From: Crenothrix sp. D3
GTDB taxonomy: Bacteria; Pseudomonadota; Gammaproteobacteria; Methylococcales; Methylomonadaceae
NCBI GenBank assembly: GCA_002134785.1
Contig: MBQZ01000103.1
Coordinates: 26,865-90,864, forward strand
Length of the DNA stretch: 64,000 nucleotides
Reading direction: 5' to 3'
Shown here: one piece after another, positions 1 to 64,000 of the stretch
Layout of the letters: each line of letters opens with the position of its first letter
How positions within the stretch are numbered: the first letter of the stretch is position 1
Program-made: the position numbers and the translations under genes
The notes under the pieces: model-generated
The model's database searches: none
The model's input: the letters and a program-made list of their open reading frames with translations, nothing else
What the model was told of the DNA's origin: nothing

Positions 1-2468
1 TGTTCCAGTTCGATGAGTGCTGCTCTACCATTATCTACTTGTCCAACGACAAAACCCCAATGTATTAAATAATGTTTTAGAATCATACGGTTGGTCGCAT
101 TATCATCTACTACCAATACCCGCTTACCCACGTTATCCAATGGCAGTGTGTCAGTTTCCACCACGTCACTTGATAGCAGTTGTAAGGTAAACCAGAAACA
201 TGTTCCATGACCTAAGGTACTGTCCAAACCCAATACTCCTCCCATCAACTCAACAAGGTTTTTGCTAATAGAAAGCCCAAGACCTGTACCCCCAAATCGT
301 CGCGCCGTGCTACTTTCAGCCTGAGAAAATGGTTGGAACAAACGAGTTTGTATTTCAGGTGCAATGCCTATGCCCGTATCTGCGATTTCAAAATGTAACA
401 TATCCGCCTCCCCCTCTATGCTAGGAGTGCATGTTACTATCACCGAAACCTCGCCATGTTCAGTAAACTTAATCGCGTTGCCGATTAAATTAGTCAATAC
501 TTGACGAATCCGATTCGGATCACCTAGCCAATGCGACCGCATATCGACGGGGATGAGGCAGTTTAACTCCAAGTTCTTAGCATGAGCTCGTCCAGCAAAC
601 AATGCACAGACATCGCCAATCAGTGTAGTGAGATTGAAACTAATCCGCTCTATTTCAAGTTTGCCCGCTTCCAATTTAGAGAAGTCTAAAATATCATTGA
701 GAATGGCTAGCAGCGATTCCGCCGAGGCATGGGCGGTGTCTACTAAATCCCACTGACTACTCGACATATCAGTATCACGCAGTAAATCTAACATACCCAA
801 CACGCCATTCATCGGGGTACGAATTTCATGACTCATATTGGCTAGAAACTCGCTTTTCGCCACTGCGGTTTGCATTGCCATATCACGGGAATTTTCCAGC
901 GATACTTTTACTTGTTCTTGCAGCACAGCCAACGCTAACAATTCGCCCACTTGTTTTAACATGGTAAGGCGACTGTCATTTTGTATGGGATAAGGGTCAG
1001 TATAAAGAAATAAGATGCCCAGCGTATCGCCTGCCACACTGATTGGCACGATGTAATGACCGTGTGCCTGCATACTATCAAACTTGCGTTCATGACATGG
1101 ATCACAAAAACAATCATCTGAGACCAATAACTCGCCTGAAACAGCGGCACGACCACACAAACAAGCGCCTAAAGCAATCCGTTGTTCTTCCTTAGCAATA
1201 AATTGCTCGCTGAAGATACCGCGCAGCAGGAACATCTCCAAATAGTCGCTGTCCGTGGCGTGTAAAAACACCCCGCCTTTGCGTTGTAAATCAAATGATT
1301 TAAGGTCAAATAAAATGTCCAATACATTGGTGAATCGTTCCTTGAGAGGGATTGCCTGTTGCAATGTTTCAGCAATTGCCAAGCGTGCGGCGGTATCATT
1401 TCTTTCCATCCATTGAATGGCTTCTCTACTCACTTGTTCACTAATATCGCGTTGGATTTGTACATAGCCCGCACGCGTGCCATCTCTATTAAAAACGGGG
1501 GTAATATTCAATTCTGCCCAAAATTCTAAGGCATCGGGTGGCGTAGTTTGACCTGCAATATGCAGAGGAGCTATCCCCGTGCGGCGTTGCAGTATCCGTC
1601 CTGACCAACCTATGCCCCTGTCCAATGCGGTACGCATCACCGCTATGGTGAACGCATCCGCGTTAGGACTGTCCAGTACATTGGGACTGCGACCTATCAG
1701 CATCGCTTGTGTCCAGCCAGTGGCTTGGCATAAGGCTGGATTCGCATATTGAATATAGTCTTCGTTATTGGTGAGGAGAATCATTTCAGCGCTGGCATCA
1801 ACTGCCCGCTTGAGCATAATCAATTCAGCATTGGTTTTTTTTTCTGCTGTTATGTCTTGTCGTATCGAAATGTATTGATACGGTTTACCTTTGTCATCCA
1901 GCAATGGCACAATTGTGCTGGTTACCCAATAAAGATTACCGTCTTTGCTGCGATTGCAAAAGACACCCTGCCAAATCAATCCTTGGCTAATCGTCATCCA
2001 CATAGCACGAATATAGTCTTTATCATGATAACCCGAATTAAGAATGCGATGATCTTTACCTAACAACTCGTCCCGTGTATAACCAGATACTTCACAAAAC
2101 TTGTCATTGATGTGAATAATGCGCCCAGAAGCATCGGCAATGCTGACCAGCGAATGAACATTTAACGCATTACGCAATTCAGTATTTAATCGACTGTGTT
2201 CCAGAATTGTCTCCTGTTCTCGATTAATTTGCACAACCAAAGGTTTAAGAACTAGAAACCACAGTAGCGGTGCACTGATTAATACTAACAACAGCGTATT
2301 CATTATTGTTTCTTGAAACTCAGTGAATAGTCCGCCTTCCTGTTGAGATAAATTCAATAGTAGCATTACCAGTCCATCAACTACGCCGATGATAAAACTA
2401 ATCACAAGCAATGAAGAAAGAAACCGATAGTTCATTTTTTTTATGACAGGATCGTGGTTATGTATCAT
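1..2468 (-). CDS. Hybrid sensor histidine kinase (TM, PAS, PAS, GAF, HisKA, HATPase_c, receiver); 3' end runs off the left window edge
   Basis: Own minus-strand translation. It is absent from the ORF track because there is no stop codon in the window. ATG at 2466-2468 (alternative 2433-2435, same frame). H-box 'NMSHEIRTPMNGVLGM' at ~785-835 is in the same frame. G-box 'GGTGLGLSISK'. The receiver begins 'KRVLVVDDNATNRMIL' near nt ~100. Confidence 0.8.
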   Translation of the reverse strand, partial: MIHNHDPVIKKMNYRFLSSLLVISFIIGVVDGLVMLLLNLSQQEGGLFTEFQETIMNTLLLVLISAPLLWFLVLKPLVVQINREQETILEHSRLNTELRNALNVHSLVSIADASGRIIHINDKFCEVSGYTRDELLGKDHRILNSGYHDKDYIRAMWMTISQGLIWQGVFCNRSKDGNLYWVTSTIVPLLDDKGKPYQYISIRQDITAEKKTNAELIMLKRAVDASAEMILLTNNEDYIQYANPALCQATGWTQAMLIGRSPNVLDSPNADAFTIAVMRTALDRGIGWSGRILQRRTGIAPLHIAGQTTPPDALEFWAELNITPVFNRDGTRAGYVQIQRDISEQVSREAIQWMERNDTAARLAIAETLQQAIPLKERFTNVLDILFDLKSFDLQRKGGVFLHATDSDYLEMFLLRGIFSEQFIAKEEQRIALGACLCGRAAVSGELLVSDDCFCDPCHERKFDSMQAHGHYIVPISVAGDTLGILFLYTDPYPIQNDSRLTMLKQVGELLALAVLQEQVKVSLENSRDMAMQTAVAKSEFLANMSHEIRTPMNGVLGMLDLLRDTDMSSSQWDLVDTAHASAESLLAILNDILDFSKLEAGKLEIERISFNLTTLIGDVCALFAGRAHAKNLELNCLIPVDMRSHWLGDPNRIRQVLTNLIGNAIKFTEHGEVSVIVTCTPSIEGEADMLHFEIADTGIGIAPEIQTRLFQPFSQAESSTARRFGGTGLGLSISKNLVELMGGVLGLDSTLGHGTCFWFTLQLLSSDVVETDTLPLDNVGKRVLVVDDNATNRMILKHYLIHWGFVVGQVDNGRAALIELE

Positions 2469-2639
2469 ATTGCTTGTCCTAATTATTTTTATTAATAGCT
2501 CGCTATGTTACCGTCAACCAGCATAATAATAAGATTATTTTTCATTGTTAAAATTGACTTTCATCTCGGTTGGCACGAAAAATTCTGGTGGGCTTGAAAT
2601 TGAGTAGCCCCTACAAATCAATGCAGTTCGTAATTGCTC

Positions 2640-2880
2640 AAGGACTAAGCCGATAGGGGCTAACAACAAAAATCGCCACCTCAACGCCTGATTCGTTAAG
2701 CCCGTGGCCATTGCTAGGGTTCGATATTTGAAATCGCTGACTTGCGGCCTGATTGACCGCAAGCCGTAAACTTTTATGTGGTCTGCGGTAGTTGTAATCA
2801 AACAGGTTGATTAAAAGAATGGCATTAAAGTTCGTCGCTTCTTTGATGGCACGGACAGGTTCGTCTCGGACAGAATAGCG
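2640..2880 (-). pseudogene. Relic of the C-terminus of a DDE (rve/integrase-core) transposase
   Basis: Minus-strand translation gives '...AIKEATNFNAILLINLFDYNYRRPHKSL...'. This matches the conserved 'YN..RPH.SL' tail of IS3/IS481-type transposases. It is preceded by an in-frame stop, and no catalytic core is present. Confidence 0.35.
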
Positions 2881-2950
2881 TTAACTCAGCGTTGATTTCA
2901 GGTGTTTTCAATTTCATGACAGTTTGCATTGGTTTGTAGGAACTATCCCA

Positions 2951-3349
2951 TTAGCCTTGCTTAAAACTGTGTATCAATCGCCGATCTTTTTTATTTGGCT
3001 TGTGTTCGGGGGGGGTGAAACCTGATAACGCACGTTGTTCGCGTTGCAATAGTATTTGTTGCTCACGTTTAGCTAAGCTTTCAGCATCTTCTTGATAAAA
3101 CAATACCGCTTCTTTAGCTGGGCGGCGTTGTGCGCTGAGGGCGGTGATGGTAATTTGCCAACGTAAACCGTCTTTACTAATCGACAATACTGCACCGACT
3201 TTCACTTCTTTGCTGGGTTTAACGCGTTGTTCATTAACATGGACTTTGCCGCCGCCAATCGCTTCGGCGGCAAGCGAACGGGTTTTAAAAAATCGCGCCG
3301 CCCACAACCATTTGTCTAAGCGGATGGTTTCGAGTTCAGACTGCGTCAT
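2951..3349 (-). CDS. hslR: Ribosome-associated heat shock protein Hsp15 (S4 RNA-binding domain)
   Basis: '[30 protein letters not shown]' S4-domain signature and ~130 aa size. Confidence 0.85.
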
Positions 3350-4298
3350 GCGTATCGGCGTGTTTCTTCAAGCCTCTAGGTAAAGAGAAAACCACTTTTT
3401 CTTCAATACCTTGAATCTCAACAGTTGATGTACCACCCCATATTTTTAACTGCTCTATTACTTCCTGCACTAATACTTCTGGAGCGGATGCACCTGCGGT
3501 TACACCAACAACAGTCACGCCATCAAACCACTCTAACTGCATATCTTGTGCAGTATCAATCAGATAGGCAGTTCTACCCAGCTGTTCAGCAATTTCGCGT
3601 AACCGATTTGAGTTTGAACTATTAGGTGAGCCAACCACCAAAATAATTTCTGCCGATTTAGCCAGTTCATAGACTGCATCTTGACGATTTTGGGTTGCAT
3701 AACAAATGTCGTCTTTTTTCTGTTCTTGAATCGAGGTAAACCGTGTTCTTAAAGCATCAACCATGATTTTTGTATCAGTCATGGATAAGGTAGTTTGTGT
3801 GACATACGCCAGATTATTCGGATTATGTACCACCAATTTTTCTACATCCGCAGGCGTTTCCACTAAATAAATACCGCCATTTTCAGTGCATTTTTCGTAC
3901 TGCCCCATCGTGCCTTCGACTTCGGGATGACCCGCATGACCGATTAAAATCACTTCGCGATCAGATTTTGCGTGTTTTGCAACTTGAATATGGACTTTAG
4001 TGACTAACGGGCAAGTGGCATCAAACACCGTTAATTGGCGTTCTTTGGCTTCTTGTTGAACTTGTTTAGACACACCGTGCGCACTGAAAATAAGGTAAGA
4101 ACCGACGGGGACATCGGTCAAATCTTCAATAAAAATCGCGCCTTTTTCTTTCAGACCATCGACCACGGTGCGGTTATGTACCACTTCATGACGTACATAA
4201 ATCGGCGCACCAAAAGCTTCAATGGCTTGATCGACTATTTCAATAGCGCGGTCAACACCAGCACAAAATCCACGAGGGTTAGCGAGTAAAATTTTCAT
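3336..4298 (-). CDS. ispH: 4-hydroxy-3-methylbut-2-enyl diphosphate reductase
   Basis: N-terminus '[22 protein letters not shown]', 320 aa, with the conserved Cys/His pattern of IspH/LytB. Confidence 0.95.
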
Positions 4299-4527
4299 AT
4301 CTTGACTTATTAAGTTGGTTATTTATAAATGCGGTTATTCTAACCCAACAAGACGACCACTGCCATTAAGTTGTCTTCATTGCCTAATCCATGGGCTAAC
4401 GCTACGCGCTATTGTTAATCAAGCATGACGTTACTAATTTTTGATTTACCCGATAAAAAATATCTTGAGCTAATAGTGTCTTAGGCGTACAAAACGCTCT
4501 CTTCAACCTCTTTTTTCTTTAACTGCA

Positions 4528-6018
4528 ATGAAACTTCCTATTTTCGCTAAGCTATTCATCACGTTACTACTCAGCATTGGGATTATGATTGCCGTGATGA
4601 TAGGCTCGGCAGATTGGCTATTTCGTCAGGGTTTCACCGAATATTTACAGCAAGTTGAGGCTAATCGCTTAGGCTTTTTAATCAGTCAGTTAGAAGAGAC
4701 TTATCAAAAACAAGGTAGCTGGGATTTTTTGCAAAACAATCCACAACAATGGCGTGCGTTCTTAATAAAACTTGCAGGCAAAGATGCACCACCCGATGAC
4801 CGTCCGCCACCGCCTGATAACAATGGTTTTACCCCACAAGATTACCCACCGCAACCTGAGCAACGTGGTTTTGTACCCGAAGATCATCCGCCGCCTTATG
4901 GTTCACCGCCACCGCGCCCACCAGACCCGTTACAATTAGGTAAACGCTTACGGCTGTTAAATGCAAACCATGATTATGTGATTGGCGCACATTTTGAAGA
5001 GAAGCCTATTACGCGGGAGCTAAAGGTAAATCAACAAGTTATCGGCTGGCTAGACATTCGTCCCAATGAGGCAATGACTGATGAACTGGCTTCAACCTTC
5101 ATAGCGCAACAACAACAAGCCAAAACGATGCTCAGTGGTCTAGCCTTTGCACTGTCCATTTTTGCAGCGTGGCTATTAGCACGGCAATTATTATTACCGA
5201 TACGTCGTATTGGTGGAGGTGTGAAAGCACTGGCAGCGGGTGAATATCAAACGCGTATTAAAGCCAATGGTCATGATGAGTTAGGTCAATTATCCCAATA
5301 TTTTAATTCACTGGCACAAACCCTACAGCAAAATGAAACCGCACGGCGGCAATGGATAGCCGATATTTCTCATGAATTGCGCACTCCATTATCGGTGTTG
5401 CGTGGAGAGCTTGAAGCGTTGCAAGATGGTGTACGCCAACCTACCCCTGACCGTATTCACTCTTTACACAGTGAAGTGTTAGCCTTAACCAAATTGGTAG
5501 AAGATTTGTATGAGTTGTCGTTGTCCGATGTAGGCGCGATGAATTATCACAAAGAACGCATCAACGTCACCGACATCATACTGGGTATACAGCAGAATTT
5601 TGTGGCTCGCTTTGCCAGTCGGGGCATTGTGTTACGCGAAATTACTAGTCCAGATCTGGTATTGCCCGTGTTTGCCGATGCACGACGGCTGTATCAATTA
5701 TTTTCTAATTTAGCCGAAAACAGTTACCGCTATACTAACGAAGGTGGGTTTTGTGAAATTACTTTGTATAGAACTAAGCAAACCGTGATGATTACGTTTC
5801 AAGATTCCGCGCCTAGTGTCCCGCCTGATGCACTGCCAAAATTATTTGATCGCCTGTATCGCGTAGAAAAATCTCGCAGTCGTGAATTAGGCGGCGCAGG
5901 TTTAGGATTAGCGATTTGTAAAAATATTGTTGAAGCACATGGCGGCACAATAACCGCCTATCAAAGTCAATACGGCGGCTTATCTATTCAAGTAGAATTA
6001 CCGTTATTGCTGGAATAA
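4528..6018 (+). CDS. Two-component sensor histidine kinase (BaeS/CpxA-like) with a proline-rich periplasmic segment
   Basis: Two TM segments, a HAMP-like region, H-box 'ADISHELRTPLSVL' and G-boxes 'GGAGLGLAICKNIVEAHGG'. Confidence 0.85.
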   Translation: MKLPIFAKLFITLLLSIGIMIAVMIGSADWLFRQGFTEYLQQVEANRLGFLISQLEETYQKQGSWDFLQNNPQQWRAFLIKLAGKDAPPDDRPPPPDNNGFTPQDYPPQPEQRGFVPEDHPPPYGSPPPRPPDPLQLGKRLRLLNANHDYVIGAHFEEKPITRELKVNQQVIGWLDIRPNEAMTDELASTFIAQQQQAKTMLSGLAFALSIFAAWLLARQLLLPIRRIGGGVKALAAGEYQTRIKANGHDELGQLSQYFNSLAQTLQQNETARRQWIADISHELRTPLSVLRGELEALQDGVRQPTPDRIHSLHSEVLALTKLVEDLYELSLSDVGAMNYHKERINVTDIILGIQQNFVARFASRGIVLREITSPDLVLPVFADARRLYQLFSNLAENSYRYTNEGGFCEITLYRTKQTVMITFQDSAPSVPPDALPKLFDRLYRVEKSRSRELGGAGLGLAICKNIVEAHGGTITAYQSQYGGLSIQVELPLLLE

Positions 6019-6065
6019 AGAATGCCATACTCCTTACAACGATATAATTAACAATAGTAACTACC

Positions 6066-6770
6066 ATGAACTGCATCACGCAAAAAACCATTTTAATTGT
6101 TGAAGATGAAGCCAAACTTGCCAGCTTACTGAGTGAATACCTAGCTTTAGCGGATTATGCCACGCATATTATCGCCGATGGTTTAGCAGTCGTGCCGTGG
6201 CTACGCACGCACTCTGCTGATTTGATTGTGCTTGATTTAATGCTACCGAATCGAGACGGCATTGAATTGTGCCGCGATATACGTCAATTTTCTAATGTCC
6301 CCATTATCATGACTACCGCGCGTATTGAAGAAATTGACCGTTTATTAGGTTTAGCCTTAGGCGCGGATGATTATATTTGTAAACCCTATAGCCCACGCGA
6401 AGTGGTGGCGCGTATTAAAGCGGTGTTGCGCCGCATTAATCCAGAACAACAACCTACCATCATACCCAGCACGCCAGAGTTACTCTCTTTAGATCCCCTC
6501 AGTTATCGCGTCAGTGTCGGTAAACAAAGCATCAGCTTATCGACTATTGAATTTATGCTACTCAACACCCTACATCAAGAACCCACACGGCTGTTCTCTC
6601 GTAATCAACTCATGGATAATATTTATAGCGACCAGCGCGTTGTGCTAGATAGAACGGTGGACAGCCATATCAAAAAACTGCGCAAAAAACTCACCGTATT
6701 ATTGCCTGATTATGAGCTGATTCATGCGATGTATGGCGCGGGGTATTGTTATGAAGCGCGGTTGAAGTAG
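6066..6770 (+). CDS. OmpR-family response regulator (receiver plus winged-helix)
   Basis: 'ILIVEDEAKLA...DLIVLDLMLP' receiver and C-terminal 'VDSHIKKLRKKL...GAGY' trans_reg_C motif. It lies adjacent to the kinase gene. Confidence 0.9.
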   Translation: MNCITQKTILIVEDEAKLASLLSEYLALADYATHIIADGLAVVPWLRTHSADLIVLDLMLPNRDGIELCRDIRQFSNVPIIMTTARIEEIDRLLGLALGADDYICKPYSPREVVARIKAVLRRINPEQQPTIIPSTPELLSLDPLSYRVSVGKQSISLSTIEFMLLNTLHQEPTRLFSRNQLMDNIYSDQRVVLDRTVDSHIKKLRKKLTVLLPDYELIHAMYGAGYCYEARLK

Positions 6771-6800
6771 GCTATTTAGGTCTAGGGGAAATGTACTTTA

Positions 6801-6826
6801 GGAGTACAAACCTAGGCTTATACTCC
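6801..6826. terminator. Degenerate copy of the 26-nt palindrome GGAGTACAAACCTAGGTTTGTACTCC, between convergent genes
   Basis: 'ggagtacaaacctaggcttatactcc'. The perfect copy is at 63022-63047. Confidence 0.4.
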
Positions 6827-6853
6827 AATCAATCTATTCTTAATGACTGCTAT

Positions 6854-7252
6854 TTAATCCAGTAAATCGGGGGGGATATTACCGCCATTTTCTGCGAGTT
6901 TTCTTAATACAGTTTTATGTAACCACATATTCATCTGCGCGGAATCACTCATTTTCCCCGCTGGACAGCCCAATTCTGCCGCTAGTTCTTTACGCACAGT
7001 CAAACTACTATCCAATTTCAGCAACTTTAACAAATCGACGATAGACGTTTTCCAATTCAGTTTTTCTGCGTGGGCAGCGGCTAAGTCTGTCAATTTAGCG
7101 ACCACATCAACCTCAACCGCGTTAGCATTGACAACGACAGGTGCTTGGCTAACGGCTTCTTCTACAGGAGCTGATGCAGCTTGCTCAATGACTTCATCAG
7201 CGGCGGCACTGCTGATACCGAGTGTTTCGAAAATGGAGCTAAATATACTCAT
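6854..7252 (-). CDS. DUF3597-like protein
   Basis: The 'MSIFSSIF...' N-terminus, an Ala/Val-rich linker and a conserved C-terminal 'LNWKTSIVDLLKLLKLDSS...MNMWLHK' resemble DUF3597 proteins (from memory). Confidence 0.6.
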   Translation of the reverse strand: MSIFSSIFETLGISSAAADEVIEQAASAPVEEAVSQAPVVVNANAVEVDVVAKLTDLAAAHAEKLNWKTSIVDLLKLLKLDSSLTVRKELAAELGCPAGKMSDSAQMNMWLHKTVLRKLAENGGNIPPDLLD

Positions 7253-7322
7253 GGTTGTTCCTCAATGTTAAAGTGAAATGTGAAATATTTTGCATAGCGC
7301 GTGGAAACTATAACATTGAATA

Positions 7323-7352
7323 GAAAAAACGGGCGAAGATACTCCGCCCGTT
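7323..7352 (-). terminator. Rho-independent terminator downstream of the smbP-like gene
   Basis: Hairpin acgggcg(7329-7335)/cgcccgt(7345-7351), followed on the minus strand by a T-run. Confidence 0.6.
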
Positions 7353-7370
7353 TTTAAAAAGCTGTATTAG

Positions 7371-7727
7371 TTATTGTTTACTAGCATTAAGGTGTTCTAC
7401 TCCCGCTTCAGCCGCCTTAGTTGCCGCTGGTGCGTGTCCTAACTCGCCTTCATCAATGGATTTTTGCAATGAATCAGCGGCTGCATCTATGTGAGTTTTT
7501 GGTACACCTTTTGCCACTAAAGAGGCTGATAGCGTATGATTCAACGCCAATTTAGCGTGTTCAACTAAAATAGGCGCGTGTCCCGCCTTACCGTGTACCA
7601 CAGCGGCATGAGCGTGTTCCAACGCGGTATTAACGTGTTCTACTCCCTTGTCACTCAATCCTGCGGCAAAAACGGTTGTGCTTGCACACAGTAATAAACC
7701 TGCAAATACAGATGCTAATTTTTTCAT
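7371..7727 (-). CDS. Periplasmic His-rich small metal-binding protein (SmbP-like)
   Basis: Signal peptide 'MKKLASVFAGLLLCASTTVFA'. Repeated 'HA..A..HGK.GHA' helices rich in His. ATG at 7725-7727 follows 'aagggga'. Confidence 0.6.
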   Translation of the reverse strand: MKKLASVFAGLLLCASTTVFAAGLSDKGVEHVNTALEHAHAAVVHGKAGHAPILVEHAKLALNHTLSASLVAKGVPKTHIDAAADSLQKSIDEGELGHAPAATKAAEAGVEHLNASKQ

Positions 7728-8004
7728 GTTCTTCCCCTTAAGTATGATTTTGATTATCAAATGTTGATACCACTTTACTTGAGATAACTGTGACCACTAA
7801 CATGAAGTGGCAAACTAATGGCTCAACGTTCGCATTGTAAACACTATTGAATTTATTTTGCAAATGACTGATTAATCTAATATCTGCTCTCCACATTTAT
7901 TCCCTAATAGATTCCTTTTTCGTCCTTATTTGTTACACAATTTACCCGTATCTTATGACCCATGAGCAACAGCAACGGTTGCGCAACAACACAAGGAGAA
8001 GGTA

Positions 8005-8250
8005 ATGAAAAATACATTGTTAGCATCAAAACGACTGGCATTGTCAGAAAGTGGCTTTGTTTTTGATCCTGTGTCAGGGCAGAGCTTTTCCGTTAATGAG
8101 TCGGGGCTGGTGTTTCTGCGTTTAGCGCAACACGAAGATGACCTCGATAAACTCACCACACAACTGGTTGAACAATTTGATGCCAGCAGCGTAGAAATTA
8201 AACGTGATGTGCAGGATTTTATTAATCGCCTGCAAGGATTTTTAAAATGA
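8005..8250 (+). CDS. PqqD-family protein (RiPP-recognition-element-like peptide chaperone)
   Basis: 81 aa. 'GFVFDPVSGQSFSVNESGLVFLRL...DLDKLTTQLVEQFD...IKRDVQDFINRLQGFL' follows the PqqD/PF05402 pattern. Its stop overlaps the next start (ATGA). Confidence 0.65.
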   Translation: MKNTLLASKRLALSESGFVFDPVSGQSFSVNESGLVFLRLAQHEDDLDKLTTQLVEQFDASSVEIKRDVQDFINRLQGFLK

Positions 8251-9311
8251 GCATCACGGTCGCCGTTACAGGCATGAATGCCCGCGCAGATAATCCAGGA
8301 CCTGGTTTAGCCATCGCACGGTGTTTAAAAGAATCCAACACGCCCACTCGCGTGGTCGGTTTGGGTTATGAAGCATTAGACCCCGCGTTATATCACCGTG
8401 GTTTTGTCGATAGAGGTTATTTACTGCCCTACCCTTCACACGGTGAAGATGCTTTATTAGCGCGAGTGTGTGAACTCCATGAACGGGAAAAATTCGACGT
8501 ATTAATTCCCTGTTTAGATGCAGAAATGCAAAGTTTTGCACGGCTCGCACCAACCTTAGCAGGCATGGGCATTCGTACTTTTATTCCTAATAGCCATCAA
8601 TTAGCCTTGCGCAGTAAAGACCGTTTACCCGAATTGGCAAAAGAAATCGGCATTGCATCGCCCAAAACCCAAGCCATTTATCAAGCGAACTTTTTTCACA
8701 GCTGTCAAAGCCAAGACTGGCAGTATCCGCTGATGGTTAAGGGTTTATTTTATGATGCCAAAATCGCTTATAACGCAGAGGAAGCTGTCGCGGCATTTCA
8801 CCGTATAGCAGGTGAATGGGGCGTTCCCGTGTTGGCGCAAAGCTGGATTGGTGGTGAAGAGATTAATCTGGCGGGTGTCGGTGATGGTGAAGGCGGTTTA
8901 GCGGGTGCAGTGATGATGAAAAAACGCGCCCTGACCGATAAAGGAAAAGGTTGGGCAGGTATTAGCATTCATGATGAAGAACTACTTGCTGCCGCCCAGA
9001 AATTTTGTGCAGTTACTAAATGGCGCGGCGGTTTAGAGCTGGAAATGTTGCGCGATACCCAAGGCGGTCTGCATTTAATTGAAATTAATCCCCGTTTTCC
9101 CGCGTGGATTTATTTATCCGCAGGCGTGGGCTGTAACTTACCTGAACTGTTGGTCAAACTAGCATTAGGTGAAAAATTAATCCCCTCGACACCGACACCC
9201 GCAGGCGTGCTGTTCATTCGCTATGCCGAAGAAGCCATTGTGTCATTAGCTGATTTTGAAAATATAACCGTGTGGGGCGAGACGCTACGCACAGAAGGAG
9301 CATTCGCATGA
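8247..9311 (+). CDS. ATP-grasp carboxylate-amine ligase, substrate unknown
   Basis: 'PLMVKG', 'EEINLAGVGDGEG' and 'LELEMLRD...LHLIEINPRFPAW' (E-x-N Mg/ATP motif), 354 aa. Confidence 0.75.
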   Translation: MSITVAVTGMNARADNPGPGLAIARCLKESNTPTRVVGLGYEALDPALYHRGFVDRGYLLPYPSHGEDALLARVCELHEREKFDVLIPCLDAEMQSFARLAPTLAGMGIRTFIPNSHQLALRSKDRLPELAKEIGIASPKTQAIYQANFFHSCQSQDWQYPLMVKGLFYDAKIAYNAEEAVAAFHRIAGEWGVPVLAQSWIGGEEINLAGVGDGEGGLAGAVMMKKRALTDKGKGWAGISIHDEELLAAAQKFCAVTKWRGGLELEMLRDTQGGLHLIEINPRFPAWIYLSAGVGCNLPELLVKLALGEKLIPSTPTPAGVLFIRYAEEAIVSLADFENITVWGETLRTEGAFA

Positions 9312-10693
9312 AAAATATCACCACTAAAAACCCGTGGGTCGCCCCTGTCATAGTTCGTCATGCGTCTAGCGGCATGAATAAATTCGGTGGGGTGCGTGAT
9401 GCGCAATTTCGCGATGAAATTGCTGGTGTGTCGATTGCCGAACTGGTAGAAAAATACGGTTCGCCGCTGTTCGTGTTATCGGAAGAACATTTACGCCAAT
9501 CGGTGCGCCGTATTAACCGCGCTTTTACCACCCGCTATGCCAAAGTGCGCCAAGCGTGGTCGTATAAAACCAATTATATCAACGCGGTCTCCGCCATTTT
9601 GCACCAAGAAGGCTGTGATGCCGAAGTGGTGTCTGAATTTGAATACGACAAAGCCCGCCGTTTAGGTGTGCCTGCGTCGCGGATTTTCTTTAATGGCCCC
9701 TATAAATCACGCGGTGCATTAACCAAAGCGGTGAGCGAAGGGGCGCGAATTCATGTTGACCATTTGGACGAACTAGCATTATTAGAAGAAGTCGCGGCTG
9801 AACTGGGCATTTTGAACTTCCCGATTACCATTCGCTTGAACTTTGATACAGGCTTTGCGGAAAACTGGGGACGCTTTGGGTTTAACTTAGAAAACGGGCA
9901 GGCAATGGAAGCGGCGCGGCGTATTGCCGCCAGTCCCAATTTAAAACTCACAGGGCTGCATAATCATATCGGCACGTTTATCACTGACCCGCGTGCTTAT
10001 ACCGCGCAAGTCGGCATCATGATTAATTTTATGAACAATGTGGAAGCGGCGACTGATTGCACCATCACCACGCTGGATATAGGCGGCGGTTTTGCCTCGC
10101 GTAATGCCATGCAGGGCGTGTATTTACCGCCTGAACAAATTACCCCCACCGCTGAGCAATACGCCGAAGCGATTTGTGGCGCGTTAGCGATTGGCTTAAA
10201 AGACCGTGAACAACACGGCAAGCCGTTACCCGAATTAGTGTTAGAAACAGGTCGCGCGGTAGTCGATGAAGCGGAATGGCTAATTTCCAGCGTGGTGGCG
10301 AATAAACGCCTGCCGACTGGGCAACGCGCTATGGTGCTGGACGCAGGCGTGAATATTTTATTCACCGCGTTTTGGTATAACCACGAAGTACGCCCTGCGC
10401 GTCCTGTGGAAGGTATCCCCGAAGACACCGTGTTGTATGGCCCGTTGTGTATGAACATTGATGTGGTGCGTCAATCAGTGAGTTTGCCGCCGCTGAAAAC
10501 AGGCGATTTATTGTCGTTTTGGCCTGTCGGTGCTTATAACAATACCCAGTGGATGCAGTTTATTCAGCTCCGCCCTGCGGTGGTCATGGTGCGACAAAAC
10601 GGACAGGTGGATGTAGTGCGCCGCGCGGAAACGCTGGATGATGTGGAAGAACCTGAACGCTTGCCAGCGGATTTGCAACCTGATTTTTCTTAG
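9308..10693 (+). CDS. PLP-dependent decarboxylase, Orn/DAP/Arg decarboxylase (alanine-racemase-fold) family
   Basis: 'GSPLFVLSEEHLR', 'AWSYKTNY' (PLP lysine context), 'LDIGGGF' and 'ETGRAVV' motifs. ATG at 9308 overlaps the upstream stop (ATGA). Confidence 0.8.
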   Translation: MKNITTKNPWVAPVIVRHASSGMNKFGGVRDAQFRDEIAGVSIAELVEKYGSPLFVLSEEHLRQSVRRINRAFTTRYAKVRQAWSYKTNYINAVSAILHQEGCDAEVVSEFEYDKARRLGVPASRIFFNGPYKSRGALTKAVSEGARIHVDHLDELALLEEVAAELGILNFPITIRLNFDTGFAENWGRFGFNLENGQAMEAARRIAASPNLKLTGLHNHIGTFITDPRAYTAQVGIMINFMNNVEAATDCTITTLDIGGGFASRNAMQGVYLPPEQITPTAEQYAEAICGALAIGLKDREQHGKPLPELVLETGRAVVDEAEWLISSVVANKRLPTGQRAMVLDAGVNILFTAFWYNHEVRPARPVEGIPEDTVLYGPLCMNIDVVRQSVSLPPLKTGDLLSFWPVGAYNNTQWMQFIQLRPAVVMVRQNGQVDVVRRAETLDDVEEPERLPADLQPDFS

Positions 10694-10699
10694 CCACTT

Positions 10700-10770
10700 G
10701 TAGGGGCAATCCCTTGTGGTTGACCTGATAACGACCTATTCACAGGGCTGGCACAAGGCACAGCCCCTAC
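10700..10770. repeat. Palindromic intergenic repeat, family R1 (GTAGGGGCAATCCCTTGTGGTTG...GGCACAGCCCCTAC)
   Basis: Near-identical copy at 44271-44332. The termini are inverted repeats gtaggggc/gcccctac. Confidence 0.8.
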
Positions 10771-10828
10771 TTTTAGGCTTAACTTAATGGCGACGCTGCG
10801 TGTGGAAACGAGAAATAAAGAATTAACC

Positions 10829-12961
10829 ATGATGACATCACATTCAATCAAAGTTTTTTGCCAACACTTAGCCCAAGGTTACGCGTGGATATTACTCATG
10901 CCCTCCACTCGTGCTGGCGTGGTACTGATAATGGCAACCTTCGCCACGCCCAACATCGCTATCATCGGTTTATTAGGTGCGAGTTTCACATTATTGAGCG
11001 CACGCGGCTTGCGTGTCACCGAGGGCTTGTCGGCGGTTTATGTGTTTAATGGGCTATTAACAGGCTTGTTTCTTGCCGCGCATTATCAAACTACAGTGCA
11101 TCTCTTATTGTTGCTGGTCTTTGCAAGTGTATTAGTTGCCTTAATAACCCATAGCGTTGCGGGCGTATTGTGGCGATTTTCTCAATTGCCTGTATTGAGT
11201 TTGCCGTTTGTCTTGGCGGCGTGGCTGGCGCAACTGGCAGGAACGAGTTACGGCAATTTATTACCTATTGCTGATGCTAGCCATCTGTCTACCGATTGGA
11301 TAGATACTTTTTTTACTAGCTTGGCGAGCATCTTTTTTCAGCCTAATCCGTACTTGGGTGGCGTGTTATTTATCACACTGTTCATCACTTCGCGCACTTT
11401 GGCTTTTTTAGCGGTGTTGGGATTTTTGGCAGGTGTCGGGTGGCACACACTGTTCACGGGTAACGTGGCAGTTTATGTTGCACCGAATTGGATTTTTAAT
11501 TCAATGTTAGCGGCAATGGCAACAGGTGGATTATTTGTCGTTCCCAGTGTTGGCGGTTTGTTATTAGGCACGGTGGCAGCGTTGTTAGCAGCATTATTAG
11601 CGGCGGCACTCAGTCAATGTTTATTGCCTTTTGGTTTATCGCCGTTAGCCTTGCCGTTTTTACTGTCAACGTGGCTGTGTTTGTACACGGCACAACGCTC
11701 TGGAAAACCTGCGTTAGTCGGTGAACGCGTGCAGTTACCCGAAAAATCCTTAGAAGATGGTCGCTTAGCCCGCACACGGCTGGGTAATCCTGCCAGTGTG
11801 GCGTTGATTCCGCCGTTTATGGGAACATGGCAAGTATCACAAGGACGCGATGGCGAACATACGCACCGTGGATTGTGGCGTGATGCGCTGGATTTTATTG
11901 TCACCGAAGACGGGCAGAGTTTTCATGGTAATGGGCTAGTCGTTGAAGATTTTTTCTGTTTTGGTTTGCCGATAGTCTCACCTTGTTATGGGCAGGTAGT
12001 GCAACTACAAAATAATGTGCTTGATAATGCGATTGGTGAAGTGAATTTACGCGAAAACTGGGGCAACTATGTAGTCATCCGTTTGTATGAGGGTGTTTAT
12101 GTATTATTGGCACATTTACGCTATAACAGCCTCAGTGTCACTGTCGGCGATTGGCTAAAAACAGGGCAAGCAGTGGCACAATGCGGTAATTCAGGACGTT
12201 CACCACAACCGCATTTGCATTTTTCGGTGCTACGTCATGCGACACCCGAAGCGGAAACCCGCCCGTTTCATCTCATCGGTGTGTTATTACAAGCCGAAAA
12301 AAACAATGCCGTTTTTCATCTATGGGCAAATCCTCAACAAAACGACAAAGTCACCGCAGCGTGGTTTGGTGCAGTGCGCCCTTTATCATTGCGGGTCGGT
12401 TTAGGACGCAGTTATCGAGTGCGCGTGAATGGCGGGCAATGGCAATCGTGGCAACTGACTCCGCAACTCAATTTAGCAGGGCAGTTTTTGTTAGTGTCTG
12501 AGTCAGGCGCGAGTTGTTGTTGTGAAGAAAATGGTGCGGTCTTTGCTTGTTATGGGCGCGAAGGCGGCGCAGATGTGTTTCTTGATTTATGGCTATTAGC
12601 GGTCGGTTGCACGCCGTCTTCTGAACACGCGAAACAATGGCGCGATAGCCCGCCAACGCGCTTATTACCCAGCCGCTGGCGGTGGTTGAGTGCGTTATTA
12701 GCCCCTTATGCCACGCAAATCAACGCCCACTATGCTCGCAGTTTTGATGATGCGGCGCGAGTATGGCGACAAACAAGTACGCTTTTCTTATTGGGTAAAC
12801 AAGTGATGACCATTGAAACGGCGATTGTTGCTAATAATGGACTTACTTATTTATTAGCAAATAGCGCGGGGCAACGCTGGGAAATGATACTGGAAGGTGC
12901 GTTTCAAACGGGCGATACGGGTGTTCCTGAACGTGAATGGGCGATAGACACGAACATTTAA
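10829..12961 (+). CDS. Fusion membrane protein: N-terminal urea-transporter-like polytopic domain, M23 (LytM) metallopeptidase domain and an unknown C-terminal region
   Basis: About 300 aa of hydrophobic helices. Then 'HTHRGLWRDALDF' (HxxxD) and 'GNSGRSPQPHLHFSV' (HxH), the M23 motifs. The start is uncertain (10787 or 10829). Confidence 0.6.
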   Translation: MMTSHSIKVFCQHLAQGYAWILLMPSTRAGVVLIMATFATPNIAIIGLLGASFTLLSARGLRVTEGLSAVYVFNGLLTGLFLAAHYQTTVHLLLLLVFASVLVALITHSVAGVLWRFSQLPVLSLPFVLAAWLAQLAGTSYGNLLPIADASHLSTDWIDTFFTSLASIFFQPNPYLGGVLFITLFITSRTLAFLAVLGFLAGVGWHTLFTGNVAVYVAPNWIFNSMLAAMATGGLFVVPSVGGLLLGTVAALLAALLAAALSQCLLPFGLSPLALPFLLSTWLCLYTAQRSGKPALVGERVQLPEKSLEDGRLARTRLGNPASVALIPPFMGTWQVSQGRDGEHTHRGLWRDALDFIVTEDGQSFHGNGLVVEDFFCFGLPIVSPCYGQVVQLQNNVLDNAIGEVNLRENWGNYVVIRLYEGVYVLLAHLRYNSLSVTVGDWLKTGQAVAQCGNSGRSPQPHLHFSVLRHATPEAETRPFHLIGVLLQAEKNNAVFHLWANPQQNDKVTAAWFGAVRPLSLRVGLGRSYRVRVNGGQWQSWQLTPQLNLAGQFLLVSESGASCCCEENGAVFACYGREGGADVFLDLWLLAVGCTPSSEHAKQWRDSPPTRLLPSRWRWLSALLAPYATQINAHYARSFDDAARVWRQTSTLFLLGKQVMTIETAIVANNGLTYLLANSAGQRWEMILEGAFQTGDTGVPEREWAIDTNI

Positions 12962-12988
12962 CTTTAATCAAAATAGGTTATAAAAATA

Positions 12989-13876
12989 ATGAAAAAAAAC
13001 ATAATGCTGTTGTGCTGTACGACTGTACTGGCAAGCTCACTGACGCACGCCAGTGAAGCATGGAAAGTAAATACAGCGGCTCAAGGTACTTATTTAGGTT
13101 ATTCAAACTCACAGTATCGTGACTCACTGCATGAAGAAGGCGCGGTGGTATCGGCTGATTATTTAGATGAAGGCGGAGTCACTGCGGGTTATACGCACAC
13201 TGAACTGACGCTTAAAAATAATCAACCTAGACTTGATCAAAATTCTTATTTTTTATCCGCGCGTAAACATTTTTACATTGACGAACTGGCTGGGAAAATC
13301 ACGCTACGCGCTGATGGGCATTTTATTGATAACACCGACCCTAGTAATGATACCGATGATGTCAGTGTCGGTGCTACTCAAGCCAGTTATCTCAGTAATA
13401 ATAAAAAATATTATGCTGATTTTGGTTATGCCTACAGTCATTATCAAAATAATCTCCATGTTAGCCAATACACGCCCACTGTCGGCGTTGGTGTGTTTGA
13501 TGGTGATGGTTGGTTGCAATTACGCGGTTATTTTATTGAAACGTCCAACCCAGAACGCGCTCAAGGCTTAAGTTCCACGCAAGCCGCAGAAATTAAATAT
13601 ACCCATTGGCTTACGCCTGACGGACTGTTTAAACCCAGTAATTTACAAATCGGCGGCTTAGTGGGTAGACGTTTTTATGCCGTCGATATGGATGCGGGTA
13701 CGGTGGCTAACTTAGCCGATGTACAAACAGGCGGTATCACGACAGGGGCAGAATGGAAGGTAAGCGAACATGGCAAGGTATTATTACTAGGAGGCAATAA
13801 TTTTTATAAAAATAGAACCGCAAGCGACAGTTACTCAGGGGCGTTTGGTTATCTGAATGCTAGCGTTGTTTGGTAA
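12989..13876 (+). CDS. Putative outer-membrane beta-barrel protein
   Basis: Signal peptide 'MKKNIMLLCCTTVLASSLTHA', alternating amphipathic strands rich in Y/G, and a C-terminal aromatic residue '...NASVVW'. Confidence 0.5.
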   Translation: MKKNIMLLCCTTVLASSLTHASEAWKVNTAAQGTYLGYSNSQYRDSLHEEGAVVSADYLDEGGVTAGYTHTELTLKNNQPRLDQNSYFLSARKHFYIDELAGKITLRADGHFIDNTDPSNDTDDVSVGATQASYLSNNKKYYADFGYAYSHYQNNLHVSQYTPTVGVGVFDGDGWLQLRGYFIETSNPERAQGLSSTQAAEIKYTHWLTPDGLFKPSNLQIGGLVGRRFYAVDMDAGTVANLADVQTGGITTGAEWKVSEHGKVLLLGGNNFYKNRTASDSYSGAFGYLNASVVW

Positions 13877-13906
13877 TACACTCATCAATTCACAGAGAAA
13901 AATACA

Positions 13907-14515
13907 ATGAAAAAAATAAAATTGGTACTTTTATTGACAGGATTATTGGCGACATCGTGGGCTTATGCAGACAATGAAGCCGCGTGGACCAGCTCTTACA
14001 GCTTAGAAGCAACTAAAAAATATGCCGATGCACTCGCTGCATTGAATGGAATATCAGCCAGTGGTGACGATGCACAATTATTATTATTGCGTCAAGGTTG
14101 GCTCACTTATTTACAAGGGCAATACAGTGAATCCGTTCAGCATTACCAAGCCGCCATGCAACAAAATCCTAAATCCATAGATGCTGCATTAGGTATGACA
14201 TTACCGCTACTAGCACAACAACGTTGGCAAGAAGCCGCCGTTCACGCTAAAGAGGTATTGAATGCCTCGCCTAACCAATACACGGCTTATTTACGGCTGA
14301 TTGTTGCTGAAGAAGGCGCGAAGGATTGGTCAGCAATGAAAAAACACGCGGAAGAATTAACGCAACATTACCCAACTGATACCTCGGCTTTTGTGTATTT
14401 AGCGCGGGCGTATGCGTGGTTAGGAGATAAAGAAGCGGCTAAAAAAGCCTATACTGCGGCGTTAAGTCGAATGCCTAAACATTATGAAGCGACGGCTTAT
14501 TTAGCTAAACTATAA
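13907..14515 (+). CDS. Periplasmic tetratricopeptide-repeat protein
   Basis: Signal peptide 'MKKIKLVLLLTGLLATSWAYA' and several TPR-like 'W..A...Y..AL...P' units. Confidence 0.65.
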   Translation: MKKIKLVLLLTGLLATSWAYADNEAAWTSSYSLEATKKYADALAALNGISASGDDAQLLLLRQGWLTYLQGQYSESVQHYQAAMQQNPKSIDAALGMTLPLLAQQRWQEAAVHAKEVLNASPNQYTAYLRLIVAEEGAKDWSAMKKHAEELTQHYPTDTSAFVYLARAYAWLGDKEAAKKAYTAALSRMPKHYEATAYLAKL

Positions 14516-14525
14516 GTCGTAGATT

Positions 14526-14559
14526 GCACTCCCAACAAATATGATTTTGTTGGGAGTGC
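14526..14559. terminator. Bidirectional hairpin terminator (14-bp perfect stem)
   Basis: gcactcccaacaaa (14526-14539) pairs with tttgttgggagtgc (14546-14559), with a 6-nt loop. It sits between the TPR gene stop and the orphan speA 3' fragment. Confidence 0.7.
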
Positions 14560-14568
14560 CATTGACCG

Positions 14569-14683
14569 TTATTTTTCCAAATAAGTATAAGCGGTTAATC
14601 CCGCTAGTAGTTCTTGTTCATAATCATGCTGGTCTTTGCGCCTGAGCTGGCTTTTCACTAGCTTTTCACGGTTGGCGATTTTT
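14569..14683 (-). pseudogene. Orphan duplicate of the last ~38 codons of speA
   Basis: 115 bp, ~93% identical by eye (8 mismatches) to 18978-19092. It encodes '...REKLVKSQLRRKDQHDYEQELLAGLTAYTYLEK*' versus the SpeA C-terminus '...REKLVNSQLSRKDQHDYEQELLAGLTAYTYLEK*'. Confidence 0.85.
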
Positions 14684-14725
14684 GATAGTCCATACAAACC
14701 AAGGAACTGGATTGGTTTGTAGGAA

Positions 14726-15118
14726 CTATCGTTCAAGCAATGTAAATTGTGTTTGTTCATAAAATAAACTCATAATGCGCCAACCCTGTTCAGTTTGTGC
14801 CACAACTAATACATCCAAGCCTTCACGTTGTTCTCTATCGGCAATCAGCAAATAGTTCGCTTTGATAATAGCGATTTCACCCTGTTGTTGAACGGATACT
14901 TCAGACCACGTTTCTGTAAACACTTTCGCCTGCAACGCGTATGTTTGTTGCTCTTTAACGCAGTCATTCAAACCAAATACTTCGACTTGAGCATTTTTTT
15001 CTAGTCGAACAATGTTTGCGGTTTCATGAAATAACGCTCGCCAGCCAACGAAATTTTTTTGTGTGAGATACAATGGATAGTGCTGTGCAATCAATTGAGG
15101 AGTATTTAAGTTAACCAT
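14726..15118 (-). CDS. Small protein of unknown function, possibly NTF2-like/SnoaL-like (weak call)
   Basis: 130 aa, no signal peptide, with an alpha+beta pattern ending 'GWRIMSLFYE'. The call rests on size and pattern only. Confidence 0.35.
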   Translation of the reverse strand: MVNLNTPQLIAQHYPLYLTQKNFVGWRALFHETANIVRLEKNAQVEVFGLNDCVKEQQTYALQAKVFTETWSEVSVQQQGEIAIIKANYLLIADREQREGLDVLVVAQTEQGWRIMSLFYEQTQFTLLER

Positions 15119-15258
15119 TTGATTTACTTATAAAATTGTCGCTTTATTTTATGTAAATTTTTTTGCTTACCAAGCAGAAAATATTCAATGCGCGGCGAGA
15201 TAAGTAGCTGACCATTTTTTAACTGTTAGCTATAGCTAACCTAATCTATGCAGCTGTC

Positions 15259-16239
15259 TTAAATGGAATCCATGTATTCTCTGGCTGATTTCATCACCGA
15301 TAAACCCGTGGGGGTTAAATCTCCATACTGCTTAACCACACTGTAACCTGCTTCAAAGTTTTTCTGATCCCGAAGCATTGCAGACTCGGCATATAAGTGA
15401 TCTGAATCATTCAGTACACCACTGGCAAGTAGTTTAGACATTGCCCAGTGCATTCGAGCAGAAACATAAGTTGCGTGGTAGATACCATCCATTGGACGCG
15501 AATCAACGCGCAACGGTGATTGGTAAAGCGTGTCATCATCGTTATTGACCAGAGCTTCATCACTGGCAAAACCAAAAAGTAGTATGTGCGCACTTTCGTG
15601 AGCCATTACTTCTATTAAAGCAACTTCGTTTTCATGGGAGGAGGCATTAAGAAAGAGACCACCCCAAAGCATATAAGAAGAGCCACCATCAAACTGGTAT
15701 TCTGCTGTGGAGTCCCCCTCTACCATGATGATTTGACTTACCAGCGCGTCAAATTCTGCTGCCAGTTCAGGGATTGCAGCACTTAGTAAACGATAACTGC
15801 GTTCAAGCCGTTCACGAAAGCATGACGCAGTCTTTGGAGTTGGTGAAAAAATTTCAAATCTAGCGAGGGGATCTGCGTCCATTAGATTAATGTAACGCGC
15901 AACATGGGCAGTGAGCTTGGCATCATCGAGGGCTAATAATTGCCAGTTTTTATCTTGTGGACGTTCTTGTACTAATTCTTTGAGTAATTGTGTGGCACTA
16001 TCGATGTTATCGCTGTCCAATGCCAGCACTAATTCGGTGTAGATGGCAAACGTTGAAGGGGGAAACTTGTCACCTTGATTTAATCCTGTAATCAACTGAG
16101 TCATTGCCTTGGTGTCGAAGTCAATTTGACCATTAATTTGAGTCGCTATGTAGTCTAAGCTTTCAGCCAGTGAACAACGCATTCTGCGATTTATTGCTTT
16201 AGCACGAATCCCACAAGGGGGGAATTTGAAATCAATCAT
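15259..16239 (-). CDS. HExxH-motif protein; resembles the 'HEXXH motif domain'/alphaKG-HExxH peptide beta-hydroxylase family, or alternatively a metallopeptidase
   Basis: 'GGSSYMLWGGLFLN', 'EVMAHESAHILLFG', 'SPLRVDSRPMDGIYHATYVSARMHW'. Confidence 0.55.
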   Translation of the reverse strand: MIDFKFPPCGIRAKAINRRMRCSLAESLDYIATQINGQIDFDTKAMTQLITGLNQGDKFPPSTFAIYTELVLALDSDNIDSATQLLKELVQERPQDKNWQLLALDDAKLTAHVARYINLMDADPLARFEIFSPTPKTASCFRERLERSYRLLSAAIPELAAEFDALVSQIIMVEGDSTAEYQFDGGSSYMLWGGLFLNASSHENEVALIEVMAHESAHILLFGFASDEALVNNDDDTLYQSPLRVDSRPMDGIYHATYVSARMHWAMSKLLASGVLNDSDHLYAESAMLRDQKNFEAGYSVVKQYGDLTPTGLSVMKSAREYMDSI

Positions 16240-16316
16240 AAGAAGAGAAAGCTAAAATAAAGACTTGTCAATTGAGGGGGAGGGGTAATATTTTAGATTT
16301 AACTTTAAAATTACTG

Positions 16317-16362
16317 ATAAAAAACCGCTGCTGGGAGCACAAATAATGTCGCCCAGCAACGG
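16317..16362 (-). terminator. Rho-independent terminator/attenuator just downstream of the repeat-peptide gene
   Basis: On the minus strand, 'ccgttgctgggcgacattatttgtgctcccagcagcgg' is followed by 'ttttttat'. Confidence 0.6.
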
Positions 16363-16383
16363 CTAACAAATGGCTTTTTAGTA

Positions 16384-16608
16384 TTAAACGTCTGGACCAG
16401 TTTTCATGGGGGACGGTACTTTACCAATTTTCGGACTCAGAACAACAGACGGTACTTTACCAATTTTCGGACTCAGAACAACAGACGGTACTTTACCAAT
16501 TTTCGAACCCAGAACAACAGGTAGTTGCTGTTGACTAAGAGAGTGGCTGGCGATTTTAAAACCATAAAGTTTGGATGGGTCAAGATTGATTTTTTTGTTG
16601 GTATTCAT
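16384..16608 (-). CDS. 74-aa peptide with three tandem 12-aa repeats (VVL[GS][SP]KIGKVPS); candidate precursor/substrate peptide
   Basis: ORF with 'aaagga' 10 nt upstream of the ATG. The repeats are encoded by a 3 x 36 bp tandem DNA repeat. It lies between the ATP-grasp and HExxH genes on the same strand. Confidence 0.55.
   Translation of the reverse strand: MNTNKKINLDPSKLYGFKIASHSLSQQQLPVVLGSKIGKVPSVVLSPKIGKVPSVVLSPKIGKVPSPMKTGPDV
16413..16520. repeat. Tandem repeat, 3 x 36 bp, in-frame within the small ORF
   Basis: Units at 16413-16448 and 16449-16484 are identical ('gacggtactttaccaattttcggactcagaacaaca'). The third (16485-16520) differs at 2 positions. Confidence 0.95.
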
Positions 16609-16638
16609 TTGAGCTGATTCCTTTACGTTCAGTTTAGT

Positions 16639-18498
16639 TTAGTTTAGTTGAGTTGGCAGTGTATATTCATTAAGTAGTCGGGTCAATTCGTTGTAGCGAG
16701 TTTTCGATGCTCTATTGTGATTATTCCAATCTTTAATTTCATTATTCACAACTGTGATTTTATCGATTTTATCGATAGGCAAACCACAATGCAGAAACTC
16801 ATCGGTTTGAATGACCAAGAGTATAGCCTCCACCGTTCTATTCATTAGCAAGGCTATAGTTCTGTCAAACAAGCTCTGTGTATTAAGTATAAGTTGCTCA
16901 CCGAATGGCAATAAAGTCAGCTCGTGACTGCTCAGGTAACATTTGACTCCTTCTGCTGTCATTTTCTGCTGACGCTCTTTAGCAATATCAAGCGCGGCAT
17001 CACCACCAACAAAAACTTCCACAGGAATTCTGCCATCATCACTTAGAATTCTGTCGATATAGATGGGGCGATACGGTTTACTGAGTTCTGCTATAAAAGT
17101 AGGTGAAAAATTGATTTCATTGATGACCGCTCCATTTTCATGCCACGGCTGGCTAATATCTACAGACATAAGATCAACGCCAGCGGTTGATAAACCAAAC
17201 AGAGCCGCCGCTCTAATGGTAATGTCCACATTATCAGGATGAATAATTTTTGTAGCTTCTTCAGCTATCCCGCCCCATTCAGTAGACTCAACTTTTCTGA
17301 GAGGGAGAAACTGCCCTTCTTGTGAAAAACTATCAAGTGTCATGCCCACGCTCGCTAAATTTTCCACTGCCATCGCATCAGTCGGGAATGGCTTACTCCT
17401 TTTCCATGGTAATTTTACATTTTCCTTGGCGTTGGCAATGGCAATCAATTCTGCGACCGTGTGAATGCCATCACCTGTCACTGACTTGGGTATTCTTTTA
17501 AAGGCATACAGCAATTCACCACCTGAAATAAATATCCGATGACACACGCCCAATATGTGACGCTCGACCAGCACTGAGGTTGCTTTTGTCAGTTTAACGG
17601 CTAAGTTAAATGCCTCAATGAGTGTTTTTTCATCATTGACATCAATCGTTATACCTTCACCCCGATTCAAATCCAATGGTTTTACTACCACTGGCCAGCC
17701 GATAATTTTCGCTGCGTCAATTGCTTCTTTTTCGGTACTTACCATAATGTGCTGAGGTGCAGGGAGTCCTGCTGCTCGCATCACGGATGCTGAAATGAAT
17801 TTATTATTGCTCAGTTTTGCGCCTATTAACGAATCAGCTTCTGTCGTCGATATTTGAATCAGTTTCAATTTATGCCCCCAGCCAAGTTGGTAGCAACCAT
17901 CTCCGAGATGGCGAAACGGAATTTTCTTATCATAAACAGCTATCAATATAGGCAATGTGGATTTACCAGTTGCTATTTTTTTAGACATTGGCTTTATAAA
18001 TGACTTATCGATTTCATCAAGCAGGGTGTGCAGATATTCACTACTGTGTTGGTTTTTAACAGCATTAACAATAATCTGTAGTGCAACCCAATAAGCCGTT
18101 TTAGTGACATCAGCTGGCATAGAGTCAATAAAAGGTATCGCGGTTACTACAGTGAACTGGCTGGCATTTTGATCGGCTGCACTGACCTTTAGAACCCGCC
18201 CCGCATCAAAAGCAGGTATTTTTACCCCTTGAAGTAAGCGGCTTGTCAAATGCAAAATGCGCCAAACCAGTTCAACAATCATTTTTTCACAAGACCCATC
18301 TTGATACTGTTCCGACGCACCGCAGGGGACTAGAGCAATTTCAAAGGTATTTATTAACCAATCGTCGATTGCTTTAAAATCAACTTGATCAAGACGCGAA
18401 ACATTGAATGTCAGTAACGTGGCTGGTTGCGACATTCCATAATTATAGCCAAATGAGGGCGATTGAATTATCGGGTGATTAGATTTTGTGGTTTCCAT
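16639..18498 (-). CDS. Cyanophycin-synthetase-like ATP-grasp enzyme (N and G domains only; no Mur-ligase-like M domain)
   Basis: 'GWPVVVKPLDLNRGEGITIDV', 'VLVERHILGVCHRIFISGGELLYAFKRIPKSVTGDGIHTVAELI', 'IHPDNVDITIRAAALFGLSTAGVDLMSVDISQPW...AVINEINFSPTF'. These parallel the CphA ATP-grasp motifs (from memory). The protein is 619 aa versus ~870-900 aa for CphA. Confidence 0.75.
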   Translation of the reverse strand: METTKSNHPIIQSPSFGYNYGMSQPATLLTFNVSRLDQVDFKAIDDWLINTFEIALVPCGASEQYQDGSCEKMIVELVWRILHLTSRLLQGVKIPAFDAGRVLKVSAADQNASQFTVVTAIPFIDSMPADVTKTAYWVALQIIVNAVKNQHSSEYLHTLLDEIDKSFIKPMSKKIATGKSTLPILIAVYDKKIPFRHLGDGCYQLGWGHKLKLIQISTTEADSLIGAKLSNNKFISASVMRAAGLPAPQHIMVSTEKEAIDAAKIIGWPVVVKPLDLNRGEGITIDVNDEKTLIEAFNLAVKLTKATSVLVERHILGVCHRIFISGGELLYAFKRIPKSVTGDGIHTVAELIAIANAKENVKLPWKRSKPFPTDAMAVENLASVGMTLDSFSQEGQFLPLRKVESTEWGGIAEEATKIIHPDNVDITIRAAALFGLSTAGVDLMSVDISQPWHENGAVINEINFSPTFIAELSKPYRPIYIDRILSDDGRIPVEVFVGGDAALDIAKERQQKMTAEGVKCYLSSHELTLLPFGEQLILNTQSLFDRTIALLMNRTVEAILLVIQTDEFLHCGLPIDKIDKITVVNNEIKDWNNHNRASKTRYNELTRLLNEYTLPTQLN

Positions 18499-18732
18499 TT
18501 AATTATGTCTGTGTTCGTTACCAATAGTTTGGATAGTTTTTAGAAAAGAGGAAAAACTTAAATTTAGAGGGTAATGTAGTTACCAATAAATAACGACCTT
18601 AAAAGAAAGATTTCCATGATGCGACTAGAAATGATTTCAGGGTGGATTAAAAATCTCACAGCTTAGAAAAATCAAGGTACTCAAAAATAAGAACAATAGA
18701 TATAGCTAACCGTCAATAAAATGATTACAAAA

Positions 18733-18836
18733 CCGTTCGCACTGAGCTTGTCGAAGCCTGTCATGAGCTTGTCGAATGGTGTGAATGTGGTTCGACAAGG
18801 CTCTCCTGAGTTTAGCGAAGGACTCACCACGAACGG
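18733..18836. repeat. Palindromic MITE/REP-like repeat, family R2 (CCGTTCGC.CTGAGC.TGTCGAA...CTCACCACGAACGG)
   Basis: Related copy at 60602-60707. Termini ccgttcg/cgaacgg are inverted. Outer inverted flanks are 'caataaaatgat'/'atcattttattg'. Confidence 0.8.
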
Positions 18837-18977
18837 TATCATTTTATTGTATTATTGTACGTTAGCTCTATAACCCACTACCGAAAATTTTAAATTTTCT
18901 AGTGACTTTTTTCAAATTTATATGTAGAGAATCTTACACATCTTTAACAACCTTTTCACTTGTTTCAGTAGTCATGG

Positions 18978-20816
18978 TCATTTTTCCAAATAAGTATAAG
19001 CCGTTAATCCCGCTAGTAATTCTTGTTCATAATCATGCTGGTCTTTGCGACTGAGCTGACTATTCACTAGCTTTTCACGATAGGCGATTTTTAATTCTTC
19101 GGTGCTGATATGCACATAATCCAATAAATCAGCGACATTTTCACCTTTGTGCAAATCGTAAAAATGGTAGCCGTTATCATCGAGTTCGATATTAATCGAA
19201 TGGGTATCACCAAACAAATTGTGCATATCGCCTAAAATTTCTTGATACGCACCCAGCATAAAAAACCCAATAAGATACGGCTGTTCGCTATCAATAGCAT
19301 GAATGGGTAGCGTGTGTTCGATATTCTGACCATCAATATATTGGTCAATACGTCCGTCGGAATCACAGGTTAAATCCTGTAATACAGCGCGACGTGTTGG
19401 CTGTTCATTCAAGCGATGAATCGGCATAATGGGGAAAATTTGATCAATCCCCCAGACATCGGGCAGTGATTGAAACAGCGAGAAGTTACAAAACACTTTA
19501 TCTGCCAATTTTTCATCAAGTTCTTGCAAAATGGTCGCTTCGCTTTGATTCGTTGGATTAAGTTGATTTTTAATCTGCTGACAGACCAGCGCGTAATTAT
19601 TTTCAGCAGCCGCTAAGCCATCAATGCTTAATTTATCTTGGGTAAATTGAGTTCGCGCTTCAAACAGTGAGAACTGGGCATTGTGATAATGTTCCGTTAA
19701 ATTCGCGACACTGGGTAACGCTAATAACTCGGCTTCATTGCTGTAAACGGATTCCACATCGGTGACATTGGTGATAAGTACCGCGTGATGCGCAGTCAAC
19801 GCTCTGCCTGATTCGGTAATAATATTCGGTTGCGGCAGTTCTTTTTCTGCACAAATATCGGCAAAACTGCGAACTATATTTTGCGCGTATTCATCCAAAC
19901 TGTAATTAATCGACGATTCACGGCGTGAGCGGCTACCGTCATAATCCACCCCTAAACCACCACCTGCATCAACAATTTTTATGTCCGCGCCCAAACGATG
20001 TAATTCAACATAAAACTGCCCTGCTTCTTTGAGTGCGATTTTAATGTCATGAATATTGGCAATTTGCGAACCCATGTGAAAGTGCATGAGCTTCAGCGTA
20101 TCTAATAAATCCGCTTGTTTTAGACGGTCAATCAGTTGCAATACTTCGTGAGCATGAAAACCGAATTTGGATTTTTCGCCGCCGCTGTTTTGCCATTTAC
20201 CCGCGCTGATACTGGATAAACGAATCCGCACGCCTAATTGTGGCTTTACATTGAGCTTTGCCGCTTCTTCAATAATGAGTTCGAGTTCGAGTGGTTTTTC
20301 AATGACTAGATATAAATCTAAGCCCATTTTCAAACCAATCAACGCGAGGCGAATATAAGCGCGGTCTTTGTAACCATTGCAAATAACTACACCTTTTTTA
20401 GATAACGCCATAATGACGAGTAATTCAGGTTTACTACCTGCTTCCAAACCAATATTATCTGCCGCTAAAATGCCTTCCACGACTTTGCGTTGTTGATTGA
20501 CTTTAATGGGATAAACAGGCGTGTAACTGCCTTGATAATTGTGTTGCACACAGGCTTTAGCAAAGGCGTTTTGTAAGCGTTTCACACGGTCTTTTAAAAT
20601 ATCCGTAAAACGCACTAACACGGGTAGCGACAACTGCTTGTCATTAAGTGATAGAGCTATCTCATATAAATCTAACTCAGTTGCTTGTTCTGAACTGGGT
20701 TTAACGCAGACATGACCTTTATCATTAATGGAAAAATAACCATCACCCCAGTTGTCGATGGCGTAAGTTTGTGCTGATTGCTGGATTGTCCACGTTGGGT
20801 TGGTGCTTGAATTCAC
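18978..20816 (-). CDS. speA: Biosynthetic arginine decarboxylase
   Basis: 612 aa. 'WGDGYFSIN', 'YPIKVNQQ' (PLP lysine), 'GGGLGVDYDG' and the conserved C-terminal region. Confidence 0.95.
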   Translation of the reverse strand: MNSSTNPTWTIQQSAQTYAIDNWGDGYFSINDKGHVCVKPSSEQATELDLYEIALSLNDKQLSLPVLVRFTDILKDRVKRLQNAFAKACVQHNYQGSYTPVYPIKVNQQRKVVEGILAADNIGLEAGSKPELLVIMALSKKGVVICNGYKDRAYIRLALIGLKMGLDLYLVIEKPLELELIIEEAAKLNVKPQLGVRIRLSSISAGKWQNSGGEKSKFGFHAHEVLQLIDRLKQADLLDTLKLMHFHMGSQIANIHDIKIALKEAGQFYVELHRLGADIKIVDAGGGLGVDYDGSRSRRESSINYSLDEYAQNIVRSFADICAEKELPQPNIITESGRALTAHHAVLITNVTDVESVYSNEAELLALPSVANLTEHYHNAQFSLFEARTQFTQDKLSIDGLAAAENNYALVCQQIKNQLNPTNQSEATILQELDEKLADKVFCNFSLFQSLPDVWGIDQIFPIMPIHRLNEQPTRRAVLQDLTCDSDGRIDQYIDGQNIEHTLPIHAIDSEQPYLIGFFMLGAYQEILGDMHNLFGDTHSINIELDDNGYHFYDLHKGENVADLLDYVHISTEELKIAYREKLVNSQLSRKDQHDYEQELLAGLTAYTYLEK

Positions 20817-21017
20817 TGTTTAACTCCGTTAAGTCCTGTTGACGATGGCAACATTATAGGCTTTCTTCGTGACTTTCTAGTGAAGATAACACGCTATTTC
20901 GTCGTAATATTTTTTTTGGAGAGGTAAATGGTTTGCAGTTAATTTCACATTCGTTTGCGCGATATAGGCGTAAATGCTTTATCATTAGCGGCTTAATTTA
21001 GAGTCCTCTGGTTGTTA

Positions 21018-21995
21018 ATGAAACTACATGATGAAAAGCTCCGCGCCTTAGGTCTTGCGGTTATCCAAGTGGAAACCCAAGCCATCGCCGCTTTAGCTGC
21101 ACAGATTAATGATCAGTTTGTCCTCGCCTGTAAACTGATGTTTGCCTGTAAAGGACGCGTAGTGGTCACAGGCATGGGTAAATCAGGGCATATTGCGGGT
21201 AAAATTGCCGCGACCTTGGCTAGTACGGGAACGCCTGCGTTTTTTGTGCATTCAGGTGAAGCCAGTCACGGTGATTTGGGCATGATTACCGCGCAAGATG
21301 TGGTACTGGCATTGTCCAATTCGGGTGAAACTGAGGAAGTCATTACTATACTGCCGATTATTAAACGTTTGGGCGTGCCGTTGATTGCGATGACAGGGAA
21401 TTCTGATTCAAGTTTGGCTAAATTTGCTACAGCGCATATTAATGTATCGGTTCAGCAAGAAGCCTGTCCGCTGGGGTTAGCACCCACCTCCAGTACAACT
21501 GCCGCGTTGGTGATGGGTGATGCACTTGCAGTGTCTTTGCTTGATGCACGCGGTTTTACGCGGGATGATTTTGCGTTATCACATCCAGGTGGCAGTTTAG
21601 GTAAACGATTGTTATTGCGTGTCAGTGATATGATGCACGTTGGTGAGCAAGTGCCTTTTGTGCAGGAGTCCGCGTTTATCAGCGAAGCCTTGCTAGAAAT
21701 GACGGAGAAAAAATTGGGCATGACGGCGATTGTCAATGCGCAGGGTCAAGTCAGTGGCATTTTTACCGATGGTGATTTACGCCGTATGCTATCTAAAAAT
21801 CTGAACATTCACACCACCTGCATTATGGATGTCATGACGACTCATTGTGCGGTGATTAACGCTGATATTTTAGCCGCCGAAGCCATGCAGATTATGGAAC
21901 GCAAAAAAATTAACGCGCTAATCGTGGTCGATGACCAGCAACACGCGATAGGGGCGTTGAATATGCACGATTTAATCCGCGCAGGGATTGTGTAA
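21018..21995 (+). CDS. kdsD: Arabinose-5-phosphate isomerase (SIS plus 2 x CBS)
   Basis: 'GRVVVTGMGKSGHIAGKIAATLASTGTPAFFVH', 'SHPGGSLGKRLL', and its position ahead of kdsC-lptCAB. Confidence 0.9.
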   Translation: MKLHDEKLRALGLAVIQVETQAIAALAAQINDQFVLACKLMFACKGRVVVTGMGKSGHIAGKIAATLASTGTPAFFVHSGEASHGDLGMITAQDVVLALSNSGETEEVITILPIIKRLGVPLIAMTGNSDSSLAKFATAHINVSVQQEACPLGLAPTSSTTAALVMGDALAVSLLDARGFTRDDFALSHPGGSLGKRLLLRVSDMMHVGEQVPFVQESAFISEALLEMTEKKLGMTAIVNAQGQVSGIFTDGDLRRMLSKNLNIHTTCIMDVMTTHCAVINADILAAEAMQIMERKKINALIVVDDQQHAIGALNMHDLIRAGIV

Positions 21996-22525
21996 TGATG
22001 AATAACGAACTGATTGAAAAAGCAAAAAAACTGAAATTATTGATTCTCGATGTCGATGGCGTACTGACTGATGGCAAGCTGTTTTTTGATAATGATGGCA
22101 ATGAATATAAGTCGTTTCATGCGCGGGATGGGCATGGTATTAAGCTGTTACGGCAAACGGGTGTAGAAGTCGCGGTTATTTCAGGTCGAAAATCCAACTC
22201 AGTCGCGCTACGCATGAAAAGTCTAGGTATTGAATATGTTTATCAAGGGCATGAAAATAAAATTGCCGCGTTTAATGAGATTATTGCGAAACTAGGCATT
22301 AGCCCAGAACAAGCCGCTCATGTCGGGGATGATGTATTAGATTTACCCGTGATGAGTCGCGTAGGTTTAGCGATTGCGGTACAAGATGCAAACGATGCCG
22401 TTAAACAACGCGCGGATTGGTGTACTGAGTTAGCGGGTGGTTGTGGTGCGGTGCGTGAAGTCTGTGATTTTATTATGCAGGCACAAGGTACATTTGATGA
22501 CGTATTAAGCCCTTATCTCAAATGA
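21995..22525 (+). CDS. kdsC: 3-deoxy-D-manno-octulosonate 8-phosphate phosphatase
   Basis: HAD motif 'LLILDVDGVLTDGKL' and 'GDDVLDLPVM'. Confidence 0.9.
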   Translation: MMNNELIEKAKKLKLLILDVDGVLTDGKLFFDNDGNEYKSFHARDGHGIKLLRQTGVEVAVISGRKSNSVALRMKSLGIEYVYQGHENKIAAFNEIIAKLGISPEQAAHVGDDVLDLPVMSRVGLAIAVQDANDAVKQRADWCTELAGGCGAVREVCDFIMQAQGTFDDVLSPYLK

Positions 22526-23091
22526 AGAATTTAAGAAACAAAAAATTTTATCTAACACTAACCACGGCTGCTCTTGTGAGCTGGGGGCTAGTTAGACTCA
22601 TAGATAGCGATGAGTGGCAAAAAACTGTTGTACCCGCACACAGTACCGATTATTTCAGTAACGGCTATACTAAATTTGAAATGAATGAACTGGGTAGATT
22701 AAATAAGAAATTGATTGCAGATCAAGTCTCGCATTACAGTGATGATGACACCACGCATTCAGTCAATCCTGTAATATTTTTTTATAAAGAACAAAGCCCT
22801 CCGTGGGTTATTAAATCCGAAAAAGGTATTTTGTCTGCCGATGGCAACAATCTGTTATTAAACGGTAAAGCCATTGTTAGCCGTGCTAAAGCAAAGGGCG
22901 TGACAGAACTGACCATTAATACGTCTAATCTACGCGTAAAACTAGACACAAGTTATGCAGAAACTGATGAATGGACTGAATTAATGAGTCCGCCTAATAT
23001 CACCACGGGCATCGGCATGAAATTGGTTTTTGTAAGCCCTATTCATCTGGAATTACTGGCAAATGTAAAAGGAAAATATGAAACAAATTAA
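22522..23091 (+). CDS. lptC: LPS export system protein LptC
   Basis: N-terminal membrane anchor, ~190 aa, located between kdsC and lptA. Confidence 0.75.
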   Translation: MKNLRNKKFYLTLTTAALVSWGLVRLIDSDEWQKTVVPAHSTDYFSNGYTKFEMNELGRLNKKLIADQVSHYSDDDTTHSVNPVIFFYKEQSPPWVIKSEKGILSADGNNLLLNGKAIVSRAKAKGVTELTINTSNLRVKLDTSYAETDEWTELMSPPNITTGIGMKLVFVSPIHLELLANVKGKYETN

Positions 23092-23587
23092 TAAACACTG
23101 CTGTGTACTGTTACTGGGACTTTATAGTGCAGGTACTTTCGCCCTAGAAACTGACAAAGATCAGCCCATCACCATTGATTCCAATACCGCGACTTATGAT
23201 GATGCCACTGGCACCAGTATTTATACGGGTGCTGTCATCTCCATTCAAGGCAGTTTACGCGTAGAATCGGACAAGTTGGTGGTCTATTTTAAAGATGGCG
23301 ATGCCGAACAAATGGTCTTTACGGGCAATCGGGCAAAGTTTAAACAAACGCCTAGCGAGGGGAGTGAGGATATAACAGGCGAAGCCTTAACGGGGGAGTA
23401 TTATCCTAAGAAAAATCTGTTAATACTGAAAGATGAGGCGACCGTGTGGCAAGGTAACGGTACTTATTCAAGCAAACTGATTGAGTATGACAGTAAAACC
23501 TCAGTGGTTAAAGCGGGTGAAGCCAAGTCGGATGCGATGCGTGTGCGAGTGACTTTACAACCGAAATCTAAAGAAAAAAAGAAGTAA
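23078..23587 (+). CDS. lptA: LPS transport periplasmic protein LptA
   Basis: Signal peptide, the OstA-like '[15 protein letters not shown]' start, and synteny. Confidence 0.85.
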
Positions 23588-24312
23588 TGACTACTCTCGC
23601 AGCAACGCAAATCATAAAATCTTATAACGGGCGTAATGTCGTTAACGGTGTTTCTTTACAGGTTCATACCAGTGAAGTCGTCGGCTTACTAGGACCTAAT
23701 GGTGCGGGAAAAACCACCAGTTTTTATATGATGGTGGGGCTAATTAAAGCCGACACGGGGAAAATTACCCTCGATAATCATGATATAACGCACCATCCTA
23801 TGCACTTAAGAGCGCAGTTAGGTATTGGTTATTTACCCCAAGAACCCTCAATATTTCGCAAATTAAGTGTGGCAGATAATCTACGCGCAGTATTACAAAT
23901 TCGCTCTGATTTAACGCGCGGGGAGATGGAATTGGTGATTGAAGAGTTATTAGAAGAATTTCACATCACTCGATTACGCAATCAGCAAGCGTCCAGTTTG
24001 TCAGGCGGTGAGCGGCGGCGGTTAGAAATTGCGCGGGCATTGGCAACCAATCCACAGTTTATTTTATTGGATGAACCCTTTGCGGGTGTCGATCCTATCT
24101 CAGTAGAAGATATTAAAAAAATCATCACCCAGTTGAAAGATCGGGGTATTGGTGTGTTAATTACTGAGCATAACGTCAGAGAAACCTTAGGTATTTGTGA
24201 TCGTGCCTATATTCTAAACCAAGGTCAAGTCATTGCGGAAGGCGGCGCGGAAGCGATTGTTGCCAATGAGCAAGTACGCAACGTTTACCTAGGTAATAAT
24301 TTTAGCCTTTAA
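23587..24312 (+). CDS. lptB: LPS export ABC transporter ATP-binding protein
   Basis: Walker A 'GPNGAGKTT', signature 'LSGGERRR', Walker B 'ILLDEP'. Confidence 0.95.
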
Positions 24313-24330
24313 CTATTAAATAACGGTCGC

Positions 24331-25779
24331 ATGAAGCAATCTTTAAATCTTCGCTTAGGGCAGCAACTTTCGCTGACCCCACAATTGCAGCAATCACTCA
24401 AATTGTTGCAGATGTCTACCTTAGATTTACAGCAAGAAATCCAGCAAGCACTTGAGTCTAATATGATGCTGGAAATCGAGGAAGACAGCACCACGCAACC
24501 TTTTGACACGTCTTTTGATGTTGATAAAAAAGCGAACAATACCGACTTACAAACCAGTGAAGGTTCACAAACTGATATTCCAGACGAATTGCCCACCGAC
24601 TCCTCATGGGAAGATATTTATGAAAGCGCGTTAATATCAACGGATAATTCCAGTGATTTAATTGACTTTGAACCCCAAAATAGTAAAGCAAACACCTTGC
24701 TAGATTACTTATTGTGGCAATTAGAATTAACGCATTTTTCAGAGCGAGATCAAGCGATTGCGATTACTGTCATAGATTCCATCAATGAAGACGGTTATCT
24801 TGGCTGTTCACTTGAAGATATTTTTCAAGGCTTGCAAAACCAATTGGATGACCTTGAATTTGATGAAGTTATCGCTGTGCTACACCGCATTCAAAGTTTT
24901 GAACCCGCAGGTGTCGGGGCGAAAAATTTAAGTGATTGTTTGCGCATACAATTACAACAACTACCTGATAGCACGCTTTACAAAACGGAAGCACTCGCCA
25001 TTGTCACGCACTATTTGGATATTTTAGCAACGCACGACCAAGAAAAACTTATGCGTGAACTGCAATTAAGTGAACAACACACGCGTTCAGTTATTGCCTT
25101 AATTAGAACCCTAGATCCTAAACCAGGAGCTAAAATACAAGAATCGGATTATGAATATATAATCCCAGACGTGTATGTGGTAAAACTAAGCGGGCAGTGG
25201 CAGGTTAGTCTTAATCGAGATGTCGCGCATAAATTACGGGTTAATCCGTTTTATTCATCACTCATTAAACGCGCAGATAACAGTAGCGACAACACCACGA
25301 TGAAAAATCATTTGCAAGAAGCTAAATGGTTCATCAAAAGTCTACATAATCGGAACGATACCCTATTGCGGGTTGCTCGCTGTATCGTGGAAAAACAAAC
25401 TGGCTTTTTGGAACACGGCTCAGTTGCCATGCGCCCGATGATACTGAAAGATATTGCCGATGAATTGGAATTACACGAATCAACCATATCGCGTGTCACC
25501 ACCCAAAAATATATGCACACACCCAATGGCATTGTTGAATTTAAATATTTTTTTTCCAGTCATGTATCAACAAAGTCAGGCGGCGAATGTTCATCAACAG
25601 CGATTCGCGCCTTTATTAAAGAATTAATTAGCACCGAAAATTTAGCAAAACCGCTAAGTGATGACAAAATAGCCACCCTTTTAAAAGAAAAAGGCATCAT
25701 TGTTGCCAGAAGAACCGTTGCCAAGTATCGTGAGGCAATGGCGATTTCACCATCAAATCAGAGAAAGCGCGTGTTATAA
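24331..25779 (+). CDS. rpoN: RNA polymerase sigma-54 factor
   Basis: 'MKQSLNLRLGQQLSLTPQLQQSLKLLQ' and the RpoN box 'ARRTVAKYREAM'. Confidence 0.95.
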   Translation: MKQSLNLRLGQQLSLTPQLQQSLKLLQMSTLDLQQEIQQALESNMMLEIEEDSTTQPFDTSFDVDKKANNTDLQTSEGSQTDIPDELPTDSSWEDIYESALISTDNSSDLIDFEPQNSKANTLLDYLLWQLELTHFSERDQAIAITVIDSINEDGYLGCSLEDIFQGLQNQLDDLEFDEVIAVLHRIQSFEPAGVGAKNLSDCLRIQLQQLPDSTLYKTEALAIVTHYLDILATHDQEKLMRELQLSEQHTRSVIALIRTLDPKPGAKIQESDYEYIIPDVYVVKLSGQWQVSLNRDVAHKLRVNPFYSSLIKRADNSSDNTTMKNHLQEAKWFIKSLHNRNDTLLRVARCIVEKQTGFLEHGSVAMRPMILKDIADELELHESTISRVTTQKYMHTPNGIVEFKYFFSSHVSTKSGGECSSTAIRAFIKELISTENLAKPLSDDKIATLLKEKGIIVARRTVAKYREAMAISPSNQRKRVL

Positions 25780-25826
25780 GCGCGAACTGAAGCACCATCC
25801 ATCATTATTAAAAAAGGAGTATTACC

Positions 25827-26114
25827 ATGCAAGTTATCGTAACAGGACATCATCTTGAAGTCACCGACGCATTAAAAGCGCATATCGACGACAAATTCGC
25901 TAAATTAGCGCGTCATTTTGATAAAGTTACAGAAGTACACGTTATTTTAAGCGTAGAGAAATTGGTTCAAAAAGCGGAAGCGACACTGCAACTAAGCGGT
26001 GCAAAATTATTCGCTGAAGATCATCAAGAAAATATGTACGCTGCTATTGATGCAATGGTTGACAAGTTAGATCGTCAAATCACTAAACACAAAGAAAAAC
26101 ATAATCAGCATTAA
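25827..26114 (+). CDS. hpf: Ribosome hibernation promoting factor (short form)
   Basis: 95 aa, 'MQVIVTGHHLEVTDALKAHI', immediately downstream of rpoN. Confidence 0.9.
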   Translation: MQVIVTGHHLEVTDALKAHIDDKFAKLARHFDKVTEVHVILSVEKLVQKAEATLQLSGAKLFAEDHQENMYAAIDAMVDKLDRQITKHKEKHNQH

Positions 26115-26184
26115 TAAAAAGCTAACAGGTTTAAGGTGCGAATTTTCGCGCCTTAAACATTGATCTTTTATACCCCATAAATTT

Positions 26185-27045
26185 ATGAAACTACTAATTA
26201 TTAGTGCTTTATCGGGGGCAGGTAAAAGTACCGCCTTAGATACCTTAGAAGATTGCGGCTATTACTGTATTGATAATCTGCCTGTGACCTTACTGGAAGA
26301 TTTCATTGATCACGTCATGCTGGCGGATAAAAAAACCTATGAAAAAACCGCTATTGGTATAGATGCTCGCAATAAAAATGAAAGTCTAAGCAATTTTTCC
26401 GACAGTTTAGAGCTTATTCGCAGTAAAGGGATTACCTGTGACATTATCTTTCTACACGCAGATGAAGCCACGCTGCTTAAGCGTTATAGCGAAACGCGTA
26501 GAAAACATCCGCTCACCGATGCCAATATTCCGTTAAAAGATGCGTTAAAAATCGAAAAGGTACTGTTAGAACCCATCGCTAGACACGCTAATATCGTGAT
26601 AGATACCAGCCGAACCCATTATCATCAATTACGCGAACTGATTAAAGAGCAGCTTGATGAAGGTGACTCCAAACATATCTCGTTGCAATTTCAATCATTT
26701 GGTTTTAAAAATGGCATTCCGCTCGATGCTAGTTTTGTGTTTGATGCCCGCACACTCCCCAATCCCTACTGGGTTCCAGAATTGCGCGCCTTATCAGGAA
26801 AAGATAAACCCGTCATAGATTTTCTTAAAGAACAACCATTAGTCAGCGAATTCTTTCAGGATATTAGTCATTTTCTTGAGCGATGGCTACCGCGTTTTGA
26901 TGCCGAAGGGCGCAGTTATTTAACCATCGCCATTGGTTGTACAGGTGGGCAACACCGTTCAGTGTATCTTGCTGACTTATTATGCCAACACTTCAAAAAT
27001 CCAGCACTTAAAGTCATCGTCCGCCATCGGGACTTGATGCACTAA
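26185..27045 (+). CDS. rapZ: RNase adapter protein RapZ (P-loop NTPase)
   Basis: 'SGAGKSTALDTLEDCGYYCIDNLP' and 'IGCTGGQHRSV'. Confidence 0.9.
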   Translation: MKLLIISALSGAGKSTALDTLEDCGYYCIDNLPVTLLEDFIDHVMLADKKTYEKTAIGIDARNKNESLSNFSDSLELIRSKGITCDIIFLHADEATLLKRYSETRRKHPLTDANIPLKDALKIEKVLLEPIARHANIVIDTSRTHYHQLRELIKEQLDEGDSKHISLQFQSFGFKNGIPLDASFVFDARTLPNPYWVPELRALSGKDKPVIDFLKEQPLVSEFFQDISHFLERWLPRFDAEGRSYLTIAIGCTGGQHRSVYLADLLCQHFKNPALKVIVRHRDLMH

Positions 27046-28140
27046 TTACCCCGCCTCAATCTGGCGCACACGCTGAGTCACACCACACACCAGCGTATAA
27101 GGAATAGTATTCGCACATAACGCTATTTCTTCGACAGGCAAACCATCTCCCCATAATGTCACTGCATCACCCGCTTTAGCAGTGGACTGTGAACCTAAAT
27201 CCACGGTAATCATATCCATAGACACGCGCCCAATTAACGATACCCGTTGTCCATTGACTAGCACAGGCGTACCGACTCTAGCATAACGTGGATACCCATC
27301 GGCATAACCAATGGCCACCACGCCTAAAATCGACTCTTGTTCACACAACCAACTGCCGCCATAACCCACCGTATCGCCTTTTGCTATCGGTTTAACGGCA
27401 ATCAAACGCGAATGTAAACTCATAATCGGCTTTAAACCCAGCTCTGCCCCCGTCGCTTCGGCAAACGGTGAAATACCATACAGCATAATCCCCGGCCGTA
27501 CCCAATCGGTGATTGCCTGTGGCCATGCCAAAATACCTGCTGAATTAGCAATACTGCGTTCACTGCCAGCGTCCGGCTTGAGACCCGCTAATGTGTCATT
27601 AAATAAAGCCAATTGCTTGCCCGTCATTGCATCGGTCTTATCATCCGCATTGGCTAAGTGTGTCATGATATTAATCGGCTGTTTGACAATTGAACACGCC
27701 ATTAATCGCGCATAAACAGCCTGCAAATCCGCCGCTTTAAAACCTAAACGATTCATGCCCGTATCGAATTTTAACCATACCGCGATTTTTTGTTGCTCAG
27801 TTCGGGCTTCAAAAATGGCTAATTGCGGCCATGAATGCACCACTGCATCTAAACCATGCGTCAATAATTCATCCAATTCGTCCGCACAAGTAAATCCTTC
27901 TAACACGGCAATACGTTTTTGTACGCCTGCTTTTCGCAAGCGTATACCTTCATCGACTCGCGCCACCGCAAAACCATCGACCTCGTCTGCTAACGCATGA
28001 GCGAGGCGCAACGCACCATGCCCATACGCATTGGCTTTAATGACAGCCATAATTTTTGCATGAGGCGCACAGTCACGCACTTTTTGCAAATTGTGACTCA
28101 CTGCTGCCATATTCAATACTGCGTAAGCTGCTGGAATCAT
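27046..28140 (-). CDS. alr: Alanine racemase
   Basis: 'AVIKANAYGHG' PLP-lysine motif, 364 aa, downstream of dnaB. Confidence 0.9.
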   Translation of the reverse strand: MIPAAYAVLNMAAVSHNLQKVRDCAPHAKIMAVIKANAYGHGALRLAHALADEVDGFAVARVDEGIRLRKAGVQKRIAVLEGFTCADELDELLTHGLDAVVHSWPQLAIFEARTEQQKIAVWLKFDTGMNRLGFKAADLQAVYARLMACSIVKQPINIMTHLANADDKTDAMTGKQLALFNDTLAGLKPDAGSERSIANSAGILAWPQAITDWVRPGIMLYGISPFAEATGAELGLKPIMSLHSRLIAVKPIAKGDTVGYGGSWLCEQESILGVVAIGYADGYPRYARVGTPVLVNGQRVSLIGRVSMDMITVDLGSQSTAKAGDAVTLWGDGLPVEEIALCANTIPYTLVCGVTQRVRQIEAG

Positions 28141-29960
28141 TCATAATCCTCGTTGCTATAAGATGTGCCTGAGAAATTTTCAAAGCGTGTGTACTGCCCC
28201 AGAAAAGTTAAACGCACCGTCCCCAAAGGGCCATTACGCTGTTTACCAATAATCATTTCCGCAATGCCTTTATCAGGACTTTCAGGGTTATAAACTTCAT
28301 CACGATACACAAACACAATTAAATCGGCATCTTGCTCAATTGCCCCAGAGTCGCGTAAATCCGACATCACTGGACGTTTATTCGGGCGTTGTTCCAGATT
28401 ACGATTTAACTGCGACAATGCCACCACAGGCACACTCATTTCTTTTGCCAAGGCTTTTAAACCTCTGGAAATATCAGAAATTTGCTGCACGCGGTTATCA
28501 CCACTGCTAGGTGATTGCATGAGCTGCAAATAATCCACCACAATTAAGCCTAACTGCCCATGTTCACGCGCCACGCGCCGCGCTCTAGCGCGTAATTCAG
28601 TTGGACTTAACGCAGGCGTATCATCAATAAATAATTTAGTATTGGCTAATAAACTAATCGCTGAGGTTAACCGTGGCCAATCGTCATCTTCCAGTTTTCC
28701 TGTTCTGACTTTATGCTGATCTATACGCCCTAACGATGACATCATCCGCATAGCCAGCGCGTCCCCTGGCATTTCCATACTGAACACTAACACAGGTTTA
28801 TCCGATTTTAACGCCACGTTTTCTGCCATGTTCATGGCTATCGTGGTGTTATGTACGACCGTCATGTCTTCTAATAAAAACAAGCGATTACCATCACACA
28901 CGAAACCGTAGTAATCGTCTATTTTATCGTACTCAATTGAAATCGCTGTTTTTTCAATCGGTTGCGTGGCTTTGTACCCTAATAAACGTGATGTGCTTTC
29001 AGGAAAATGCTCAAGATAATTGAGATAATCAAGTAGCGGGAGATTAAACGTTACGTCACTTTCAGAATGTTTAAATGACAAAATATGCGACTCATTGACG
29101 CGATAATCTAATGCTTTTTTTTGCCGTACCCAATACATGGCTTCTTGACCACGCGCCAATGACAATACTCGTCTGGGCGTAGAATCATCACCCATCAGCT
29201 CATCACCGACCTGTATGTCTTCCACGGCTTTAATTTCGCCCGAATACATTAAAATACGCGTGCCTTTACCAAAGCATTTACCCATTGACGGCCTCCCCGC
29301 AACAATAATTAAATCTGATTGTTGTAAACCTGAGGTGAGTTCATCAAAATCGGTAAATCCCGTACTCGCGCCAGTAATAGAACCCTCTTGCCCATATAAA
29401 CGTTCGATTTTCTCAACGGTTTGTGCCAATAAGGTTTTAATGGCAATAAAACCGCCCTGCCCTTTTTGCCGTTGTTCAGCAATTTTAAATACTTGGCGTT
29501 CAGCGTTTTCTAGCAACTCAGCAGTTTCACGACCTTCGGTGTTAAATGCTGAATTAGAAATTTCAGTGCCAACATGAATTAATTGCCGCAATACCGAACG
29601 GTCTTTAACAATTTTGGTATAGGCGAGAATATTGGCAGCCGTTGGGGTATCTTCGACCAACATAATCAAATAGGGCAAGCCGCCGATACTGTCCAGTTCA
29701 CCCATATTGCGCAAGGCATCCGACAGCGTAATAATGTCAAACGGCATTTGTTTTTCAGCCAAATCTTCGATGACACGAAAAATTAACTGGTGATTGCGCC
29801 GATAAAAATCAATCTCGACAATCTGATCGGCGACACTATCCCACGTTTGATTATCCATCATCAAACTACCCAAAACCGCCTGCTCAGCCTGCATAGAGTT
29901 AGGCGGAACTTTTAGCTGTTCAACTGAATAATCACGATCCATTGAATAATTTTCGACCAT
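28137..29960 (-). CDS. dnaB: Replicative DNA helicase DnaB, interrupted by an in-frame mini-intein
   Basis: The DnaB N-terminal domain 'VPPNSMQAEQAVLGSLM'. Walker A is split as 'AGRPSMGK | intein | TTIAMN'. The C-terminal RecA-like motifs are present. 607 aa, or 464 aa without the insert. Confidence 0.95.
   Translation of the reverse strand: MVENYSMDRDYSVEQLKVPPNSMQAEQAVLGSLMMDNQTWDSVADQIVEIDFYRRNHQLIFRVIEDLAEKQMPFDIITLSDALRNMGELDSIGGLPYLIMLVEDTPTAANILAYTKIVKDRSVLRQLIHVGTEISNSAFNTEGRETAELLENAERQVFKIAEQRQKGQGGFIAIKTLLAQTVEKIERLYGQEGSITGASTGFTDFDELTSGLQQSDLIIVAGRPSMGKCFGKGTRILMYSGEIKAVEDIQVGDELMGDDSTPRRVLSLARGQEAMYWVRQKKALDYRVNESHILSFKHSESDVTFNLPLLDYLNYLEHFPESTSRLLGYKATQPIEKTAISIEYDKIDDYYGFVCDGNRLFLLEDMTVVHNTTIAMNMAENVALKSDKPVLVFSMEMPGDALAMRMMSSLGRIDQHKVRTGKLEDDDWPRLTSAISLLANTKLFIDDTPALSPTELRARARRVAREHGQLGLIVVDYLQLMQSPSSGDNRVQQISDISRGLKALAKEMSVPVVALSQLNRNLEQRPNKRPVMSDLRDSGAIEQDADLIVFVYRDEVYNPESPDKGIAEMIIGKQRNGPLGTVRLTFLGQYTRFENFSGTSYSNEDYE
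28848..29276 (-). mobile_element. 143-aa mini-intein (no homing-endonuclease domain) within the DnaB P-loop
   Basis: It starts with Cys (TGC, 29274-29276) in 'CFGKGTRILM' and ends 'VVHN' (Asn codon 28848-28850). The +1 residue is Thr. Removal restores 'GRPSMGKTT'. Confidence 0.85.
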
Positions 29961-30168
29961 TATGAATTACATCTTAAAAACGGCGTGCCACTTGATACAG
30001 GACAAAGCTGATAGGTTTTATAAGCCCATCAGGTTTTTCGTCTAAACTGAAAATGGTCGCCTTAAAAACAAGTCATGATAACGTAAATTTAAGACCATTG
30101 GTTAAAAACAACTCGCCTCTATAACGCGAAAAAAAGTTATAATCAACCCCTTTTTTTGCCTTGACATC

Positions 30169-31458
30169 ATGTTAGTACACCTTAAAACCCTAGGCTGCCG
30201 CCTTAATGAAGCCGAATTAGAAACGTGGGCGCAAGCCTTTCAACAAGCAGGGCATTCCATTACTCAACAAGCGGAAGCGGCTAATCTTATTGTGCTTAAC
30301 TCCTGCGCAGTCACAGGCGATGCGGCGCGAAAGTCTCGTCAGTTAATCCGCCGTATTCACCGCGATAATCCCACGGCTAAATTAGTCGTCAGTGGCTGTT
30401 ATGCGACCTTGAATCAACAAGAAGCGGAGTCATTATTAGGCGTGGATTTGGTGGTTAGCAATAAAGACAAAGATCAATTAGTCGAAAAAGCCATCACCGA
30501 ATTGAACATGAACACCATGCCCGCCATGTCCACTGAGCCTGCGGAAATCTCGTTGTTCACCCGTGGCAGACAACGCGCCTTTGTTAAAGTCCAAGATGGT
30601 TGCCGTTATCGCTGCACCTTTTGCATCGTCACGGTGGCGCGGGGTGAAGAAGTCAGTCGTCCAATACACGTCGTGATTGATGAAATTAACGCGCTGCACA
30701 GCCAAGGTATTCATGAAGTCATTTTAACGGGCGTACACCTAGGCGGCTATGGCAGTGACTTGGGTAATAATTTATCTGAATTAATTCAAGCCATACTCGC
30801 TGATACTGACATTCCGCGCTTACGCTTAGGTTCATTAGAACCGTGGGAATTACCCGCTGATTTTTTTCAATTATTTAATAATCCTCGCCTGATGCCGCAT
30901 TTACATTTACCGTTGCAAAGCGGTTCTGATACGGTGTTACGGCGTATGGCGCGGCGGTGTAAAACTGACGAATTCGCCGCTATTGTCAATCAACTTCGCA
31001 CGCAAATCCCGCATTTTAATATCACCACCGATATTATCGTCGGCTTTCCTGCGGAGAGTGAACAAGAATGGCAAGACAGTTTTGATACGGTGCAGCGGAT
31101 TGGTTTTGGACATATTCATATTTTCACCTATTCTCAGCGTGAAGGTACGAAAGCCGCGACTTTACCCAATCAACTCACCAACGATATTAAAAAACAGCGT
31201 AGCCAACAACTACACGAACTCGCCGACACCCTCAAACAGCAGTTTTATACTGCTAATATCGGCAATGAATTTCCTGTGTTATGGGAAGGTTATAGCGAAC
31301 CCTTAGCCGATGGTAAACACCGCGTATTTGGTTACACGCCGAATTATTTAAGGGTCTCTTGTGTGTTAAATGCTGCCATCAGTGTTGAGAATCAAACCAT
31401 TAACACGCGCTTAATTGCAGTGGAAGATGGCGTTATCATTGGCGAGTTGGTGCAGTAA
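30169..31458 (+). CDS. mtaB: tRNA t6A37 methylthiotransferase (MiaB-like radical SAM)
   Basis: N-terminal 'TLGCRLNEAE', radical-SAM 'CRYRCTFC' and a TRAM-like C-terminus. Confidence 0.8.
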   Translation: MLVHLKTLGCRLNEAELETWAQAFQQAGHSITQQAEAANLIVLNSCAVTGDAARKSRQLIRRIHRDNPTAKLVVSGCYATLNQQEAESLLGVDLVVSNKDKDQLVEKAITELNMNTMPAMSTEPAEISLFTRGRQRAFVKVQDGCRYRCTFCIVTVARGEEVSRPIHVVIDEINALHSQGIHEVILTGVHLGGYGSDLGNNLSELIQAILADTDIPRLRLGSLEPWELPADFFQLFNNPRLMPHLHLPLQSGSDTVLRRMARRCKTDEFAAIVNQLRTQIPHFNITTDIIVGFPAESEQEWQDSFDTVQRIGFGHIHIFTYSQREGTKAATLPNQLTNDIKKQRSQQLHELADTLKQQFYTANIGNEFPVLWEGYSEPLADGKHRVFGYTPNYLRVSCVLNAAISVENQTINTRLIAVEDGVIIGELVQ

Positions 31459-31550
31459 TCACAGGCAAAAAAGACCATCATTGCAACTGCGGGGTAATAA
31501 ACTTCGGCGAATTTCAGACAAATCAGCAACATTAATCACCAGAGAGCTTT

Positions 31551-32111
31551 ATGAATGACGATAACCTAGATTTTTATGAAATTCTTGAGATAAGTTCAAA
31601 TGCCAGTCAGGATACGATTGATAGAATGTTTCGTTTTTTAGCCCAGCGTTATCATCCTGATCGCCATGAAACGGGGGATTCTGTTAAGTTTGATCAAATT
31701 GTTAAGGCTCATGACACCTTGAGAGACCCTGAAAAGCGTGCTGCTTATGACATCAAGCATAAGAAAAATTCAGAATATCACTGGAGTTTGGTTGAAGAAG
31801 CGGGTGATACGGAAAATTTTGAAAGTGATGCAGGTATTCAAGCAAGGATTTTGTCGTTAATGTATATCAAACGCAAACGTGATATTTCTCATCCAGGACT
31901 GGGTAATATGCTACTTGAAAGTTTAATCGGTTGCCCAAAAGAAATACTAGAATTTCATCTTTGGTATTTAAGGGAAAAAGGTTGGGTTACACGCTTGGAA
32001 GACGGTTTGCTGGCGATTACCGCAGATGGCGTTGATAAAGCATTAGCCAATCATCATGCGGGCGGGACAAACAAATCAATCACCGACCAGCATAATGTAA
32101 TTCATTTGTGA
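31551..32111 (+). CDS. J-domain (DnaJ-like) protein
   Basis: 'DFYEILEISSNASQDTIDRMFRFLAQRYHPDRH' contains the HPD motif. Confidence 0.75.
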   Translation: MNDDNLDFYEILEISSNASQDTIDRMFRFLAQRYHPDRHETGDSVKFDQIVKAHDTLRDPEKRAAYDIKHKKNSEYHWSLVEEAGDTENFESDAGIQARILSLMYIKRKRDISHPGLGNMLLESLIGCPKEILEFHLWYLREKGWVTRLEDGLLAITADGVDKALANHHAGGTNKSITDQHNVIHL

Positions 32112-32222
32112 TGTTTAAACCTGTCCACTCGAGCTTGTGGAATACGGGGTTTTTCGTGATGATGTCACTGTTCCCCGTGTTTTGCTACGCATTAATATTT
32201 TACTTACCAATCGGAAAAAACC

Positions 32223-32486
32223 ATGATGAAGTCTTTAATTCTCACACTATTAGCATTCAGTATTGCACCCATCGTAACTGCGAGTGATGAAGAAGTATCC
32301 TGCCGTGAAGAACTGGGTAAAAGGGCAGCGGCTGTCTATGTACAGCAATGTATTGAAATTTCTCCAGCATCCCATCCACCATGCAATGACCAGAATTCTT
32401 GCTCACTCATCATGGACGAAATCAAGCGCGGCTGTGAGTTCGCAAAGAATACTGAAGGCGGAGACGTTCCAACGTTTTGTAATTAA
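32223..32486 (+). CDS. Small secreted cysteine-rich protein, unknown function
   Basis: Signal peptide 'MMKSLILTLLAFSIAPIVTA' and six Cys in the mature part. Confidence 0.4.
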   Translation: MMKSLILTLLAFSIAPIVTASDEEVSCREELGKRAAAVYVQQCIEISPASHPPCNDQNSCSLIMDEIKRGCEFAKNTEGGDVPTFCN

Positions 32487-32564
32487 CACATTACGCGGTT
32501 TCACTTAATCGTAACCTGTCCATGTATAATGCGATGATGTTAGTTACTATTAGGGTATTTGTTT

Positions 32565-34259
32565 ATGATAATTCTCGGCATTAATGATGTAGGTCATCAT
32601 AATTCCGCTGCATCAATTGTTATTGATGGTCAATTGGTCGCCTCTATTGAAGAAGAGCGCATTTCTCGCATTAAAATGGATAACGCTTATCCGCATCAAG
32701 CGATTGCCGAAGCCTTGGCAATTGCAGGCATAACGCCTGAACAAGTTGATGTGGTTGCTTTGGCTGGTTTGTCGCGTTGGGATCAAAAGCCTTATGTCGA
32801 TACGCTGTTTCATTACATGGCTAAAGTCGCTAAACAAGAGCCTGATATTAAACGCTTTTATTGGAATCAACAGCCTGCTCGTATCACTCGTTTATTTAAA
32901 CAACGTCAAAAACCTGCGGGTGTTTTGGCAGAAAAACCCACGCAAACCGTTGAACATCATTTAGCTCATGCTGCGTCTGCTTATTACGCCTCACCGTTTA
33001 CCGATGAACGCGTTGGCGTGATTTCTTTGGATGGTGTGGGCGATTTTTCGTGGGGTTCGGTGTGGTTAGGCGAACACGGTCACTTACAACCAGTTGAATA
33101 TTTACCGTATCTTAATAGTATTGGTTTGCTGTATTCAGCGGTGACGATTTATTTGGGTTTTAAAGCCACGCGCCACGAAGGCAAAGTGCTAGGTCTGGCG
33201 GCTTTTGGTAATCCAGAGCCGTTGTTATCACGACTGTTAGCGCGTACTAATCAAACAGATTGGGCGAATCTATTTGATGCTAAATTAGCACGAATTGTCT
33301 TGCAGTTTGCCAAGGAAGTCGGGCAATCAGCCCTGAGGGAATTGTGCGAAGATTTAAGTCAAGAAGATGTTGCCGCAGGCATTCAAGCCTATACCGAACA
33401 ACTGATTTGCAACTGGATACAAGAGCAAGCGCGACAGTTACAGTTCAGTAAATTAGCATTAGCAGGCGGTGTATTTGCCAATGTTAAATTAAATCAACGG
33501 CTATTAGCTTTGCCTGAGATTGACAATATTTATGTGCATCCGAATATGGGTGATGGTGGACTGGCAACGGGCGCGGCTTACGAAGTGTATTCGCGTTTAC
33601 AAAATGGTTTGCTACCCAAATTACAACCGCACGTTTATTTAGGCACAGATATTAATCGAGAAAACGCCTTAGCCGCGTTAGAAAAATCAGGGCTGGCTTA
33701 TAGTGAACCTGATAATTTATCCTACCGTGTCGCAGAGTTGTTAGCCGCAGGTAAAGTGGTGGCTAGAGCCGCTGGCAAAATGGAATATGGCCCTCGTGCC
33801 TTGGGTAATCGCACAGTGATGGCTTCTTGTCAGGATAAAAATATTAATCAATGGCTGAATGAAAAATTTGCCCGCACGGAATTTATGCCATTCGCACCTG
33901 TGATTATCGAAGAACAGGCACACGCTTATTTTCCTGATTGGCAAGAAGATCATGTTGCGGCGCGGTTTATGACTCTGACATACAATGCTTCACCTATCGC
34001 ACAAAAGAATATTCCAGCGGCGGTTCATGTGGATAATACCGCTAGACCGCAGGTAATACGCCGCGTCGATAATCCTGCGTATTACGATATTATTAACGAC
34101 TATTATCAATTAACAGGTGTTGCGAGCGTGATTAACACCAGTTTTAATATGCACGAAGAGCCAATTGTCCGCACTGCCGAAGAAGCTATTCAAGCGTTTC
34201 AGGCGGCGCAATTAGACGCGCTTATTTTGGATGGTTTTTTAATTGAACAAGCACGTTAG
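32565..34259 (+). CDS. Carbamoyltransferase (NodU/CmcH family)
   Basis: 'ILGINDVGHHNSAASIV', 'EHHLAHAASAYY', 'NTSFN' motifs, ~565 aa. Confidence 0.85.
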   Translation: MIILGINDVGHHNSAASIVIDGQLVASIEEERISRIKMDNAYPHQAIAEALAIAGITPEQVDVVALAGLSRWDQKPYVDTLFHYMAKVAKQEPDIKRFYWNQQPARITRLFKQRQKPAGVLAEKPTQTVEHHLAHAASAYYASPFTDERVGVISLDGVGDFSWGSVWLGEHGHLQPVEYLPYLNSIGLLYSAVTIYLGFKATRHEGKVLGLAAFGNPEPLLSRLLARTNQTDWANLFDAKLARIVLQFAKEVGQSALRELCEDLSQEDVAAGIQAYTEQLICNWIQEQARQLQFSKLALAGGVFANVKLNQRLLALPEIDNIYVHPNMGDGGLATGAAYEVYSRLQNGLLPKLQPHVYLGTDINRENALAALEKSGLAYSEPDNLSYRVAELLAAGKVVARAAGKMEYGPRALGNRTVMASCQDKNINQWLNEKFARTEFMPFAPVIIEEQAHAYFPDWQEDHVAARFMTLTYNASPIAQKNIPAAVHVDNTARPQVIRRVDNPAYYDIINDYYQLTGVASVINTSFNMHEEPIVRTAEEAIQAFQAAQLDALILDGFLIEQAR

Positions 34260-34276
34260 TTTGATGTAAAAAATAT

Positions 34277-34395
34277 CCACGAAAAACACAAAAGACACGA
34301 AAAATAGAGTCGATTCCGCAGACTTTATAAGCTGTCATTTCAGTAACAAAGTGAGGATTCAGACCTTTTTTCGTGCTTTTCGTGTCTTTCGTGGA
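34277..34395. repeat. Palindromic MITE-like element with CCACGAAA(N)ACACGAAAA-type inverted termini
   Basis: 'tccacgaaaaacacaaaagacacgaaaaa' (left) versus 'tttttcgtgcttttcgtgtctttcgtgga' (right). Confidence 0.7.
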
Positions 34396-34415
34396 AAATA
34401 ATTCTTATACGTTAA

Positions 34416-35363
34416 TTAGTGCGTGTATTGCTCTGCAAAGTTGTCAGTTGCTGAAACCAGCGCGTCTATCATCTCATTACCTTGAGCAATATGCCCTGCA
34501 TTGGGCAGAATAATATACTCAGCATGAGGCATGGCTTGATGTAAACGCATTCCTGCTTCAATGGGACAGACCAAATCCATGCGCCCATGAATAATCACGG
34601 TGGGAATGGTCGCTAGTAGGTGGCAATTATCCAAAATTTGATTTTCTGCAATAAAATAATGATGCTTGGCATAATGCAGTTCCATACGCGCTTGCTTGAG
34701 CATTTTTTCACTGACGTGTTCATCACTGGGCTGATAATCGTTGCCCAACGCCACTTGACCGCCCCATGCTAACCATTCTTTAGCCACCCGCCGTTGCGTC
34801 ACTTCGTCTTTATCCCATAAAGCCGCATAACAATCCTGTACTAAATTAGTGTGGCTGGCATTAGGAATACTAGCGACTAAACGATGCCATTGTTCAGGAT
34901 AAATACGCCCTGCCCCGTCTGTGGCAAACCAATCCAAATCTATTTGCCGTACCAAAAATACCGCGCGAATAATAAGCCCTAACACTTTATCTGGCTGTTG
35001 TTGTGCATACAATAATGCCAACGCTGCACCCCAAGAACCACCAAATACTAGCCATTGCTGGATGTTAAGTTGCGTGCGAACGCGCTCTAAATCGTCACAC
35101 AAATCTTGCGTAGTATTCTTATTCAATTCGCCAAACGGCAATGACAAGCCACACCCCCGTTGGTCTAGCAAAATAATATGATAATGTTCAGGATTAAAAA
35201 ACTGGCGGTGATGTGGTTTAGTCCCTGAACACGGGCCACCATGCAAAAAAACCACGGGAATCCCATCAGGATTGCCGCTTTGCTCGACATAAACACGGTG
35301 CTGACTGTCTGTGTCGAGAAAAAAACTGTGAAAGGGTTGAATTTCAGGATAAAGAGTTTTCAT
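34416..35363 (-). CDS. pip: Prolyl aminopeptidase (proline iminopeptidase)
   Basis: 'VVFLHGGPCSG' and nucleophile motif 'GGSWGA'. The start is placed at the internal ATG (35361-35363, 'MKTLYPEIQPF'); the longer ORF adds an unlikely extension. Confidence 0.85.
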   Translation of the reverse strand: MKTLYPEIQPFHSFFLDTDSQHRVYVEQSGNPDGIPVVFLHGGPCSGTKPHHRQFFNPEHYHIILLDQRGCGLSLPFGELNKNTTQDLCDDLERVRTQLNIQQWLVFGGSWGAALALLYAQQQPDKVLGLIIRAVFLVRQIDLDWFATDGAGRIYPEQWHRLVASIPNASHTNLVQDCYAALWDKDEVTQRRVAKEWLAWGGQVALGNDYQPSDEHVSEKMLKQARMELHYAKHHYFIAENQILDNCHLLATIPTVIIHGRMDLVCPIEAGMRLHQAMPHAEYIILPNAGHIAQGNEMIDALVSATDNFAEQYTH

Positions 35364-35657
35364 TTTCAAATTGATTAAGGCGATAGTGGGGTATAAAAAA
35401 GCAGGAAACCAATTGGTTAGTTTACAACAATTTGCGAGGCATTCAGTAATTGACAAAGCCCAGAGGAATGATGAAATAAAAACAAGCCTTTTTCTCACGC
35501 CCTAAAATTCGTGTAAAACAGGATTTTTTAGTTAATTATCTGTCCATAATGGCGCATTGAACCCTTTATTACAGCTGCTTAGTAGATTTATGCTTGAATT
35601 ACACTACTATTGGCATTATGTTAGCGTTATATAGCATATTTTTGTGTAGCAGTGACT

Positions 35658-35981
35658 ATGTCTGATTTTGATCCACTTGATAATAATAGCGATGATTTAG
35701 CGGTTAAAGACGCTAAGCCAAGACTACAAAGACCACCTTTATATAAAGTGATTTTGTTAAACGATGATTTTACGCCCATGGATTTTGTGATTGAAATTTT
35801 AATGGGTTTTTTTGCCATGCCTGAGGACAAAGCGACACAGGTTATGCTACAAATACATACGCAAGGAGTTGGGGTATGCGGTACATATACTAAAGATGTA
35901 GCAGAAACTAAAGTGGTTATAGTCAACGAATATTCGCGCGAGCATCAGCATCCCTTGTTGTGCGCGATGGAAGAAGTATAG
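35658..35981 (+). CDS. clpS: ATP-dependent Clp protease adaptor ClpS
   Basis: 'PPLYKVILLNDDFTPMDFVIEIL' and its position upstream of clpA. Confidence 0.9.
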   Translation: MSDFDPLDNNSDDLAVKDAKPRLQRPPLYKVILLNDDFTPMDFVIEILMGFFAMPEDKATQVMLQIHTQGVGVCGTYTKDVAETKVVIVNEYSREHQHPLLCAMEEV

Positions 35982-35993
35982 AGTGGAGCATTT

Positions 35994-38255
35994 ATGTTAA
36001 GTAAAGAACTTGAAGTGACCTTAAACACCGCTTTTAAAAATGCGCGTGATAAACGGCACGAATTTATTACGGTAGAACATTTGTTACTGGCATTGCTAGA
36101 TAATGCGGCTGCTGAAACTATTATGAATGCGTGTGCTTGTAACATTAAGATGTTACGAGGACAGTTGACGCAATTTATTGATGAGACTATTTCATATATT
36201 CCCGAAGGCGTACAACGGGAAACACAGCCCACCTTAGGATTTCAACGCGTGTTACAACGCGCTGTGTTTCATGTGCAGGCTTCTGATAAAAAAGAAGTGA
36301 CAGGTGCGAGTTTATTTGTCGCCCTGTTCAGTGAGCAGGATTCTCATGCCATTTATTTGCTTAACAAACAAGATATAACGCGCCTTGATGTGGTTAATTT
36401 TTTAGCACATGGCACAACAAAAGCCGATCAAGACTCTGATGCGGATGAGCGTGGTGCAGAGTCTGGGCAAACGGATGCAGAAAATTCAGGGAGTCCATTA
36501 GAAAAATATACCACCAATCTAAATGAAGAAGCACGGCAAGGTCGTATTGATCCGTTAATTGGTCGAGATTTAGAAGTTGAGCGCACCATTCAAACACTGT
36601 GCCGCCGCCGTAAAAATAACCCGTTATTAGTGGGTGAAGCAGGTGTGGGTAAAACTGCCATTGCTGAAGGCTTGGCAAAAAGAATCGTAGAAGGCGATGT
36701 CCCTGAAGTCCTGAAAAATAGCGTCATTTATTCGCTAGATTTAGGGGCGTTAGTCGCAGGCACTAAGTATCGTGGCGACTTTGAAAAACGTCTAAAATCC
36801 TTGGTGACTAATCTAAAAAAAGAACCAGATTCGATTTTATTTATAGACGAAATTCATACCATCATTGGTGCGGGTTCAGCGTCAGGTGGCGTGATGGACG
36901 CGTCTAACCTCATTAAGCCTGTATTAGCGTCTGGGCAGTTGCGCTGTATAGGTTCAACCACTTATCAAGAATATCGCGGTATTTTTGAAAAAGACCACGC
37001 TTTAGCCCGTCGTTTTCAAAAAGTGGATGTGCTAGAGCCGTCTGTTGAAGATACCATTTTGATTTTAAAAGGCTTAAAAACTCGTTTTGAACAACATCAC
37101 GATGTTAAATACTCACCCGAAGCCTTACGCTTAGCCGCCGAATTATCTGATCGTTATATCACTGATAGACATCTGCCTGATAAAGCCATTGATGTGATTG
37201 ATGAGGCGGGGGCGAAACAACGCATGGCTACCGAAGCCACGCGTAAACAGCTTATTGAAGCCTGTGATATAGAAGAAATTGTGTCTAAAATAGCCAGAGT
37301 GCCTGCAAAATCGGTATCCTCTAATGACATAGACAAATTAAGCAACTTAGAAAAAAATCTAAAAATGCTGGTGTTTGGTCAAGATGAAGCGATTTCTGCC
37401 TTAGCATCTGCGATTAAGTTATCACGCGCTGGACTGCGTGATTCGCAAAAAACTATCGGTTCTTTTATTTTTGCAGGGCCAACAGGTGTCGGTAAAACTG
37501 AAGTAACGCGCCAGTTAGCAAAAGTATTAGGCGTAGAATTGATTCGCTTTGATATGTCAGAATACATGGAACGCCATACCGTTTCACGACTCATCGGCGC
37601 ACCTCCTGGTTATGTCGGTTTCGATCAAGGCGGTTTATTAACTGAACAAGTCACTAAACACCCGCACGCTGTCTTATTATTAGACGAATTGGAAAAAGCG
37701 CATCCTGATATTTTTAACCTGTTGTTGCAAGTCATGGATCACGGCTCATTAACCGACAATAATGGACGCAAAGCGGATTTTCGTAACATTATTCTGGTGA
37801 TGACGACTAACGCAGGGGCGGAAGAAGGCAGTCGTGCATCCATCGGTTTTACAGCTCAAGATCATGCCACCGATAGTTTAAAAATTATTGAAAAAGGCTT
37901 TTCACCTGAATTTCGCAACCGTTTAGATGCCATTATTCAATTCAAACCCCTCGATATTTCTATCGTTGGTTATGTAGTCGATAAATTCATTTTTGAATTA
38001 GAAGCACTATTATCCGACAAACAAGTCACGCTCTCCTTAGATACCGAAGCCCGTTTATGGTTAGCTGAACACGGTTGCGACCCAAAAATGGGTGCAAGAC
38101 CGATGGCGCGATTAATCCAAGAGAAAATTAAAAAACCTCTGGCTAATGACTTGCTATTTGGCAAACTCGCGCACGGCGGACATGTCAGAATTTATGTGGA
38201 AAATAAAGAATTGGCTTTTGCTATAGAAAGCAAAGAATTGATTGTTTCTGAATAA
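35994..38255 (+). CDS. clpA: ATP-dependent Clp protease ATP-binding subunit ClpA
   Basis: Two AAA modules ('GEAGVGKTA', 'GPTGVGKTE') and 753 aa. Confidence 0.95.
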
Positions 38256-38271
38256 ATACTAGAACGTGAGT

Positions 38272-38299
38272 GTTAATTCCATCGAAAGATGGAATTAAC
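38272..38299. terminator. Hairpin between convergent clpA and infA
   Basis: gttaattccatc / gaaa / gatggaattaac. It overlaps the infA stop codon. Confidence 0.5.
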
Positions 38300-38513
38300 G
38301 CATACGGAAAGTGATACGACCTTTAGTTAAATCGTAAGGAGTCATTTCAACTTTAACACTATCACCTGTCAAAATACGGATATAGTGTTTACGCATTTTT
38401 CCTGAAATATGAGCAGTAACAATATGCCCATTCTCCAGTTGCACGCGAAACATAGTATTCGGAAGGGTATCAATTACCTTACCTTCCATTTCAATTTGGT
38501 CTTCTTTAGCCAT
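38295..38513 (-). CDS. infA: Translation initiation factor IF-1
   Basis: '[30 protein letters not shown]...GRITFRMR', 72 aa from the internal ATG. Confidence 0.95.
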
Positions 38514-38596
38514 TGTGTGTAATCCAAGCAATTAAAAGTGTCTATTATACCACAAACCTGATTTTAACAACAGAGCCGTATCATTTGAGTTTTACA

Positions 38597-39631
38597 TCAA
38601 CGACTCAAAAACATAGCGTCACCGTAACTAAAAAACCGATAAGATTGTTCAATCGCATGCTGATATGCCTCCATAATGGGTTGATAACCTGCAAATGCAG
38701 ACACCAACATTAATAAAGTTGATTCGGGTAAATGAAAGTTAGTGAGCATGGCATCGACTGATTTAAATTGATAACTGGGGGTAATAAATAAATCAGTATC
38801 ACCACAACCTGATGTGAGTTGCCCATTTTTAGAGGCAGACTCCAACGCCCTCACTGCGGTCGTACCGATGGCAATCACCCGCCCGCCTCGCGCTCTCGTT
38901 TGCTGAACTGCTTCAACAGTTGCCGCTGAAACCGCAAAATATTCTTTGTGCATTAAATGATCAGCTAAATTTTCTACTCTCACTGGTTGAAAAGTGCCGC
39001 TACCGACGTGTAGCGTCACAAACACAGTGTTTATACCTCTGGTGTTAATTTTTTCCAGTAAGTTCTCATCAAAATGCAAACCTGCGGTCGGTGCAGCAAC
39101 AGCTCCTGCTGTTTTAGCAAATACGGTTTGATAACGGGTTAAATCAGACACATTATCGGCGCGGGTAATATAGGGCGGCAAGGGAATATGTCCAATTTGC
39201 TCTAATAAACTCAGCAAACTACTTTCACCTTTAAATTCTAATTTAAATAAATCGTCCGCCCTGCCCTGCACTTCACAGCAATAGCCTTTATCTAAATCAA
39301 TCAATGCACCTTCTTTTGGCGATTTACTGGCTCTAACGTGAGCTATCGCGTGATGATCGTCCAGTATGCGTTCAATCAAAATTTCCACTTTACCGCCACT
39401 GCGTTTTTTACCAAATAATCGTGCAGGTATTACTTTAGTATCATTAAAAACCAACAAATCATCCTTATTGATTAAATCAATGAAATCGGTGAATTGCCTG
39501 TCTACTATTTGCCCAGTGTCTCGATTCATACACAATAAACGACTCGCATCGCGATTTGGTAAGGGGTTTTGCGCAATTAACGCCTCAGGTAAATCATAGT
39601 TAAAATCACTTTTTTTCATAGTTTGGCTCAA
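38597..39631 (-). CDS. queA: S-adenosylmethionine:tRNA ribosyltransferase-isomerase
   Basis: '[16 protein letters not shown]', 'TAGLHF', '[10 protein letters not shown]'. Confidence 0.95.
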
Positions 39632-39697
39632 ATTAAGTAGTTATTTTAAAAATAGACTAGCATTTTTAATACACTTTGCCTATAATACCCTTTCTGT

Positions 39698-39784
39698 GCC
39701 GGGATGGCGGAACTGGTAGACGCGCCGGATTCAAAATCCGGTGATGGTGACATCGTGCCGGTTCGATTCCGGCTCTCGGTACCA
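39698..39784 (+). tRNA. tRNA-Leu (anticodon CAA), 87 nt with a long variable arm and encoded CCA
   Basis: Acceptor GCCGGGA/TCTCGGT. Anticodon stem CCGGA/TCCGG with loop TTCAAAA. T-arm 'GGTTCGATTCC'. Confidence 0.9.
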
Positions 39785-39796
39785 AGAATAAAAATA

Positions 39797-39823
39797 GGGA
39801 TTACCATGTAATCCCTTTTTTTT
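39797..39823 (+). terminator. Rho-independent terminator after tRNA-Leu
   Basis: gggatta / ccatg / taatccc followed by T8. Confidence 0.75.
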
Positions 39824-39940
39824 GCTCAAAATTTGCCATCATAAACCGATTCATACAGCATTATTCATATCAGATTTCCCCTGCTGACTTAAGCGACTCG
39901 CATTCGTAACATTAACTGACGTACTCACCAACAAAAATTT

Positions 39941-40663
39941 ATGACTGATTTATTTAATACATGGGGAAACTTTTTTTTCCATACCCGCAATTACCTATTT
40001 CCTGCCTTTATTTTAACACTGCTGTTTATCTGGCCGCCTGTCGCACTAACTGATGCTGCGAGTTGTTTTGTTATGACAGCGGGCTTACTGATGGTTGCTT
40101 TAGGGCAGACATTTCGCATTAGCACCATTGGATTGGATTACATCGTGCGCGGTGGACGCAATAGACGCATTTACGCAGAAGATTTAGTCACAGGCGGTCT
40201 ATTTTCCCATTGCAGAAATCCGTTGTATGTTGGCAATATTTTAATTGCGATAGGTTACTTATTTGTTGCGGGTAATTGGGGCAGTATTATTGTCGGCTCA
40301 TTGTCTTTCTTAGCCATTTATCGCTTAATCGTCCACAGTGAAGAAACCTTTTTAGGCGAGAAATTTGGACAAGCCTACGCTGATTTTTGTAACGATGTAC
40401 CGCGCTGGATACCGAATTTCGCAGGCTTTTCAGACACCGTCAAAGGTTATCAATTCGACTGGCCCGCTGTTGCAGTGAAAGATGGTGGGACAATTTTTAT
40501 GTCTGTCATGGTGCCAGTGGGTTTGATCGCGTGGAAACTGTATTTGAGCAATCAATTAGGTAATTATCAAACCGTGTTAATCATCATCACTGTCATTATG
40601 ACCAGTGCTTTTTTAACGATGCGGTTTTTAAAAAAATCAGGTCGTTTAAAATCCATGCGCTAA
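39941..40663 (+). CDS. Membrane methyltransferase of the isoprenylcysteine carboxyl/phospholipid methyltransferase family
   Basis: Polytopic membrane protein with 'LVTGGLFSHCRNPLYVGNILIAIG'. Confidence 0.65.
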   Translation: MTDLFNTWGNFFFHTRNYLFPAFILTLLFIWPPVALTDAASCFVMTAGLLMVALGQTFRISTIGLDYIVRGGRNRRIYAEDLVTGGLFSHCRNPLYVGNILIAIGYLFVAGNWGSIIVGSLSFLAIYRLIVHSEETFLGEKFGQAYADFCNDVPRWIPNFAGFSDTVKGYQFDWPAVAVKDGGTIFMSVMVPVGLIAWKLYLSNQLGNYQTVLIIITVIMTSAFLTMRFLKKSGRLKSMR

Positions 40664-40740
40664 ATCATTTCAGTTGAAACAAAGACCTCTGGGGTCTATT
40701 ACAACAAATAATTCATTTAAAACACAATCGAGCAAACAGC

Positions 40741-41733
40741 ATGAAATTCGTCGTCTCCTACCCACAAACCAACTGGGATTATGTCAAGTTCAGATTAAAC
40801 CGCATTATTCGCGGTAAAGATAAATCTAATGATGTTTTTAGAGGTTTACCTGGTGGCAAACTGGAATTATTTGAACATAACGGCGAATTAGGCGGTATAA
40901 AATCACTGGGGGAAATTTATCCGATTAAACCATTCGGAATGCAGTATGTAGCAGATGAAGGTTTATATTTTATTACGGGTTTACCGTGCAGCGAAGAAGG
41001 CGTATCAGGTGATGAACACATTGCCCGACTCAATGACAACGGCGAAATTGATTTAGAAATTCGCAGCCCATTACTCACACAAGTGCGCTCACTGCGCCGC
41101 ACTGAAAATGGTTTAATGGTCACTGCCAGTGGTGTCGATGCCATTTTAGAATTTGATTTATCAGGTGCATTAATTTGGTCATGGTGGGCAACAGAACACG
41201 GTTACGACCAAGCCTACGGTGGCAGTGGCACACGCGTGATTGATAAAACTATGGATCACCGTTTAAAAAATTACCCAGGCCGTTTGCAAACCACACACAT
41301 GAATTCGGCGATTGTCGATCCTTACGACTCATCAAAAGTGCTGACGATTTTATTTTATCAAGGCAAAGTAGCGCGTATTGATAGAAACACCTTAGAACAT
41401 GAGATTGTTATCAGTGACTTAAACGGCGCACACCATATCCGACCACATTCAGGTGGTTATATGCTATCCAATTCGCGCAAAGGTGAAGTGTTATTGTTCG
41501 ATAAAGACTTCAATTTGACTGAACGCATTGCTGGCACGAACCAATATTTCCCTGTGAAATGGGTACAAGATGCGATTGAAACCCCATTCGGTACGCACCT
41601 TATCGCTGATTGCAACACCTTTAAATTGCGCGAACGCGATAAAAACGGTAAAGAAAAAAGCTATAACACAAAAATGCCCAACCGCGTGTTTCAAATCGAA
41701 CCTGTAGCAGACAGCTTCAACTTTAAAAAATAA
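40741..41733 (+). CDS. Hypothetical protein (possibly beta-propeller-like)
   Basis: A long ORF with no motif I recognise. It is adjacent to waaF. Confidence 0.45.
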   Translation: MKFVVSYPQTNWDYVKFRLNRIIRGKDKSNDVFRGLPGGKLELFEHNGELGGIKSLGEIYPIKPFGMQYVADEGLYFITGLPCSEEGVSGDEHIARLNDNGEIDLEIRSPLLTQVRSLRRTENGLMVTASGVDAILEFDLSGALIWSWWATEHGYDQAYGGSGTRVIDKTMDHRLKNYPGRLQTTHMNSAIVDPYDSSKVLTILFYQGKVARIDRNTLEHEIVISDLNGAHHIRPHSGGYMLSNSRKGEVLLFDKDFNLTERIAGTNQYFPVKWVQDAIETPFGTHLIADCNTFKLRERDKNGKEKSYNTKMPNRVFQIEPVADSFNFKK

Positions 41734-41747
41734 CACGCAAATTTAAC

Positions 41748-42743
41748 GTGCGTATTTTAATTGTCGGAGCGTCTTGGGTGGGTGATATGGTGATGGCGCA
41801 AAGCCTGTTTATCACCCTGAAACAACAACACCCAGACTGTCAAATTGATGTCATTGCCCCGCCGTGGACACTGGCATTATTGGCGCGGATGCCCGAAGTG
41901 TCTCTGGCAATTGAAATGCCCTCTGTGCGTAATAAACTGGGCTTAATGATGCGTATTCAGTTGGGTAGACAGTTGCGCGACCATCATTATGACCAAGCAA
42001 TTTTACTGCCCAACACTTGGAAATCCGCGCTCACGCCGTTTTTTGCCAACATTCCCGTAAGAACAGGTTATGTCGGCGAGTGTCGCTGGGGTTTACTTAA
42101 CGATGTACGGCGTTTGGATAAAACTGTATTAACCAAAACTGTACAACGCTTTGTTGCCTTTGCCTTCCCTGCAACGGTGAACGCTGTACCCAACTGCCCT
42201 GCCCCTGTATTTAATATCAATCCAGAACACCAGCAACAACTCATTACAAAATACGCGCTACCCACCGACCGTAAAATTTTAGCCCTGTGTGCAGGTGCAG
42301 AATACGGTGAAGCCAAACGCTGGCCAGTTACCCATTACGCCACGGTAGCACGACAAAAAATCAGCGAAGGCTGGCAAGTGTGGCTCTTAGGTTCACCCAA
42401 AGACCAAGCCGTTGCGGCTGAAATTAATCGCTTGACTGATAATGGCTGTGTCGATTTTAGCGGCAAAACCAGCATGACTGACGCAGTTGACTTATTATCC
42501 TTAGCCGATGTAGTAGTCAGCAATGATTCAGGCTTAATGCACGTTGCCAGTGCCTTAAATAAAAATCTCATTGCCATCTATGGCTCTTCTGATCCCAATT
42601 TCACCCCGCCTTTAAGCAACAAAGCCAACATTATTTATTTAGGTCTTCCTTGCTCCCCATGTTTTAAACGCGACTGCCCATTAGGGCATACTCATTGTTT
42701 AACAGAGATCAGTGCCGAACACGTCATCACTCAATTATCGTAA
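41748..42743 (+). CDS. waaF: ADP-heptose:LPS heptosyltransferase II
   Basis: 'MRILIVGASWVGDMVMAQSLFITLK' (GTG start) and 'NDSGLMHVASAL'. Confidence 0.85.
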   Translation: MRILIVGASWVGDMVMAQSLFITLKQQHPDCQIDVIAPPWTLALLARMPEVSLAIEMPSVRNKLGLMMRIQLGRQLRDHHYDQAILLPNTWKSALTPFFANIPVRTGYVGECRWGLLNDVRRLDKTVLTKTVQRFVAFAFPATVNAVPNCPAPVFNINPEHQQQLITKYALPTDRKILALCAGAEYGEAKRWPVTHYATVARQKISEGWQVWLLGSPKDQAVAAEINRLTDNGCVDFSGKTSMTDAVDLLSLADVVVSNDSGLMHVASALNKNLIAIYGSSDPNFTPPLSNKANIIYLGLPCSPCFKRDCPLGHTHCLTEISAEHVITQLS

Positions 42744-42867
42744 AAACCTGTAATACAACGTCTTTACAAAATGAACAGCTACCAATAAATCAAGGATTGC
42801 TATAATGACCACCTCGGTGTTCATCGTTACAAGTTGAACAGACAATGCTAAAAAGGAGTAATCGGTT

Positions 42868-44256
42868 TTGACAAACGTGCAGGATATTACCAGTCCGATG
42901 AGTACATCGGAAAAACGTGCAGTAGCTTCATTAGCAAGTATTTACGCCTTGCGAATGCTGGGGCTATTTATGATATTGCCCGTGTTATCGTTATTTTCCG
43001 AACAGCTTGAAGGATCGACTCATGCGTTGATCGGCTTAGCAATGGGCATTTATGGTTTGCCACAAGTGTTGTTGCAAATTCCTTTTGGGCTGCTATCGGA
43101 TCGCTTTGGTCGCAAAAAAATTATTCTTATCGGTCTGTTGTTGTTTTTTATTGGTAGTGTGATTGCCGCTTTTTCTACCACGATTTACGGTGTCATTGTG
43201 GGGCGTGCTTTTCAAGGTGCGGGCGCGGTGTCTGCGGTCGTCATGGCATTGGTCGCTGATTTAACCCAAGAAGTGCATCGTACTAAAGCAATGGCGACGA
43301 TTGGTGTCAGTATTGGGATGTCGTTTGGTGTGGGTATTATTGCAGGGCCTATTATCTCAGGCTTTGGCGGTGTACAAGCAGTGTTTGCTGTCACAGCGGT
43401 ATTAACGGTGTTGGCTATGTTAGTAGTTATTTATATCGTGCCTAATCCTCAGCACTCTAAGCTGCATCGAGATGCAGAGTTTGTCCCTGAGCAAGCCATG
43501 AACGCACTAAAAAATCCAGATTTGTTGCGCTTGGATTATGGAATTTTTGTGCTGCATTTGATTTTAATGGCCATTTTTGTGGTCGTGCCATCATTAATGC
43601 GTCAAGCAGGTTTAGAAGCGGGGTATGAGTGGCAGGTTTATTTGCCTGTGTTTGCAGGTTCAATGGTGGTGATGATTCCTTTCATTATTTTGGCAGAAAA
43701 AAAACGCAAAATGAAAGCCGTTTTTCTGGGTGCTGTGGGCGTGTTGGTGATTGCTGAATTAGGCTTATCGCAGTTTCATGACACGCTAATCAGCATTATC
43801 GGCTTTTTGGCAGTGTTTTTTTGCGGCTTTAATTTATTAGAAGCCACCCTACCCTCACTAATTTCCAAAACTGCACCCGCTGATTTAAAAGGTACAGCGA
43901 TGGGTGCGTATTCAAGCTGTCAGTTTATGGGTTTATTTCTCGGTGGTGTGATTGGCGGATGGTTCAATGGTCGCTATGGAGTGACAGCGGTATTTTTATT
44001 TTGTGCAGTTGCGGCGTTGAGTTGGTTTGTGGTGTCGCTGAGCATGAAGCCTCCGCGCTATCTAGCCAATATGCTGATTTCCCTAGAAAACTTAAATGAG
44101 CAAGTCACTCATACCTTTGTCAATCAATTGCAGGAAATTGTCGGCGTAGTCGAAGTGACTGTACACGATGAAGAAGCAGTTGCGTATCTTAAAGTAGACA
44201 GCCAGCTATTGAATAAAGACCAGTTGCAAACTTTGCTGAGCCGCTACGCTAATTGA
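42868..44256 (+). CDS. MFS transporter, YajR-like, with an extra ~70-aa C-terminal soluble domain
   Basis: 12 predicted TM helices, motif A 'GLLSDRFGRKKIILIG', and a C-terminal beta-alpha-beta-like tail 'VGVVEVTVHDEEAVAYLKVD'. Confidence 0.75.
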   Translation: MTNVQDITSPMSTSEKRAVASLASIYALRMLGLFMILPVLSLFSEQLEGSTHALIGLAMGIYGLPQVLLQIPFGLLSDRFGRKKIILIGLLLFFIGSVIAAFSTTIYGVIVGRAFQGAGAVSAVVMALVADLTQEVHRTKAMATIGVSIGMSFGVGIIAGPIISGFGGVQAVFAVTAVLTVLAMLVVIYIVPNPQHSKLHRDAEFVPEQAMNALKNPDLLRLDYGIFVLHLILMAIFVVVPSLMRQAGLEAGYEWQVYLPVFAGSMVVMIPFIILAEKKRKMKAVFLGAVGVLVIAELGLSQFHDTLISIIGFLAVFFCGFNLLEATLPSLISKTAPADLKGTAMGAYSSCQFMGLFLGGVIGGWFNGRYGVTAVFLFCAVAALSWFVVSLSMKPPRYLANMLISLENLNEQVTHTFVNQLQEIVGVVEVTVHDEEAVAYLKVDSQLLNKDQLQTLLSRYAN

Positions 44257-44270
44257 TTAATCGGGGTGCT

Positions 44271-44332
44271 GTAGGGGCAATCCCTTGTGGTTGCCCTGTT
44301 ATTAAAGGCTGGCATAAGGCACAGCCCCCTAC
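44271..44332. repeat. Second copy of the R1 palindromic repeat
   Basis: 'gtaggggcaatcccttgtggttgccctg...ggcataaggcacagccccctac'. It overlaps the stop of the downstream minus-strand gene. Confidence 0.8.
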
Positions 44333-46902
44333 TTTGATAACCGTTTTACGCCTGCTGAAGAAAGTAACTGTACAAAATCAGCCTCTAGCATAGGTTTACT
44401 GTGCAGATAACCTTGATACATATCACAACCCTGTTCGCGTAAAAATGCCAATTGTTCAGCCGTTTCTACGCCTTCTGCTAATACTTTAAAACCTAAATGA
44501 TGCGCCATTGCAATAATGGTTGCAGTGATTGCCATATCACCTGCTAAAAAAGGAATATCATCAATAAAGGTTTTGTCGATTTTTAATAAATCAACGGGGA
44601 AATATTTAAGATATGCCAACGATGAGTAGCCTGTACCAAAATCATCAATAGCAAATCGCACGCCTTGTTTATGAAGGCTATTAAGAATCTCCATAGTGTG
44701 TTGTTGATTATCCATTAAACCACTTTCGGTGATTTCCAATTCCAGATGCTCAACGGGAAATCCTGTATCAAGTAATACTTGAGTAACCAGCGCGTTAATA
44801 TTACTGCGGCTAAATTGATGAGGGGAGACATTAACTGCCAAGGTAATGGCAGGTAAACCTTGATCTAACCATTGCCGACCTAGCCTACAGGTTTCTCGTA
44901 GCACAAATTCACCCAAAGCGACAATTAAATCAGTATCCTCGGCAAGCGAAATAAATTCACTGGGCATAATAAAACCATGAATAGGATCATGCCAACGCAC
45001 TAAAGCTTCGGCACCGATAATACAGCCACTATTAATGTCGATTTGGGGTTGAAAATAAACCTGTAGTTCGTTTTGCTCAATGGCGTGAGATAAACGGGCT
45101 TCCAATTCAATGCGTTCACGCGCTTTTTCTGTTAATTCATCAGAAAAATAAGCAAAGCAACCGCGCCCTGATTCCTTGGCATGATAGAGAGCCGTATCAG
45201 CATTATCAATCAATGTTTCTAAGGTGTAGCCATGTTGTGGATAAAGAGCAATACCAATACTAACTCCGATATTTACAGTGTAATGTTCAGCCAGTGTAAA
45301 GGGTTGTTTTAAGCTGATAATAATATCGTCGGCAACCCGCGCCACATTTTCATAATGTTTGACATTTTCCATTAGAATGACAAATTCATCACCACCTAAT
45401 CGTGCCACTGTATCTACTTCACGCACACAAGATTGAATGCGTATAGCCACTTGTTGCAATAATTTATCGCCTGCAGCATGACCAAAATTATCATTAACGG
45501 CTTTAAATTTATCTAAATCCATCATTAACACTGCCATCAGATTACCTGTGCGATGATTAATATCAATGCCATGTTCGATGCGCATGTGTAGTAATCGGCG
45601 ATTAGCTAACTGTGTTAAAGGATCATAAAAAGCCAAGTTGTTAATATGTTCCTCAGCGGCTTTGCGTTCAGTAATGTCTTCCACCATTACCATAACGTAA
45701 TCGACTTCACTATTGGGCTTACGAACGCAACGTATGACTAACTTAGTGGGAATAATTTTTCCAGTGCGGCTAATAAAACGTTTTTCCATTGTGTAACCAT
45801 TAATTTCATTCGCTAACAATCGTTCAAATTGTTCAACATCGGCAGCTAAATCATCTGGATAAGTCAGTTCAGCCCACGTCATAAGACGTAATTCTTGTTC
45901 TGAATACTCTATCATGTCACACAAATATTGATTAATACGAATCCAGAATTTTTCAGGTGACGTAATTGCTAAGCCGACTAAATCTAACTCGTAAAATGCG
46001 CGTAATTGCTCGTCCGCTTGTTTACGCTCAGCTTCAACGTGTGCAAGAGTAACCTGCTTTTCTAATAACCAGCCCAACACACTGTTTTTCGAGGCATTGG
46101 GACATGAAAAATCGCCACTACCAAAATGAGAAATACATTTTTGCAGTTGATCCACTGAACCACCCAACACGGCATTCAAAGCGCGATAGGCAAGCACCAG
46201 CGTCAACAATAATAGCAATCCAAAAATGATAAATAATATCCACATGAGTGTTGCAGTACTCTCTGCGGAGTGAACAGTTTTTAGTATGCGCTGTTCTATC
46301 ATCAGATTGAATTTACCGATGGGCTGCATAATACGCGCCTTGGCTTGAAAATAAGTTGGGGAAAATAATAACGCTAGTGCTTTGCGGCGATTATCATCAG
46401 TGGTTGGCTGAGTGGCTTCGATTAACGCCATCGCGGCAAATTCATCGCGTGTCAATAAATCGGAATTGTGCTTAGCTTGTGTTAGTTTGGCAAATTCTGC
46501 TGCGGTAAAATGAACTTGCTGCTGAATTTGCTGCATGAGTTCTAGCAAGGTAATCGACTGACTTTTAGCACGAGGTCGTCGATTGTCTGCCAATACCAAG
46601 TCCCAATAAACATCTTCATAGCTTAATGGACGAGGGCTTTTACCCTCACGAATAGCGATAATTTCCAGATAGAGTTGCTTGTAAATAGGATTGCCCGTTG
46701 CCACATAGCTGCGCACTGTGTTACTGAGATCGTCAGACGAATGGCGTAATTCATCTGCCAGTAAAAATGCCTGCAAGCGCGACTCGTTAGCTAGACCTAT
46801 CTGTTTTTCTGAATGGATATAAAAGCTAAAGCTAAGAGAGAAAATGACAAACATCCCCAATACGAGCCAAAGACTGCGCGTAAACCTTAATAAGTTAGTC
46901 AT
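44329..46902 (-). CDS. Membrane sensor with PAS, GGDEF and EAL domains (c-di-GMP turnover)
   Basis: Two TM helices flank a periplasmic domain. A PAS domain follows, then 'RLGGDEFVIL', 'EALVRW' and 'DDFGTGYSSL'. Confidence 0.9.
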   Translation of the reverse strand: MTNLLRFTRSLWLVLGMFVIFSLSFSFYIHSEKQIGLANESRLQAFLLADELRHSSDDLSNTVRSYVATGNPIYKQLYLEIIAIREGKSPRPLSYEDVYWDLVLADNRRPRAKSQSITLLELMQQIQQQVHFTAAEFAKLTQAKHNSDLLTRDEFAAMALIEATQPTTDDNRRKALALLFSPTYFQAKARIMQPIGKFNLMIEQRILKTVHSAESTATLMWILFIIFGLLLLLTLVLAYRALNAVLGGSVDQLQKCISHFGSGDFSCPNASKNSVLGWLLEKQVTLAHVEAERKQADEQLRAFYELDLVGLAITSPEKFWIRINQYLCDMIEYSEQELRLMTWAELTYPDDLAADVEQFERLLANEINGYTMEKRFISRTGKIIPTKLVIRCVRKPNSEVDYVMVMVEDITERKAAEEHINNLAFYDPLTQLANRRLLHMRIEHGIDINHRTGNLMAVLMMDLDKFKAVNDNFGHAAGDKLLQQVAIRIQSCVREVDTVARLGGDEFVILMENVKHYENVARVADDIIISLKQPFTLAEHYTVNIGVSIGIALYPQHGYTLETLIDNADTALYHAKESGRGCFAYFSDELTEKARERIELEARLSHAIEQNELQVYFQPQIDINSGCIIGAEALVRWHDPIHGFIMPSEFISLAEDTDLIVALGEFVLRETCRLGRQWLDQGLPAITLAVNVSPHQFSRSNINALVTQVLLDTGFPVEHLELEITESGLMDNQQHTMEILNSLHKQGVRFAIDDFGTGYSSLAYLKYFPVDLLKIDKTFIDDIPFLAGDMAITATIIAMAHHLGFKVLAEGVETAEQLAFLREQGCDMYQGYLHSKPMLEADFVQLLSSAGVKRLSK

Positions 46903-46982
46903 TTTCTCAGCTCTTACAAAAACAGCAGGTTAGGTGTAAAACAATCATAGTCCTTTAAATTAAATTTAGTTACTTTATCTAT

Positions 46983-48308
46983 CTACCGCCGATTACGTCT
47001 ACGCCACACAAAAAAACCTGTCACCAGTAACAACACAGGCAAAATAATTAAAAAACCAAAACTAAGTGCCGCAATTGCGGTTGGGCTTAATTGCAAACTC
47101 CCATCGGGTGTCGTTTTAGAGGGAATATCAATAAATTTATCATCATGAATCAGCCAATTGACTAGCCTTAAACCCATGTCTAAATTACCGACATTGCCGA
47201 TATAAGTATTCGATAAAAAATCGCCATCACCCACCACAACAATACGCTGTTCGGTATTTTTAATAGTTCGTGTTAAAGCGTAAGCAAAATTTAACGGCCC
47301 AGCTCGCTCAACACCGCCTGCATCAAAGCGGATTTTTCCTGATACCACCTCGGTTTCTGTCCACGACTGTTTAGCACTGCTCAATAAGGCTTCTGCTTTA
47401 AATGGACTGGTTAAATCTGAATCTAAAGCGGCAGTCACAGGATAGACAGTAATAGTCTGAAAACCCTTAGTAATCGGATGCTTAGTGTATTCACTTGCCA
47501 ATACAAAACTGGGATCATCAATGCCATACAGCTTTGATTTGCCATCGACTAAAACACCCGCTAATACGCGAATACCTAACCACTCCAACACGGGATTTAG
47601 ATGGGTATTATTAGGATCTGTAAGTAATAACAAATTGCCGCCGTTGTCGATATACTGCTTAATCAGCGTCAATTCACCCGCCATTAACGGCACAGCAGGT
47701 GCGGAAATCACCAGTAAATTAGAATTATCAGGAATTGCCTGTACAGTCGCTAGATTAAGCGATTGCGCTTTAATTTTATGCTGATCCAAGGCTTTACCAA
47801 ATGACCCAAAATCAAAATTAGCGATACCATTGGCGACACGTTCACCATGCCCTGCTAAAAACGATACCCAACGTTCATTAGCATTCGCCAGTTGCAATAA
47901 GGCATTAGTTAATGACGCTTCATCCATAAAAATTAAGCGTTCAATGCGTCCTTGATAGTCGATAATAATGCCGCCTTCTGAACCGATATTTAACTCACGC
48001 GTTTTTTCAGGAATAGAAGCAGGATCAACAAACGTTAAATTCACGTCGGCTTTATAATCACTATAACGCGCCACGAGTTGTTCAATTTGCCGCCGAATAG
48101 CTGCGTCTTTTTTCAGGTACGCAGTGATTTGTACTTTATCAGGCAGATTGGCTAATACTTTTTGTGAGGCTTCAGAGAGTGTATTACTGGCACTGCTGGT
48201 AATATCAACTTGCCCAGTAAATCGCTGTGTCAATGCCGCTAAGCCGCCTATCAAGGCTATGAATGCTAAGGTAAGCAGCGTATTTTTTAAGCGTGGTGGT
48301 AATTTCAT
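46983..48308 (-). CDS. GldG-like auxiliary component of an ABC-2 transport system
   Basis: N- and C-terminal TM anchors, 441 aa, immediately downstream of the ABC-2 permease and ATPase. Confidence 0.65.
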   Translation of the reverse strand: MKLPPRLKNTLLTLAFIALIGGLAALTQRFTGQVDITSSASNTLSEASQKVLANLPDKVQITAYLKKDAAIRRQIEQLVARYSDYKADVNLTFVDPASIPEKTRELNIGSEGGIIIDYQGRIERLIFMDEASLTNALLQLANANERWVSFLAGHGERVANGIANFDFGSFGKALDQHKIKAQSLNLATVQAIPDNSNLLVISAPAVPLMAGELTLIKQYIDNGGNLLLLTDPNNTHLNPVLEWLGIRVLAGVLVDGKSKLYGIDDPSFVLASEYTKHPITKGFQTITVYPVTAALDSDLTSPFKAEALLSSAKQSWTETEVVSGKIRFDAGGVERAGPLNFAYALTRTIKNTEQRIVVVGDGDFLSNTYIGNVGNLDMGLRLVNWLIHDDKFIDIPSKTTPDGSLQLSPTAIAALSFGFLIILPVLLLVTGFFVWRRRNRR

Positions 48309-48310
48309 TG

Positions 48311-49063
48311 TTATAACTGCTCCTTGTCTAAACGGCGAATACTGAGCAGTAAAAATAAGCTAATGAACAATAGAAAATAGCTAATGTCTGCTGTATTAAT
48401 TAACCCGCTTTGAATATTTTGGAAATGCCTGAGTATCGACAAATACGCCAATAACTCACTGTGTTTATCCGCTAAACCAGCCGACCAATCCAAAATCCAC
48501 AACACAAATAAGCTACCAAATGCCCCCATTGCCGCAATCGTCGGATTACTCGCTACACAAGACATGAATAAACCAATGGACGCAAACGCACTGACTAATA
48601 ATGACAACGCCAATAAATTGGCAACTAATTTACCAAAATCCAGCGTGCCACCTATCAGTAACGATAACGGCATCAGCGTAATCAGCCCGACAATCAAGGC
48701 GAATAAACCCAAACTACCCAAATACTTACCGATGATAATCTCCGCATTAGATAGCGGCGCGGACAATAATAACGTTAGCGTTTTATTACGCCGTTCTTCA
48801 CAAATCAGCCGCATCGTTAATAATGGCGTAACCAATAGCAGAATAATCCCTGCGTTACCAAATAACGGCGTGACCGTTATATCGGTCAAGCTAGGCGCGT
48901 TATCCATCGTTGCTAATTGTGGTTGTAGCATCGTGAAATTTTCCACCTGCGTTAAGAATAAAAACGCCAGTATGAATTGCAAAATCGCTAAAATTGTCCA
49001 CGCCAGCGGGGATAAAAACAGAGTTTTAAATTCGCGAGCGGCAATGACTAACATTAAGTTCAT
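48311..49063 (-). CDS. ABC-2 type transporter permease (GldF-like)
   Basis: Six hydrophobic helices, 250 aa, with an overlapping stop/start with the ATPase gene. Confidence 0.75.
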   Translation of the reverse strand: MNLMLVIAAREFKTLFLSPLAWTILAILQFILAFLFLTQVENFTMLQPQLATMDNAPSLTDITVTPLFGNAGIILLLVTPLLTMRLICEERRNKTLTLLLSAPLSNAEIIIGKYLGSLGLFALIVGLITLMPLSLLIGGTLDFGKLVANLLALSLLVSAFASIGLFMSCVASNPTIAAMGAFGSLFVLWILDWSAGLADKHSELLAYLSILRHFQNIQSGLINTADISYFLLFISLFLLLSIRRLDKEQL

Positions 49064-49782
49064 AAATCACCCGCTTGCATTAGCTCAATAAAAATCGCTT
49101 CTAAGGATTTTTCCGCAGGTAACGCATCAATTCGCGCATTCAACACACAAGCCCCTTGCCGAATAATCAGCACATCGGTACACAATTCTTGGACTTCCGA
49201 CAAAATATGCGTCGAAAAAATAACCCCATGATTTCGCCCCAACTCGCGTATCAAATTACGAATTTCTATGATTTGTAACGGATCAAGTCCCACAGTCGGT
49301 TCATCGAGAATAATCACATCGGGATTATGTACAATGGCTTGGGCAATACCGATACGTTGCTGATAACCTTTAGATAAATTGGCAATTAATCGGTCAGCAA
49401 CATCGGTTAAACCACAGCGTGTTTCAGCTAATTTCACTGCGGCAGGAATGTCCGCTTTAGGTACGCCATGCAGTTGGGCGCAATAACGTAAAAACTCATT
49501 AACACTGAGTTCTTTATACAGTGGTGGCGTATCAGGCACATAACCTAAACTGCGTTTAGCTAATTTAGCTTGCTTGAGCATATCAAAACCATTGACTTGA
49601 ATCTCACCACTCGTGGGTGCGAGATTACCGCACAGCATTTGTAATGTCGTGGTTTTACCCGCGCCATTTGCTCCTAAAAAACCCAATATTTGCCCCTTAG
49701 CTAAACTAAAACTAAGCTGATTAACGGCACAGTGTTTACCGTAATAGCGGGTGAGTTGCTCCGCTTTGATTAAGGTTGTCAT
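49060..49782 (-). CDS. ABC transporter ATP-binding protein
   Basis: Walker A 'GANGAGKTT', signature 'LSKGYQQR', Walker B 'IILDEP'. Confidence 0.9.
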   Translation of the reverse strand: MTTLIKAEQLTRYYGKHCAVNQLSFSLAKGQILGFLGANGAGKTTTLQMLCGNLAPTSGEIQVNGFDMLKQAKLAKRSLGYVPDTPPLYKELSVNEFLRYCAQLHGVPKADIPAAVKLAETRCGLTDVADRLIANLSKGYQQRIGIAQAIVHNPDVIILDEPTVGLDPLQIIEIRNLIRELGRNHGVIFSTHILSEVQELCTDVLIIRQGACVLNARIDALPAEKSLEAIFIELMQAGDL

Positions 49783-50408
49783 TAGCGTACCTGTTTTAAT
49801 AACTGCTCTAATTCAACCTGCATTTTTTTCCGCGCAAACAAAAATTTCCAGCGTGTTCCACCGCATTGTTTCCATAACAACGCTGAACGAATGCCCGCTA
49901 ACAAACACGCACGGATTTTATTAGCAATATCAGGGCGTGATAAATAATCAGAGTCTCCGTTTACCATGATGCGTGGCTGTAAGGTACTGAGTGTTTCTTG
50001 ATAGACATTGCCTAGATTGGCAAATACATTTTCATGCAGTAAGCCAAATTGATCCGCTTGTATTTGCGCTTTAATAATGCCTGTTTGAATATTTTTCAGC
50101 ATTTGCGGTTCTTGCGCCAATTTATTTTCCAAAAAAATCAAGGAAGCACAATACCGCGCTTGTTGAGAATCGGCGATTTTATAGCCTGTCATTTGCTCGC
50201 TAAGTTGTTCTAAACCTAGTTTTAGATTATTCAGACCACCGTAAATATCCAGCACAGTATCAGAATCTATTTTTAAAATACTGGTCATACTGGCTTCCAA
50301 TGCGACAGACTCTGCTTTGCCTGTGGTAGCGAGTTGCTGAACTAAAGCGGCGGCTTGGGTGATACCTGCTAAGGCGATAGTTTGATTTGTGATGGTTTTA
50401 AGTTGCAT
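49782..50408 (-). CDS. hflD: High frequency of lysogenization protein HflD
   Basis: 'TIALAGITQAAALVQQLA' and 'LLAGIRSALLWKQCGG' parallel E. coli HflD. Confidence 0.85.
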   Translation of the reverse strand: MQLKTITNQTIALAGITQAAALVQQLATTGKAESVALEASMTSILKIDSDTVLDIYGGLNNLKLGLEQLSEQMTGYKIADSQQARYCASLIFLENKLAQEPQMLKNIQTGIIKAQIQADQFGLLHENVFANLGNVYQETLSTLQPRIMVNGDSDYLSRPDIANKIRACLLAGIRSALLWKQCGGTRWKFLFARKKMQVELEQLLKQVR

Positions 50409-50423
50409 AGTATGGTTTAAATC

Positions 50424-50504
50424 GTAGGTTGGGTTAGCGGCTTTATCGCGTAACCCAACACACTCGTGGGAAATGTTGGGTTACGCTATCGCTAACCCAA
50501 CCTA
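50424..50504. repeat. Palindromic repeat built from GTAGGTTGGGTTAGCG / CGTAACCCAACA units
   Basis: 'gtaggttgggttagcg...cgtaacccaaca...tgttgggttacgc...cgctaacccaacctag', i.e. two nested inverted-repeat pairs. Confidence 0.7.
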
Positions 50505-50524
50505 GAAACTAGCCAATTAAATTC

Positions 50525-50560
50525 AAAAAACCTGCGAAGTTTTAAAAACCTCACAGGTTT
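50525..50560 (-). terminator. Rho-independent terminator of glnS
   Basis: On the minus strand, a 15-bp stem (two G-U pairs) 'aacctgtgaggtttt t aaaacttcgcaggtt' is followed by 'ttttttg'. Confidence 0.75.
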
Positions 50561-50570
50561 GAGTGAAACA

Positions 50571-52235
50571 TTAATCCTTAACCCAACCGTCTCTCAAGGT
50601 CACGGTGCGATTAAACACCAACTTACCCTCGACACTATCAACAGCATCTAAACAAAAATAGCCTGTTCGTTCAAATTGATAACGGTTATCGACGCTGGCA
50701 GTGGCTAAACTGGCTTCAACGCGGCAATTACTCAATACTTCCAAGGAATCGTGATTAATCACATCCAAGAAGTTATCTTCGTTGTCGGGTTGCGGCACGG
50801 TGAATAAACGACTATATAAACGGATTTCAGCAGGTTGTGAGTGGGCTTCTGATACCCAATGAATCACGCCTTTCACTTTACGCCCTTCAGGGTTTTTGCC
50901 TAAGGTTTCCGTATCATAACTGCAACGTAATTCAATAATGTTGCCGTCTGCGTCTTTGATAATTTCATCACAACGAATCACATAACTGCCGCGCAAACGT
51001 ACTTCGCCGCCTTCAATTAAACGTTTGTATTTTGGTGGTGGGATTTCGGCAAAATCATCTTGTTCAATCAGAATGACTTTAGAAAACGGTACGATGCGTT
51101 TGCCTAATTCATGACGTTGTGGATGATTGCCGACTTCCAGATGTTCTACTTGCTCATCGGGATAATTAGTAATCACCACGCGCAACGGTTGTAAAACCGC
51201 CATTGCTCGCAACGCGTTTTCGTTCAAGTCTTCGCGTATGCAGTATTCCAACACGCCCATTTCTATCCACGAATTTTGTTTAGTCACGCCGATGCGCTCA
51301 CAAAAATCACGGATGGCTTTCGGGGTAAATCCAGCACGACGTAAACCTGCAATAGTGGGCATACGGGGATCATCCCAACCGTTGACGTGTTTTTCCATCA
51401 CTAGCTGATTGAGTTTGCGCTTGCTGACGATGGTGTATTCCAATTGCAAACGCGCAAATTCAATTTGTTGTGGATGACAAGCAATGTCGATGTTATCCAG
51501 CACCCAATCATAGAGCGGGCGATGATCTTCAAATTCTAAAGTACATAAAGAATGGGTGATTCCTTCGAGTGCGTCAGAAATACAGTGCGTGTAATCGTAC
51601 ATTGGATAAATACACCACGCATCACCCGTGCGGTGATGATGTACACGGCGAATACGATACAGGGCAGGATCACGCATATTAATATTCGGCGATGCCATGT
51701 CGATTTTGGCGCGTAATACATATTGACCATCGGCAAATTCACCTGCTCGCATACGCGCAAATAAATCCAAATTATCAGCGATAGAGCGGCTACGGTCAGG
51801 GCTTGCTTTGCCCGCTTCGGTTAATGTACCCCGATAAACGCGAATTTCTTCGGCTGACAAACTATCAATATAAGCTAAGTCTTTTTCAATCAGCTGGACG
51901 GCATATTGATACAGTTGCTCGAAATAATCAGAGGCATGATGCAAACCCGACCATTGAAAACCCAGCCAATGTACATCGCGTTCAATGGATTCCATGTATT
52001 CGATGCTTTCTTTTTCGGGATTGGTATCGTCAAAACGCAAATTACAAGTGCCGTTATTTTCAATAGCCGATCCGAAATTTAAACAAATCGATTTGGCATG
52101 ACCGATATGCAGATAACCATTAGGTTCAGGTGGAAAACGTGTGGCAACTTTGCCATTGTGTTTGTTGGTGTTTAAATCATTCGCAATGATTTGACGAATA
52201 AAATTGGTCGGTAAGTTAGGTTCGTTTGTAGACAT
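50571..52235 (-). CDS. glnS: Glutaminyl-tRNA synthetase
   Basis: '[17 protein letters not shown]' (HIGH) and 'VSKRKL' (KMSKS-like), 554 aa. Confidence 0.95.
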
Positions 52236-52393
52236 TGAGTTGGTTTGTAGTGAAGGTGATGAATGAATAAGCGGTAAAAGCCCACTATTTGAACAACCGC
52301 GATTATACTCTGCACGGTTAAGGTTTTGAAAAATGAAATTTTTAGCGGCTGTACCTTTGAGATTTTTAAAGCGTCAGCGGACTAAAAGTTATT

Positions 52394-52598
52394 TTATGCA
52401 CAGAAAAAATCAATGACTTAGCGAGACCTTTTGTTGATACAGTTTAGCTGGCTAAAATAATTTGTAACTCATTGATAATTAAATAAATCGGCAAATTGTC
52501 TTTTTTTTATACAATTTAACAAAACTGTAATAAAAACCGACACTAAGCGATGAAAAAACCGAGTTATCCACAGAGTTATCCACACAAGTTGTGCATAA
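52394..52598. promoter_or_regulatory. Cluster of four consensus DnaA boxes (TTATNCACA) flanking an AT-rich stretch
   Basis: TTATGCACA 52394-52402 (+). TTATCCACA 52564-52572 (+). TTATCCACA 52576-52584 (+). TGTGCATAA 52590-52598 (reverse orientation). A very AT-rich tract spans ~52440-52545. Confidence 0.5.
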
Positions 52599-52704
52599 CT
52601 TTGTGGTTTTAAAAAACAATTTTATTTCAATAGTTAAAGCTATTAAACTCCTGTGGGCTATGTCCCGCCTAATCACAATTTTTACACTGTAGGTGCTGTT
52701 ATTT

Positions 52705-55700
52705 ATGTCAGATTTACCTAAGTTACCGTATTACAAATTGACCGAAAAATTGGGCGAGAGCTTACAATCATTGGTTTATAAGGGCTATGCTAAAAATCAG
52801 CCTAATACGCTTTTAGTGTTGAAATTACTTAAGTTTTTATCGAGTTGGGATGATCAATCGCGGCATTTACGGCAAAAAATTGAACGGCTAAAAGTGCTAC
52901 ACGACCCGCGTGCTTGTACGCCCATCGCTTTAGAAAGTAATGGTGAAACACAGTTTATTGTCCAGCCTTGGTTTGCAGGGCAGTCTTTGAATGAATGGGC
53001 AGCTCAACAAGCAACCATATCATTAAGCGATTTTTTTGCTATTGCCTGTACCTTAGCGGAAATTTTGCAAGCGGTACATGAGGCGGGTATTACCCACGGC
53101 GGTGTGAAACCACACAATATTTTAGTGCAGCCCAGCACGCTGACGTTACGCTTAACCGATTTCATTACCCCTCTGGATATTCGCGATGTCAGTCATTTTA
53201 TTTATGATCCTGAATTTGTCCGTGGCACATTGGCGTACACCTCACCCGAACAAACAGGGCGTATTAATTATCGCGTGGATTTTTCCACCGATTTGTATTC
53301 CTTAGGCATTGTATTTTATGAATTGCTGACAGGAAAACTACCCTTTTTTTCTACCGATCCCTTGGCATTAATCCATTCCCATTTGGCAGAAGAAGCCCCC
53401 AAAGCACATGAAATTAACGCACTTGTTCCAGAACAACTGAGCGATATTATCGTTAAGCTGGTATTGAAGCAGCCAGAAAAACGCTATCAAAGCGCGGCGG
53501 GCTTATTGGCAGATTTATTGCGTTGCCGTGATGAATACGCAGCCACAGGAACGGTGACTAAATTCCCAGTTGGTTTGCGTGATCGAACCAAGCGGATGAT
53601 TTTTATTTCCAAAATGGTCGGGCGTTATGGCGAATGTGAGTTAATTCAGCGTGAGTATGACGCAGTGATGACGGGCGAGTTTCGTTCCGTGTTTATTTCA
53701 GGCTTTTCAGGTATTGGTAAAACGCGCTTAATTCAAGAATTACAAAAACCCCTAGTGCGTAATCGTGGCTATTTCACGTCGGGTAAGTTCGATCAATATC
53801 AAAAAAATATTCCTTACAGCTCGTTGATTCAAGCCTTGCGTAATTTAATGCGCACGTTTTTAACGGAGAGTGATGAGCAAATCGCACAGTGGCAAGCTAA
53901 AATTCTGGCAGCAGTCGGGCATGATGGTCGTGTGATTACCGATGTCGTTCCAGAATTGGAATTCATTATTGGTCAGCAAGCCGAAGTCTCTCACTTGCCA
54001 CCTGTCGAAGCGCGTAATCGTTTTAATAATTTATTTGGTCGCTTTCTGTCTTGCTTTGCTAATATCGAACATCCATTAGTGTTATTCATTGACGATTTAC
54101 AATGGTGCGATAGTGCGACTTTTGATTTTTTGCAAAACTTGTTTATTAATCCAGAGGAGCATCCGTATTTATTTTTTATCGGTGCGTATCGTCATAATGA
54201 AGTCGATGCCGCACATCCGTTAACTAAATTGATACGCACCATTCAACACCACCGTGGCGCGTTGCAATCGATTCGCTTAGACTCGTTAAATGAAGACGAT
54301 TGCCACGATATGGTGGCGTATATTTTGGATGCTTCATTAGAAGCAACCCAAAATCTCGCGCAATTTATCACCCATTTGACCGAAGGCAATCCGCTGTTTG
54401 TCAGTGAAAGTTTGGCATGGTTGTATAACGAAGATTTGCTGTACACCGACAGTGAACAGAATTGGCATTGGGACATGGCGAAAATTCGTGATGCTAAAAT
54501 GCCGACTACAGTGGTGGAATTATTCAGTTCCAAAGTGCGTAAGTTACCGCCAGAAACGCTACATATTCTTAATCACTGCGCTTGTATGGGCAATCGTTTC
54601 ACGGCTGATGATGTTGGTTTAGTGGTGGGTATCGGTGTGCGGGTCTTGTTTGATAATCTAAAACAAGTATTGAGTTTGGGAATGTTGTTGGAAAATAAAG
54701 CCGATTTGCAGTTTGTTCATGACCGTGTGCAGGAGGCGGTCTTACAGCAAGTCGATGAGCAAGAACGACTTGCAATTCATTGGCGCATTGGTCATCGGTT
54801 ATTAGACGCGATCCCCAAAGGCGCGGATTTAGAAGCCCAAGAAAATCTATTCACTATCGCTGCCCATCTTAATAAAGGGCATCCCGCTGACATGGAAGAT
54901 GCCACGCGCTACCGTTTAGTCACTATTAATTTTCATGCGGGCAACAAAGCCTTAGACGCATTAGCCAGTCAAGCTGCGAATGAATTTTATGCCAACGCCC
55001 ATGATTATTTACCCGCCGACAGTTGGATAACAGATTATGAATTAAGCTTTCGACTTTATCAGCGATTGGCAAAAACCGATTTGATGTGCGGGAATTATGA
55101 AAACTCAGAACGCTTACTCAATCAATTAATTCATCATGCTGTCAGTGATTTTGATAAAGCCGAAGCCTTAGCCGAACAAACCACCTCATTATCTTCGTTT
55201 GGTAATTTCAATCAGGCGATTATTACCGCGAATCGTGGCTTGGCGTATTTTGATAAAGCCATACCCGAAGATGCTGAACAAGCACAGCAACGAATGCAGC
55301 TTTTGATGGCTGAGATTGCCGCACAAGGGGATGTTTGGCAAACCATTTTAACTATGCCTTTCACCAACGAACGTAAAAGCAAAATTGAACTCGCGTTTTA
55401 TAGTGAATTGATTCCCGATTTATATATGTCTGGCTTAGTGCCGCAATTGTATTTATCAGCGGCGCAATCCACCCAATTGTGTTTAGCAGGTGGCATGGAT
55501 GAATCGGTGATTTATTCGTTTTCCATTATGGGGCTGAATTTAGGCGAGCAAGAGCAGTTTGAACTGGCGTTTCGTTATGAAGATTTAGCCCACGATTTAT
55601 GCGCTAAGTATCCCAATACCTTCGGCGCGACGCGTGGTATGAATGGTATCGTTTGGTGCAATATGCACTCACGTTCTCATCCTGCTGAGATTGCCGAATA

Positions 55701-57813
55701 TTGCTTAAAAGCCATACAGTGCGGCAAAAATTGCGGTGATTTATATAACGCGGGCTTGTCTTATGGCCCAAAGATGTGGAATTTACAGGTGCATGGTAAA
55801 AATTTACGCCACATCGAAGAAGTCGCGGAGGAATGTTTACAGTTTTCGCGCAAGAATCAATTATTCTTTTCCGTCGGTTTAGCGGAAGCCGTTTTAGCAG
55901 GGTGGGTCGCGCCAATGAAAGCTGATTACACGCCTGTCGCAATGGAAGAAACACTCACCCGCTGGGCAGAAAGTAATTATGTGTCGGCATCGGGTAGTTA
56001 TTTTGTGTTATTAGCCATTAGCCAATATTATCGTGGCGAGTATGTCGAAGCCGCTGCGTCATTGGCTAGCGTAGAAAATTATCTGCATGGCTTAACCGAT
56101 AACGTGTTAAAGCGGCTGTGGTTTGTGTTTCGGATTTTAAACCACTTACGGCTTGCACCACAGGGTGAATGGCAACAATGCAAAGCGGACATCTTGCCCT
56201 TGTTGAGAAAAATAGAAATATGGGCAAGTTTAGGCGTGTTATTAAAACCTTATTTAGCCTTCATTTACGCAGAAATTGCCCGCTATCAAAACCATCCACG
56301 CACCGCCAGAAACCTCTATTTAGACGCGATTACGCTGGCGCAACAGCAAGACTACACGCTATTGACTGGGCATTTGTACGAATGTTTGGGCGATTTACTG
56401 TTTTCAGACCTGTATTACGCCGAAGCGCAGCGTTTATACACGCTATGTCATGCCGAAGCCAAAGCCGTTCGTTTGCAAGAGCGTTACCGTTATGACACGA
56501 CCACCACCAGTAATAAACGCATCGATAATACTACTCTTGCACAAGAAACTAATGAGCCGCCTACCTTACCCAATCTTGATGTTAATTATTTGATGAAATC
56601 CTCGCTGGTGTTATCAGCAGAAACCGATTTAGCACAGTTGCTACAAAAAATCATGACGGTAGTCTTGGAATGTTCAGGCGCACAGCATGGTTATTTATTG
56701 ATTAAAGAACAAAATGAGTTGGTCGTCGCCGTTGAAAATCACATCGGCAAAAAGCCGATAGTACAACCGCGACACTACAGCATAAGTAAAGCACTAGGAC
56801 TCTGTCCCTCCATTGTTAATTATGTGTTTCGCACCCATGAAAAAACCGTGCTGAATGATGCGTGTGCAACGTGTAATCTTCAATGTATGTTGCCCGACTT
56901 ACAAGCCGTGGGTTTACGTTCAGTGTTATGTCTACCCGTCATTAAGCAAGGGCAGTTAATCGGCGTGTTGTATTTGGAAAATCAGCTATCAGCGGGGATT
57001 TTTACTGCTGAAAAAACGGGTATGACGGAATTATTAACGTCACAAGCCGCGATTTCCTTGGAAAATGCCCGTTTATTGGAAGAAACGCGCCACGCTTACG
57101 AGCAGCTACAAGAAAGCCGCGAAAATATGATGCAAATGGAAAAGTTATCCGCGCTGGGTACACTGGTCGGTGGCGTAGCCCATGAAATCAATAACCCGCT
57201 GATGGGGGTGATTAATTATGTCGAATTTGTGCAACAAAAATCCACCGATGAAAAAACAATTAAGGTATTAGGGCAAGCCTTACAGCAGATTGAACGCATT
57301 AAAAATATTGTCCGTAATATGCTGATTTATGTACGCACCAATGCGAATCCTACCGCAACTTGCTACATTGCCGAAACCATTACGCAAACCTTGTCGTTAT
57401 TGGATGGTGAATTTAAAAAATCCAATGTTCAGATACAACTTAATCTTGCTGAATCCTTGCCCGCTATATGTTTTAGTAGCGACAGCCTACAACAAGTATT
57501 AATTAATTTATTATTGAATGCGCGTGATGCGTTAAGCAAAACTAGCAAGCCGCTAATTAATATTAGCGCGATGGTTAATGGCGCGGGGCTAGAATTAACA
57601 ATTTCTGATAATGGTACAGGTATTCCCGATGCAGTATTAAAGCGCATTTTTGATCCCTTCTTCACCACTAAACCACCAGGAAAAGGTACAGGCTTGGGAT
57701 TATCCGTATCACACCGTTTGATTGAAGAAGCAGGTGGTAGCATAATAGCCTACAATCAAAATGATTGTGGCTGCTGCATGAAGCTACAATTTAAAATAGC
57801 CGAAACACATTAA
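52705..57813 (+). CDS. Giant multidomain sensor: degenerate Ser/Thr-kinase-like domain, AAA (AAA_16-type) ATPase, TPR-like region, GAF, HisKA and HATPase_c
   Basis: Kinase fold with 'HGGVKPHN' in place of HRDxKxxN. P-loop '[10 protein letters not shown]'. '[10 protein letters not shown]'. A GAF domain at ~aa 1290-1440. H-box 'VAHEINNPL' and 'GKGTGLGLS'. Confidence 0.85.
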
Positions 57814-57841
57814 GACTAAAAACATTAAGACTGAAAAAATT

Positions 57842-58549
57842 ATGGCACACACTATATTAATAATTGACGATGATCCCGCTGTACGCGGTGCATTTACTTT
57901 AATACTGGACGATGCGGGTTATCAAGTATGCGAAGCAGAAGACGGCTTAGAAGGCATCGCAATGGTAAGATTGCAACGACCTGATTTGATTTTTCTCGAT
58001 TTGCGTATGCCGAATATCGATGGTGTTGAAACCTTGCGGCGTTTAAAGGCAATAGATGAGAGTCTCAATATTTATATAGTCACCGCTTTTGCCGATGAAT
58101 ATATGGATCAGCTCAAAATAGCGGATGAGGAAGGACTTCATTTTCAAATAGCGGCCAAACCGCTGTCATCGGGACAAATCAAGCACATTGCCAGCTCAGT
58201 CATCACGCCACTGATTGAAATGGAAAAAATTGAGGCAGAAAAAAATCGTCACAAATTGATACTGACCTTATATATCGTTTCACTCAATGACGAATTTAAA
58301 CAGTTGATTGAACGTATCAGCACGATATTAGCGGAGACTTACGCGCCAGAAGATTGGAAATTAGACGTGATTGAGGTGTTATATATGCCAGAAAAAGCCT
58401 TGGCGAATGATGTATTTGCTACCCCCATGTTAGTTCGCGAACTACCCAAACCTGTCCTTCATGTATTGGGTGATTTATCAAAAATGCCTTCTATTATTGC
58501 CGCCATTACCGCTCAGGATAATAATGGTTCAAGTACCATTCTCATGTGA
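57842..58549 (+). CDS. Response-regulator receiver fused to a KaiB-like (thioredoxin-like fold) domain
   Basis: The receiver is 'ILIIDDDPAV...DLIFLDLRMP...AKP'. The C-terminal ~100 aa, 'LILTLYIV...LDVIEVLYMPEKALANDVFATPMLVRELPKPVLHVLGDLS', aligns to KaiB 'ILKLYVAG...[40 protein letters not shown]'. Confidence 0.8.
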   Translation: MAHTILIIDDDPAVRGAFTLILDDAGYQVCEAEDGLEGIAMVRLQRPDLIFLDLRMPNIDGVETLRRLKAIDESLNIYIVTAFADEYMDQLKIADEEGLHFQIAAKPLSSGQIKHIASSVITPLIEMEKIEAEKNRHKLILTLYIVSLNDEFKQLIERISTILAETYAPEDWKLDVIEVLYMPEKALANDVFATPMLVRELPKPVLHVLGDLSKMPSIIAAITAQDNNGSSTILM

Positions 58550-60552
58550 AGTGTGAGATACCTATTATGTCCGAAGAAATCTCTGATAACCTCCAGCTTA
58601 TACTTGATGCAATCACTGACGGTATTGTGATGGTGGACAGATTGGGCAAAGTGCTTTACAGCAATCGCAGTGCCGAACGCATTTTTGAGCGTGATAACTT
58701 AATCGGTAAAACACTAGCGATTCCTGTTAATACCAGTACAAACACACCACAAGAAATTAACCTCTTGCGTCCAAGCGGACTCGGTTGGGCAGAACTACGT
58801 TCCGCGTCTATTCAATGGCAAGGCAATGATGCTTATGTTATCGGTGTGCGAGATATTACCGAAAATAAATTGAATGACGAGCGTTTGCGCCAAGCTGCCG
58901 CCGTGTTTGACAATACGCGTGATGGCGTGATGACAGTCGATGCAGACTTACGCATAGTTCACATCAATGCAGCATTTACCGATATTACAGGTTACACGGA
59001 AGCAGAAACCCTCGGTAAACCTTCTAGCCTATTGCGCTCAGGTCGTCATGATAGAGAATTCTATGCACAAATGTGGCAGAGCATTACAATCACTGGGCAT
59101 TGGCAAGGCGAAATTTGGAATCGCCGCAAAAGCGGTGAAGTCTATCCTGAATTGCTCAGTATTAGCCGCGTAACAGACAAATCAGGCACGACTACCCATT
59201 ATGTCGGCGTATTTGCCGATATTTCCAAGCTCAAGACCTCAGAATTACAGCTTGATTTTCTAGCTCATCATGATCCACTTACCCGCTTGCCTAATCGCTT
59301 ATTACTGCTCTCACACTTAGAACACGCTATCAAAACTGCGCAACGTGAAGGCAAAATAGTCGCATTATTGATGCTTGACTTAGACCGCTTTAAAGAAGTC
59401 AACGACATTTTTGGGCATTTAGCGGGTGATCAATTGTTACAACAAGTTGCCGATCGTCTCATCGCTCGCTTACGCAGTGTTGATACCGTCTGCCGATTAG
59501 GGGGTGATGAATTTATCCTGCTATTAGAAGATATTGAACAAGCAGAAGATGCTGCCCTCGTTGCAAATGACATCATTAGTGCCTTAAGTGAACCGTGGCA
59601 ATTGTCACAAGACAGTGAAGTGAGCATTGGTGTAAGTATCGGCATCAGTCTTTATCCTGAACACGGTAATGAAGCAGAGCAGTTAATACAACAAGCCGAT
59701 ACCGCTTTATATCATGCAAAAGCCAAAGGTCGTGGTTGTTTTAAGTATTTTTGTGAAGACATCACCCACGCGGCCCGCGTGCGCATGGACATCGAAGTGC
59801 GTTTGCGGCGTGGTATCAACGAAGGCGAATTACGCGTTCATTACCAGCCACAAATCGACATCATCACTGGGCGTATTGTTGGCGCGGAGGCCTTAGTCCG
59901 TTGGCAAGACCCGCTAAATGGACTGCTATTACCAACGGTTTTTATTGAACTGGCTGAAAAAACGGGACTGATTACCAGTATTGGCAACTGGGTATTAAAA
60001 GCAGCCTGTACTCAAGGGCAACGTTGGTTGAATGCAGGCTATCCGCCATTGACTATTGCCGTCAACGTATCGCCACACCAATTTAGATACAGCCACATTG
60101 ACACAGTTGTCAATGAGGTACTCAATGAAACAGGCTTTCCCGCTTATTGCCTTGAACTGGAATTAACCGAATCTGCATTAATGCAGCGCGAAGGTGAAGC
60201 TACTTTAATTCTCGCTCGTCTGAACAAATTAGGCGTTACGCTGGCTATCGATGATTTCGGTACAGGCTACTCTTCGTTAGCTTATTTGAAACTGTTTCCT
60301 TTAAATGTGTTGAAAATTGACAAGAGTTTTATTGATAACATTCCCCATTCTCGAAGTGATATAGCAATGACTGCCACCATTATTGCTATTGCACGAACAC
60401 TTAATCTAAAAGTATTAGCCGAAGGCGTGGAAACACCCGCTCAACTGGCGTTTTTACAAGAGCAAAGCTGTGATTTATATCAAGGTTACTTAACCAGTCC
60501 ACCCGTACCTGCCGCTGAATTTGAGCAATTACTCAAAAAAATTAATGGCTGA
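58546..60552 (+). CDS. PAS-PAS-GGDEF-EAL protein (c-di-GMP turnover)
   Basis: Two PAS domains, 'RLGGDEFILL', 'EALVRW', 'DDFGTGYSSL'. The start is either GTG 58546 (overlapping the upstream stop) or ATG 58567. Confidence 0.9.
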   Translation: MKCEIPIMSEEISDNLQLILDAITDGIVMVDRLGKVLYSNRSAERIFERDNLIGKTLAIPVNTSTNTPQEINLLRPSGLGWAELRSASIQWQGNDAYVIGVRDITENKLNDERLRQAAAVFDNTRDGVMTVDADLRIVHINAAFTDITGYTEAETLGKPSSLLRSGRHDREFYAQMWQSITITGHWQGEIWNRRKSGEVYPELLSISRVTDKSGTTTHYVGVFADISKLKTSELQLDFLAHHDPLTRLPNRLLLLSHLEHAIKTAQREGKIVALLMLDLDRFKEVNDIFGHLAGDQLLQQVADRLIARLRSVDTVCRLGGDEFILLLEDIEQAEDAALVANDIISALSEPWQLSQDSEVSIGVSIGISLYPEHGNEAEQLIQQADTALYHAKAKGRGCFKYFCEDITHAARVRMDIEVRLRRGINEGELRVHYQPQIDIITGRIVGAEALVRWQDPLNGLLLPTVFIELAEKTGLITSIGNWVLKAACTQGQRWLNAGYPPLTIAVNVSPHQFRYSHIDTVVNEVLNETGFPAYCLELELTESALMQREGEATLILARLNKLGVTLAIDDFGTGYSSLAYLKLFPLNVLKIDKSFIDNIPHSRSDIAMTATIIAIARTLNLKVLAEGVETPAQLAFLQEQSCDLYQGYLTSPPVPAAEFEQLLKKING

Positions 60553-60576
60553 CTCTATCATTCTCACGCTCTGGCT

Positions 60577-60725
60577 CACTGCCATTAAGTTAAGGATTTT
60601 TCCGTTCGCCCTGAGCCTGTCGAAGGGTGAATGGAAACATCCGAAGCCCTGAAGTTAAGCCGCTCATGGTTCGACTGTTCGACAAGCTCACAGCTCACCA
60701 CGAACGGCTTAACTTAATGGCAGTG
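60577..60725. mobile_element. 149-bp MITE-like element with perfect 18-bp terminal inverted repeats and an 11-bp flanking direct repeat; an R2-family palindrome forms its core
   Basis: TIRs are cactgccattaagttaag (60577-60594) and cttaacttaatggcagtg (60708-60725). Flanking 'acgctctggct' occurs at 60566-60576 and 60726-60736. The core 60602-60707 is related to 18733-18836. Confidence 0.7.
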
Positions 60726-60941
60726 ACGCTCTGGCTTCGCGTAAGAACGTAACTATTTTACTTGTTGGTATAAAAATTTATGGATAAATATCTCAGCATG
60801 AGATATTGTGTGTCTGCGGTGGGGTGGTTTCTCTATCGCTTTAATATAATTTACATCCTATTTGGAAAATACTAATGAGCGAATTTACTATTAACTCACC
60901 TCAAAAAATCTCAATCATTGCCGAAAAAGCAAGGAGTGTTT

Positions 60942-61247
60942 ATGCACGTTATTTCCAGCAAAGCAATAAACGACTTTGTACGTCAACACCCTACAGCTAA
61001 AGCGTCACTTAATTCGTGGTTCAAAATAGTAAGCAAAACCAACTTTTCTAATTTCAATGAATTAAGGGCAATATTTCCAAGTGCAGATATTGTTAAAAAT
61101 GTTAATGGCAATAATTTAACCATTTTTAATATACACGGTAATGAGGTGCGGCTGATTGCTGGCATTCATTACAATCGTAACAAACTGTACATACGCGATA
61201 TTTTAACCCATTCTGAATACGATAAAGAAAAGTGGAAAAATAAGTAA
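60942..61247 (+). CDS. higB: Type II toxin HigB (RelE-fold mRNA interferase)
   Basis: 'MHVISSKAINDFVRQHP...FNIHGNEVRLIAGIHYNRNKLYIRDILTHSEYDK' parallels E. coli HigB. 'aaggag' precedes the ATG. Confidence 0.85.
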   Translation: MHVISSKAINDFVRQHPTAKASLNSWFKIVSKTNFSNFNELRAIFPSADIVKNVNGNNLTIFNIHGNEVRLIAGIHYNRNKLYIRDILTHSEYDKEKWKNK

Positions 61248-61360
61248 GATAGATTTATCAATGATTTGGATGTAATGCGTTACATAACGTAATTTACATT
61301 ACATCTAAATTATTTAAACAACTTACCTATAACCGCCTATTATCAGCGGAGATTATTCTA

Positions 61361-61762
61361 ATGAACAATACTGTACATGCCATTGCAAAAAACTGGCAAC
61401 CTTTAGCACCTTTGTTATCTGTTCCTTACACGGAAGAGGACTATAACAATCGTGTTGAATTATTAAATCAACTCATAGATGAAGTGGGTGAAAATGAACA
61501 GCACCCATTAGCATCATTATTGGATACCGTTGGCATACTGGTAGCTAACTATGAACAAGAACATTACGCGCTACCCGAAGCCAGTCCACAAGAAGTATTG
61601 GCTTATTTGTTAGACGAACACCAATTAACTCAAAGCCAATTACCCGAAGTGGGTAGTCAAGGCGTGGTATCAGAGATACTGCGCGGCAAACGGCAATTAA
61701 ATAAAAGACAAATACAAGCCTTAGCAAAACGCTTTAATATCTCGCCCGAAGTTTTTTTTTGA
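61361..61762 (+). CDS. higA: Type II antitoxin HigA (HTH-XRE)
   Basis: The C-terminal 'LTQSQLPEVGSQGVVSEILRGKRQLNKRQIQALAKRFNISPEVFF' parallels E. coli HigA. Confidence 0.85.
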   Translation: MNNTVHAIAKNWQPLAPLLSVPYTEEDYNNRVELLNQLIDEVGENEQHPLASLLDTVGILVANYEQEHYALPEASPQEVLAYLLDEHQLTQSQLPEVGSQGVVSEILRGKRQLNKRQIQALAKRFNISPEVFF

Positions 61763-61977
61763 TGCTATATAAATAGCGATTGCCCTCTCAAATAGTAAGA
61801 CGTTTATTCTGTGTCAAAAGATGAATAATAGGCAATATTTTTCAACGCAGGGCTAAGTTAGCTTGATTGATTAAGTGCATTTTAACTACACGAACAATCG
61901 CCAAACGGCGTAATATAATCAGCTGAATCGCTTACCCGAATAACGCTTACCTTTAACAAAACAACAAGAGGCTTCTC

Positions 61978-63009
61978 GTGACTACCCCTGCTTACAAACA
62001 TTTATTGCCCATCACATTAGTAACGCTGATGACTGGATGTGCTAGCAATCCTGTCGATTATCACGGAGATTACCCCAACAATAACATCAATCAACACGCT
62101 GTGATTGTGCAGCCGCAAAAACCAGTACAACCGCTTATTCAAGCCCCTATAGTCAATAATTATTCCGTTAATTTAGCGGGTGATTATGTGAATAATCCTG
62201 AAGTGCAAACCTTCATTCAGCACATGGTGCAAACTCACGGATTTTCACAAGATTATCTGGTTGGCTTATTTTCACAAGCGCAACGTTTGGATTTTGTAAT
62301 TCGTTTAGAAAGTCCTGAACCTTATAAAGGGCCTGTCACTAGACCAAAATTAGGCAGTTGGACAAAATACCGTAGTCAATTTTTAACCGAAGCCCATATT
62401 AATAATGGTGTCGAGTTTTGGCGTAATAACGCCGCCGCCATTGCCAAAGCCAGCGCAACTTATGGTGTTGATCCTGAATATATTGTTGGCATTATTGGCG
62501 TAGAAACATTTTTTGGTAAAAACTTCGGTAAAACCTGTATTTTTGATGCCTTAACGACCTTGGCATTTGATACCCACAGACGTGCGCCGTATTTTACCCA
62601 AGAGCTGGAAAACTTTTTATTGATGGCAAAAGAAGAAGGTTATGATCCACGGCAACCAAAAGGCTCGTGGGCAGGTGCTATGGGTTATGGGCAGTTTATG
62701 CCCAGTAGTTTTCGTAAATTAGCGGTGGATTTTGATAACAATGGTCGTCGTGATTTATGGCAACCTGCTGACGCTGTAGGCAGTGTTGCTCATTATTTTT
62801 CTGAGCATGGTTGGCAATTAAACGGCGTGGTCACTCGACCCACACAAGCCGAAGACTCACCCGATGTTATTGAATTAGGCGCGGCCACTGGCAGTGAATA
62901 CTGGCGTATTTATGATAACTTCAAAGTCATTAAGAAATACAACAGCAGTAATAAATACGCAATGGCAGTCCATCAATTAGCGCAAGCGATTAAACAGCGT
63001 TATAACTAA
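61978..63009 (+). CDS. mltB: Lytic murein transglycosylase B (lipoprotein)
   Basis: Lipobox 'LMTGC', 'IVGIIGVETFFG' and 'AGAMGYGQFMPSSF'. Confidence 0.9.
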   Translation: MTTPAYKHLLPITLVTLMTGCASNPVDYHGDYPNNNINQHAVIVQPQKPVQPLIQAPIVNNYSVNLAGDYVNNPEVQTFIQHMVQTHGFSQDYLVGLFSQAQRLDFVIRLESPEPYKGPVTRPKLGSWTKYRSQFLTEAHINNGVEFWRNNAAAIAKASATYGVDPEYIVGIIGVETFFGKNFGKTCIFDALTTLAFDTHRRAPYFTQELENFLLMAKEEGYDPRQPKGSWAGAMGYGQFMPSSFRKLAVDFDNNGRRDLWQPADAVGSVAHYFSEHGWQLNGVVTRPTQAEDSPDVIELGAATGSEYWRIYDNFKVIKKYNSSNKYAMAVHQLAQAIKQRYN

Positions 63010-63021
63010 AACAACAGGTAT

Positions 63022-63047
63022 GGAGTACAAACCTAGGTTTGTACTCC
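63022..63047. terminator. Perfect 26-nt palindrome between convergent mltB and mazF (repeat of 6801-6826)
   Basis: 'ggagtacaaacctaggtttgtactcc' is its own reverse complement. Confidence 0.5.
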
Positions 63048-63056
63048 CCCTGTATG

Positions 63057-63389
63057 CTAATCGGTAATCACCTTTATCAACATTTTCACCTTATCAATAA
63101 TTGCTGGCGAGGTGTGTTCTATAAATTCAGCGTCGCGTTCTGTGAAGTCCAATGATTTAAGTTGATGTATCAAAATCGCGCCTTTAGTCTCCAGCTCATC
63201 ATTCAAAACAACTTCTAACTTAATTCCTCTAATCGTACTGCTAATGGGCGCGACCAACGCTAACCCCGTATGTTCATTAAACAATTTTCTGGACACCACA
63301 TAAGCAGGACGGCGTTTAATGATTTCTTTACCGCTGCTAGGGTCAAAACTTAACCAAATAATATCGCCTTGTTCTGGAACATAATCCAT
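63057..63389 (-). CDS. mazF: Type II toxin, MazF/PemK family endoribonuclease
   Basis: 'GDIIWLSFDPSSGKEIIKRRPAYVVS...LALVAPISS', 110 aa. Confidence 0.85.
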   Translation of the reverse strand: MDYVPEQGDIIWLSFDPSSGKEIIKRRPAYVVSRKLFNEHTGLALVAPISSTIRGIKLEVVLNDELETKGAILIHQLKSLDFTERDAEFIEHTSPAIIDKVKMLIKVITD

Positions 63390-63643
63390 TAAATTTCCTT
63401 ACCGACAGCGGGCTCGTTTAACCAATCTTGGTCTTCTTCATTCAGTTTTAACGCTTGTTTAGGACTACCCGCTAACAGCTCGGCTAAACTGGGTTCTTGA
63501 CTGACAGGCGTTAAAATAATTTTATTATCTTCTAACGTAAGTTCTAAAGCTGAACCAACATGAAGATTAAGTGTGTTAAGTATCATTTTTGGCAAACTAA
63601 TAATATTTGCCCCGCCAGATTGCCTAATAGCTACTTGAGTCAT
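63389..63643 (-). CDS. mazE: Type II antitoxin, MazE/AbrB (SpoVT) family
   Basis: 'VAIRQSGGANIISLPKMILNTLNLHVGSALELTLEDNKIILTPV'. Its stop abuts the mazF start. Confidence 0.8.
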   Translation of the reverse strand: MTQVAIRQSGGANIISLPKMILNTLNLHVGSALELTLEDNKIILTPVSQEPSLAELLAGSPKQALKLNEEDQDWLNEPAVGKEI

Positions 63644-63758
63644 GGTCGCCTCTTGGTTGATTTAAGTTTTACTATTGTATAACTTTAAGTTGGCAATAGG
63701 GTTAAATTTTAGGTTTTTTTGGGCTGGCTGTCGCCTGCTCAACAACCTACACGGCTAC

Positions 63759-64000
63759 CTATTTAAGAAACATATCAAGGTATGAAGTATTGCTAAACTG
63801 GTTAGGTATATAATAACTGCTGTTCATTAGCCATGATTTATTTTCTATATTGAGAGTATGTGTAATAGGTTGAAATTGAGAAACTAATTGGTGCCAGCGA
63901 GTATAAAAATTCGTTATAGATGAGTGCCATTGTGTTGAGATATTAACCATTTTATTGAGAATATTTTGTTGATATTCGATTCTTTCTTCTTCAGATAAGC
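63759..64000 (-). CDS. Hypothetical protein, 5' part off the right window edge
   Basis: The reading frame is open from the window end to the stop at 63759. There is no recognisable motif and it is AT-rich. Confidence 0.25.
   Translation of the reverse strand, partial: LSEEERIEYQQNILNKMVNISTQWHSSITNFYTRWHQLVSQFQPITHTLNIENKSWLMNSSYYIPNQFSNTSYLDMFLK

Follow-up and report, generated by a model that had tools for sequence, protein, structure and literature searches.

A conserved operon linking a PqqD-family protein, an ATP-grasp ligase, and a FigC-like decarboxylase to a urea-channel–M23 peptidase fusion

A 64,000-nucleotide stretch of the genome of Crenothrix sp. D3 (hereafter the window) contains three closely packed genes for a PqqD-family protein, an ATP-grasp ligase, and a PLP decarboxylase, and raises the question of what these proteins make together. 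The genes lie on the forward strand (Table 1) and are joined by ATGA junctions that can be read off the sequence at 8247–8250 (PqqD/ATP-grasp) and 9308–9311 (ATP-grasp/decarboxylase), in agreement with the translational coupling proposed in the initial annotation. Shine–Dalgarno-like AGGAG or AAGGA motifs are found 6–11 nt 5′ of all three starts. HMM assignment places the proteins in the families proposed earlier, and the 81-aa PqqD protein has the same sequence as Crenothrix sp. D3 BCS42_10495 (100% identity).

The present analysis shows that the three genes open an operon of six, which runs past 10693 through a fusion of a urea-transporter (UT) channel with an M23 metallopeptidase, a secreted 295-aa protein, and a secreted TPR protein. 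The unit described earlier as a trio is thus larger, consisting of a four-gene core, two envelope genes, and recurrent regulators. Of 82 related loci, which represent about ten phyla, 69 keep the order PqqD–ATP-grasp–decarboxylase–UT/M23, and the remaining 13 are mostly cut by contig ends. The phyla include Proteobacteria, Nitrospirae, Acidobacteria, Bacteroidota, Ignavibacteria, Melainabacteria, Myxococcota, and Vulcanimicrobiota. In most cases the core is followed by genes for an outer-membrane-type protein and a TPR protein. The trio is therefore conserved as a neighborhood elsewhere, and the recurrence of its order across independent loci is far beyond chance. An overlap between the PqqD and ATP-grasp genes is present in 56 of 80 loci and measures exactly 4 nt in 37 of these, and all three core junctions, from PqqD to UT-M23, are often overlapping. 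The 93-bp gap that follows the decarboxylase gene in the window is a local insertion of a REP-like palindromic element (hairpin of −39 kcal/mol, z −2.5; second copy at 44270). This element is absent from the orthologous loci, where, of 71 pairs of decarboxylase and UT-M23 genes, 20 overlap and 52 are at most 30 nt apart. The speA island that the initial annotation placed directly beside the trio is indeed adjacent in the window but is not conserved there in other genomes. This neighborhood is incidental, and a functional link to the adjacent speA, CphA-like ATP-grasp, and HExxH hydroxylase genes was rejected.

Table 1. Location of the operon, its candidate regulators, and associated elements in the window
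Feature	Coordinates	Strand	Basis
BaeS-like sensor histidine kinase (HAMP-HisKA-HATPase)	4528..6018	+	Pfam, NCBIfam
BaeR/OmpR-type response regulator, kinase partner	6066..6770	+	BaeR model
Conserved non-coding region with Shine–Dalgarno site, candidate promoter/operator	7875..8004	+	alignment to the closest relative (L088)
PqqD-family (RRE-fold) small protein, 81 aa	8005..8250	+	PF05402
ATP-grasp ligase, uncharacterised family, 354 aa	8247..9311	+	PF15632 (marginal), AF2
Alanine-racemase-fold (fold-III) PLP decarboxylase, FslC/FigC-like, 461 aa	9308..10693	+	PF02784, PF00278
REP-like repeated palindromic element	10699..10771	+	hairpin fold, second copy
UT channel + M23 metallopeptidase + orphan beta-rich C-terminal domain, inner membrane (probable start M15 at 10829)	10787..12961	+	PF03253, PF01551, AF2
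Secreted 295-aa protein, candidate new-family outer-membrane beta-barrel	12989..13876	+	signal peptide, C-terminal aromatic
Secreted TPR protein, 202 aa	13907..14515	+	TPR Pfam matches, signal peptide in sequence

PqqD is a peptide-binding fold, and its presence had been taken to imply a peptide ligand. The 81-aa protein passes PF05402 (41.2 bits, cut-off 23.4; E 2e-10) but is below the cut-off in all five NCBIfam RiPP-chaperone subfamily models (lasso, PQQ, HPr-rel-A, WgkC, and Scm), the best match being the lasso-peptide chaperone model, with 28.3 against 70. Its orthologues conserve the N-terminal motif LAxSExGFVFDPxxGxSFxxN and neither of the two termini, and in about a dozen loci the protein is fused to a TetR domain. 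Two all-against-all screens of 80 loci recovered only PqqD and its antisense frames: with a minimum length of 18 aa, no other conserved small ORF occurs within ±8 kb, and with one of 12 aa, none lies in the 700 bp on either side of the cluster. The screens are not absolute, as BLAST has little sensitivity for peptides of less than about 20 aa. The 240-bp region upstream of PqqD holds no conserved ORF, and the tiny upstream ORFs of the window are not preserved in the closest relative, L088. A 16-aa ORF at 7955–8005, whose TAATG end falls on the PqqD start, was rejected as a precursor, its ATG being lost in that relative. The earlier remark that no precursor is obvious thus extends to all 80 loci, and a classical RiPP cluster is therefore not supported; together with the TetR fusions, this speaks against a peptide ligand in the RiPP sense.

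We have also considered a RiPP-like modification whose precursor gene lies at another site, or escapes detection through short length or divergence, and in which PqqD, as a true RRE, presents the ribosomal peptide. The ATP-grasp enzyme would then append an amino acid by way of the side chain, or form an isopeptide, the decarboxylase would turn the appended residue into an amine, and the M23 domain would remove a leader at a Gly-rich site before export via the fused channel, much as in peptidase-containing ABC exporters and the lasso B1/B2/C triad. An RRE, a protease, and an ATP-dependent amide-forming enzyme are all at hand, the M23 enzymes typically cleave Gly–Gly bonds, and the RiPP-type clusters that depend on an RRE (PQQ, lasso, mycofactocin) likewise have a stand-alone PqqD in translational coupling with a modifying enzyme, with a protease and an amide-forming enzyme in the operon. 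Their partner enzymes, however, are of the radical-SAM, YcaO, or Asn-synthetase-like type, whereas the window has an ATP-grasp enzyme and no precursor in cis, and some genomes have TetR–PqqD. As a UT pore is, moreover, not wide enough to let a peptide pass, this explanation appears unlikely. A lasso peptide cluster proper was rejected, as the locus contains neither the B2 transglutaminase-fold protease nor the C Asn-synthetase-like cyclase.

The ATP-grasp protein matches PF15632 marginally (32.4 bits, cut-off 29.1), and its AF2 model (pLDDT 90) adopts the ATP-grasp fold, with 2pn1, biotin carboxylases, PurD, and PylC, as well as CPS-type folds, among the Foldseek matches. PylC makes N-epsilon-acyl-lysine. 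The catalytic motifs are intact, with K165, E264/E266, and the motif E279-I-N-P-R283 invariant, and more than 2300 homologues can be found, none of which bears a functional name. These fold neighbors and the lack of a precursor with repeated core motifs led us to reject a graspetide cluster; a survey of graspetides mentions PqqD as an analogy only, and makes no mention of a decarboxylase, an M23 peptidase, or a urea transporter (PMC8939145). A carrier role of the LysW or BtrI type for the 81-aa protein was discarded on the basis of its PqqD fold and variable termini. PqqD may be a tightly coupled adaptor subunit of the ATP-grasp enzyme.

The decarboxylase matches PF02784 (E 7e-32) and PF00278 (E 2.5e-12), and its closest solved relative is the N-citrylornithine decarboxylase FslC/FigC (7kh2; 187 bits, E 5e-54), compared with 138 bits for DAP decarboxylase (DAPDC). 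The fold-III catalytic set is present (PLP lysine K87, GLHNHIG, DIGGG, ETGR, and C381), and K87, T353, W356, Y357, H359, C381-M-N-I, and G408-A-Y-N..T-Q-W are near-invariant (at least 70 of 72 orthologues). T353 replaces the carboxylate-binding Arg of M. jannaschii DAPDC and M382 its Glu, so that CMN stands where DAPDC has CES, both CMN and T353 being invariant in the 72 orthologues; the equivalent FigC residues are T327 and M355. The initial annotation had raised the housekeeping lysA as an alternative, which was rejected: the protein scores 219.5 bits against the 297.9-bit cut-off of the lysA equivalog TIGR01048, and both DAP-binding residues are replaced. Neither is it a true FslC, scoring 216.6 bits against the cut-off of 500 of NF041039, having I384, Q414, and M416 in place of the citrate-contacting H357, R387, and N389 of FigC, and missing an NIS partner.

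The residue roles just described, and the fact that FslC/FigC acts on an already-conjugated ornithine, come from earlier work, in which FigC, SbnH, AcsE, MccE, and BtrK form a clade decarboxylating pre-conjugated amino acids (PMC7857480). Together with T353 and M382, an uncharged aromatic pocket (W356, Y357, I384, Q414, and W415) is invariant or nearly so in the 72 orthologues, which points to a single conserved distal group on the substrate, bulky and without charge. The clade-2 enzyme MccE acts on the peptide microcin C (PMC7857480), which would also fit the RiPP-like explanation above.

The initial annotation had suggested the opposite order of events, with the decarboxylase converting a free amino acid to cadaverine, putrescine, or a similar amine, which the ATP-grasp enzyme would then join to a carboxylate on a PqqD-bound peptide or metabolite. 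ATP-grasp enzymes can ligate free amines to carboxylates, as glutathionylspermidine synthetase does, and the order of the genes does not dictate that of the reactions. However, free Orn, Lys, Arg, or DAP is bound at its side-chain amine by an acidic residue beside the catalytic Cys, a position occupied here, as in FigC, by an invariant Met. A Thr replaces the Arg that contacts the carboxylate of DAP, and the closest characterized relatives all use conjugates. Because the enzyme groups with conjugate decarboxylases and carries this Met, decarboxylation before ligation is less likely than the reverse, and we consider the amine-first route rather improbable. Judged from sequence, the ligase more likely acts first and the decarboxylase second.

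Two described systems have a comparable logic. The rhizoferrin pathway of Francisella (NIS synthetase FslA/FigA with FslC/FigC) likewise pairs an amide-forming ligase with an alanine-racemase-fold decarboxylase acting on the conjugate, and shares with the window enzyme the Thr and Met in place of the DAP-binding Arg and Glu. It differs in its NIS synthetase and MFS exporter, both absent from the window and the related loci, where an ATP-grasp enzyme, the UT-M23 fusion, and PqqD are found instead. Butirosin biosynthesis (7ru7/2j66) also combines a small accessory protein (BtrI), an ATP-grasp enzyme (BtrJ), and a decarboxylase of the same clade (BtrK), acting on a tethered gamma-glutamyl group. 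BtrI, however, is a phosphopantetheinyl carrier, from which PqqD differs in its fold and in lacking a conserved terminus for attachment; BtrK is more distant (72 bits), and the aminoglycoside context is absent in the window.

The fourth core gene encodes a membrane protein whose orthologues have 706–710 aa. It consists of a UT domain (PF03253, E 3e-44, 151.8 bits), an M23 domain (PF01551, E 2.5e-13), and a C-terminal domain for which profile searches of Pfam and PDB gave no match. In the AF2 model (pLDDT 89), the UT domain has a TM score of 0.82 to dvUT (3k3f), and the M23 domain resembles Csd1, EnpA, and LytM. The metal and catalytic residues of this M23 domain (H360, D369, H443, and H476-L-H478) show no variation among 39 sequences; the first motif has an atypical H-x8-D spacing, and peptidase activity is likely. 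UT proteins have an N-in/C-in topology, and the last UT helix is followed by a K/R-rich linker, for which reasons we place the M23 domain in the cytoplasm. Such a location is probable, although cytoplasmic M23 peptidases are unusual. Peptidase-containing ABC exporters, with a fused C39 domain, also carry a cytoplasm-facing peptidase on an exit protein, but this parallel is conceptual only, as the window protein has a passive UT channel, a zinc M23 domain, no ATPase, and no known double-glycine substrate.

Public annotation names this protein a urea transporter, which would suggest that the UT domain imports urea for ordinary nitrogen uptake and that the other genes are unrelated. The ten-helix fold is genuine, and the FNG and FNS pore motifs are common to the window protein and the bacterial urea channels dvUT and Yut, at 24% identity. 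However, the domain reaches only 79 bits against the 275-bit cut-off of the yut equivalog TIGR03441 and is always fused to M23 and the orphan domain. The same three genes invariably precede it, in many cases with 4-nt overlaps, and genes for urease or urea amidolyase do not recur near the related loci. Urea uptake is therefore very improbable. The LPxxTxPF motif is the signature of urea transporters, and its two copies here read LPVLSLPF and LSPLALPF, the Thr being replaced by Ser and Ala, respectively. These replacements may or may not widen the pore.

All 14 aligned orthologues of the 295-aa protein carry a signal peptide and end in an aromatic residue, and from these two features the protein is probably an outer-membrane barrel of a new family. 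Profile searches of Pfam and PDB returned no match to it. Its position is taken in Bacteroidota, Ignavibacteria, and one Myxococcota locus by a TPR-containing protein of 387–466 aa, usually with a W-x-F end. The last protein has TPR Pfam matches, including a weak one to TPR_Slam, and a TPR protein follows the cluster in 48 of 82 loci. A Slam/type XI secretion system was rejected, as neither the 295-aa protein nor the TPR-barrel proteins of Bacteroidota match SlipAM (PF04575), and so was anti-phage defence, for which PADLOC gave only noise on the TPR protein.

A BaeSR-like two-component system often adjoins the operon, and either this system or the TetR domain fused to PqqD would usually control it. 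Full-length orthologues of the kinase (35–40% identity) adjoin the cluster in six loci (L026, L042, L052, L054, L055, and L092), and those of the response regulator (298.6 bits to the BaeR model, under its cut-off; 45–54% identity) in nine, from Melainabacteria, Vulcanimicrobiota, Accumulibacter, and Fluviicoccus. Regulation of the operon by the kinase is probable. The approximately 130 nt preceding PqqD align well with the closest relative, the small ORFs inside not being kept, and a scan of this region gave no sigma-70 consensus match that stands out.

Envelope-stress-type regulators and Spy/LTXXQ-like genes recur near the related loci, and the operon is confined to diderm phyla. This would be consistent with the remodelling or recycling of envelope peptides, in which M23 cuts peptidoglycan-type peptides, the decarboxylase turns stem-peptide meso-DAP (free D-centre) into Lys, the ATP-grasp enzyme re-ligates amino acids in a Ddl- or Mur-like manner, and the barrel and TPR proteins provide the link to the outer membrane. 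The structural neighbors of the M23 domain are all peptidoglycan endopeptidases, and the decarboxylase, from a clade that contains DAPDC, expects an acylated distal amine such as that of stem-peptide DAP. The predicted cytoplasmic location of M23 is at odds with this, however, as is the absence of recurrent mur, amp, or ldt genes near the related loci, and neither the UT channel nor PqqD has a known role in muropeptide traffic or peptidoglycan, respectively. We therefore regard it as quite improbable.

The reading that we favor, tentatively and with somewhat less than even confidence, is that of an envelope-spanning operon whose product is not a classical ribosomal peptide but a small amide conjugate, which is decarboxylated and released. 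The ATP-grasp enzyme, with PqqD as adaptor, would activate a carboxylate and couple this to a diamino acid through the amine of its side chain; alternatively, the gamma-carboxyl of Glu could be joined to an amine. In either case, the alpha-amino-acid end would remain free. Judging from homology and the pocket residues, the FigC-like decarboxylase would then strip the alpha-carboxyl of the conjugate to give an N-acyl-diamine or a 4-aminobutyryl-type product. M23 may cut off a protecting or scaffold part at the cytoplasmic face of the UT domain, and the small, largely neutral product would exit via the pore, with the secreted barrel-type and TPR proteins serving its passage across the outer membrane. 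The passage of an acyl-diamine is doubtful, as UT pores are narrow, with a selectivity for planar amides of about the size of urea. A more far-reaching version, which we consider possible but distinctly speculative, has an RRE-fold protein acting as adaptor or sensor without a ribosomal precursor, M23-UT as a cleave-and-release device, and a new class of amine-amide metabolites, for example an envelope-stress- or metal-responsive effector, exported through a passive channel and a new barrel.

The initial annotation did not recognize the trio as a described pathway, and our searches of the full-text literature and of family libraries likewise found no description of this gene combination. The paper on the zetaproteobacterial stalk (sfz) cluster names none of the operon's genes, and plasmid carriage was rejected, the sole match being an unrelated 758-aa protein of one distant Streptomyces. 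The carriers include methanotrophs, iron oxidisers, Accumulibacter, Melainabacteria, Bacteroidota, and Myxococcota. Fluviicoccus keumensis, Mariprofundus sp. EBB-1, Mucilaginibacter dorajii, and M. psychrotolerans are cultured, and the question is thus directly testable.

If correct, the proposal would represent a new biosynthetic logic, in which ATP-grasp ligation is followed by decarboxylation of the conjugate, a sequence known from NIS siderophores and butirosin and wired differently here. It would also provide the first role for a PqqD/RRE protein outside the presentation of precursor peptides, and the first function for the many proteins annotated as urea transporters that are actually UT-M23 fusions. 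A product common to all of these carriers would be of ecological interest.

The three genes that the initial annotation had described as a PqqD-like, ATP-grasp and PLP-decarboxylase trio were found at the same positions on re-reading the sequence, with ATGA overlaps at 8247-8250 and 9308-9311 and a Shine-Dalgarno-like site preceding each of the three starts. The proposed families are borne out by Pfam, the models being passed for the PqqD and ATP-grasp proteins and the decarboxylase giving the E-values listed in the table. A hypothetical protein of the methanotroph Crenothrix sp. D3 matches the 81-aa PqqD at 100% identity. The ATP-grasp assignment is marginal at the sequence level (PF15632); the AlphaFold model (pLDDT 90) has a clear ATP-grasp fold, and the catalytic Lys and an E-x-N-P-R motif are invariant. 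The operon does not end at 10693, as had been proposed, since three further genes on the same strand run to 14515. The first of these encodes a fusion of a urea-transporter-fold channel, an M23 metallopeptidase and an orphan C-terminal domain (UT-M23), which completes a four-gene core.

Coordinates of the operon and of neighboring features in the window
Feature	Position	Strand	Length	Family evidence
BaeSR-like pair	4528-6770			
DUF3597 protein and small metal-binding protein (SMBP)	6854-7760	minus		PF16785 (SMBP)
16-aa ORF, probably not a gene	7955-8005		16 aa	
PqqD	8005-8250	plus	81 aa	PF05402, 41.2 bits (cut-off 23.4)
ATP-grasp	8247-9311	plus	354 aa	PF15632, 32.4 bits (cut-off 29.1)
Decarboxylase	9308-10693	plus	461 aa, counted from ATG	PF02784, E 7e-32; PF00278, E 2.5e-12
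Palindromic element, copy in gap	10699-10771			
UT-M23 fusion	10787-12961	plus	724 aa	urea-transporter domain, M23 peptidase
295-aa protein	12989-13876	plus	295 aa	without family match
TPR protein	13907-14515	plus	202 aa	
aKG-HExxH-type peptide beta-hydroxylase	15259-16239	minus	326 aa	TIGR04267
Cyanophycin-synthetase-like ATP-grasp without Mur-ligase half	16639-18498	minus	619 aa	
speA (arginine decarboxylase)	18978-20816	minus		
Palindromic element, second copy	44270-44340			

The same six genes, in the same order, were seen on contigs from Rhodocyclales, Nitrospirae and a JGI metagenome that encode homologues of the ATP-grasp. When one genome per species was scanned, at least 570 stretches encoding relatives were returned, the best 80 of which come from Gamma-, Beta-, Alpha-, Zeta- and Deltaproteobacteria, Nitrospirae, Acidobacteria, Bacteroidota, Ignavibacteria, Melainabacteria/Obscuribacterales, Myxococcota and Vulcanimicrobiota. 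The trio is indeed conserved as a neighborhood, the order of the four-gene core being complete in 69 of 82 non-redundant loci, and contig ends interrupt most of the others. Overlaps are found at the PqqD/ATP-grasp junction in 56 of 80 loci (exactly 4 nt in 37), at the ATP-grasp/decarboxylase junction in 22 of 77 (15), and at the decarboxylase/UT-M23 junction in 20 of 71 (12). The envelope genes that follow the core are those of the 295-aa and TPR proteins in Proteobacteria and Nitrospirae, while Bacteroidota, Ignavibacteria and one Myxococcota locus have a secreted TPR-containing protein of 387-466 aa, usually ending in W-x-F, and then a TPR protein; the Melainabacteria clusters consist of the core alone. 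Only one match lies on a plasmid (L087, Streptomyces zaomyceticus plasmid NZ_CP108525.1, 134492-136768), a hypothetical protein of 758 aa that is distantly related (34%) to the ATP-grasp at its N-terminus; its gene adjoins that of a fatty-acid desaturase, in an unrelated context.

The alternative that the decarboxylase is simply the housekeeping lysA did not hold, as the protein scores 219.5 bits against an equivalog cut-off of 297.9. Among solved structures its top match is the N-citrylornithine decarboxylase FslC/FigC (7kh2, 187 bits), with DAP decarboxylases (DAPDC) at 138 bits or less and BtrK at 72 bits. FigC, SbnH, AcsE, MccE and BtrK share a clade with DAPDC, and all five take amino acids that are already conjugated as their substrates (PMC7857480). 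The specificity residues named in the same paper were transferred to the window enzyme via an alignment with the solved-structure relatives. T353 occupies the position of the DAPDC Arg that binds the distal carboxylate (FigC T327), M382 that of the acidic residue after the catalytic Cys (FigC M355), and FigC Y331 is retained as Y357, while the FigC citrate contacts H357, R387 and N389 are replaced by I384, Q414 and M416. In 72 orthologues, no or almost no variation is seen at K87, T353, W356, Y357, H359, C381-M-N-I, G408-A-Y-N, T413, Q414 and W415, and the family therefore appears to have one conserved substrate. Judging from these residues, neither free DAP nor citryl conjugates would qualify, and the substrate probably carries a bulky, uncharged group at its distal end.

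In superpositions of the AlphaFold model of UT-M23 (pLDDT 89, pTM 0.82), residues 20-305 match the urea channel of Desulfovibrio (TM 0.82) as well as mammalian UTs, and residues 340-495 match peptidoglycan M23 enzymes; for the beta-rich domain of residues 496-724 no relative was detectable in Pfam or the PDB. Since the orthologues are 706-710 aa long, translation probably begins at M15 (10829). Both signature Thr residues of the UT motifs are replaced, the two motifs here being LPVLSLPF and LSPLALPF; that the channel serves plain urea uptake, as its fold might suggest, is considered highly improbable. The peptidase is probably active, because H360, D369, H443, H476 and H478 are invariant. In UT proteins both termini lie on the inner side of the cell, and the linker after the last helix carries seven Lys/Arg, the central loop none, from which we infer a cytoplasmic location for the M23 domain. 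Remodeling of peptidoglycan peptides, with which the superposition on peptidoglycan M23 enzymes would agree, is given only a slim chance.

The best-supported reading, which we hold tentatively and at somewhat below even likelihood, is that ligation precedes decarboxylation, the decarboxylase acting on the ligated conjugate, and that the M23 domain would then cleave at the UT channel mouth, from where the product would pass the envelope. Ligation likewise comes first, followed by decarboxylation of the conjugate, in the rhizoferrin (FigA/FigC) and butirosin (BtrJ/BtrK) pathways. The reverse order, in which the decarboxylase generates an amine that is then ligated, was the one offered initially and appears rather improbable.

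The 81-aa protein shows the usual PqqD pattern. A LysW-like carrier role was considered and is unlikely, because neither its N- nor its C-terminus is conserved. A PqqD protein may also imply a RiPP system, and precursors were sought in 80 loci by two screens, one of ORFs of at least 12 aa in the 700 bp next to the ends of the cluster and one of all ORFs of 18-110 aa in a range of ±8 kb. In both, PqqD was the only conserved small ORF, which gives no support to a classical RiPP cluster, though peptides of very small size could still escape; a RiPP system whose precursor is tiny or lies far from the cluster is regarded as unlikely. The stop of a 16-aa ORF (MTHEQQQRLRNNTRRR) shares the sequence TAATG with the PqqD start, but this ORF is unlikely to be a gene, because its start codon is missing from the closest relative (L088); about 130 nt around the ORF are conserved as DNA between the two. 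PqqD forms the C-terminal domain of a larger protein, about 260 aa long, in 11 loci out of the first 86 and also in L091, a closer relative (loci L008, L009, L012, L027, L028, L029, L037, L038, L040, L041, L050 and L091; e.g., L041:1851-2645). The N-terminus matches TetR_N significantly in two of three sequences tested with Pfam. These in-frame fusions join a TetR-family regulator domain of about 190 aa to PqqD through a conserved LPWE motif, which suggests that PqqD acts as an adaptor or sensor linked to regulation.

The initial annotation stopped at the decarboxylase because of the 93-bp gap that follows it. This gap contains a long palindromic element of about 70 nt (TGTAGGGGCAATCCCTTGTGG ... 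CACAGCCCCTAC; -39 kcal/mol), which is intergenic, is present in at least two copies in the window and looks like a REP/MITE-type repeat of the Crenothrix genome; given the second copy, the element in the gap is a local insertion. Spy/LTXXQ-like periplasmic genes lie within or beside the cluster in two relatives. In L088, the closest relative among the matches listed, a small secreted LTXXQ/Spy/CpxP-like protein is encoded at the gap position, between decarboxylase and UT-M23 (11495-11824), and in Fluviicoccus keumensis (L092, 5907-6299) a similar one is coupled to the PqqD start, which hints at an envelope-stress link. A Zetaproteobacteria MAG has an extra small OmpA/OmpX-like outer-membrane beta-barrel gene between decarboxylase and UT-M23 (L027:10481-11056).

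Orthologues of the BaeSR-like pair adjoin the cluster in other genomes, the kinase in six loci (35-40% identity) and the regulator in nine (45-54%; Melainabacteria, Vulcanimicrobiota, Accumulibacter and Fluviicoccus), with the pair immediately 3' of UT-M23 in several of them. The DUF3597 and SMBP genes between the pair and the operon were not seen in the other loci. A Methylococcales relative (L090:10146-13505) encodes, 3' of the cluster, a TPR+SlipAM (Slam-type) outer-membrane protein, a FecR-like protein and a CHASE2-guanylate cyclase. The initial annotation noted that the speA island lies directly alongside, but neither speA nor the cyanophycin-synthetase-like and aKG-HExxH genes travel with the operon elsewhere; the island is a system separate from the cluster, and it may be a peptide- or polymer-modifying one.

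Publicly, the members are named only "ATP-grasp domain-containing protein", "PqqD family protein" and "urea transporter", and Pfam, NCBIfam and PADLOC hold no model for the whole system. In agreement with the initial view that this is not a described pathway, no description was found in the full-text literature searched, and the operon is not covered by a graspetide survey (PMC8939145) or the Zetaproteobacteria stalk-cluster paper. The original observation thus stands, its boundaries do not, and its interpretation is supported in part. No precedent was found for a precursor-less PqqD or for the UT-M23 fusion. The operon is real, widespread and undescribed; its parts belong to known families, and its ligase/decarboxylase logic has precedents.

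Follow-up and report, generated by a model that had tools for sequence, protein, structure and literature searches.

A duplicated speA end beside an acquired RiPP-like cassette in Crenothrix: a possible scar of integrase-independent recombination

The speA locus and its duplicated gene end

In the 64,000-nt stretch of Crenothrix DNA analysed here (the window), an intact speA gene is followed by a spacer, four further genes, a second, orphan copy of the speA 3' end and a convergent TPR gene that belongs to a 10-kb conserved block (Table 1). The speA of the window shares 95% amino-acid and 86% nucleotide identity with that of L097, the closest relative with a long contig. The two gene ends form one direct-repeat family (119 nt, 92% identity, spacing 4409 nt). 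The initial annotation had described a direct repeat of the speA terminus with ~93% identity and 8 mismatches; this repeat is real, with 8 differences over 114 coding bases, of which three change an amino acid (Y>N, N>K and S>R) and one the stop codon (TGA vs TAA). Homology between the copies begins precisely at the foot of a hairpin and stops one nucleotide past the stop codon; either copy encodes the last 37 codons of speA and the stop. A 63-aa ORF that spans the orphan is interrupted by TAG in L091, a 94.5%-identical relative, and has an additional E>K change in P0444.

Two hairpins border the orphan. The strong one reported on its distal side, at 14526-14559, is present as hp2; it is missing from the TPR loci of relatives L100-L103 and present in a 95% relative (L104). 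At the inner junction an inverted repeat had also been seen correctly, but its size of 9 bp falls short of what is there, a palindrome with 19-nt arms (hp1; 14684-14702 and 14712-14730, 89% complementary, -22 kcal/mol, z -6) that forms a perfect 19-bp stem in L091. The palindrome includes the stop codon of the NTF2-like gene, and its outer end abuts the orphan. On the other side of the cassette, the 479-nt spacer has no ORF over 53 aa. It contains a promoter-like site (18915-18887, TTGAAA-17-TAAAAT, 10/12) and a palindromic dispersed element of ~150 nt (~18700-18860, fold z -5.3), motif copies of which lie at 32131 and 60613-60689 and in L002. Part of the spacer (18499-18726) is 98-100% identical in L091 and L092.

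Table 1. Features of the speA locus and its surroundings in the window
Feature	Coordinates	Strand	Evidence
Two further X copies, inverted orientation, just after hslR	2605..2947	.	2605-2626(+), 2924-2947(-)
ispH-hslR plus about 60 nt upstream of ispH	2951..4357	-	L097 11864-13271 = window 4357-2950, 87%
10-kb conserved block	4528..14515	+	Colinearity with a relative: L102 378-10605 = window 4528-14508
Hairpin hp2, between orphan and convergent TPR gene	14523..14562	.	Perfectly paired 14-bp stem, -24 to -26 kcal/mol, z from about -7 to -8.6
Repeat copy B, orphan speA 3' fragment (37 codons + TAA), non-functional	14568..14686	-	Repeat and alignment
Junction palindrome hp1, inverted doublet of dispersed repeat X	14684..14730	.	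19-nt arms, 9-nt loop
NTF2/lumazine-binding-like small protein, 130 aa	14726..15118	-	PF12893 E=3e-4, slightly under the cut-off
aKG-HExxH-type peptide hydroxylase, 326 aa	15259..16239	-	TIGR04267 E=3e-28, above cut-off
Precursor-like peptide, 74 aa; three 36-nt (12-aa) repeats KIGKVPSVVLSP at 16412-16519	16384..16608	-	Repeat family D2
Cyanophycin-synthetase-like ATP-grasp ligase of 619 aa, with N and G domains but lacking the Mur-ligase part	16639..18498	-	NF010623 E=4e-71, profile positions 117-573 of 871
Spacer between speA and cassette, with promoter-like site and palindromic dispersed element	18499..18976	-	Motif score, fold, copies elsewhere
Repeat copy A, 3' end of functional speA (last 37 codons + TGA)	18977..19095	-	Repeat and alignment; no hairpin after copy A
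speA, intact biosynthetic arginine decarboxylase, 612 aa	18978..20816	-	NF003763 E=6e-247, TIGR01273 E=3e-237

Short-read contigs break within this locus, some in the 36-nt repeats of the peptide gene and some in the palindromic element of the spacer, as would be expected if repeated sequence had caused a collapsed or chimeric join. That an assembly artefact produced the arrangement, a concern already raised in the initial annotation, is nevertheless effectively refuted. Both junctions are present in three independent long assemblies (the window, L081 and L082), and the identical order is found in ENA ERZ27287886, in NCBI GCA_044426855.1 and in Logan contigs of five sequencing runs. Contigs of four of these runs (L086-L089) cross from TPR through hp2, the orphan and hp1 into the NTF2-like gene at 100% identity, the fifth (L090) reaches the orphan, and the inner junction is also present in L091. 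Since independent assemblies show the same arrangement, it is not an artefact of assembly.

An acquired RiPP-like cassette lies between the copies

Between the two gene ends lies a RiPP-like cassette of four genes that was acquired horizontally. It had been proposed that the inserted cargo is an ATP-grasp/repeat-peptide operon, which agrees with our findings, and the cassette is absent from this position in all relatives. Among PDB entries the ATP-grasp ligase matches CphA1 (E=1e-47) and also 7ta5 and 8fxh (629-642 aa), which were deposited as glutathione synthase and RimK-domain ATP-grasp; a word-limited search recovered about 82 homologues at E<=2.5e-78, mostly full-length. Precursor peptides at 15 loci keep the leader ..LDxSKLYGFKI.. 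and carry 2-6 [SA]KIG repeats, and L081/L082, which are otherwise identical to the window, have two repeats. The hydroxylase has matches in 290 cluster representatives (E<=1e-30), and its H214, E215 and H218 are invariant. Only in Crenothrix does the cassette include the NTF2-like gene, which is missing at all other cassette loci.

The conserved leader, the variable [SA]KIG core and the adjoining TIGR04267 hydroxylase are together what is expected of a RiPP cluster. Assignment to the graspetides (omega-ester/amide) was rejected, as the core repeat motifs are without Asp or Glu and the ligase is of the CphA type. A CphA-like ligase paired with a Lys-rich [SA]KIG-repeat core lacking Asp/Glu was not found in the literature searched. 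The cargo represents the more interesting biology of the locus, an apparently uncharacterised RiPP-like family that joins a CphA-like ligase to Lys-rich KIG-repeat peptides, and its host is an environmentally important lake methanotroph.

Two blocks separate speA from ispH-hslR

In L097, ispH-hslR comes directly after speA, at a distance of 84 nt. Homology of the window to L097 breaks 8 nt past the speA stop and resumes at 4357, and the insert between speA and ispH relative to L097 is about 14.6 kb, not 4.4 kb. Besides the cassette it includes the 10-kb block, which encodes HK, RR, DUF3597, a 129-aa ORF, PqqD, ATPgrasp_Ter, a PLP decarboxylase, a urea-transporter/M23 fusion, a 295-aa protein and TPR. 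In relatives (the L097 genome, L102/L103) this block is located elsewhere, adjoining amtB-glnK; in the L097 genome it lies on another contig (L101). The TPR gene adjoins speA at none of 80 GTDB speA loci. An ancestral junction of speA, hairpin and TPR, as the initial annotation had supposed, is thus contradicted by the order in L097, and the suggested search for an 'empty' speA-TPR junction in relatives (80 GTDB speA loci and L097) yielded none. The orphan sits at the seam between the cassette and the translocated 10-kb block. We infer the order of events and the donor arrangement, because we recovered no genome that carries one block without the other.

The copies are equally distant from relatives, and the orphan has decayed

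The two copies match L097 at 96 and 95 of 117 nt and each other at 108 of 117; they are equally far from every relative and nearest to each other. Any donor was therefore a close relative. This result does not bear out the proposal that the speA-contiguous copy was imported while the orphan is ancestral. The 8 nt past the stop of copy A (CCATGACT) match L097 (CCGTGGCT) at 6 of 8 positions, which weakly favours the opposite polarity. Nor does the divergence of the copies point to a foreign replacement end. The orphan is already shared with L091, where it still codes Y, N and S; the three amino-acid changes in the window are therefore later decay, and age and decay account for the divergence.

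A further contig, L092, shares the speA-side spacer with the window; its identity to the window is 99-100% as far as about 18030 and falls to about 75% in the cassette beyond. Such a mosaic suggests that divergent alleles of the cassette were exchanged by homologous recombination with an anchor on the speA side, although the short-read contig may be chimeric and stops short of speA.

Integrase-mediated insertion is unlikely

All ORFs between the copies are cargo genes, and neither ORF nor profile searches found an integrase or transposase there, in line with what had been noted before; no recombinase gene adjoins this 4.3-kb segment either. The cassette recurs in many unrelated contexts; none of about 30 loci examined has speA nearby, and no copies were found on plasmids or phages. 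Flanking genes were scanned at four of these loci, where they include one IS3 transposase and no tyrosine integrase, so that the expected linkage of the same cargo to an integrase was not encountered among the loci examined.

These observations bear on the possibility that the cassette belongs to an integrative element, degenerate or satellite, of the kind formed by e14 or phage 21 in icd, in which a site-specific integrase would have recombined the element-borne and chromosomal speA ends, its gene being later lost or the enzyme always acting in trans. The anatomy fits: the cargo is enclosed by direct repeats of the target 3' end, homology goes no further than the stop codon and the gene is precisely restored, and icd and icdC around e14 are arranged in the same way (PMC13626634). 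It should be noted that homology ending at the stop codon is as much expected of an att site with a replacement gene end as of the recombination scar considered below. We regard such an element as unlikely, given that the four tightly packed genes and the spacer leave no room for an integrase remnant, the cassette has no speA nearby at about 30 other loci and no tyrosine integrase beside it at the four whose flanks were scanned, it is missing from plasmids and phages, neither gene end looks foreign, and no empty speA-TPR site is seen in 80 GTDB speA loci or L097, the TPR block being itself a newcomer here. The integrative element with a replacement target end that the initial annotation favoured thus lacks a recombinase, an empty site and integrase-linked cargo. 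Its view that a simple target-site duplication is improbable is shared here, a transposase-type target duplication being judged unlikely. A duplicated gene end is by itself no evidence for an integrative element.

A dispersed repeat and a 10-nt motif mark the junction

The arms of hp1 belong to X, a conserved ~25-nt dispersed repeat that begins with (G/A)TAG, and the hp1 doublet stands at the 3' end of the operon. A short X doublet is formed by the 2605-2666 copy, and another lies in L046 (1998-2151); the doublets vary in spacer length, with 9 nt, about 20 nt (about 300 nt if measured to the next copy of X) and about 105 nt. Inverted doublets of a short conserved repeat in dispersed copies (hp1, 2605-2666 / 2924-2947, L046) are the form of REP/REPIN elements or MITEs. 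The junction itself falls at AAAAATCGCC, a 10-nt motif 37 codons before the speA stop that directly abuts hp1. The same motif occurs within 5 nt past the outer end of the 2605-2666 doublet, a coincidence noticed post hoc in a window where the 10-mer is enriched (6 vs 0.46 expected).

A transposase or RAYT might have treated the hp1 doublet as a mobile element end and joined it to a preferred AAAAATCGCC within a speA copy. Consistent with this, the junction coincides precisely with the doublet's outer end, the 10-mer recurs beside the outer end of a second doublet, the X doublet of L046 adjoins a weak Tn5-like DNA-binding ORF, and L097 has a RAYT where the window has X copies. We consider it improbable: the window encodes no transposase or RAYT, the RAYT of L097 is flanked by a different, unrelated REP, the speA-proximal end of the cargo has no X-like repeat, no target-site duplications are seen around any X doublet, and only three X loci occur in 64 kb. 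It is more improbable still that the doublet marks an undescribed integrase-free insertion system, in which a trans-acting enzyme, RAYT-like or other, joins the outer end to AAAAATCGCC-type targets. Such a system, if true, would insert adjacent cassettes at the 3' ends of housekeeping genes and duplicate the end so that the gene is preserved.

Alternatively, the orphan may have arisen in situ, with 119 nt of the nearby speA end copied as templated filler when the cassette was joined to the translocated 10-kb block; a preceding fold-back would have given rise to the palindrome. Possible routes during replication or repair would be template switching and the filling-in of a long staggered break. 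The orphan lies precisely at a seam of unrelated blocks and between two hairpins, the junction in L091 is a perfect palindrome, and the reconstructed ancestral orphan differs from copy A at ~2-3 synonymous sites in 76 nt, which fits copies that were identical at time zero. However, the palindrome arms come from a dispersed repeat family that forms doublets elsewhere, and a fold-back origin is therefore unnecessary; a random template switch does not predict homology ending at the stop codon, and the distance from the orphan stop to the hairpin is usual for speA terminators in relatives. We consider this origin rather unlikely.

A proposed origin by homology-facilitated illegitimate recombination

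The explanation that we tentatively prefer, while far from certain of it, is that the orphan is a non-functional scar of integrase-independent, one-sided homologous and illegitimate recombination. It marks the seam of two blocks that now part speA from its former downstream neighbours ispH-hslR in the Crenothrix lineage. The process would be homology-facilitated illegitimate recombination, which has been put forward to explain 'C-terminal displacement' at rhs and T6SS loci: DNA of a close relative would have used speA on one side to pair with the chromosome and been joined illegitimately on the other at AAAAATCGCC, next to the REPIN/MITE-like palindrome, and this would have duplicated the gene end. 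The exact limits of the homology, the stop codon on one side and the foot of the hairpin on the other, are those expected of recombination between two speA-bearing molecules that differ in their downstream DNA. As in a displacement scar, the new DNA directly adjoins the anchor gene, a 3' fragment of which is left as an orphan further downstream. The anatomy, the absence of a recombinase, the different gene order in relatives, the age of the event and the orphan's decay are shown by the data; the mechanism and the role of the motif we infer.

If recombination of this kind formed the locus, it offers a clean natural example of a biosynthetic cassette that was added behind an essential-pathway gene with no dedicated recombinase, and the scar left behind can be dated. 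Ordinary recombination between the 119-nt repeats could also remove the cassette again.

Comparison with known systems

The cargo resembles aKG-HExxH RiPP clusters such as PflC/PosC in having a leader-plus-core precursor beside a TIGR04267 enzyme (PMC12636437), and its ATP-grasp protein matches the G domain of the cyanophycin synthetases (CphA1/CphA2). Its combination of a CphA-like ligase with a Lys-rich [SA]KIG core did not turn up in the literature searched, and the cluster is not graspetide-type. As an inverted doublet of a dispersed repeat, hp1 is akin to RAYT-associated REP/REPIN doublets and to MITEs; unlike these, X has no cognate RAYT or transposase that we found, a very low copy number in the sequence analysed and no target duplications.

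The mobile segment e14 lies within the icd 3' end of E. coli, where a second, slightly different end keeps the gene intact and the orphan icdC is left on the far side (PMC13626634). Common to e14, phage 21 and the locus described here are a gene restored by a second version of its end and a C-terminal fragment left as an orphan on the distal side. Whereas e14 encodes its own integrase and excises, the cassette here has no recombinase and relatives show no empty site of the predicted form; here, moreover, the distal flank is a translocated block and neither copy looks foreign.

Analogous homology-facilitated illegitimate recombination was reported for T6SS and rhs arrays (PMC5361080). The anchor in the window differs from theirs in being a metabolic gene without a polymorphic toxin domain, and the orphan is just 115 nt, has no linked immunity gene and reflects a single displacement rather than an array. 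With rhs/CDI/T6SS C-terminal displacement the locus nonetheless has in common a conserved upstream anchor, a new module directly after it and the old 3' part orphaned downstream, all without an integrase (PMC5361080).

The speA end duplication and its age

The window contains a single clear direct repeat, which pairs the 3' end of the functional speA gene (copy A) with an orphan fragment of the same end (copy B). The repeat extends over 119 nt at 92% identity, in agreement with the duplication of the speA terminus described in the initial annotation. Across 114 coding bases the copies differ at 8 positions, three of which alter the amino acid and one of which replaces the TGA stop codon by TAA. 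Homology ends exactly at the foot of a junction palindrome (hp1) on one side and one base past the stop codon on the other. An inverted repeat had been noticed at this junction, and it is indeed present, with arms that measure 19 nt rather than 9 bp. The strong hairpin reported near the orphan (hp2) was recovered by computed folding, and no known Rfam-type RNA family was found in 14300-19200.

Features of the speA region (window positions)
Feature	Position	Strand	Description
Conserved 10-kb block	4528-14515		histidine kinase to TPR gene
hp2	14523-14562		hairpin between orphan and TPR gene
Copy B	14568-14686		orphan speA 3' fragment
hp1	14684-14730		junction palindrome
NTF2-like protein		minus	130 aa; last cassette gene
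aKG-HExxH hydroxylase		minus	TIGR04267
Repeat peptide OTE95105.1	16412-16519 (36-nt units)	minus	74 aa; three 12-aa repeats, each unit encoding KIGKVPSVVLSP
ATP-grasp ligase		minus	619 aa; fits cyanophycin synthetase N and G domains, without the Mur-ligase part
Spacer			479 nt, between speA and ATP-grasp gene
Copy A	18977-19095		3' end of speA
speA	18978-20816	minus	intact; NF003763, E=6e-247

An assembly artefact, which would have overturned the initial reading, is exceedingly improbable and was rejected, as the junctions recur in independent assemblies and in a diverged relative. The same arrangement is found in an assembly from ENA and a MAG from NCBI, which differ from the window by a single 36-nt repeat unit and otherwise match it at 100% identity. 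Logan contigs built from several runs also show 100% identity; four cross from the TPR gene through the orphan into the cassette, and a fifth (L090) stops within the orphan. By its protein accessions, the source is Crenothrix sp. D3 or a Methylococcales MAG nearly identical to it.

The diverged relative, L091 (94.5% identity), continues through the cassette into the orphan, and the duplication is therefore older than the split between the two strains. The orphan encodes Y, N and S in L091 at residues that are N, K and R in the window. A 63-aa ORF across the orphan was rejected as a real gene because it is interrupted in L091, and it is changed further in another strain; together, these changes indicate that the orphan is decaying. 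Between copy A and the orphan as reconstructed for their ancestor, there are only two or three synonymous changes in 76 nt. The divergence of the copies had been taken to argue against a simple target-site duplication. The copies are equidistant from every relative (e.g., they match L097, the closest long-contig relative compared, at 96 and 95 of 117 nt) and far nearer to each other (108/117 identical). By these comparisons neither copy appears to be foreign, and age alone would predict their divergence. Past the stop codon of copy A, 6 of the next 8 positions resemble L097, which weakly suggests that copy A is the native end. The hairpin after the orphan is spaced as speA terminators usually are in other relatives.

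Genomic surroundings of speA in relatives

The initial annotation viewed the orphan as marking an ancestral junction between speA and the TPR gene. No such empty site was found in the 80 closest GTDB speA loci, the closest speA relatives or the TPR relatives, and a wobble-tolerant DNA pattern for it gave 0 hits in JGI metagenomes. In none of the 80 GTDB loci does speA adjoin the TPR gene, kdsD or a cargo gene, and only 11 nt of the speA end are reached in L104, a 95% relative. Closer speA relatives than L097 are MSP26977.1 (98% identical), encoded on a 37-kb contig, and P0274, on a JGI contig of 1951 nt; the comparison of gene order covers L097. L097, whose speA is 95% identical in amino acids and 86% in nucleotides, instead has the order speA, 84-nt spacer, ispH, hslR. 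Its homology breaks 8 nt past the speA stop (window 18970) and restarts at window 4357, and thus, compared with L097, the window carries about 14.6 kb of extra DNA between speA and ispH. The 10-kb block adjoins amtB-glnK in two relatives (L102, L103), and in the genome of L097 its part from a 118-aa ORF to the TPR gene does so as well, on a different contig (L101). Since homology of the block stops at the TPR stop codon, hp2 lies outside it. The orphan is thus located exactly where the cassette meets a translocated block of the chromosome, rather than at an ancestral speA-TPR junction. Templated duplication in situ while the two blocks were joined could also have produced the copies, although we regard this origin as unlikely.

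Upstream of speA, the window has a divergent kdsD-kdsC-lptC-lptA-lptB-rpoN row (20817-20885, 21012 onward), a position taken in the closest relatives by MethyTransf_Reg, HSP20 or adenine deaminase. Homology to L097 stops 69 nt before the speA start, making speA a conserved island with rearranged DNA on both sides. Within the translocated block, a cluster at 7371-14515, whose synteny is kept in L100-L103, comprises small ORFs, PqqD, ATPgrasp_Ter, a PLP-dependent Orn/DAP/Arg decarboxylase, a urea-transporter/M23-peptidase fusion, a 295-aa protein with no family match and the TPR protein, and may be another peptide-modification system. Elsewhere in the window, the dnaB product (~28137-28498 and beyond, minus strand; L081 1-362) has a Hom_end_hint (intein) Pfam match between two DnaB_C matches, suggesting an intein-containing replicative helicase.

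Repeat X at the inner junction

hp1 is an inverted doublet of a ~25-nt dispersed repeat, X (GATAG[TC][TC]CCTACAAA[CT]CAATGCAG). Two further copies directly follow hslR in the window (2605-2947), and L046 has a 154-nt doublet (1998-2151) adjoining a 97-aa ORF with a weak match to a Tn5-type transposase DNA-binding domain (E=0.007). Within X inverted doublets the arms are 9 nt, about 20 nt (about 300 nt when measured to the next X copy) and about 105 nt apart. The orphan begins with AAAAATCGCC, flush against the outer end of hp1, and the identical ten bases lie 5 nt beyond the outer end of the short doublet 2605-2666. As this 10-mer occurs more often in the window than expected (6 copies vs 0.46), its link to X-doublet outer ends is no more than suggestive. 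An enzyme acting on the X doublet could have catalyzed the event, a possibility to which we give little credence. A putative third speA fragment at 2668 was dismissed, its likeness ending after about 14 nt.

We found no X-like repeat at the end of the cargo nearest speA, and therefore rejected a transposon bounded by terminal inverted repeats. L097 encodes a bona fide REP-associated tyrosine transposase (RAYT; 13356-14200, NF047646, 98 bits) directly after hslR, flanked by several GGAGTCCAAAACAAGTTTTGGRC copies, where the window has X repeats. X is not the REP of this RAYT, as the REPs around it bear no relation to X and no RAYT gene occurs in the window.

The cassette as an acquired RiPP-like module

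All genes between the two copies are on the minus strand. The triad of ligase, peptide and hydroxylase is found again, at 35-67% identity, in many loci from metagenomes (the triad loci being window 15259-18498, L093 and L105-L184), where the peptides share a leader (..LDxSKLYGFKI..) followed by 2-6 [SA]KIG repeats lacking Asp and Glu. Neighbors are diverse, including an M13 peptidase, a RIO1 kinase, a methyltransferase, an ABC-F protein and, once, an IS3 transposase. Near the other triad loci examined, about 30 in number and four of them scanned for flanking genes, speA, the NTF2 gene and a tyrosine integrase are all absent, so that the search for this cargo beside an integrase in other genomes came back empty. 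Plasmid and phage collections yielded 0 copies, and a plasmid- or phage-borne cassette was accordingly rejected. In composition, the cassette departs only slightly from the rest of the window: its GC is 0.403 vs 0.427 and its delta* reaches the 99.6th percentile, whereas its GC3 is the same as in neighboring genes. Strong foreignness was therefore rejected. Based on its occurrence in many varied loci, without speA and without plasmid or phage copies, we conclude that the cassette is an acquired, patchily distributed RiPP-like module. No description of a CphA-like ATP-grasp ligase with a KIG-repeat peptide and an HExxH hydroxylase was found in the literature searched; the triad is possibly a new RiPP-like class, and the cargo merits attention for its own sake. 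In Ramlibacter and Rubrivivax, the triad ligase is fused to an AMP-binding enzyme.

The 36-nt core unit is present three times in the window and twice in the otherwise 100% identical L081/L082 (62-aa peptide), a core-repeat copy-number polymorphism inside one population. Identity of L092 (ERR12084952) to the window (18726-16491) is 99-100% across the spacer and the first 470 nt of the ligase gene, but near 18030, within that gene, it falls abruptly to about 75%; the step marks either a breakpoint at which divergent cassette alleles recombined or a chimeric join in the Logan contig. L091 matches the window at 97-100% over most of its length, apart from patches at 86-91%. If neither contig is chimeric, divergent cassette alleles would be exchanged by homologous recombination with an anchor on the speA side.

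The non-coding spacer at 18499-18726, which immediately precedes the ATP-grasp gene and has no Rfam match, is 98-100% identical in L091 and L092, exceeding the conservation of the downstream coding sequence; L091 lacks 67 nt of it (18634-18700). Both short-read contigs terminate at the edge of a strongly folding palindromic element (~18700-18860, ~150 nt, z -5.3) with the motif GAGCTTGTCGAA. This element is dispersed, occurring also at window 32131 and 60613-60689 and at four places in the relative L002.

Comparison with known systems

The initial annotation proposed an integrative element carrying a replacement gene end. A known case is e14 in icd, where an integrase att site brings such an end (PMC13626634). 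The anatomy is alike, with a duplicated gene end around inserted DNA, and the repeat observation stands. However, the defining features of this pattern are missing, and the proposal finds only partial support: no integrase or transposase gene lies in the four-gene interval between the copies, as had been noted, no empty site of the predicted form was found in the relatives examined, and no recurrence of the element with an integrase or att site was seen in the other loci. An integrative element, decayed or mobilized in trans, is therefore doubtful, and we rank it slightly below duplication in situ. The locus also resembles the orphan arrays at T6SS and rhs loci, for which homology-facilitated illegitimate recombination was proposed (PMC5361080). 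We tentatively favor this origin for the scar, at somewhat under even chances. It would require no more than a homologous anchor (speA) on one side and a short stretch of microhomology on the other, and would explain why speA was restored exactly, why homology ends at the stop codon and why no recombinase is present. The speA-end duplication would thereby be one more example of a recombination scar of known type.

Follow-up and report, generated by a model that had tools for sequence, protein, structure and literature searches.

The aKG-HExxH oxygenases of RiPP pathways include ChlBH/ChlH, SjiH, BipH/BpmH, PflC/PosC and the nitrilobacillin Pro hydroxylase. They share with the HExxH enzyme considered here membership of TIGR04267, the HExxH...RxDxRP...H motif and a gene that adjoins the precursor gene (PMC12636437, PMC13060819, PMC12707348). 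In PflC/PosC, one such enzyme hydroxylates many repeated residues and can cleave the peptide at an A-R-M-D site (PMC12636437). For none of the characterised members has activity on Lys, Ile or Val, or partnership with a CphA-like ligase, been reported.

Among the closest described counterparts of the ATP-grasp enzyme considered here is CphA2 (7ta5, 8fxh/8fxi), a protein of 629-642 aa with an N domain, a G domain and a truncated M domain; the same architecture is found in the 619-aa protein of the present locus. An Arg that binds the acyl carboxylate is common to both, as, apparently, are the Asp and Arg of the incoming-substrate site (PMC10273328). Sequence identity between the two, however, is only 20-24%. 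Unlike CphA2, the present enzyme is non-cyanobacterial, cphA1 and cyanophycinase genes are not adjacent to it and it is linked to a ribosomal peptide, whereas CphA2 is linked to the recycling of beta-Asp-Arg.

RimK and LysX, two ATP-grasp amide ligases, extend a ribosomally made protein (S6 and LysW, respectively) with amino acids at its C-terminus, and PGM1 couples an amino acid to a ribosomal peptide. Ligases of the RimK/LysX/PGM1 type, which give weak profile matches, are a functional model for the present ligase, but they lack the CphA N domain and the M remnant and are only distantly similar in sequence; their substrates are Glu-ending or unrelated peptides. Graspetides (microviridin and plesiocin, with MdnB/C and PsnB) likewise combine a short, often repeat-bearing precursor with a neighbouring ATP-grasp enzyme, and their modification is guided by the leader, as proposed for the present family. 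Graspetide ATP-grasps belong to another clade, the core of the present family has no graspetide-like conserved Thr/Ser-Asp/Glu or Lys-Asp/Glu pairs and, in contrast to graspetides, the ATP-grasp is optional and the oxygenase obligatory. The likeness to graspetide loci pointed out in a preliminary description of this DNA is one of architecture and does not extend further.

The Crenothrix sp. D3 locus and its putative precursor peptide

The window, a stretch of 64,000 nucleotides from the methane oxidiser Crenothrix sp. D3, contains a block of four minus-strand genes encoding products of 619, 74, 326 and 130 aa, all located where they had first been placed. The cassette came into this genome as part of a 4.4-kb insertion, which entered speA at its 3′ end and has a copy of that gene end on each side. 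The functional end of speA (18977-19095, minus strand), with a TGA stop, is the right copy of a 119-nt direct repeat bounding the island; the gene was identified by an NCBIfam match of 821 bits. The left copy (14568-14686, minus strand), an orphan with a TAA stop, is 92% identical to the right one and gives a Pfam Arg_decarbox_C match; homology ends at its stop codon, and it shows where speA ended before the island was inserted.

The 130-aa ORF (14726-15118, minus strand) had been counted as a possibly NTF2-like member of the operon. It does give a weak NTF2/SnoaL-like signal, with two borderline Pfam matches (Lumazine_bd_2, 22.0 bits against a cutoff of 22.1; SnoaL_3, E 0.014) and no match in the PDB. 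However, L001, L002 and L084 are the only ones of 160+ loci to carry it, and it is a lineage-specific passenger of the island, outside the conserved system. The four-gene block contains no protease or exporter gene, as originally observed, and the neighbourhoods examined in other genomes contain no conserved one.

The precursor gene (16384-16608, minus strand) encodes 74 aa and starts 30 nt past the stop codon of the ATP-grasp gene, preceded by a Shine-Dalgarno sequence, AAAGGAA, at 16618-16624. No other ORF of at least 50 aa overlaps it. The product consists of a leader, MNTNKKINLDPSKLYGFKI..., and a core with three (G/S)(S/P)KIGK units. The three tandem 12-aa repeats reported earlier were recovered by TRF as a minus-strand repeat at 16412-16520 (period 36 nt, 3.0 copies, 97% matches) that encodes VVLSPKIGKVPS three times. 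Directly 3′ of the gene, RNA folding revealed an intrinsic-terminator-like hairpin with a U tract (16317-16364, minus strand; -26.8 kcal/mol, z = -4.4), the stem being followed by UUUUUU; none of 200 shuffles was equally stable. This hairpin could attenuate transcription into the HExxH gene.

Profile searches with the precursor family returned 296 hits in one search and 712 representatives of 44-184 aa in another; judged by its homologues, the 74-aa ORF is a real gene of a conserved family. The members have a common leader, LDxSKL[Y/L/F]GF[K/R]I. Their cores contain between one and eight sites of the LGAK(I/V)G type, usually set in a four-residue repeat (hydrophobic-G-x-K). The site logo reads L/I/V-G-A-K-V/I/L-G-x-K, with a K-K spacing of 4 in 488 intervals. 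Lys is the only invariant side chain and the only invariant nucleophile of the site, and the logo has no conserved acidic position. In precursors with several units, each unit retains exactly one LGAKVG. The arrangement is that of RiPP systems in general: a short precursor gene lies beside that of a modifying enzyme, and in its product the leader is conserved and the core varies.

Two features of the window peptide are of local character. The sister assemblies L001 and L002 encode a 62-aa peptide with two copies of the repeat, and the 95% identical relative L084 encodes a 63-aa version in which the leader DNA is unchanged and the differences from the window are confined to the spacers after KIGK. 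The 12-aa repeat, real in the window, is thus a recent local duplication, and LGAK(I/V)G is the unit that the family conserves. Similarly, the absence of Asp and Glu from the repeats holds for the window and its lineage, but many relatives carry an acidic residue at the x position (GEK or GDK). Cys is absent from the window repeats, as had been stated.

The two enzymes and their linkage across genomes

The 326-aa protein (15259-16239, minus strand; pI 4.7) matches TIGR04267 (IPR026337) over residues 146-316 with 99.1 bits, the cutoff being 40. Residues H214, E215, H218, R244, D246, R248, P249 and H255 are invariant among 39 homologues, and the HExxH motif and the downstream P-x-R-x-D-x-R-P...H residues align to HEHRH...SPWREDLRP..GLLHA of ChlH. 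The only significant Foldseek matches of the AF2 model (pLDDT 94.9) are ChlBH-HExxH (8s5f; E 1e-10, TM 0.63) and SjiH (22ob; TM 0.67). By profile, invariant motifs and predicted fold, the protein is an aKG-HExxH peptide oxygenase. It belongs to a clade of its own, comprising acidic proteins of 300-340 aa (pI 4.4-5.4) whose charge is complementary to that of the Lys/Gly-rich peptides (pI ~10.5). Unlike known aKG-HExxH systems, it stands alone and is not partnered by a radical SAM, MNIO or nitroreductase enzyme, and its putative substrates are neither NHLP nor triceptide precursors.

The ATP-grasp ligase (16639-18498, minus strand) has an N domain, an active-looking G domain and a truncated M remnant that lacks the P-loop, GTNGKT being replaced by GGDAAL. 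The NCBIfam cyanophycin synthetase models give 240 and 212 bits, far under their cutoffs; the 240-bit match (cutoff 877) covers only model positions 117-573 of 871, short of the full N-G-M architecture of CphA1. CphA1 and CphA2 were found in the PDB profile search and are also the best Foldseek hits of the AF2 model (pLDDT 91.4), with TM 0.65-0.75 over ~630 columns; against the CphA2 structures 7ta5 and 8fxi, TM is 0.62-0.69 over ~620-630 columns, the alignment spanning the full length, consistent with the three-part CphA2 architecture in which the M domain is cut short and inactive. PsnB (7dro) ranks 43, with TM 0.25 over 270 columns that represent the generic ATP-grasp core only. These results bear out the initial assignment of the enzyme to the cyanophycin-synthetase type and not the microviridin type.

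The catalytic set K273, E312, R321, E461 and N463 is invariant among 41 homologues. R321 aligns with R309 of SuCphA1 and would correspond to R308 of StCphA2. According to CphA1 alignments and motif counting, the invariant D374 and R401 appear equivalent to D362 and R389 of StCphA2, and N393 and S395 of StCphA2 would be replaced by S405 and by E407, or variable, in the family. E215 and D219 of SuCphA1, whose Arg-binding role was mapped in this work from D212 of StCphA2 (PMC10273328), align to K228 and N232. The acidic Arg-binding residues of CphA1 are thus replaced, suggesting a changed acyl-donor pocket.

Among 80 related loci, taken with the HExxH enzyme as the starting point, 71 have a family precursor gene immediately upstream of that for the HExxH enzyme, often in 2-6 tandem copies. 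The ligase is found in 24 of these 80; where at least 2.5 kb is available on both sides, it is present in 9 of 23 loci. In about one third of the loci the ATP-grasp gene is immediately adjacent (gaps below ~400 nt), in three orientations, three clades and several phyla; the ATP-grasps beside HExxH genes form HExxH-linked clades. Such joint recurrence of peptide, HExxH and ATP-grasp genes in unrelated genomes is far beyond chance. Since the precursor is present in 71 of 80 loci and the ligase in about one third, the core module consists of precursor and oxygenase, and the CphA2-like ligase is a facultative partner; the ATP-grasp is not part of the class-defining pair. These loci directly show which genes are present, to which families they belong, how their products are predicted to fold, how far they are conserved and how the genes are linked.

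The preliminary description had asked whether homologous ATP-grasp/HExxH pairs ever have a short ORF beside them; the search was run, and an ORF of the conserved family was found next to such pairs elsewhere, supporting its view of an undescribed RiPP-like operon whose peptide lies outside the known classes. None of the NCBIfam, Pfam and PADLOC models or the literature searched covers the precursor or the precursor/HExxH pairing.

Proposed chemistry and alternative readings

The reading considered probable, with some reservation, is that of a RiPP-like cassette in which a precursor with a leader and an LGAK(I/V)G-type core would be oxidised in the core by the defining aKG/Fe(II) HExxH oxygenase, the facultative CphA2-like ATP-grasp then forming an amide. 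The two reactions, the sequence in which they occur and the residues they would modify are given here as we infer them. Most likely, the oxygenase would be guided by the leader and would oxidise the core at each LGAK(I/V)G-type site, most probably by placing a beta-hydroxyl on the invariant Lys or on the hydrophobic residue next to it. Alternatively, the residue before Lys might be alpha-oxidised and the backbone cleaved, in the manner of PflC/PosC. For aKG-HExxH enzymes, hydroxylation at many sites and oxidative cutting at A-(basic)-(hydrophobic)-x are both described (PMC12636437), and the A-R-M-D cleavage site of PflC/PosC resembles A-K-(I/V)-G of the present family.

The ligase would follow the oxygenase, using ATP to convert a carboxylate into an acyl-phosphate and then into an amide bond. 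Its most likely reaction would be the addition of at least one free amino acid to the carboxyl terminus of the peptide, comparable to the reactions of the CphA G domain and RimK. PflC-type amide termini, if made by the oxygenase, would leave the ligase no carboxylate. The family comparison found no conserved precursor C-termini, so C-terminal extension gains no positive support from them.

A different use of the ligase, possible though on balance unlikely, is acylation of the epsilon-amines of the conserved Lys residues: the enzyme would activate a small acid or free amino acid and attach it at each LGAK(I/V)G site, so that the ribosomal backbone would carry branches like those of cyanophycin, with the oxygenase acting independently. 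The site has Lys as its sole invariant nucleophile, the window repeats contain no carboxylate and the cyanophycin Arg-binding acidic residues are replaced; the pheganomycin ligase PGM1, an ATP-grasp enzyme that takes ribosomal peptides as the amine partner, also counts in favour of this chemistry. In CphA, RimK, GshB and Ddl-type enzymes, however, the carboxylate that is activated belongs to the growing or first substrate, and a free amino acid is the nucleophile; D374 and R401, the apparent holders of the incoming amino acid, are conserved. Moreover, the ligase is missing from two thirds of the precursor/HExxH loci, so Lys acylation cannot be an essential step.

Across the ATP-grasp family at large, neither an HExxH nor a precursor gene lies near the ligase in about 55 of 80 genomic loci (~70%); the contexts of these loci are variable, and many members are fused to AMP-binding domains. 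As no residues were found that clearly separate the peptide-linked clades from the others, and most of the family is unlinked, the ligase may have a general, non-peptide substrate. It is nevertheless improbable that the enzyme is merely co-inherited, with a small peptide or homopolymer as its product or, as for RimK, another protein as its substrate. Against this stand the immediate adjacency in several orientations, clades and phyla and the position of the window precursor, directly after the ligase stop codon and before the terminator. In addition, ligase presence co-varies with an aromatic residue at KL-x-GF (22 of 28 with the ligase, 5 of 17 without) and with the lack of a 'KPx' precursor end (0 of 28 and 6 of 17, respectively), both comparisons being confounded by phylogeny.

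Graspetide-type side-chain ester or amide macrocycles in the core are very improbable: a short repeat-bearing peptide does adjoin an ATP-grasp, and the Glu or Asp of GEK and GDK in some relatives could pair with Lys, but the enzyme is of the CphA type, the site has no conserved acidic residue, the window repeats have none at all and the ligase is dispensable in most loci. An unmodified cationic peptide, membrane-active or nucleic-acid-binding, with neighbouring enzymes that serve other substrates, would suit the Lys/Gly-rich four-residue repeat, the high pI and the lack of a protease or exporter, but is hardly credible given the near-obligate pairing with a family known only as peptide-modifying oxygenases, the leader/core organisation, the tandem precursor copies and multi-unit precursors, and the non-cationic variants that still retain LGAKVG.

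The set of precursor, oxygenase and CphA-like ligase, recurrent in hundreds of bacteria, thus probably makes a new kind of modified peptide. A more speculative version, itself rather unlikely, is that the Lys/Gly-rich peptide, made by the ribosome and modified by the oxygenase, serves the CphA2-like ligase as a primer or scaffold to which amino acids are added without a template, as a C-terminal tail or as Lys branches. If true, the system would be a hybrid of a RiPP and a cyanophycin-type amino-acid polymerase, and would provide the first Lys (or Ile/Val) substrate of the aKG-HExxH family, at a repeated LGAK(I/V)G site.

Gene block and genomic setting

The block at 14726–18498 contains four ORFs on the minus strand, each at exactly the coordinates claimed in the preliminary description: a gene for a 619-aa ATP-grasp ligase (16639–18498), a 74-aa precursor ORF (16384–16608), a gene for a 326-aa HExxH oxygenase (15259–16239) and a 130-aa ORF (14726–15118). 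The RiPP-like reading of the block is supported with four refinements: what defines the family is the oxygenase, LGAK(I/V)G is its conserved unit, Asp/Glu are absent in this lineage only and the 130-aa ORF is a passenger.

The ligase, precursor and oxygenase genes form a cassette of about 3.3 kb. The precursor ATG lies 30 nt past the stop codon of the 619-aa gene and has AAAGGAA ahead of it. Directly 3′ of the precursor stop codon comes a hairpin with a 13-bp stem and then UUUUUU (−26.8 kcal/mol, z = −4.4); none of 200 shuffled sequences was as stable. A precursor placed ahead of a terminator or attenuator, with further enzymes downstream, is a common layout in peptide-modification operons. 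A promoter consensus scan found 6 sites against 11.9 expected by chance, that is, fewer than chance, and was given no weight; an Rfam search of the cassette region gave no match.

The cassette has speA on one side and a convergent TPR gene on the other. The final 38 codons of speA are present twice, as a 119-nt direct repeat (92% identity) whose copies each run exactly to the stop codon. One copy is the functional speA 3′ end (18977–19095, TGA); the other is an orphan 3′ end (14568–14686, TAA) just before the native terminator. The 4.4 kb between the copies hold four genes and no integrase. The block therefore looks like a 4.4-kb insertion into the 3′ end of speA that arrived with a speA 3′ end of its own; one-sided homologous recombination or a decayed integrative element would fit this. 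A 19-nt inverted repeat (14684–14730; 89% complementary, 9-nt loop) spans the stop codon of the 130-aa ORF (14726–14728) and extends to the start of the orphan speA fragment; it may serve as a terminator or be left over from the insertion junction.

The 130-aa protein had been counted, as possibly NTF2-like, in a four-gene operon. Its matches to NTF2-type Pfam families are indeed present, at a borderline level only, and a sequence search of the PDB returned no structural match. It was rejected as a member of the system because it occurs only in the window's own lineage; no NTF2-like gene is conserved among the clustered neighbours of 80 ATP-grasp loci. The gene is a passenger.

A second, separate operon with the look of a peptide-modification locus occupies 8005–12961 on the plus strand and continues to 14515. 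It encodes an 81-aa PqqD-family chaperone, a 354-aa ATP-grasp of the ATPgrasp_Ter type, a 473-aa PLP enzyme resembling DAP/Orn decarboxylases and a 724-aa protein in which a urea-transporter-like membrane domain is fused to an M23 peptidase; genes for a secreted protein of 295 aa and for a TPR protein come next. No precursor was identified for this operon (8005–14515). Locus L001, a sister assembly of the window locus (same contig as the window), has at positions 1–362 a dnaB gene annotated with an intein, with Hom_end_hint between DnaB_C segments.

Gene association and the precursor family

A search with the ATP-grasp profile against 185,579 species genomes gave 80 loci. An HExxH homologue adjoins the ligase in 22 of 83 loci, a total that includes three copies of the window's own locus, and is the only recurring neighbour seen from the ligase side (17 of 81 loci by clustering). 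A neighbour-joining tree places the HExxH-linked ligases in three clades; in one of these, 11 of 11 members are linked. Contexts vary among the other loci, about 55 in number, where many ligases are AMP-binding fusions. In L011 (6468–9785), L019 (6408–9782) and L056 (6294–9611), and in proteins P0030 and P0035–P0057, ligase-family members form the C-terminal domains of AMP-binding (adenylating) fusions of about 1,080 aa; a second AMP-binding gene often adjoins, and there is no HExxH or precursor gene nearby.

The HExxH profile, searched against metagenomes, also gave 80 loci. A precursor of the family lies directly upstream of the HExxH gene in 71 of them, the remainder being mostly at contig ends, and several loci have two to six tandem precursor genes. 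The ligase is present in 24 of the 80 loci, and in 9 of the 23 that have 2.5 kb or more of sequence on each side; where present, it is always immediately adjacent, in co-directional, convergent or divergent arrangement. When all neighbouring ORFs of the 80 ATP-grasp and 80 HExxH loci were clustered, no conserved protease, exporter/transporter or other partner emerged; beyond antisense artefacts, the only recurring clusters were ATP-grasp and HExxH. The core module therefore consists of the precursor(s) and the aKG-HExxH oxygenase, with the CphA2-like ligase as a facultative third gene, and the family is defined by the oxygenase, not the ligase. In L025 (7478–7891) and L026 (7482–7891), from Hydrogenophilales and Thiobacillus MAGs, the cassettes appear decayed: HExxH is detectable for the last ~71 codons only, and in L026 the precursor is cut to 38 aa beside an intact ligase gene.

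The 74-aa ORF is a real gene. Homologous ATP-grasp/HExxH pairs do have an adjacent short ORF, which shares the same N-terminal sequence. A profile of 13 peptides matched 296 proteins in a collection of 5.8 billion sequences, and those named by their source are all 'hypothetical protein'; with a profile built from 54 peptides, 712 representatives emerged among 1.84 billion (87 at E ≤ 1e-10; length 44–184 aa). None of the 54 members has a meaningful NCBIfam match, and there is no Pfam match.

The leader has the consensus M..(I/V)xLDxSKL(Y/L/F)GF(K/R)I and is followed by a variable linker and a core with the logo L/I/V-G-A-K-V/I/L-G-x-K. The Lys-to-Lys spacing in the cores is four in 488 intervals, far above every other spacing; the peptides have a median of five KxG sites, and the core composition includes 17% G, 15% K and 13% A. 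The multi-unit precursors P0376, P0384, P0400 and P0240 contain two or three full leader-plus-LGAKVG units per polypeptide in an acidic rather than Lys-rich context, and LGAKVG is the sole core element common to their units. These precursors show that the Lys-rich four-residue repeat is dispensable and LGAK(V/I)G obligatory. Being the only core element that the multi-unit precursors share, LGAK(I/V)G is the strongest candidate for the site that is modified.

The tandem 12-aa repeat pointed out earlier is real: a 36-nt unit is present 3.0 times with 97% identity at 16412–16520 and codes for VVLSPKIGKVPS. It is not the conserved unit of the family, and its lack of Asp/Glu, although correct for the window's lineage, does not extend family-wide. 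The window has three copies (74 aa), the sister assemblies L001 and L002 have two (62 aa; 11891–12079) and L084, a 95%-identical relative, has a 63-aa version (2045–2236); copy number thus differs among assemblies whose encoded ligase is identical or 95% identical. The leader DNA of L084 is identical, and substitutions in its precursor gene cluster in the spacers that follow KIGK. Since assemblies of the same organism have two copies and the L084 changes sit in the spacers, the 12-aa repeat arose by recent local duplication of a single site together with its spacer.

Novosphingobium, Burkholderiaceae and other Pseudomonadota MAGs contain a distant subgroup (L032, L057, L065, L067 and L069). 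The HExxH proteins of this subgroup share 28–34% identity with the window oxygenase; the precursor leader differs (L-x-P-Y-G-S...) and the AK(V/I)G site is the same. L057 has two ligase paralogues.

The two enzymes

The oxygenase belongs to the aKG-HExxH family, in a stand-alone clade. It scores 99.1 bits against TIGR04267 ('aKG-HExxH-type peptide beta-hydroxylase', cutoff 40), and some NCBI records of clade members bear that name or 'HEXXH motif-containing putative peptide modification protein'. In alignment, the oxygenase shares HExxH...SPxRxDxRPxxGxxHA with ChlH, and these positions are invariant in 39 homologues; putative metal and aKG ligands were assigned from this motif alignment. The model (pLDDT 94.9) has as its sole PDB matches the HExxH domain of ChlBH (8s5f, E 1e-10, TM 0.63) and SjiH (22ob, TM 0.67). 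The clade is uniformly acidic (pI 4.4–5.4) and the precursor peptides are basic (median pI 10.5), which fits an enzyme–substrate pair.

Cyanophycin synthetase models cover only positions 117–573 of 871 when matched to the ligase (240 bits, cutoff 877). Among solved structures, the best matches to a profile of 41 homologues are CphA1 (7wac, 7lg5) and CphA2 (8fxh, 7ta5), of which CphA2 is the shorter. The AlphaFold2 model (pLDDT 91.4) aligns over ~630 columns to both, with TM of 0.65–0.75, and the ligase is therefore predicted to consist of an N domain, an ATP-grasp G domain and a truncated M remnant, the layout described for CphA2 (PMC10273328). Residues were mapped by alignment to SuCphA1 and by the residue roles of StCphA2 (PMC10273328), with StCphA2 matches assigned by motif counting.

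The ATP-grasp catalytic set K273, E312, R321, E461 and N463 is invariant across the ligase family. R321 aligns to R309 of SuCphA1 and, by motif counting, corresponds to R308 of StCphA2, which contacts the bound cyanophycin chain, the C-terminus of which is phosphorylated (PMC10273328). D374 and R401, both kept, appear to match D362 and R389 of the incoming-substrate site of StCphA2; S405 and E407 are at positions matching N393 and S395, again by motif counting. The positions of CphA1 E215 and D219, taken here to include an acidic residue that binds the Arg side chain of the primer, are K228 and N232, and the Mur-ligase P-loop, GTNGKT in CphA1, is GGDAAL. With the catalytic set and the acyl- and incoming-substrate residues kept and the primer residues and P-loop changed, the enzyme looks like an active amide ligase that has lost cyanophycin binding.

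Proposed chemistry and significance

ChlBH, a characterised aKG-HExxH enzyme, beta-hydroxylates Asp and His. The enzyme of the nitrilobacillin pathway beta-hydroxylates Pro (PMC13060819), BipH hydroxylates a biphenomycin intermediate (PMC12707348), and PflC/PosC beta-hydroxylate strings of Gln and also carry out oxidative backbone cleavage, at the Ala of an A-R-M-D motif (PMC12636437). On this analogy the oxygenase, guided by the leader, most probably oxidises every LGAK(I/V)G site, with the invariant Lys as the first target and its beta-branched neighbour as the second. The resemblance of A-K-(I/V)-G to A-R-M-D makes alpha-oxidation of the Ala/Ser/Gly before the Lys, with cleavage of the backbone, a real alternative.

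Two points speak against a dedicated role of the ligase on the peptide: most members of its family have no peptide nearby, and no convincing specificity residues separate peptide-linked from unlinked ATP-grasps. On the other side, an aromatic residue at KL-x-GF occurs in 22 of 28 precursors from ligase loci versus 5 of 17 from loci without a ligase, and a 'KPx' end in 0 of 28 versus 6 of 17; both contrasts are confounded by phylogeny and are weak hints of a link between ligase and peptide.

The ligase is predicted to form an acyl-phosphate on a carboxylate. The favoured reaction is addition of free amino acid(s) to a peptide carboxyl terminus, in the manner of the CphA G domain or RimK; the ligase would thus resemble CphA2 or RimK in its mode of action without being a cyanophycin synthetase. 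This C-terminal addition is preferred to an acylation of the side chains of Lys, as the acyl-carboxylate and incoming-amino-acid residues are kept and the primer-binding residues are changed. The graspetide analogy drawn in the preliminary description fails, the ATP-grasp being of a different type and the acceptor residues not being conserved.

A PADLOC search of the four proteins gave no match, and the literature searched held no account of the pairing of an HExxH oxygenase with a CphA-like ligase, nor of the precursor. We rate the locus as a RiPP-like cluster that has an aKG-HExxH oxygenase as its basis and in which both the precursor family and the type of partner ligase are new. The precursor representatives, at least 700 in number, come from Alpha-, Beta- and Gammaproteobacteria, and members are reported also from Planctomycetota and a cyanobacterial MAG. 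If correct, this would be a new, widespread RiPP-like family with a minimal module of two genes, the precursor and the aKG-HExxH oxygenase. It would add a Lys-centred repeat to the few substrates known for this oxygenase fold, itself recognised only recently, would give a large uncharacterised group of non-cyanobacterial CphA2-like ligases its first peptide-linked role, and would tie cyanophycin-type chemistry to ribosomal peptides.

Follow-up and report, generated by a model that had tools for sequence, protein, structure and literature searches.

The characterized enzymes of the alphaKG-HExxH type are leader-dependent RiPP hydroxylases, which can act on several successive residues (PMC12636437; PMC13060819). 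They include ChlH/ChlB-HExxH (PDB 8S5F), SjiH (22ob), BpmH (biphenomycin), PflC/PosC and PesO (nitrilobacillin), of which PflC/PosC modify a run of repeated residues, namely consecutive Gln. The residues known to serve as substrates are His, Asp, Phe, Gln and Pro, but not Lys or aliphatic residues, and workers in the field consider the reactions of these enzymes to be currently beyond prediction (PMC13060819). Only a handful of alphaKG-HExxH enzymes have been characterized, and their substrates are very different from one another. Repeated Lys-containing motifs, five in number, are the target of an ATP-grasp enzyme together with an oxygenase of the Fe(II)/2OG type in corallotide, a group 15 graspetide (PMC13097080).

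Here we analyze a small repeat-bearing ORF located between the genes for an HExxH-type oxygenase and an ATP-grasp ligase in a 64-kb stretch of DNA from Crenothrix sp. D3, which is referred to below as the window. We consider it likely that this ORF encodes the substrate, a precursor-type peptide, of a conserved three-gene peptide-modification system. A survey of the literature on HExxH enzymes in connection with ATP-grasp enzymes, cyanophycin synthetase or Lys yielded no description of such a triad of peptide, oxygenase and ligase.

The repeat-bearing peptide gene and its family

The gene and its parts are located as follows.

16384-16608, minus strand: precursor-like peptide gene, 74 aa, MNTNKKINLDPSKLYGFKIASHSLSQQQLP-(VVLGSKIGKVPS)(VVLSPKIGKVPS)x2-PMKTGPDV, with homologues P0001-P0004
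16519-16608, minus strand: leader region, codons 1-30, with the family signature I-x-L-D-x-S-K-L-Y-G-F-K-I
16411-16518, minus strand: three in-frame 36-bp units with one K-I-G-K-V-P module each, identified with Tandem Repeats Finder, a direct-repeat search and a unit-by-unit comparison
16384-16410, minus strand: C-terminal tail PMKTGPDV plus the stop codon, with a fourth K-x-G motif (K-T-G)

The ORF comprises 74 codons, including the three in-frame 36-bp units, and its recomputed translation reproduced that of the first-pass annotation exactly. A Shine-Dalgarno-like sequence, AAGGA, is located 10 nt 5' of the ATG. A plus-strand ORF at 16406-16534, which overlaps the peptide gene, was dismissed as the mere antisense of the repeat.

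A search with a profile of the peptide family recovered at least 533 protein clusters, all of which are annotated as "hypothetical". In 72 of 80 genome loci, the HMM identified a family peptide directly 5' of the HExxH gene and in the same orientation, and a regular-expression scan for the motifs added three loci, which brings the total to about 75; in four of the five remaining loci, there is almost no sequence 5' of the HExxH gene because the contig ends. Members occur in Proteobacteria, Planctomycetota, Verrucomicrobiota, Gemmatimonadota and Myxococcota, with the same enzyme gene as a constant neighbour, and cultured carriers include Quisquiliibacterium transsilvanicum DSM 29781, Ramlibacter sp. 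WS9, Caenimonas sp. SL110, Pseudomonas sp. N040 and Devosia aurantiaca. Since about 75 of the 80 genomes, from many phyla, encode a related peptide directly 5' of this enzyme gene, comparative sequence analysis identifies the repeat-bearing ORF as a genuine gene. A chance ORF over a non-coding tandem repeat, or an assembly artefact, would agree with a three-unit form that is unique to the window and with a 74-aa peptide to which no Pfam or NCBIfam model matches. However, the conservation is at the protein level, across five phyla and beside the same enzyme gene, every indel is in frame, and both a ribosome-binding site and a terminator are present, so that the probability of this explanation is negligible.

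The family peptides share the N-terminal leader motif IxLDxSKL[L/Y]GF[K/R], in which D10, L14, G16 and F17 show little or no variation among phyla in the family alignment, and a Lys/Gly-rich tail with the core motif logo G-[AGS]-K-[ILV]-G-x-K-[P/V]. All of the 169 family peptides with a recognizable leader motif contain between 2 and 9 copies of K-x-G. The leader DNA is 100% identical in close strains and the linker codons of the core vary; compared to the copy on a plasmid-like contig, the leader has 5 synonymous and 3 non-synonymous codon changes, and two KIG motifs are retained in a plasmid core that is otherwise decayed. The M-K-x-G-x-D of the tail is kept in P0001-P0004. As expected for RiPP precursors, the small ORF is co-conserved with a peptide-modifying enzyme and a conserved leader is followed by a more variable core. 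The precursor-like reading of the ORF in the first-pass annotation is thereby supported: the gene is real and conserved, and its N-terminal leader is kept in the family, whereas the C-terminal part bears the repeats and varies.

Expansion of the 36-bp unit

Tandem Repeats Finder reported an array at 16412-16520 with a score of 204, a period of 36 bp, 3.0 copies and 97% matches, by far the strongest tandem array found with this program in the window, and seventy-two consecutive self-matches at lag 36 exclude chance. In the phase given by the first-pass annotation, 16413-16448 and 16449-16484 are indeed identical and the third unit is off by 2 bases. In the phase of the reading frame, 16518-16483 corresponds to VVLGSKIGKVPS, and 16482-16447 and 16446-16411 both correspond to VVLSPKIGKVPS; here, units 2 and 3 differ solely at the last base, and there are 2 mismatches between units 1 and 2.

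Among the five alleles in the copy-number sample, which are those of the window and four close homologues, the unit is present in 3, 2, 2, 2 and 1 copies, all of them in frame, and there is in addition one 3-nt insertion. Two units are present in L001, L002 and L003, and a single unit in L004, which is located on a plasmid-like contig. Frame-breaking copy-number changes in relatives had been named at the outset as evidence that would speak against a gene, and all changes were in frame. The three-unit allele was identified only in this window, and assemblies that are identical elsewhere over 16 kb have two units; therefore, the third unit is either a strain-level polymorphism or an assembly difference. 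The suggested recent duplication of an in-frame 36-bp unit agrees with the two units in an otherwise identical MAG and the one unit in the plasmid-borne relative, and by this comparison of alleles the triplication is a very recent in-frame expansion. A 29-mer from the leader had no exact match among the JGI metagenome contigs, and a degenerate leader scan of the same contigs recovered two additional, more distant relatives (L091 and L092).

The repeat-bearing peptide resembles the multi-core RiPP precursors of cyanobactins and some microviridins in having a leader, tandem units and a copy number that varies among strains. A true multi-core precursor would be cleaved so as to release each of the three 12-aa units as a small product of its own, nearly identical to the other two, which is what three near-identical units behind a non-repeated leader, strain differences of the cyanobactin or microviridin type and long exact repeats in other members, such as the 13-aa sequence KIGEKPVSGPMGP that occurs twice in L026, might lead one to expect. 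Yet the units abut, and no conserved recognition or cleavage sequences flank them or lie between them. The conserved period across the family is the 4-residue G-x-K-h, with repeat lengths that range from 4 to 13 aa or more, and many members without any long repeat nevertheless have 2-9 K-x-G motifs. Furthermore, clustering of all the ORFs within 6 kb on either side of 82 loci (the 80 genome loci plus L001 and L004) revealed neither a protease nor an exporter that is conserved; genes of the ABC type and for flippases were found near the triad in only 5-11 of the 82 loci, and some of these are unrelated housekeeping genes, e.g., lptB. As no protease or exporter is conserved within this distance, leader removal and secretion are unsupported, and the product may stay intracellular. 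Thus, from the earlier proposal of a multi-core precursor, the leader and the three repeated units are retained but the three separate cores are not; we regard separate release as unlikely. The 12-aa unit most plausibly reflects a recent event by which modification sites were duplicated inside one core, in which the repeated element is a 4-residue modification motif.

The downstream hydroxylase

The constant partner of the peptide is encoded by the downstream gene.

15259-16239, minus strand: alphaKG-HExxH-type peptide beta-hydroxylase, 326 aa (TIGR04267)

The first-pass annotation had not identified this gene, the product of which turns out to be the defining partner of the family. It matches TIGR04267 / IPR026337 with 99.1 bits, as compared to a cutoff of 40, over residues 146-316, and a profile of the hydroxylase matches ChlH (8S5F) and 22nu over the HExxH and RxDxRP..G..H motifs. 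In 53 aligned sequences, H214, E215, H218, R244, D246, R248, P249 and H255 were invariant. The AF2 model of the protein (pLDDT 95, pTM 0.92) retrieved 8S5F as the top match in Foldseek over the full length (E = 4.5e-11, probability 1.0, TM about 0.6, 337 columns), with the next unrelated match at E = 0.8. On the basis of these motifs and the structural model, the gene product is a predicted alphaKG-HExxH peptide beta-hydroxylase with a zincin-like fold of the ChlH type.

Like the characterized alphaKG-HExxH hydroxylases, the enzyme in the window has the TIGR04267 domain, both motifs (HExxH and RxDxRP..H) and, along its entire length, the same predicted fold, and its gene adjoins that of a small peptide with a leader and a core. 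Unlike the enzymes with solved structures, it is a stand-alone protein of 326 aa, with which they share 14-19% identity. The target contexts known from the other systems, which are His/Asp embedded in cyclophanes, Gln runs with ARMD and Pro before R(V/T)DN, are absent from the partner peptides of the window type; these consist of repeats of Lys, Gly and aliphatic residues, unlike the substrates of the known HExxH hydroxylases. Also unlike those systems, there is no radical SAM, MNIO or YcaO partner, but instead a partner of the ATP-grasp type.

The upstream ligase and its alternative partner

The gene upstream of the peptide gene encodes a relative of cyanophycin synthetase.

16639-18498, minus strand: cyanophycin-synthetase-derived ATP-grasp ligase, 619 aa (NF010623 and PDB matches)

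The ligase consists of a partial N domain, an intact G domain and a remnant of the M domain without a P-loop. The match to NF010623 is partial, with 240 bits versus a cutoff of 877 over model positions 117-573 of 871, and a second score of 212 versus 850. Matches in the PDB were to CphA1 (7LGN, E = 1e-47 with the single sequence) and CphA2 (7TA5 and 8FXH), and the family profile matched 7WAC with E = 4e-74 and was aligned to residues 52-440 of 7TA5. The ATP-grasp motifs K273 and E461-x-N463 are invariant, and the Mur-ligase P-loop GTNGKT is replaced by GGDAAL in a protein that ends at 619 aa. Compared to CphA1 (7LGN, 7LG5, 7WAC), the alignment extends from about residue 114 to 576 and takes in the complete G domain together with the last part of the N domain and the first part of the M domain. 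In length, about 620 aa, and in domain order, with a truncated M domain that is predicted to be inactive, the ligase resembles CphA2. Unlike CphA, it has about 120 residues at the start and about 45 at the end without detectable CphA similarity, and the N-terminal 199 aa and the C-terminal 164 aa, when searched alone, matched no PDB sequence. Its genomic partners also differ from those of CphA, being a ribosomal peptide and a hydroxylase rather than cyanophycinase or cphA1, and it presumably acts on a ribosomal peptide instead of poly(Asp-Arg).

Homologues of the CphA-like ligase adjoin the peptide and HExxH genes in 20 of the 80 loci, and a different protein of about 320 aa takes the place of the CphA-like ATP-grasp in 58. 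Exactly one of the two partner types is thus present in 78 of the 80 loci, and the two exceptions are cut by contig ends. Both types are interleaved along the ranking of HExxH similarity, which suggests that they are functionally equivalent. The 320-aa partner is possibly also an ATP-grasp, to judge from a weak PDB similarity (E about 1e-3) and a C-terminal motif of D-Ala-D-Ala ligases; a profile-profile comparison with the CphA-like ligase detected no homology (probability 0.1). Metagenomic plasmid-like contigs contain the module of peptide and HExxH genes without any ligase.

With an ATP-grasp gene immediately upstream of the peptide gene, and a precedent for an ATP-grasp enzyme and an oxygenase that act on repeated Lys motifs, the product might be taken for a graspetide, in which the ATP-grasp makes side-chain ester or amide macrocycles and the hydroxylase tailors them, as in corallotide. 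The locus does share with corallotide a ribosomal peptide with repeated Lys motifs, an ATP-grasp and an oxygenase, which in corallotide hydroxylates each repeat (PMC13097080). But each corallotide repeat needs an acidic partner residue for the Lys isopeptide, and acidic residues are nearly absent from the family of the window: paired donors and acceptors are lacking in the window's core, which has one acidic residue (D73) versus seven Lys, and among the 169 family cores 15 have no Asp/Glu and 56 have at most one. The enzymes differ as well, with a graspetide synthetase and a canonical 2OG oxygenase in corallotide and a CphA-like ligase and an HExxH-type oxygenase in the window. The 25 NCBIfam matches of the ligase are to cyanophycin synthetase, GshAB, RimK, Ddl and similar models, and none is to a graspetide maturase (MdnB/MdnC-like), with which the PDB matches agree. 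The upstream ATP-grasp is a cyanophycin-synthetase derivative and not a maturase of the graspetide type, and the 320-aa protein substitutes for it in most loci. We reject a graspetide identity, which given a CphA-like ligase and a core nearly without acidic residues is very improbable.

The closest relatives of the ligase, which are the CphA G domain, RimK and GshB, all add an amino acid to a C-terminal carboxylate. This would suit a scaffold or carrier peptide according to a pearlin or LysW-type logic, whereby the ligase adds an amino acid to the C-terminus or to Lys, the hydroxylase tailors the attached residue and a small molecule is later released, as would the lack of a dedicated exporter or protease conserved nearby. 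However, the C-terminal residue is not conserved but varies across the family (A, V, R, S, G and others), the conserved and repeated elements are the internal K-h-G modules, and no releasing hydrolase is conserved, which makes a carrier quite unlikely. A substrate peptide that is modified at its internal modules is the preferred reading.

Putative transcription signals and the cassette edges

Two putative transcription signals were identified around the peptide gene.

16319-16363, minus strand: intrinsic-terminator-like hairpin (13-bp stem) followed by U6, from RNA folding, between the peptide and hydroxylase genes
16658-16686, minus strand: sigma-70-like promoter candidate, TTGACC-17 nt-TACACT, from a consensus scan, inside the 3' end of the ATP-grasp gene

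The stem-loop and T-run noted earlier 3' of the ORF were recovered as a 13-bp G+C-rich stem at 16363-16325 followed by U6 at 16324-16319. The hairpin starts 21 nt past the stop codon of the peptide gene and has an MFE of -27.3 kcal/mol (z = -3.9), with 0 of 200 shuffled sequences folding as well. A hairpin with a U-run is also found in the plasmid relative L004 and in the spacer between the peptide and enzyme genes of 22 of 59 family loci, and the spacer itself is typical of the family (median 104 nt). No Rfam family was matched over 14000-19500, the hairpin included. The L004 contig, which is plasmid-like and without the ATP-grasp gene, retains about 85 bp 5' of the ATG, in which both hexamers are conserved and the spacer varies, and we infer that the TTGACC and TACACT hexamers may act as the promoter of the peptide gene.

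The cassette is bordered by direct repeats derived from speA.

14568-14686, no strand given: 119-bp direct repeat, distal copy, which duplicates the 3' end of speA and lies at one edge of the 4.3-kb cassette
18977-19095, no strand given: 119-bp direct repeat, proximal copy, which is the genuine 3' end of speA and lies at the other edge of the cassette

The two copies are 92% identical and 4409 bp apart, and their alignment stops at the stop codon. The gene at 14726-15118 (130 aa, with a weak NTF2/lumazine-binding-like match) was rejected as a component of the system, being found in close relatives only, as was the cluster of ATP-grasp, PLP-decarboxylase and urea-transporter-M23 genes at 8247-14515, which is absent beside the triad in the other 80 loci. 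The HExxH protein had no tblastn match among the PLSDB plasmids, and none of the four cassette proteins matched a PADLOC defence model.

Discussion

In the mechanism that we propose, the N-terminal leader of about 30 residues, IxLDxSKL(L/Y)GF(K/R), would dock the peptide on its enzymes. The cationic, Lys/Gly-rich core presents repeated K-[I/L/V]-G modules, four in this case if the three KIG and the one KTG are counted, and the Fe(II)/alpha-ketoglutarate HExxH oxygenase would hydroxylate the core at several of these, at a beta-carbon that would belong to Lys, to the neighbouring aliphatic residue or to the Pro that follows. The CphA-derived ATP-grasp would then spend ATP on amide or ester bonds in the same core. 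Since the core is almost without carboxylates, it is likely that the ligase either acylates Lys epsilon-amines or the new hydroxyls with a free amino acid or activates the C-terminus of the peptide. With its own apparent promoter and a terminator hairpin, the peptide gene would be transcribed in excess of the read-through into the hydroxylase gene, by way of transcriptional attenuation. The 3 x 36 bp array probably arose by very recent in-frame slippage or recombination, through which one modification module would have been gained.

The composition of the core may be compared to that of (KIGAKI)3, a designed antimicrobial peptide of the amphipathic beta-strand type. In family cores such as GAKIGAKIGGKIG, Lys, aliphatic and small residues likewise alternate, and in an extended strand all Lys would be on one face; this is a likeness in composition alone, and the natural peptides have a leader and are presumably modified.

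The triad represents a large, coherent and apparently unstudied subfamily of alphaKG-HExxH enzymes, in which a single peptide is accompanied by one oxygenase and one ligase. The type of substrate, a cationic Lys/Gly repeat, is new, and cyanophycin synthetase has been repurposed to give one of the two types of ligase; a CphA-type G domain that acts on a ribosomal peptide would constitute new enzymology. The three-gene system is small enough for direct reconstitution in E. coli, and the in-frame gain and loss of units together with hypervariable linkers in near-identical strains provide a natural experiment on the evolution of the number of modification sites. As a tentative proposal, for which we claim rather low confidence, the K-h-G repeats may be hydroxylated several times by the stand-alone HExxH enzyme and then decorated or branched by the CphA-derived ligase with amino acids on Lys or on the new hydroxyls, which would define a new and widespread class of ribosomal peptides, with over 500 precursor clusters and carriers in over 200 bacterial species. 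If true, the K-h-G peptides would correspond to the branched polyamide cyanophycin, but with a genetic template, and the slippage of tandem units and the hypervariable linkers would tune the number and context of the modification sites.

Organization of the peptide, hydroxylase and ligase genes

The gene for the 74-aa precursor-like peptide is located on the minus strand, in the order speA, a 619-aa ATP-grasp protein, the peptide, a terminator hairpin, a 326-aa protein and a 130-aa protein.

Features of the locus, from gene order, ORF translation and sequence
18978-20816, minus: speA
16639-18498, minus: ATP-grasp protein, 619 aa
About 50 nt 5' of the peptide ATG, within the 3' end of the ligase gene, minus: promoter-like site TTGACC-17 nt-TACACT
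10 nt 5' of the peptide ATG, minus: ribosome-binding site AAGGA
16384-16608, minus: peptide ORF, 74 codons
16518-16483, minus: in-frame unit 1, encoding VVLGSKIGKVPS
16482-16447, minus: in-frame unit 2, encoding VVLSPKIGKVPS
16446-16411, minus: in-frame unit 3, encoding VVLSPKIGKVPS
16363-16319, minus: hairpin, 13-bp G+C-rich stem and U6, starting 21 nt past the peptide stop codon
15259-16239, minus: alphaKG-HExxH-type peptide beta-hydroxylase, 326 aa (TIGR04267)
14726-15118, minus: 130-aa protein
14568-14686 and 18977-19095: 119-bp direct repeat, two copies, 92% identical

The 326-aa protein is an alphaKG-HExxH-type peptide beta-hydroxylase, a key enzyme that was overlooked in the first-pass annotation. 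It scored 99 bits against TIGR04267 (cutoff 40), and the profile of its family matched ChlH (8S5F) across the HExxH and RxDxRP..G..H motifs. Its AF2 model (pLDDT 95) gave a full-length match to the same structure (Foldseek E = 4.5e-11) and also matched SjiH, all other Foldseek matches being noise. The 619-aa protein is a cyanophycin-synthetase derivative, with an ATP-grasp core that matches the G domains of CphA1 and CphA2 (7LGN, E = 1e-47); the ligase family profile covers CphA1 residues 114-527 in 7WAC (E = 4e-74) and reaches residue 576 in 7LG5. The window ligase stops after a short M-domain remnant, has lost the P-loop and scores far under the CphA cutoffs.

The first-pass annotation had proposed a multi-core RiPP precursor with three tandem 12-aa units, and its translation agrees exactly with the minus-strand ORF. 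Its 3 x 36 bp repeat was recovered by Tandem Repeats Finder as an array at 16412-16520 (period 36 bp, 3.0 copies, 97% matches), the score of which, 204, was the highest among the tandem repeats of the 64-kb window. Units 2 and 3 differ solely in the last base, and units 1 and 2 in two bases.

A separate gene cluster on the plus strand (8247-14515) is not associated with the three genes in other genomes.

Genes in the separate cluster
8247-9311, plus: ATPgrasp_Ter-type ATP-grasp
9272-10693, plus: LysA/FslC-like PLP decarboxylase, overlapping the ATP-grasp gene
10787-12961, plus: 724-aa fusion of a urea-transporter-like membrane domain and an M23 peptidase domain

This fusion is unusual. Next come a 295-aa protein whose N-terminus resembles a signal peptide and which matches no family, and a TPR lipoprotein.

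Distribution of the peptide family and its partners

The hydroxylase profile was run against one genome per GTDB species and gave hits in 215 species, from which 80 loci were retained. A homologous peptide gene lies directly 5' of the hydroxylase gene on the same strand at 72 of the 80 loci, as identified with an HMM, and at three more according to a regular-expression motif scan; at four of the remaining five, the HExxH gene sits at a contig end with almost no sequence 5' of it. The carriers include Proteobacteria, Planctomycetota, Verrucomicrobiota, Gemmatimonadota and Myxococcota, among others. A profile built from 30 family peptides retrieved 533 protein clusters, all annotated as "hypothetical" and none with a Pfam domain.

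Family peptides share the leader IxLDxSKL(L/Y)GF(K/R)(I/L). Their common tail is rich in Lys and Gly (15% Lys, 17% Gly, 13% Ala) and contains two to nine K-x-G motifs per peptide. Long exact repeats of various lengths have arisen independently in many members; the SKIGKVPS units of the window are a local variant, and another locus (L081) carries ..IGAKIGKVPPAVLGAKIGKAPPP. The reading as a precursor is supported by these comparisons, but three discrete cores are not favoured, since the tail is built family-wide of G-[AGS]-K-[ILV]-G-x-K-[P/V] and repeat lengths vary. Some genomes contain two tandem precursor genes (L017, L019, L071, L039), and one 115-aa peptide (P0125) consists of two complete leader-plus-core precursors fused head-to-tail.

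Exactly one of two partner types is present at 78 of the 80 loci, both exceptions being cut by contig ends. A CphA-like ligase homologous to that of the window occurs at 20 loci, in various orientations, and a protein of about 320 aa at 58. The profile of the latter matches D-Ala-D-Ala ligases alone, over the GRaDF...E(I/V)NT.P Mg-ATP motif (E about 1e-3). Because profile-profile comparison found no similarity to the CphA-like partner, its identity as an ATP-grasp protein is tentative. The neighbourhood survey revealed no conserved protease, exporter or further gene near the family loci. The family's only hint of an export function is a Polysacc_synt_3 (Wzx-like flippase) gene inserted between the HExxH gene and the ~320-aa partner at five loci (L040, L054, L067, L070, L074).

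Variation among close relatives

Metagenomic contigs of Methylococcales type yielded four close homologues of the 74-aa peptide. Two units are present in three of them (62-63 aa) and one unit in the fourth (58 aa), and each retains the reading frame, the leader and an M-K-x-G-x-D tail. Over 16 kb, the MAG contig JAUGSM010000063.1 and an ENA assembly match the window base for base, apart from a 36-bp unit that the window has in addition; the triplication therefore probably arose at strain level, with an assembly difference as the other possibility.

In two further strains (L089, L090), the hydroxylase gene shares 97.8% and 99.5% nucleotide identity with that of the window; their 90-nt leader matches exactly, and VVLSPKIGK is conserved throughout. 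The core comparison covered window 16411-16518, L089:2135-2215 and L090:483-560; one of the differences is an in-frame 3-nt insertion. With identical leader DNA and flanking genes of 98-99.5% identity, these strains differ almost wholly in the three to four codons after each KIGK (VPS, QTLS, TLP, KPS, LQS), a local hypervariability within the core. Copy-number and indel changes in relatives keep the frame, and the claim of a coding gene, which had been staked on this point, stands. The leader of a more distant plasmid-borne copy has five synonymous and three non-synonymous codon changes; two KIG motifs survive in this copy, the rest of its core having decayed.

Probable insertion of the cassette and mobility of the peptide-hydroxylase module

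The 119-bp repeat consists of the last ~38 codons and the stop codon of speA, copied 4,409 bp downstream; the 63-aa ORF at 14569-14760 is a remnant of speA. Since the repeat brackets the whole cassette of ligase, peptide, hydroxylase and 130-aa genes, it appears to have been inserted at the speA 3' end. The peptide and HExxH genes also occur as a pair, without a ligase, on metagenomic contigs of up to 19 kb (L004-L008) with plasmid-like genes for a Rep3 replicase, ParA, resolvases and several toxin-antitoxin pairs, which argues that the module is mobile. The HExxH gene on these contigs has 86% nucleotide identity, and the encoded peptide contains a single VVLSPKIG unit along with a decayed core.

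Expression signals

The stem-loop and T-run previously noted past the peptide gene were confirmed by folding: the hairpin has an energy of -27.3 kcal/mol, and all 200 shuffles were less stable (z = -3.9). The plasmid-like contigs with only the peptide and hydroxylase genes keep a ~85 bp upstream region in which both hexamers are intact and the spacer is mutated, consistent with a dedicated peptide promoter. Family-wide, the peptide-hydroxylase spacer has a median length of 104 nt; a hairpin and U-run occur at 22 of 59 loci, and at 23 of 59 the spacer folds with unusual stability (z <= -2). A high peptide-to-enzyme transcript ratio, as suggested in the first-pass annotation, is thus a plausible hypothesis. 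A CTAAA pentanucleotide microsatellite (coding strand; 16622-16654) spans the ligase stop codon and the peptide 5' UTR. The tract is two units (10 nt) longer in the window and in one relative (L001) than in L089, L090 and the plasmid copy, which alters the distance from the putative -10 element to the ribosome-binding site.

Proposed modification of the peptide

The alphaKG-HExxH enzymes characterised so far hydroxylate RiPPs in a leader-dependent manner, targeting His, Asp, Phe, Gln or Pro, sometimes at several consecutive residues, and one of them also cuts the backbone oxidatively (PMC12636437, PMC13060819). By analogy, the peptide would be the hydroxylase substrate, with its conserved N-terminus as the recognition element and the repeated Lys-aliphatic-Gly modules as modification sites; hydroxylation may fall on the Lys, on the aliphatic residue or on the Pro that often follows.

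The relatives of the ligase (CphA G domain, GshB, RimK, Ddl) all activate a carboxylate as an acyl phosphate and then join it to an amine. Graspetide-type intramolecular rings seem unlikely, because the family cores are Lys-rich and acid-poor (median of 7 Lys and 2 acidic residues; 15 of 169 without an acidic residue) and the C-terminal residue is not conserved. The leading options are that the ligase would acylate Lys amines or new hydroxyls with a free amino acid, or would activate the C-terminus. The graspetide corallotide (PMC13097080) is the nearest mechanistic precedent found: five repeated Lys-containing motifs are processed by an ATP-grasp enzyme and an Fe/2OG oxygenase. It needs acidic partner residues, which are nearly absent from the window peptide.

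No description of the triad was found in the literature searched (HExxH with ATP-grasp, cyanophycin synthetase or Lys), and neither NCBIfam (June 2026) nor Pfam holds a model for the peptide or the ~320-aa partner, an absence that does not prove the triad undescribed. We classify the triad as a RiPP-type system with an alphaKG-HExxH enzyme, in which the substrate class and the CphA-derived ligase partner would be new. With a chemistry that we infer, it represents a good and easily testable lead for genome mining.
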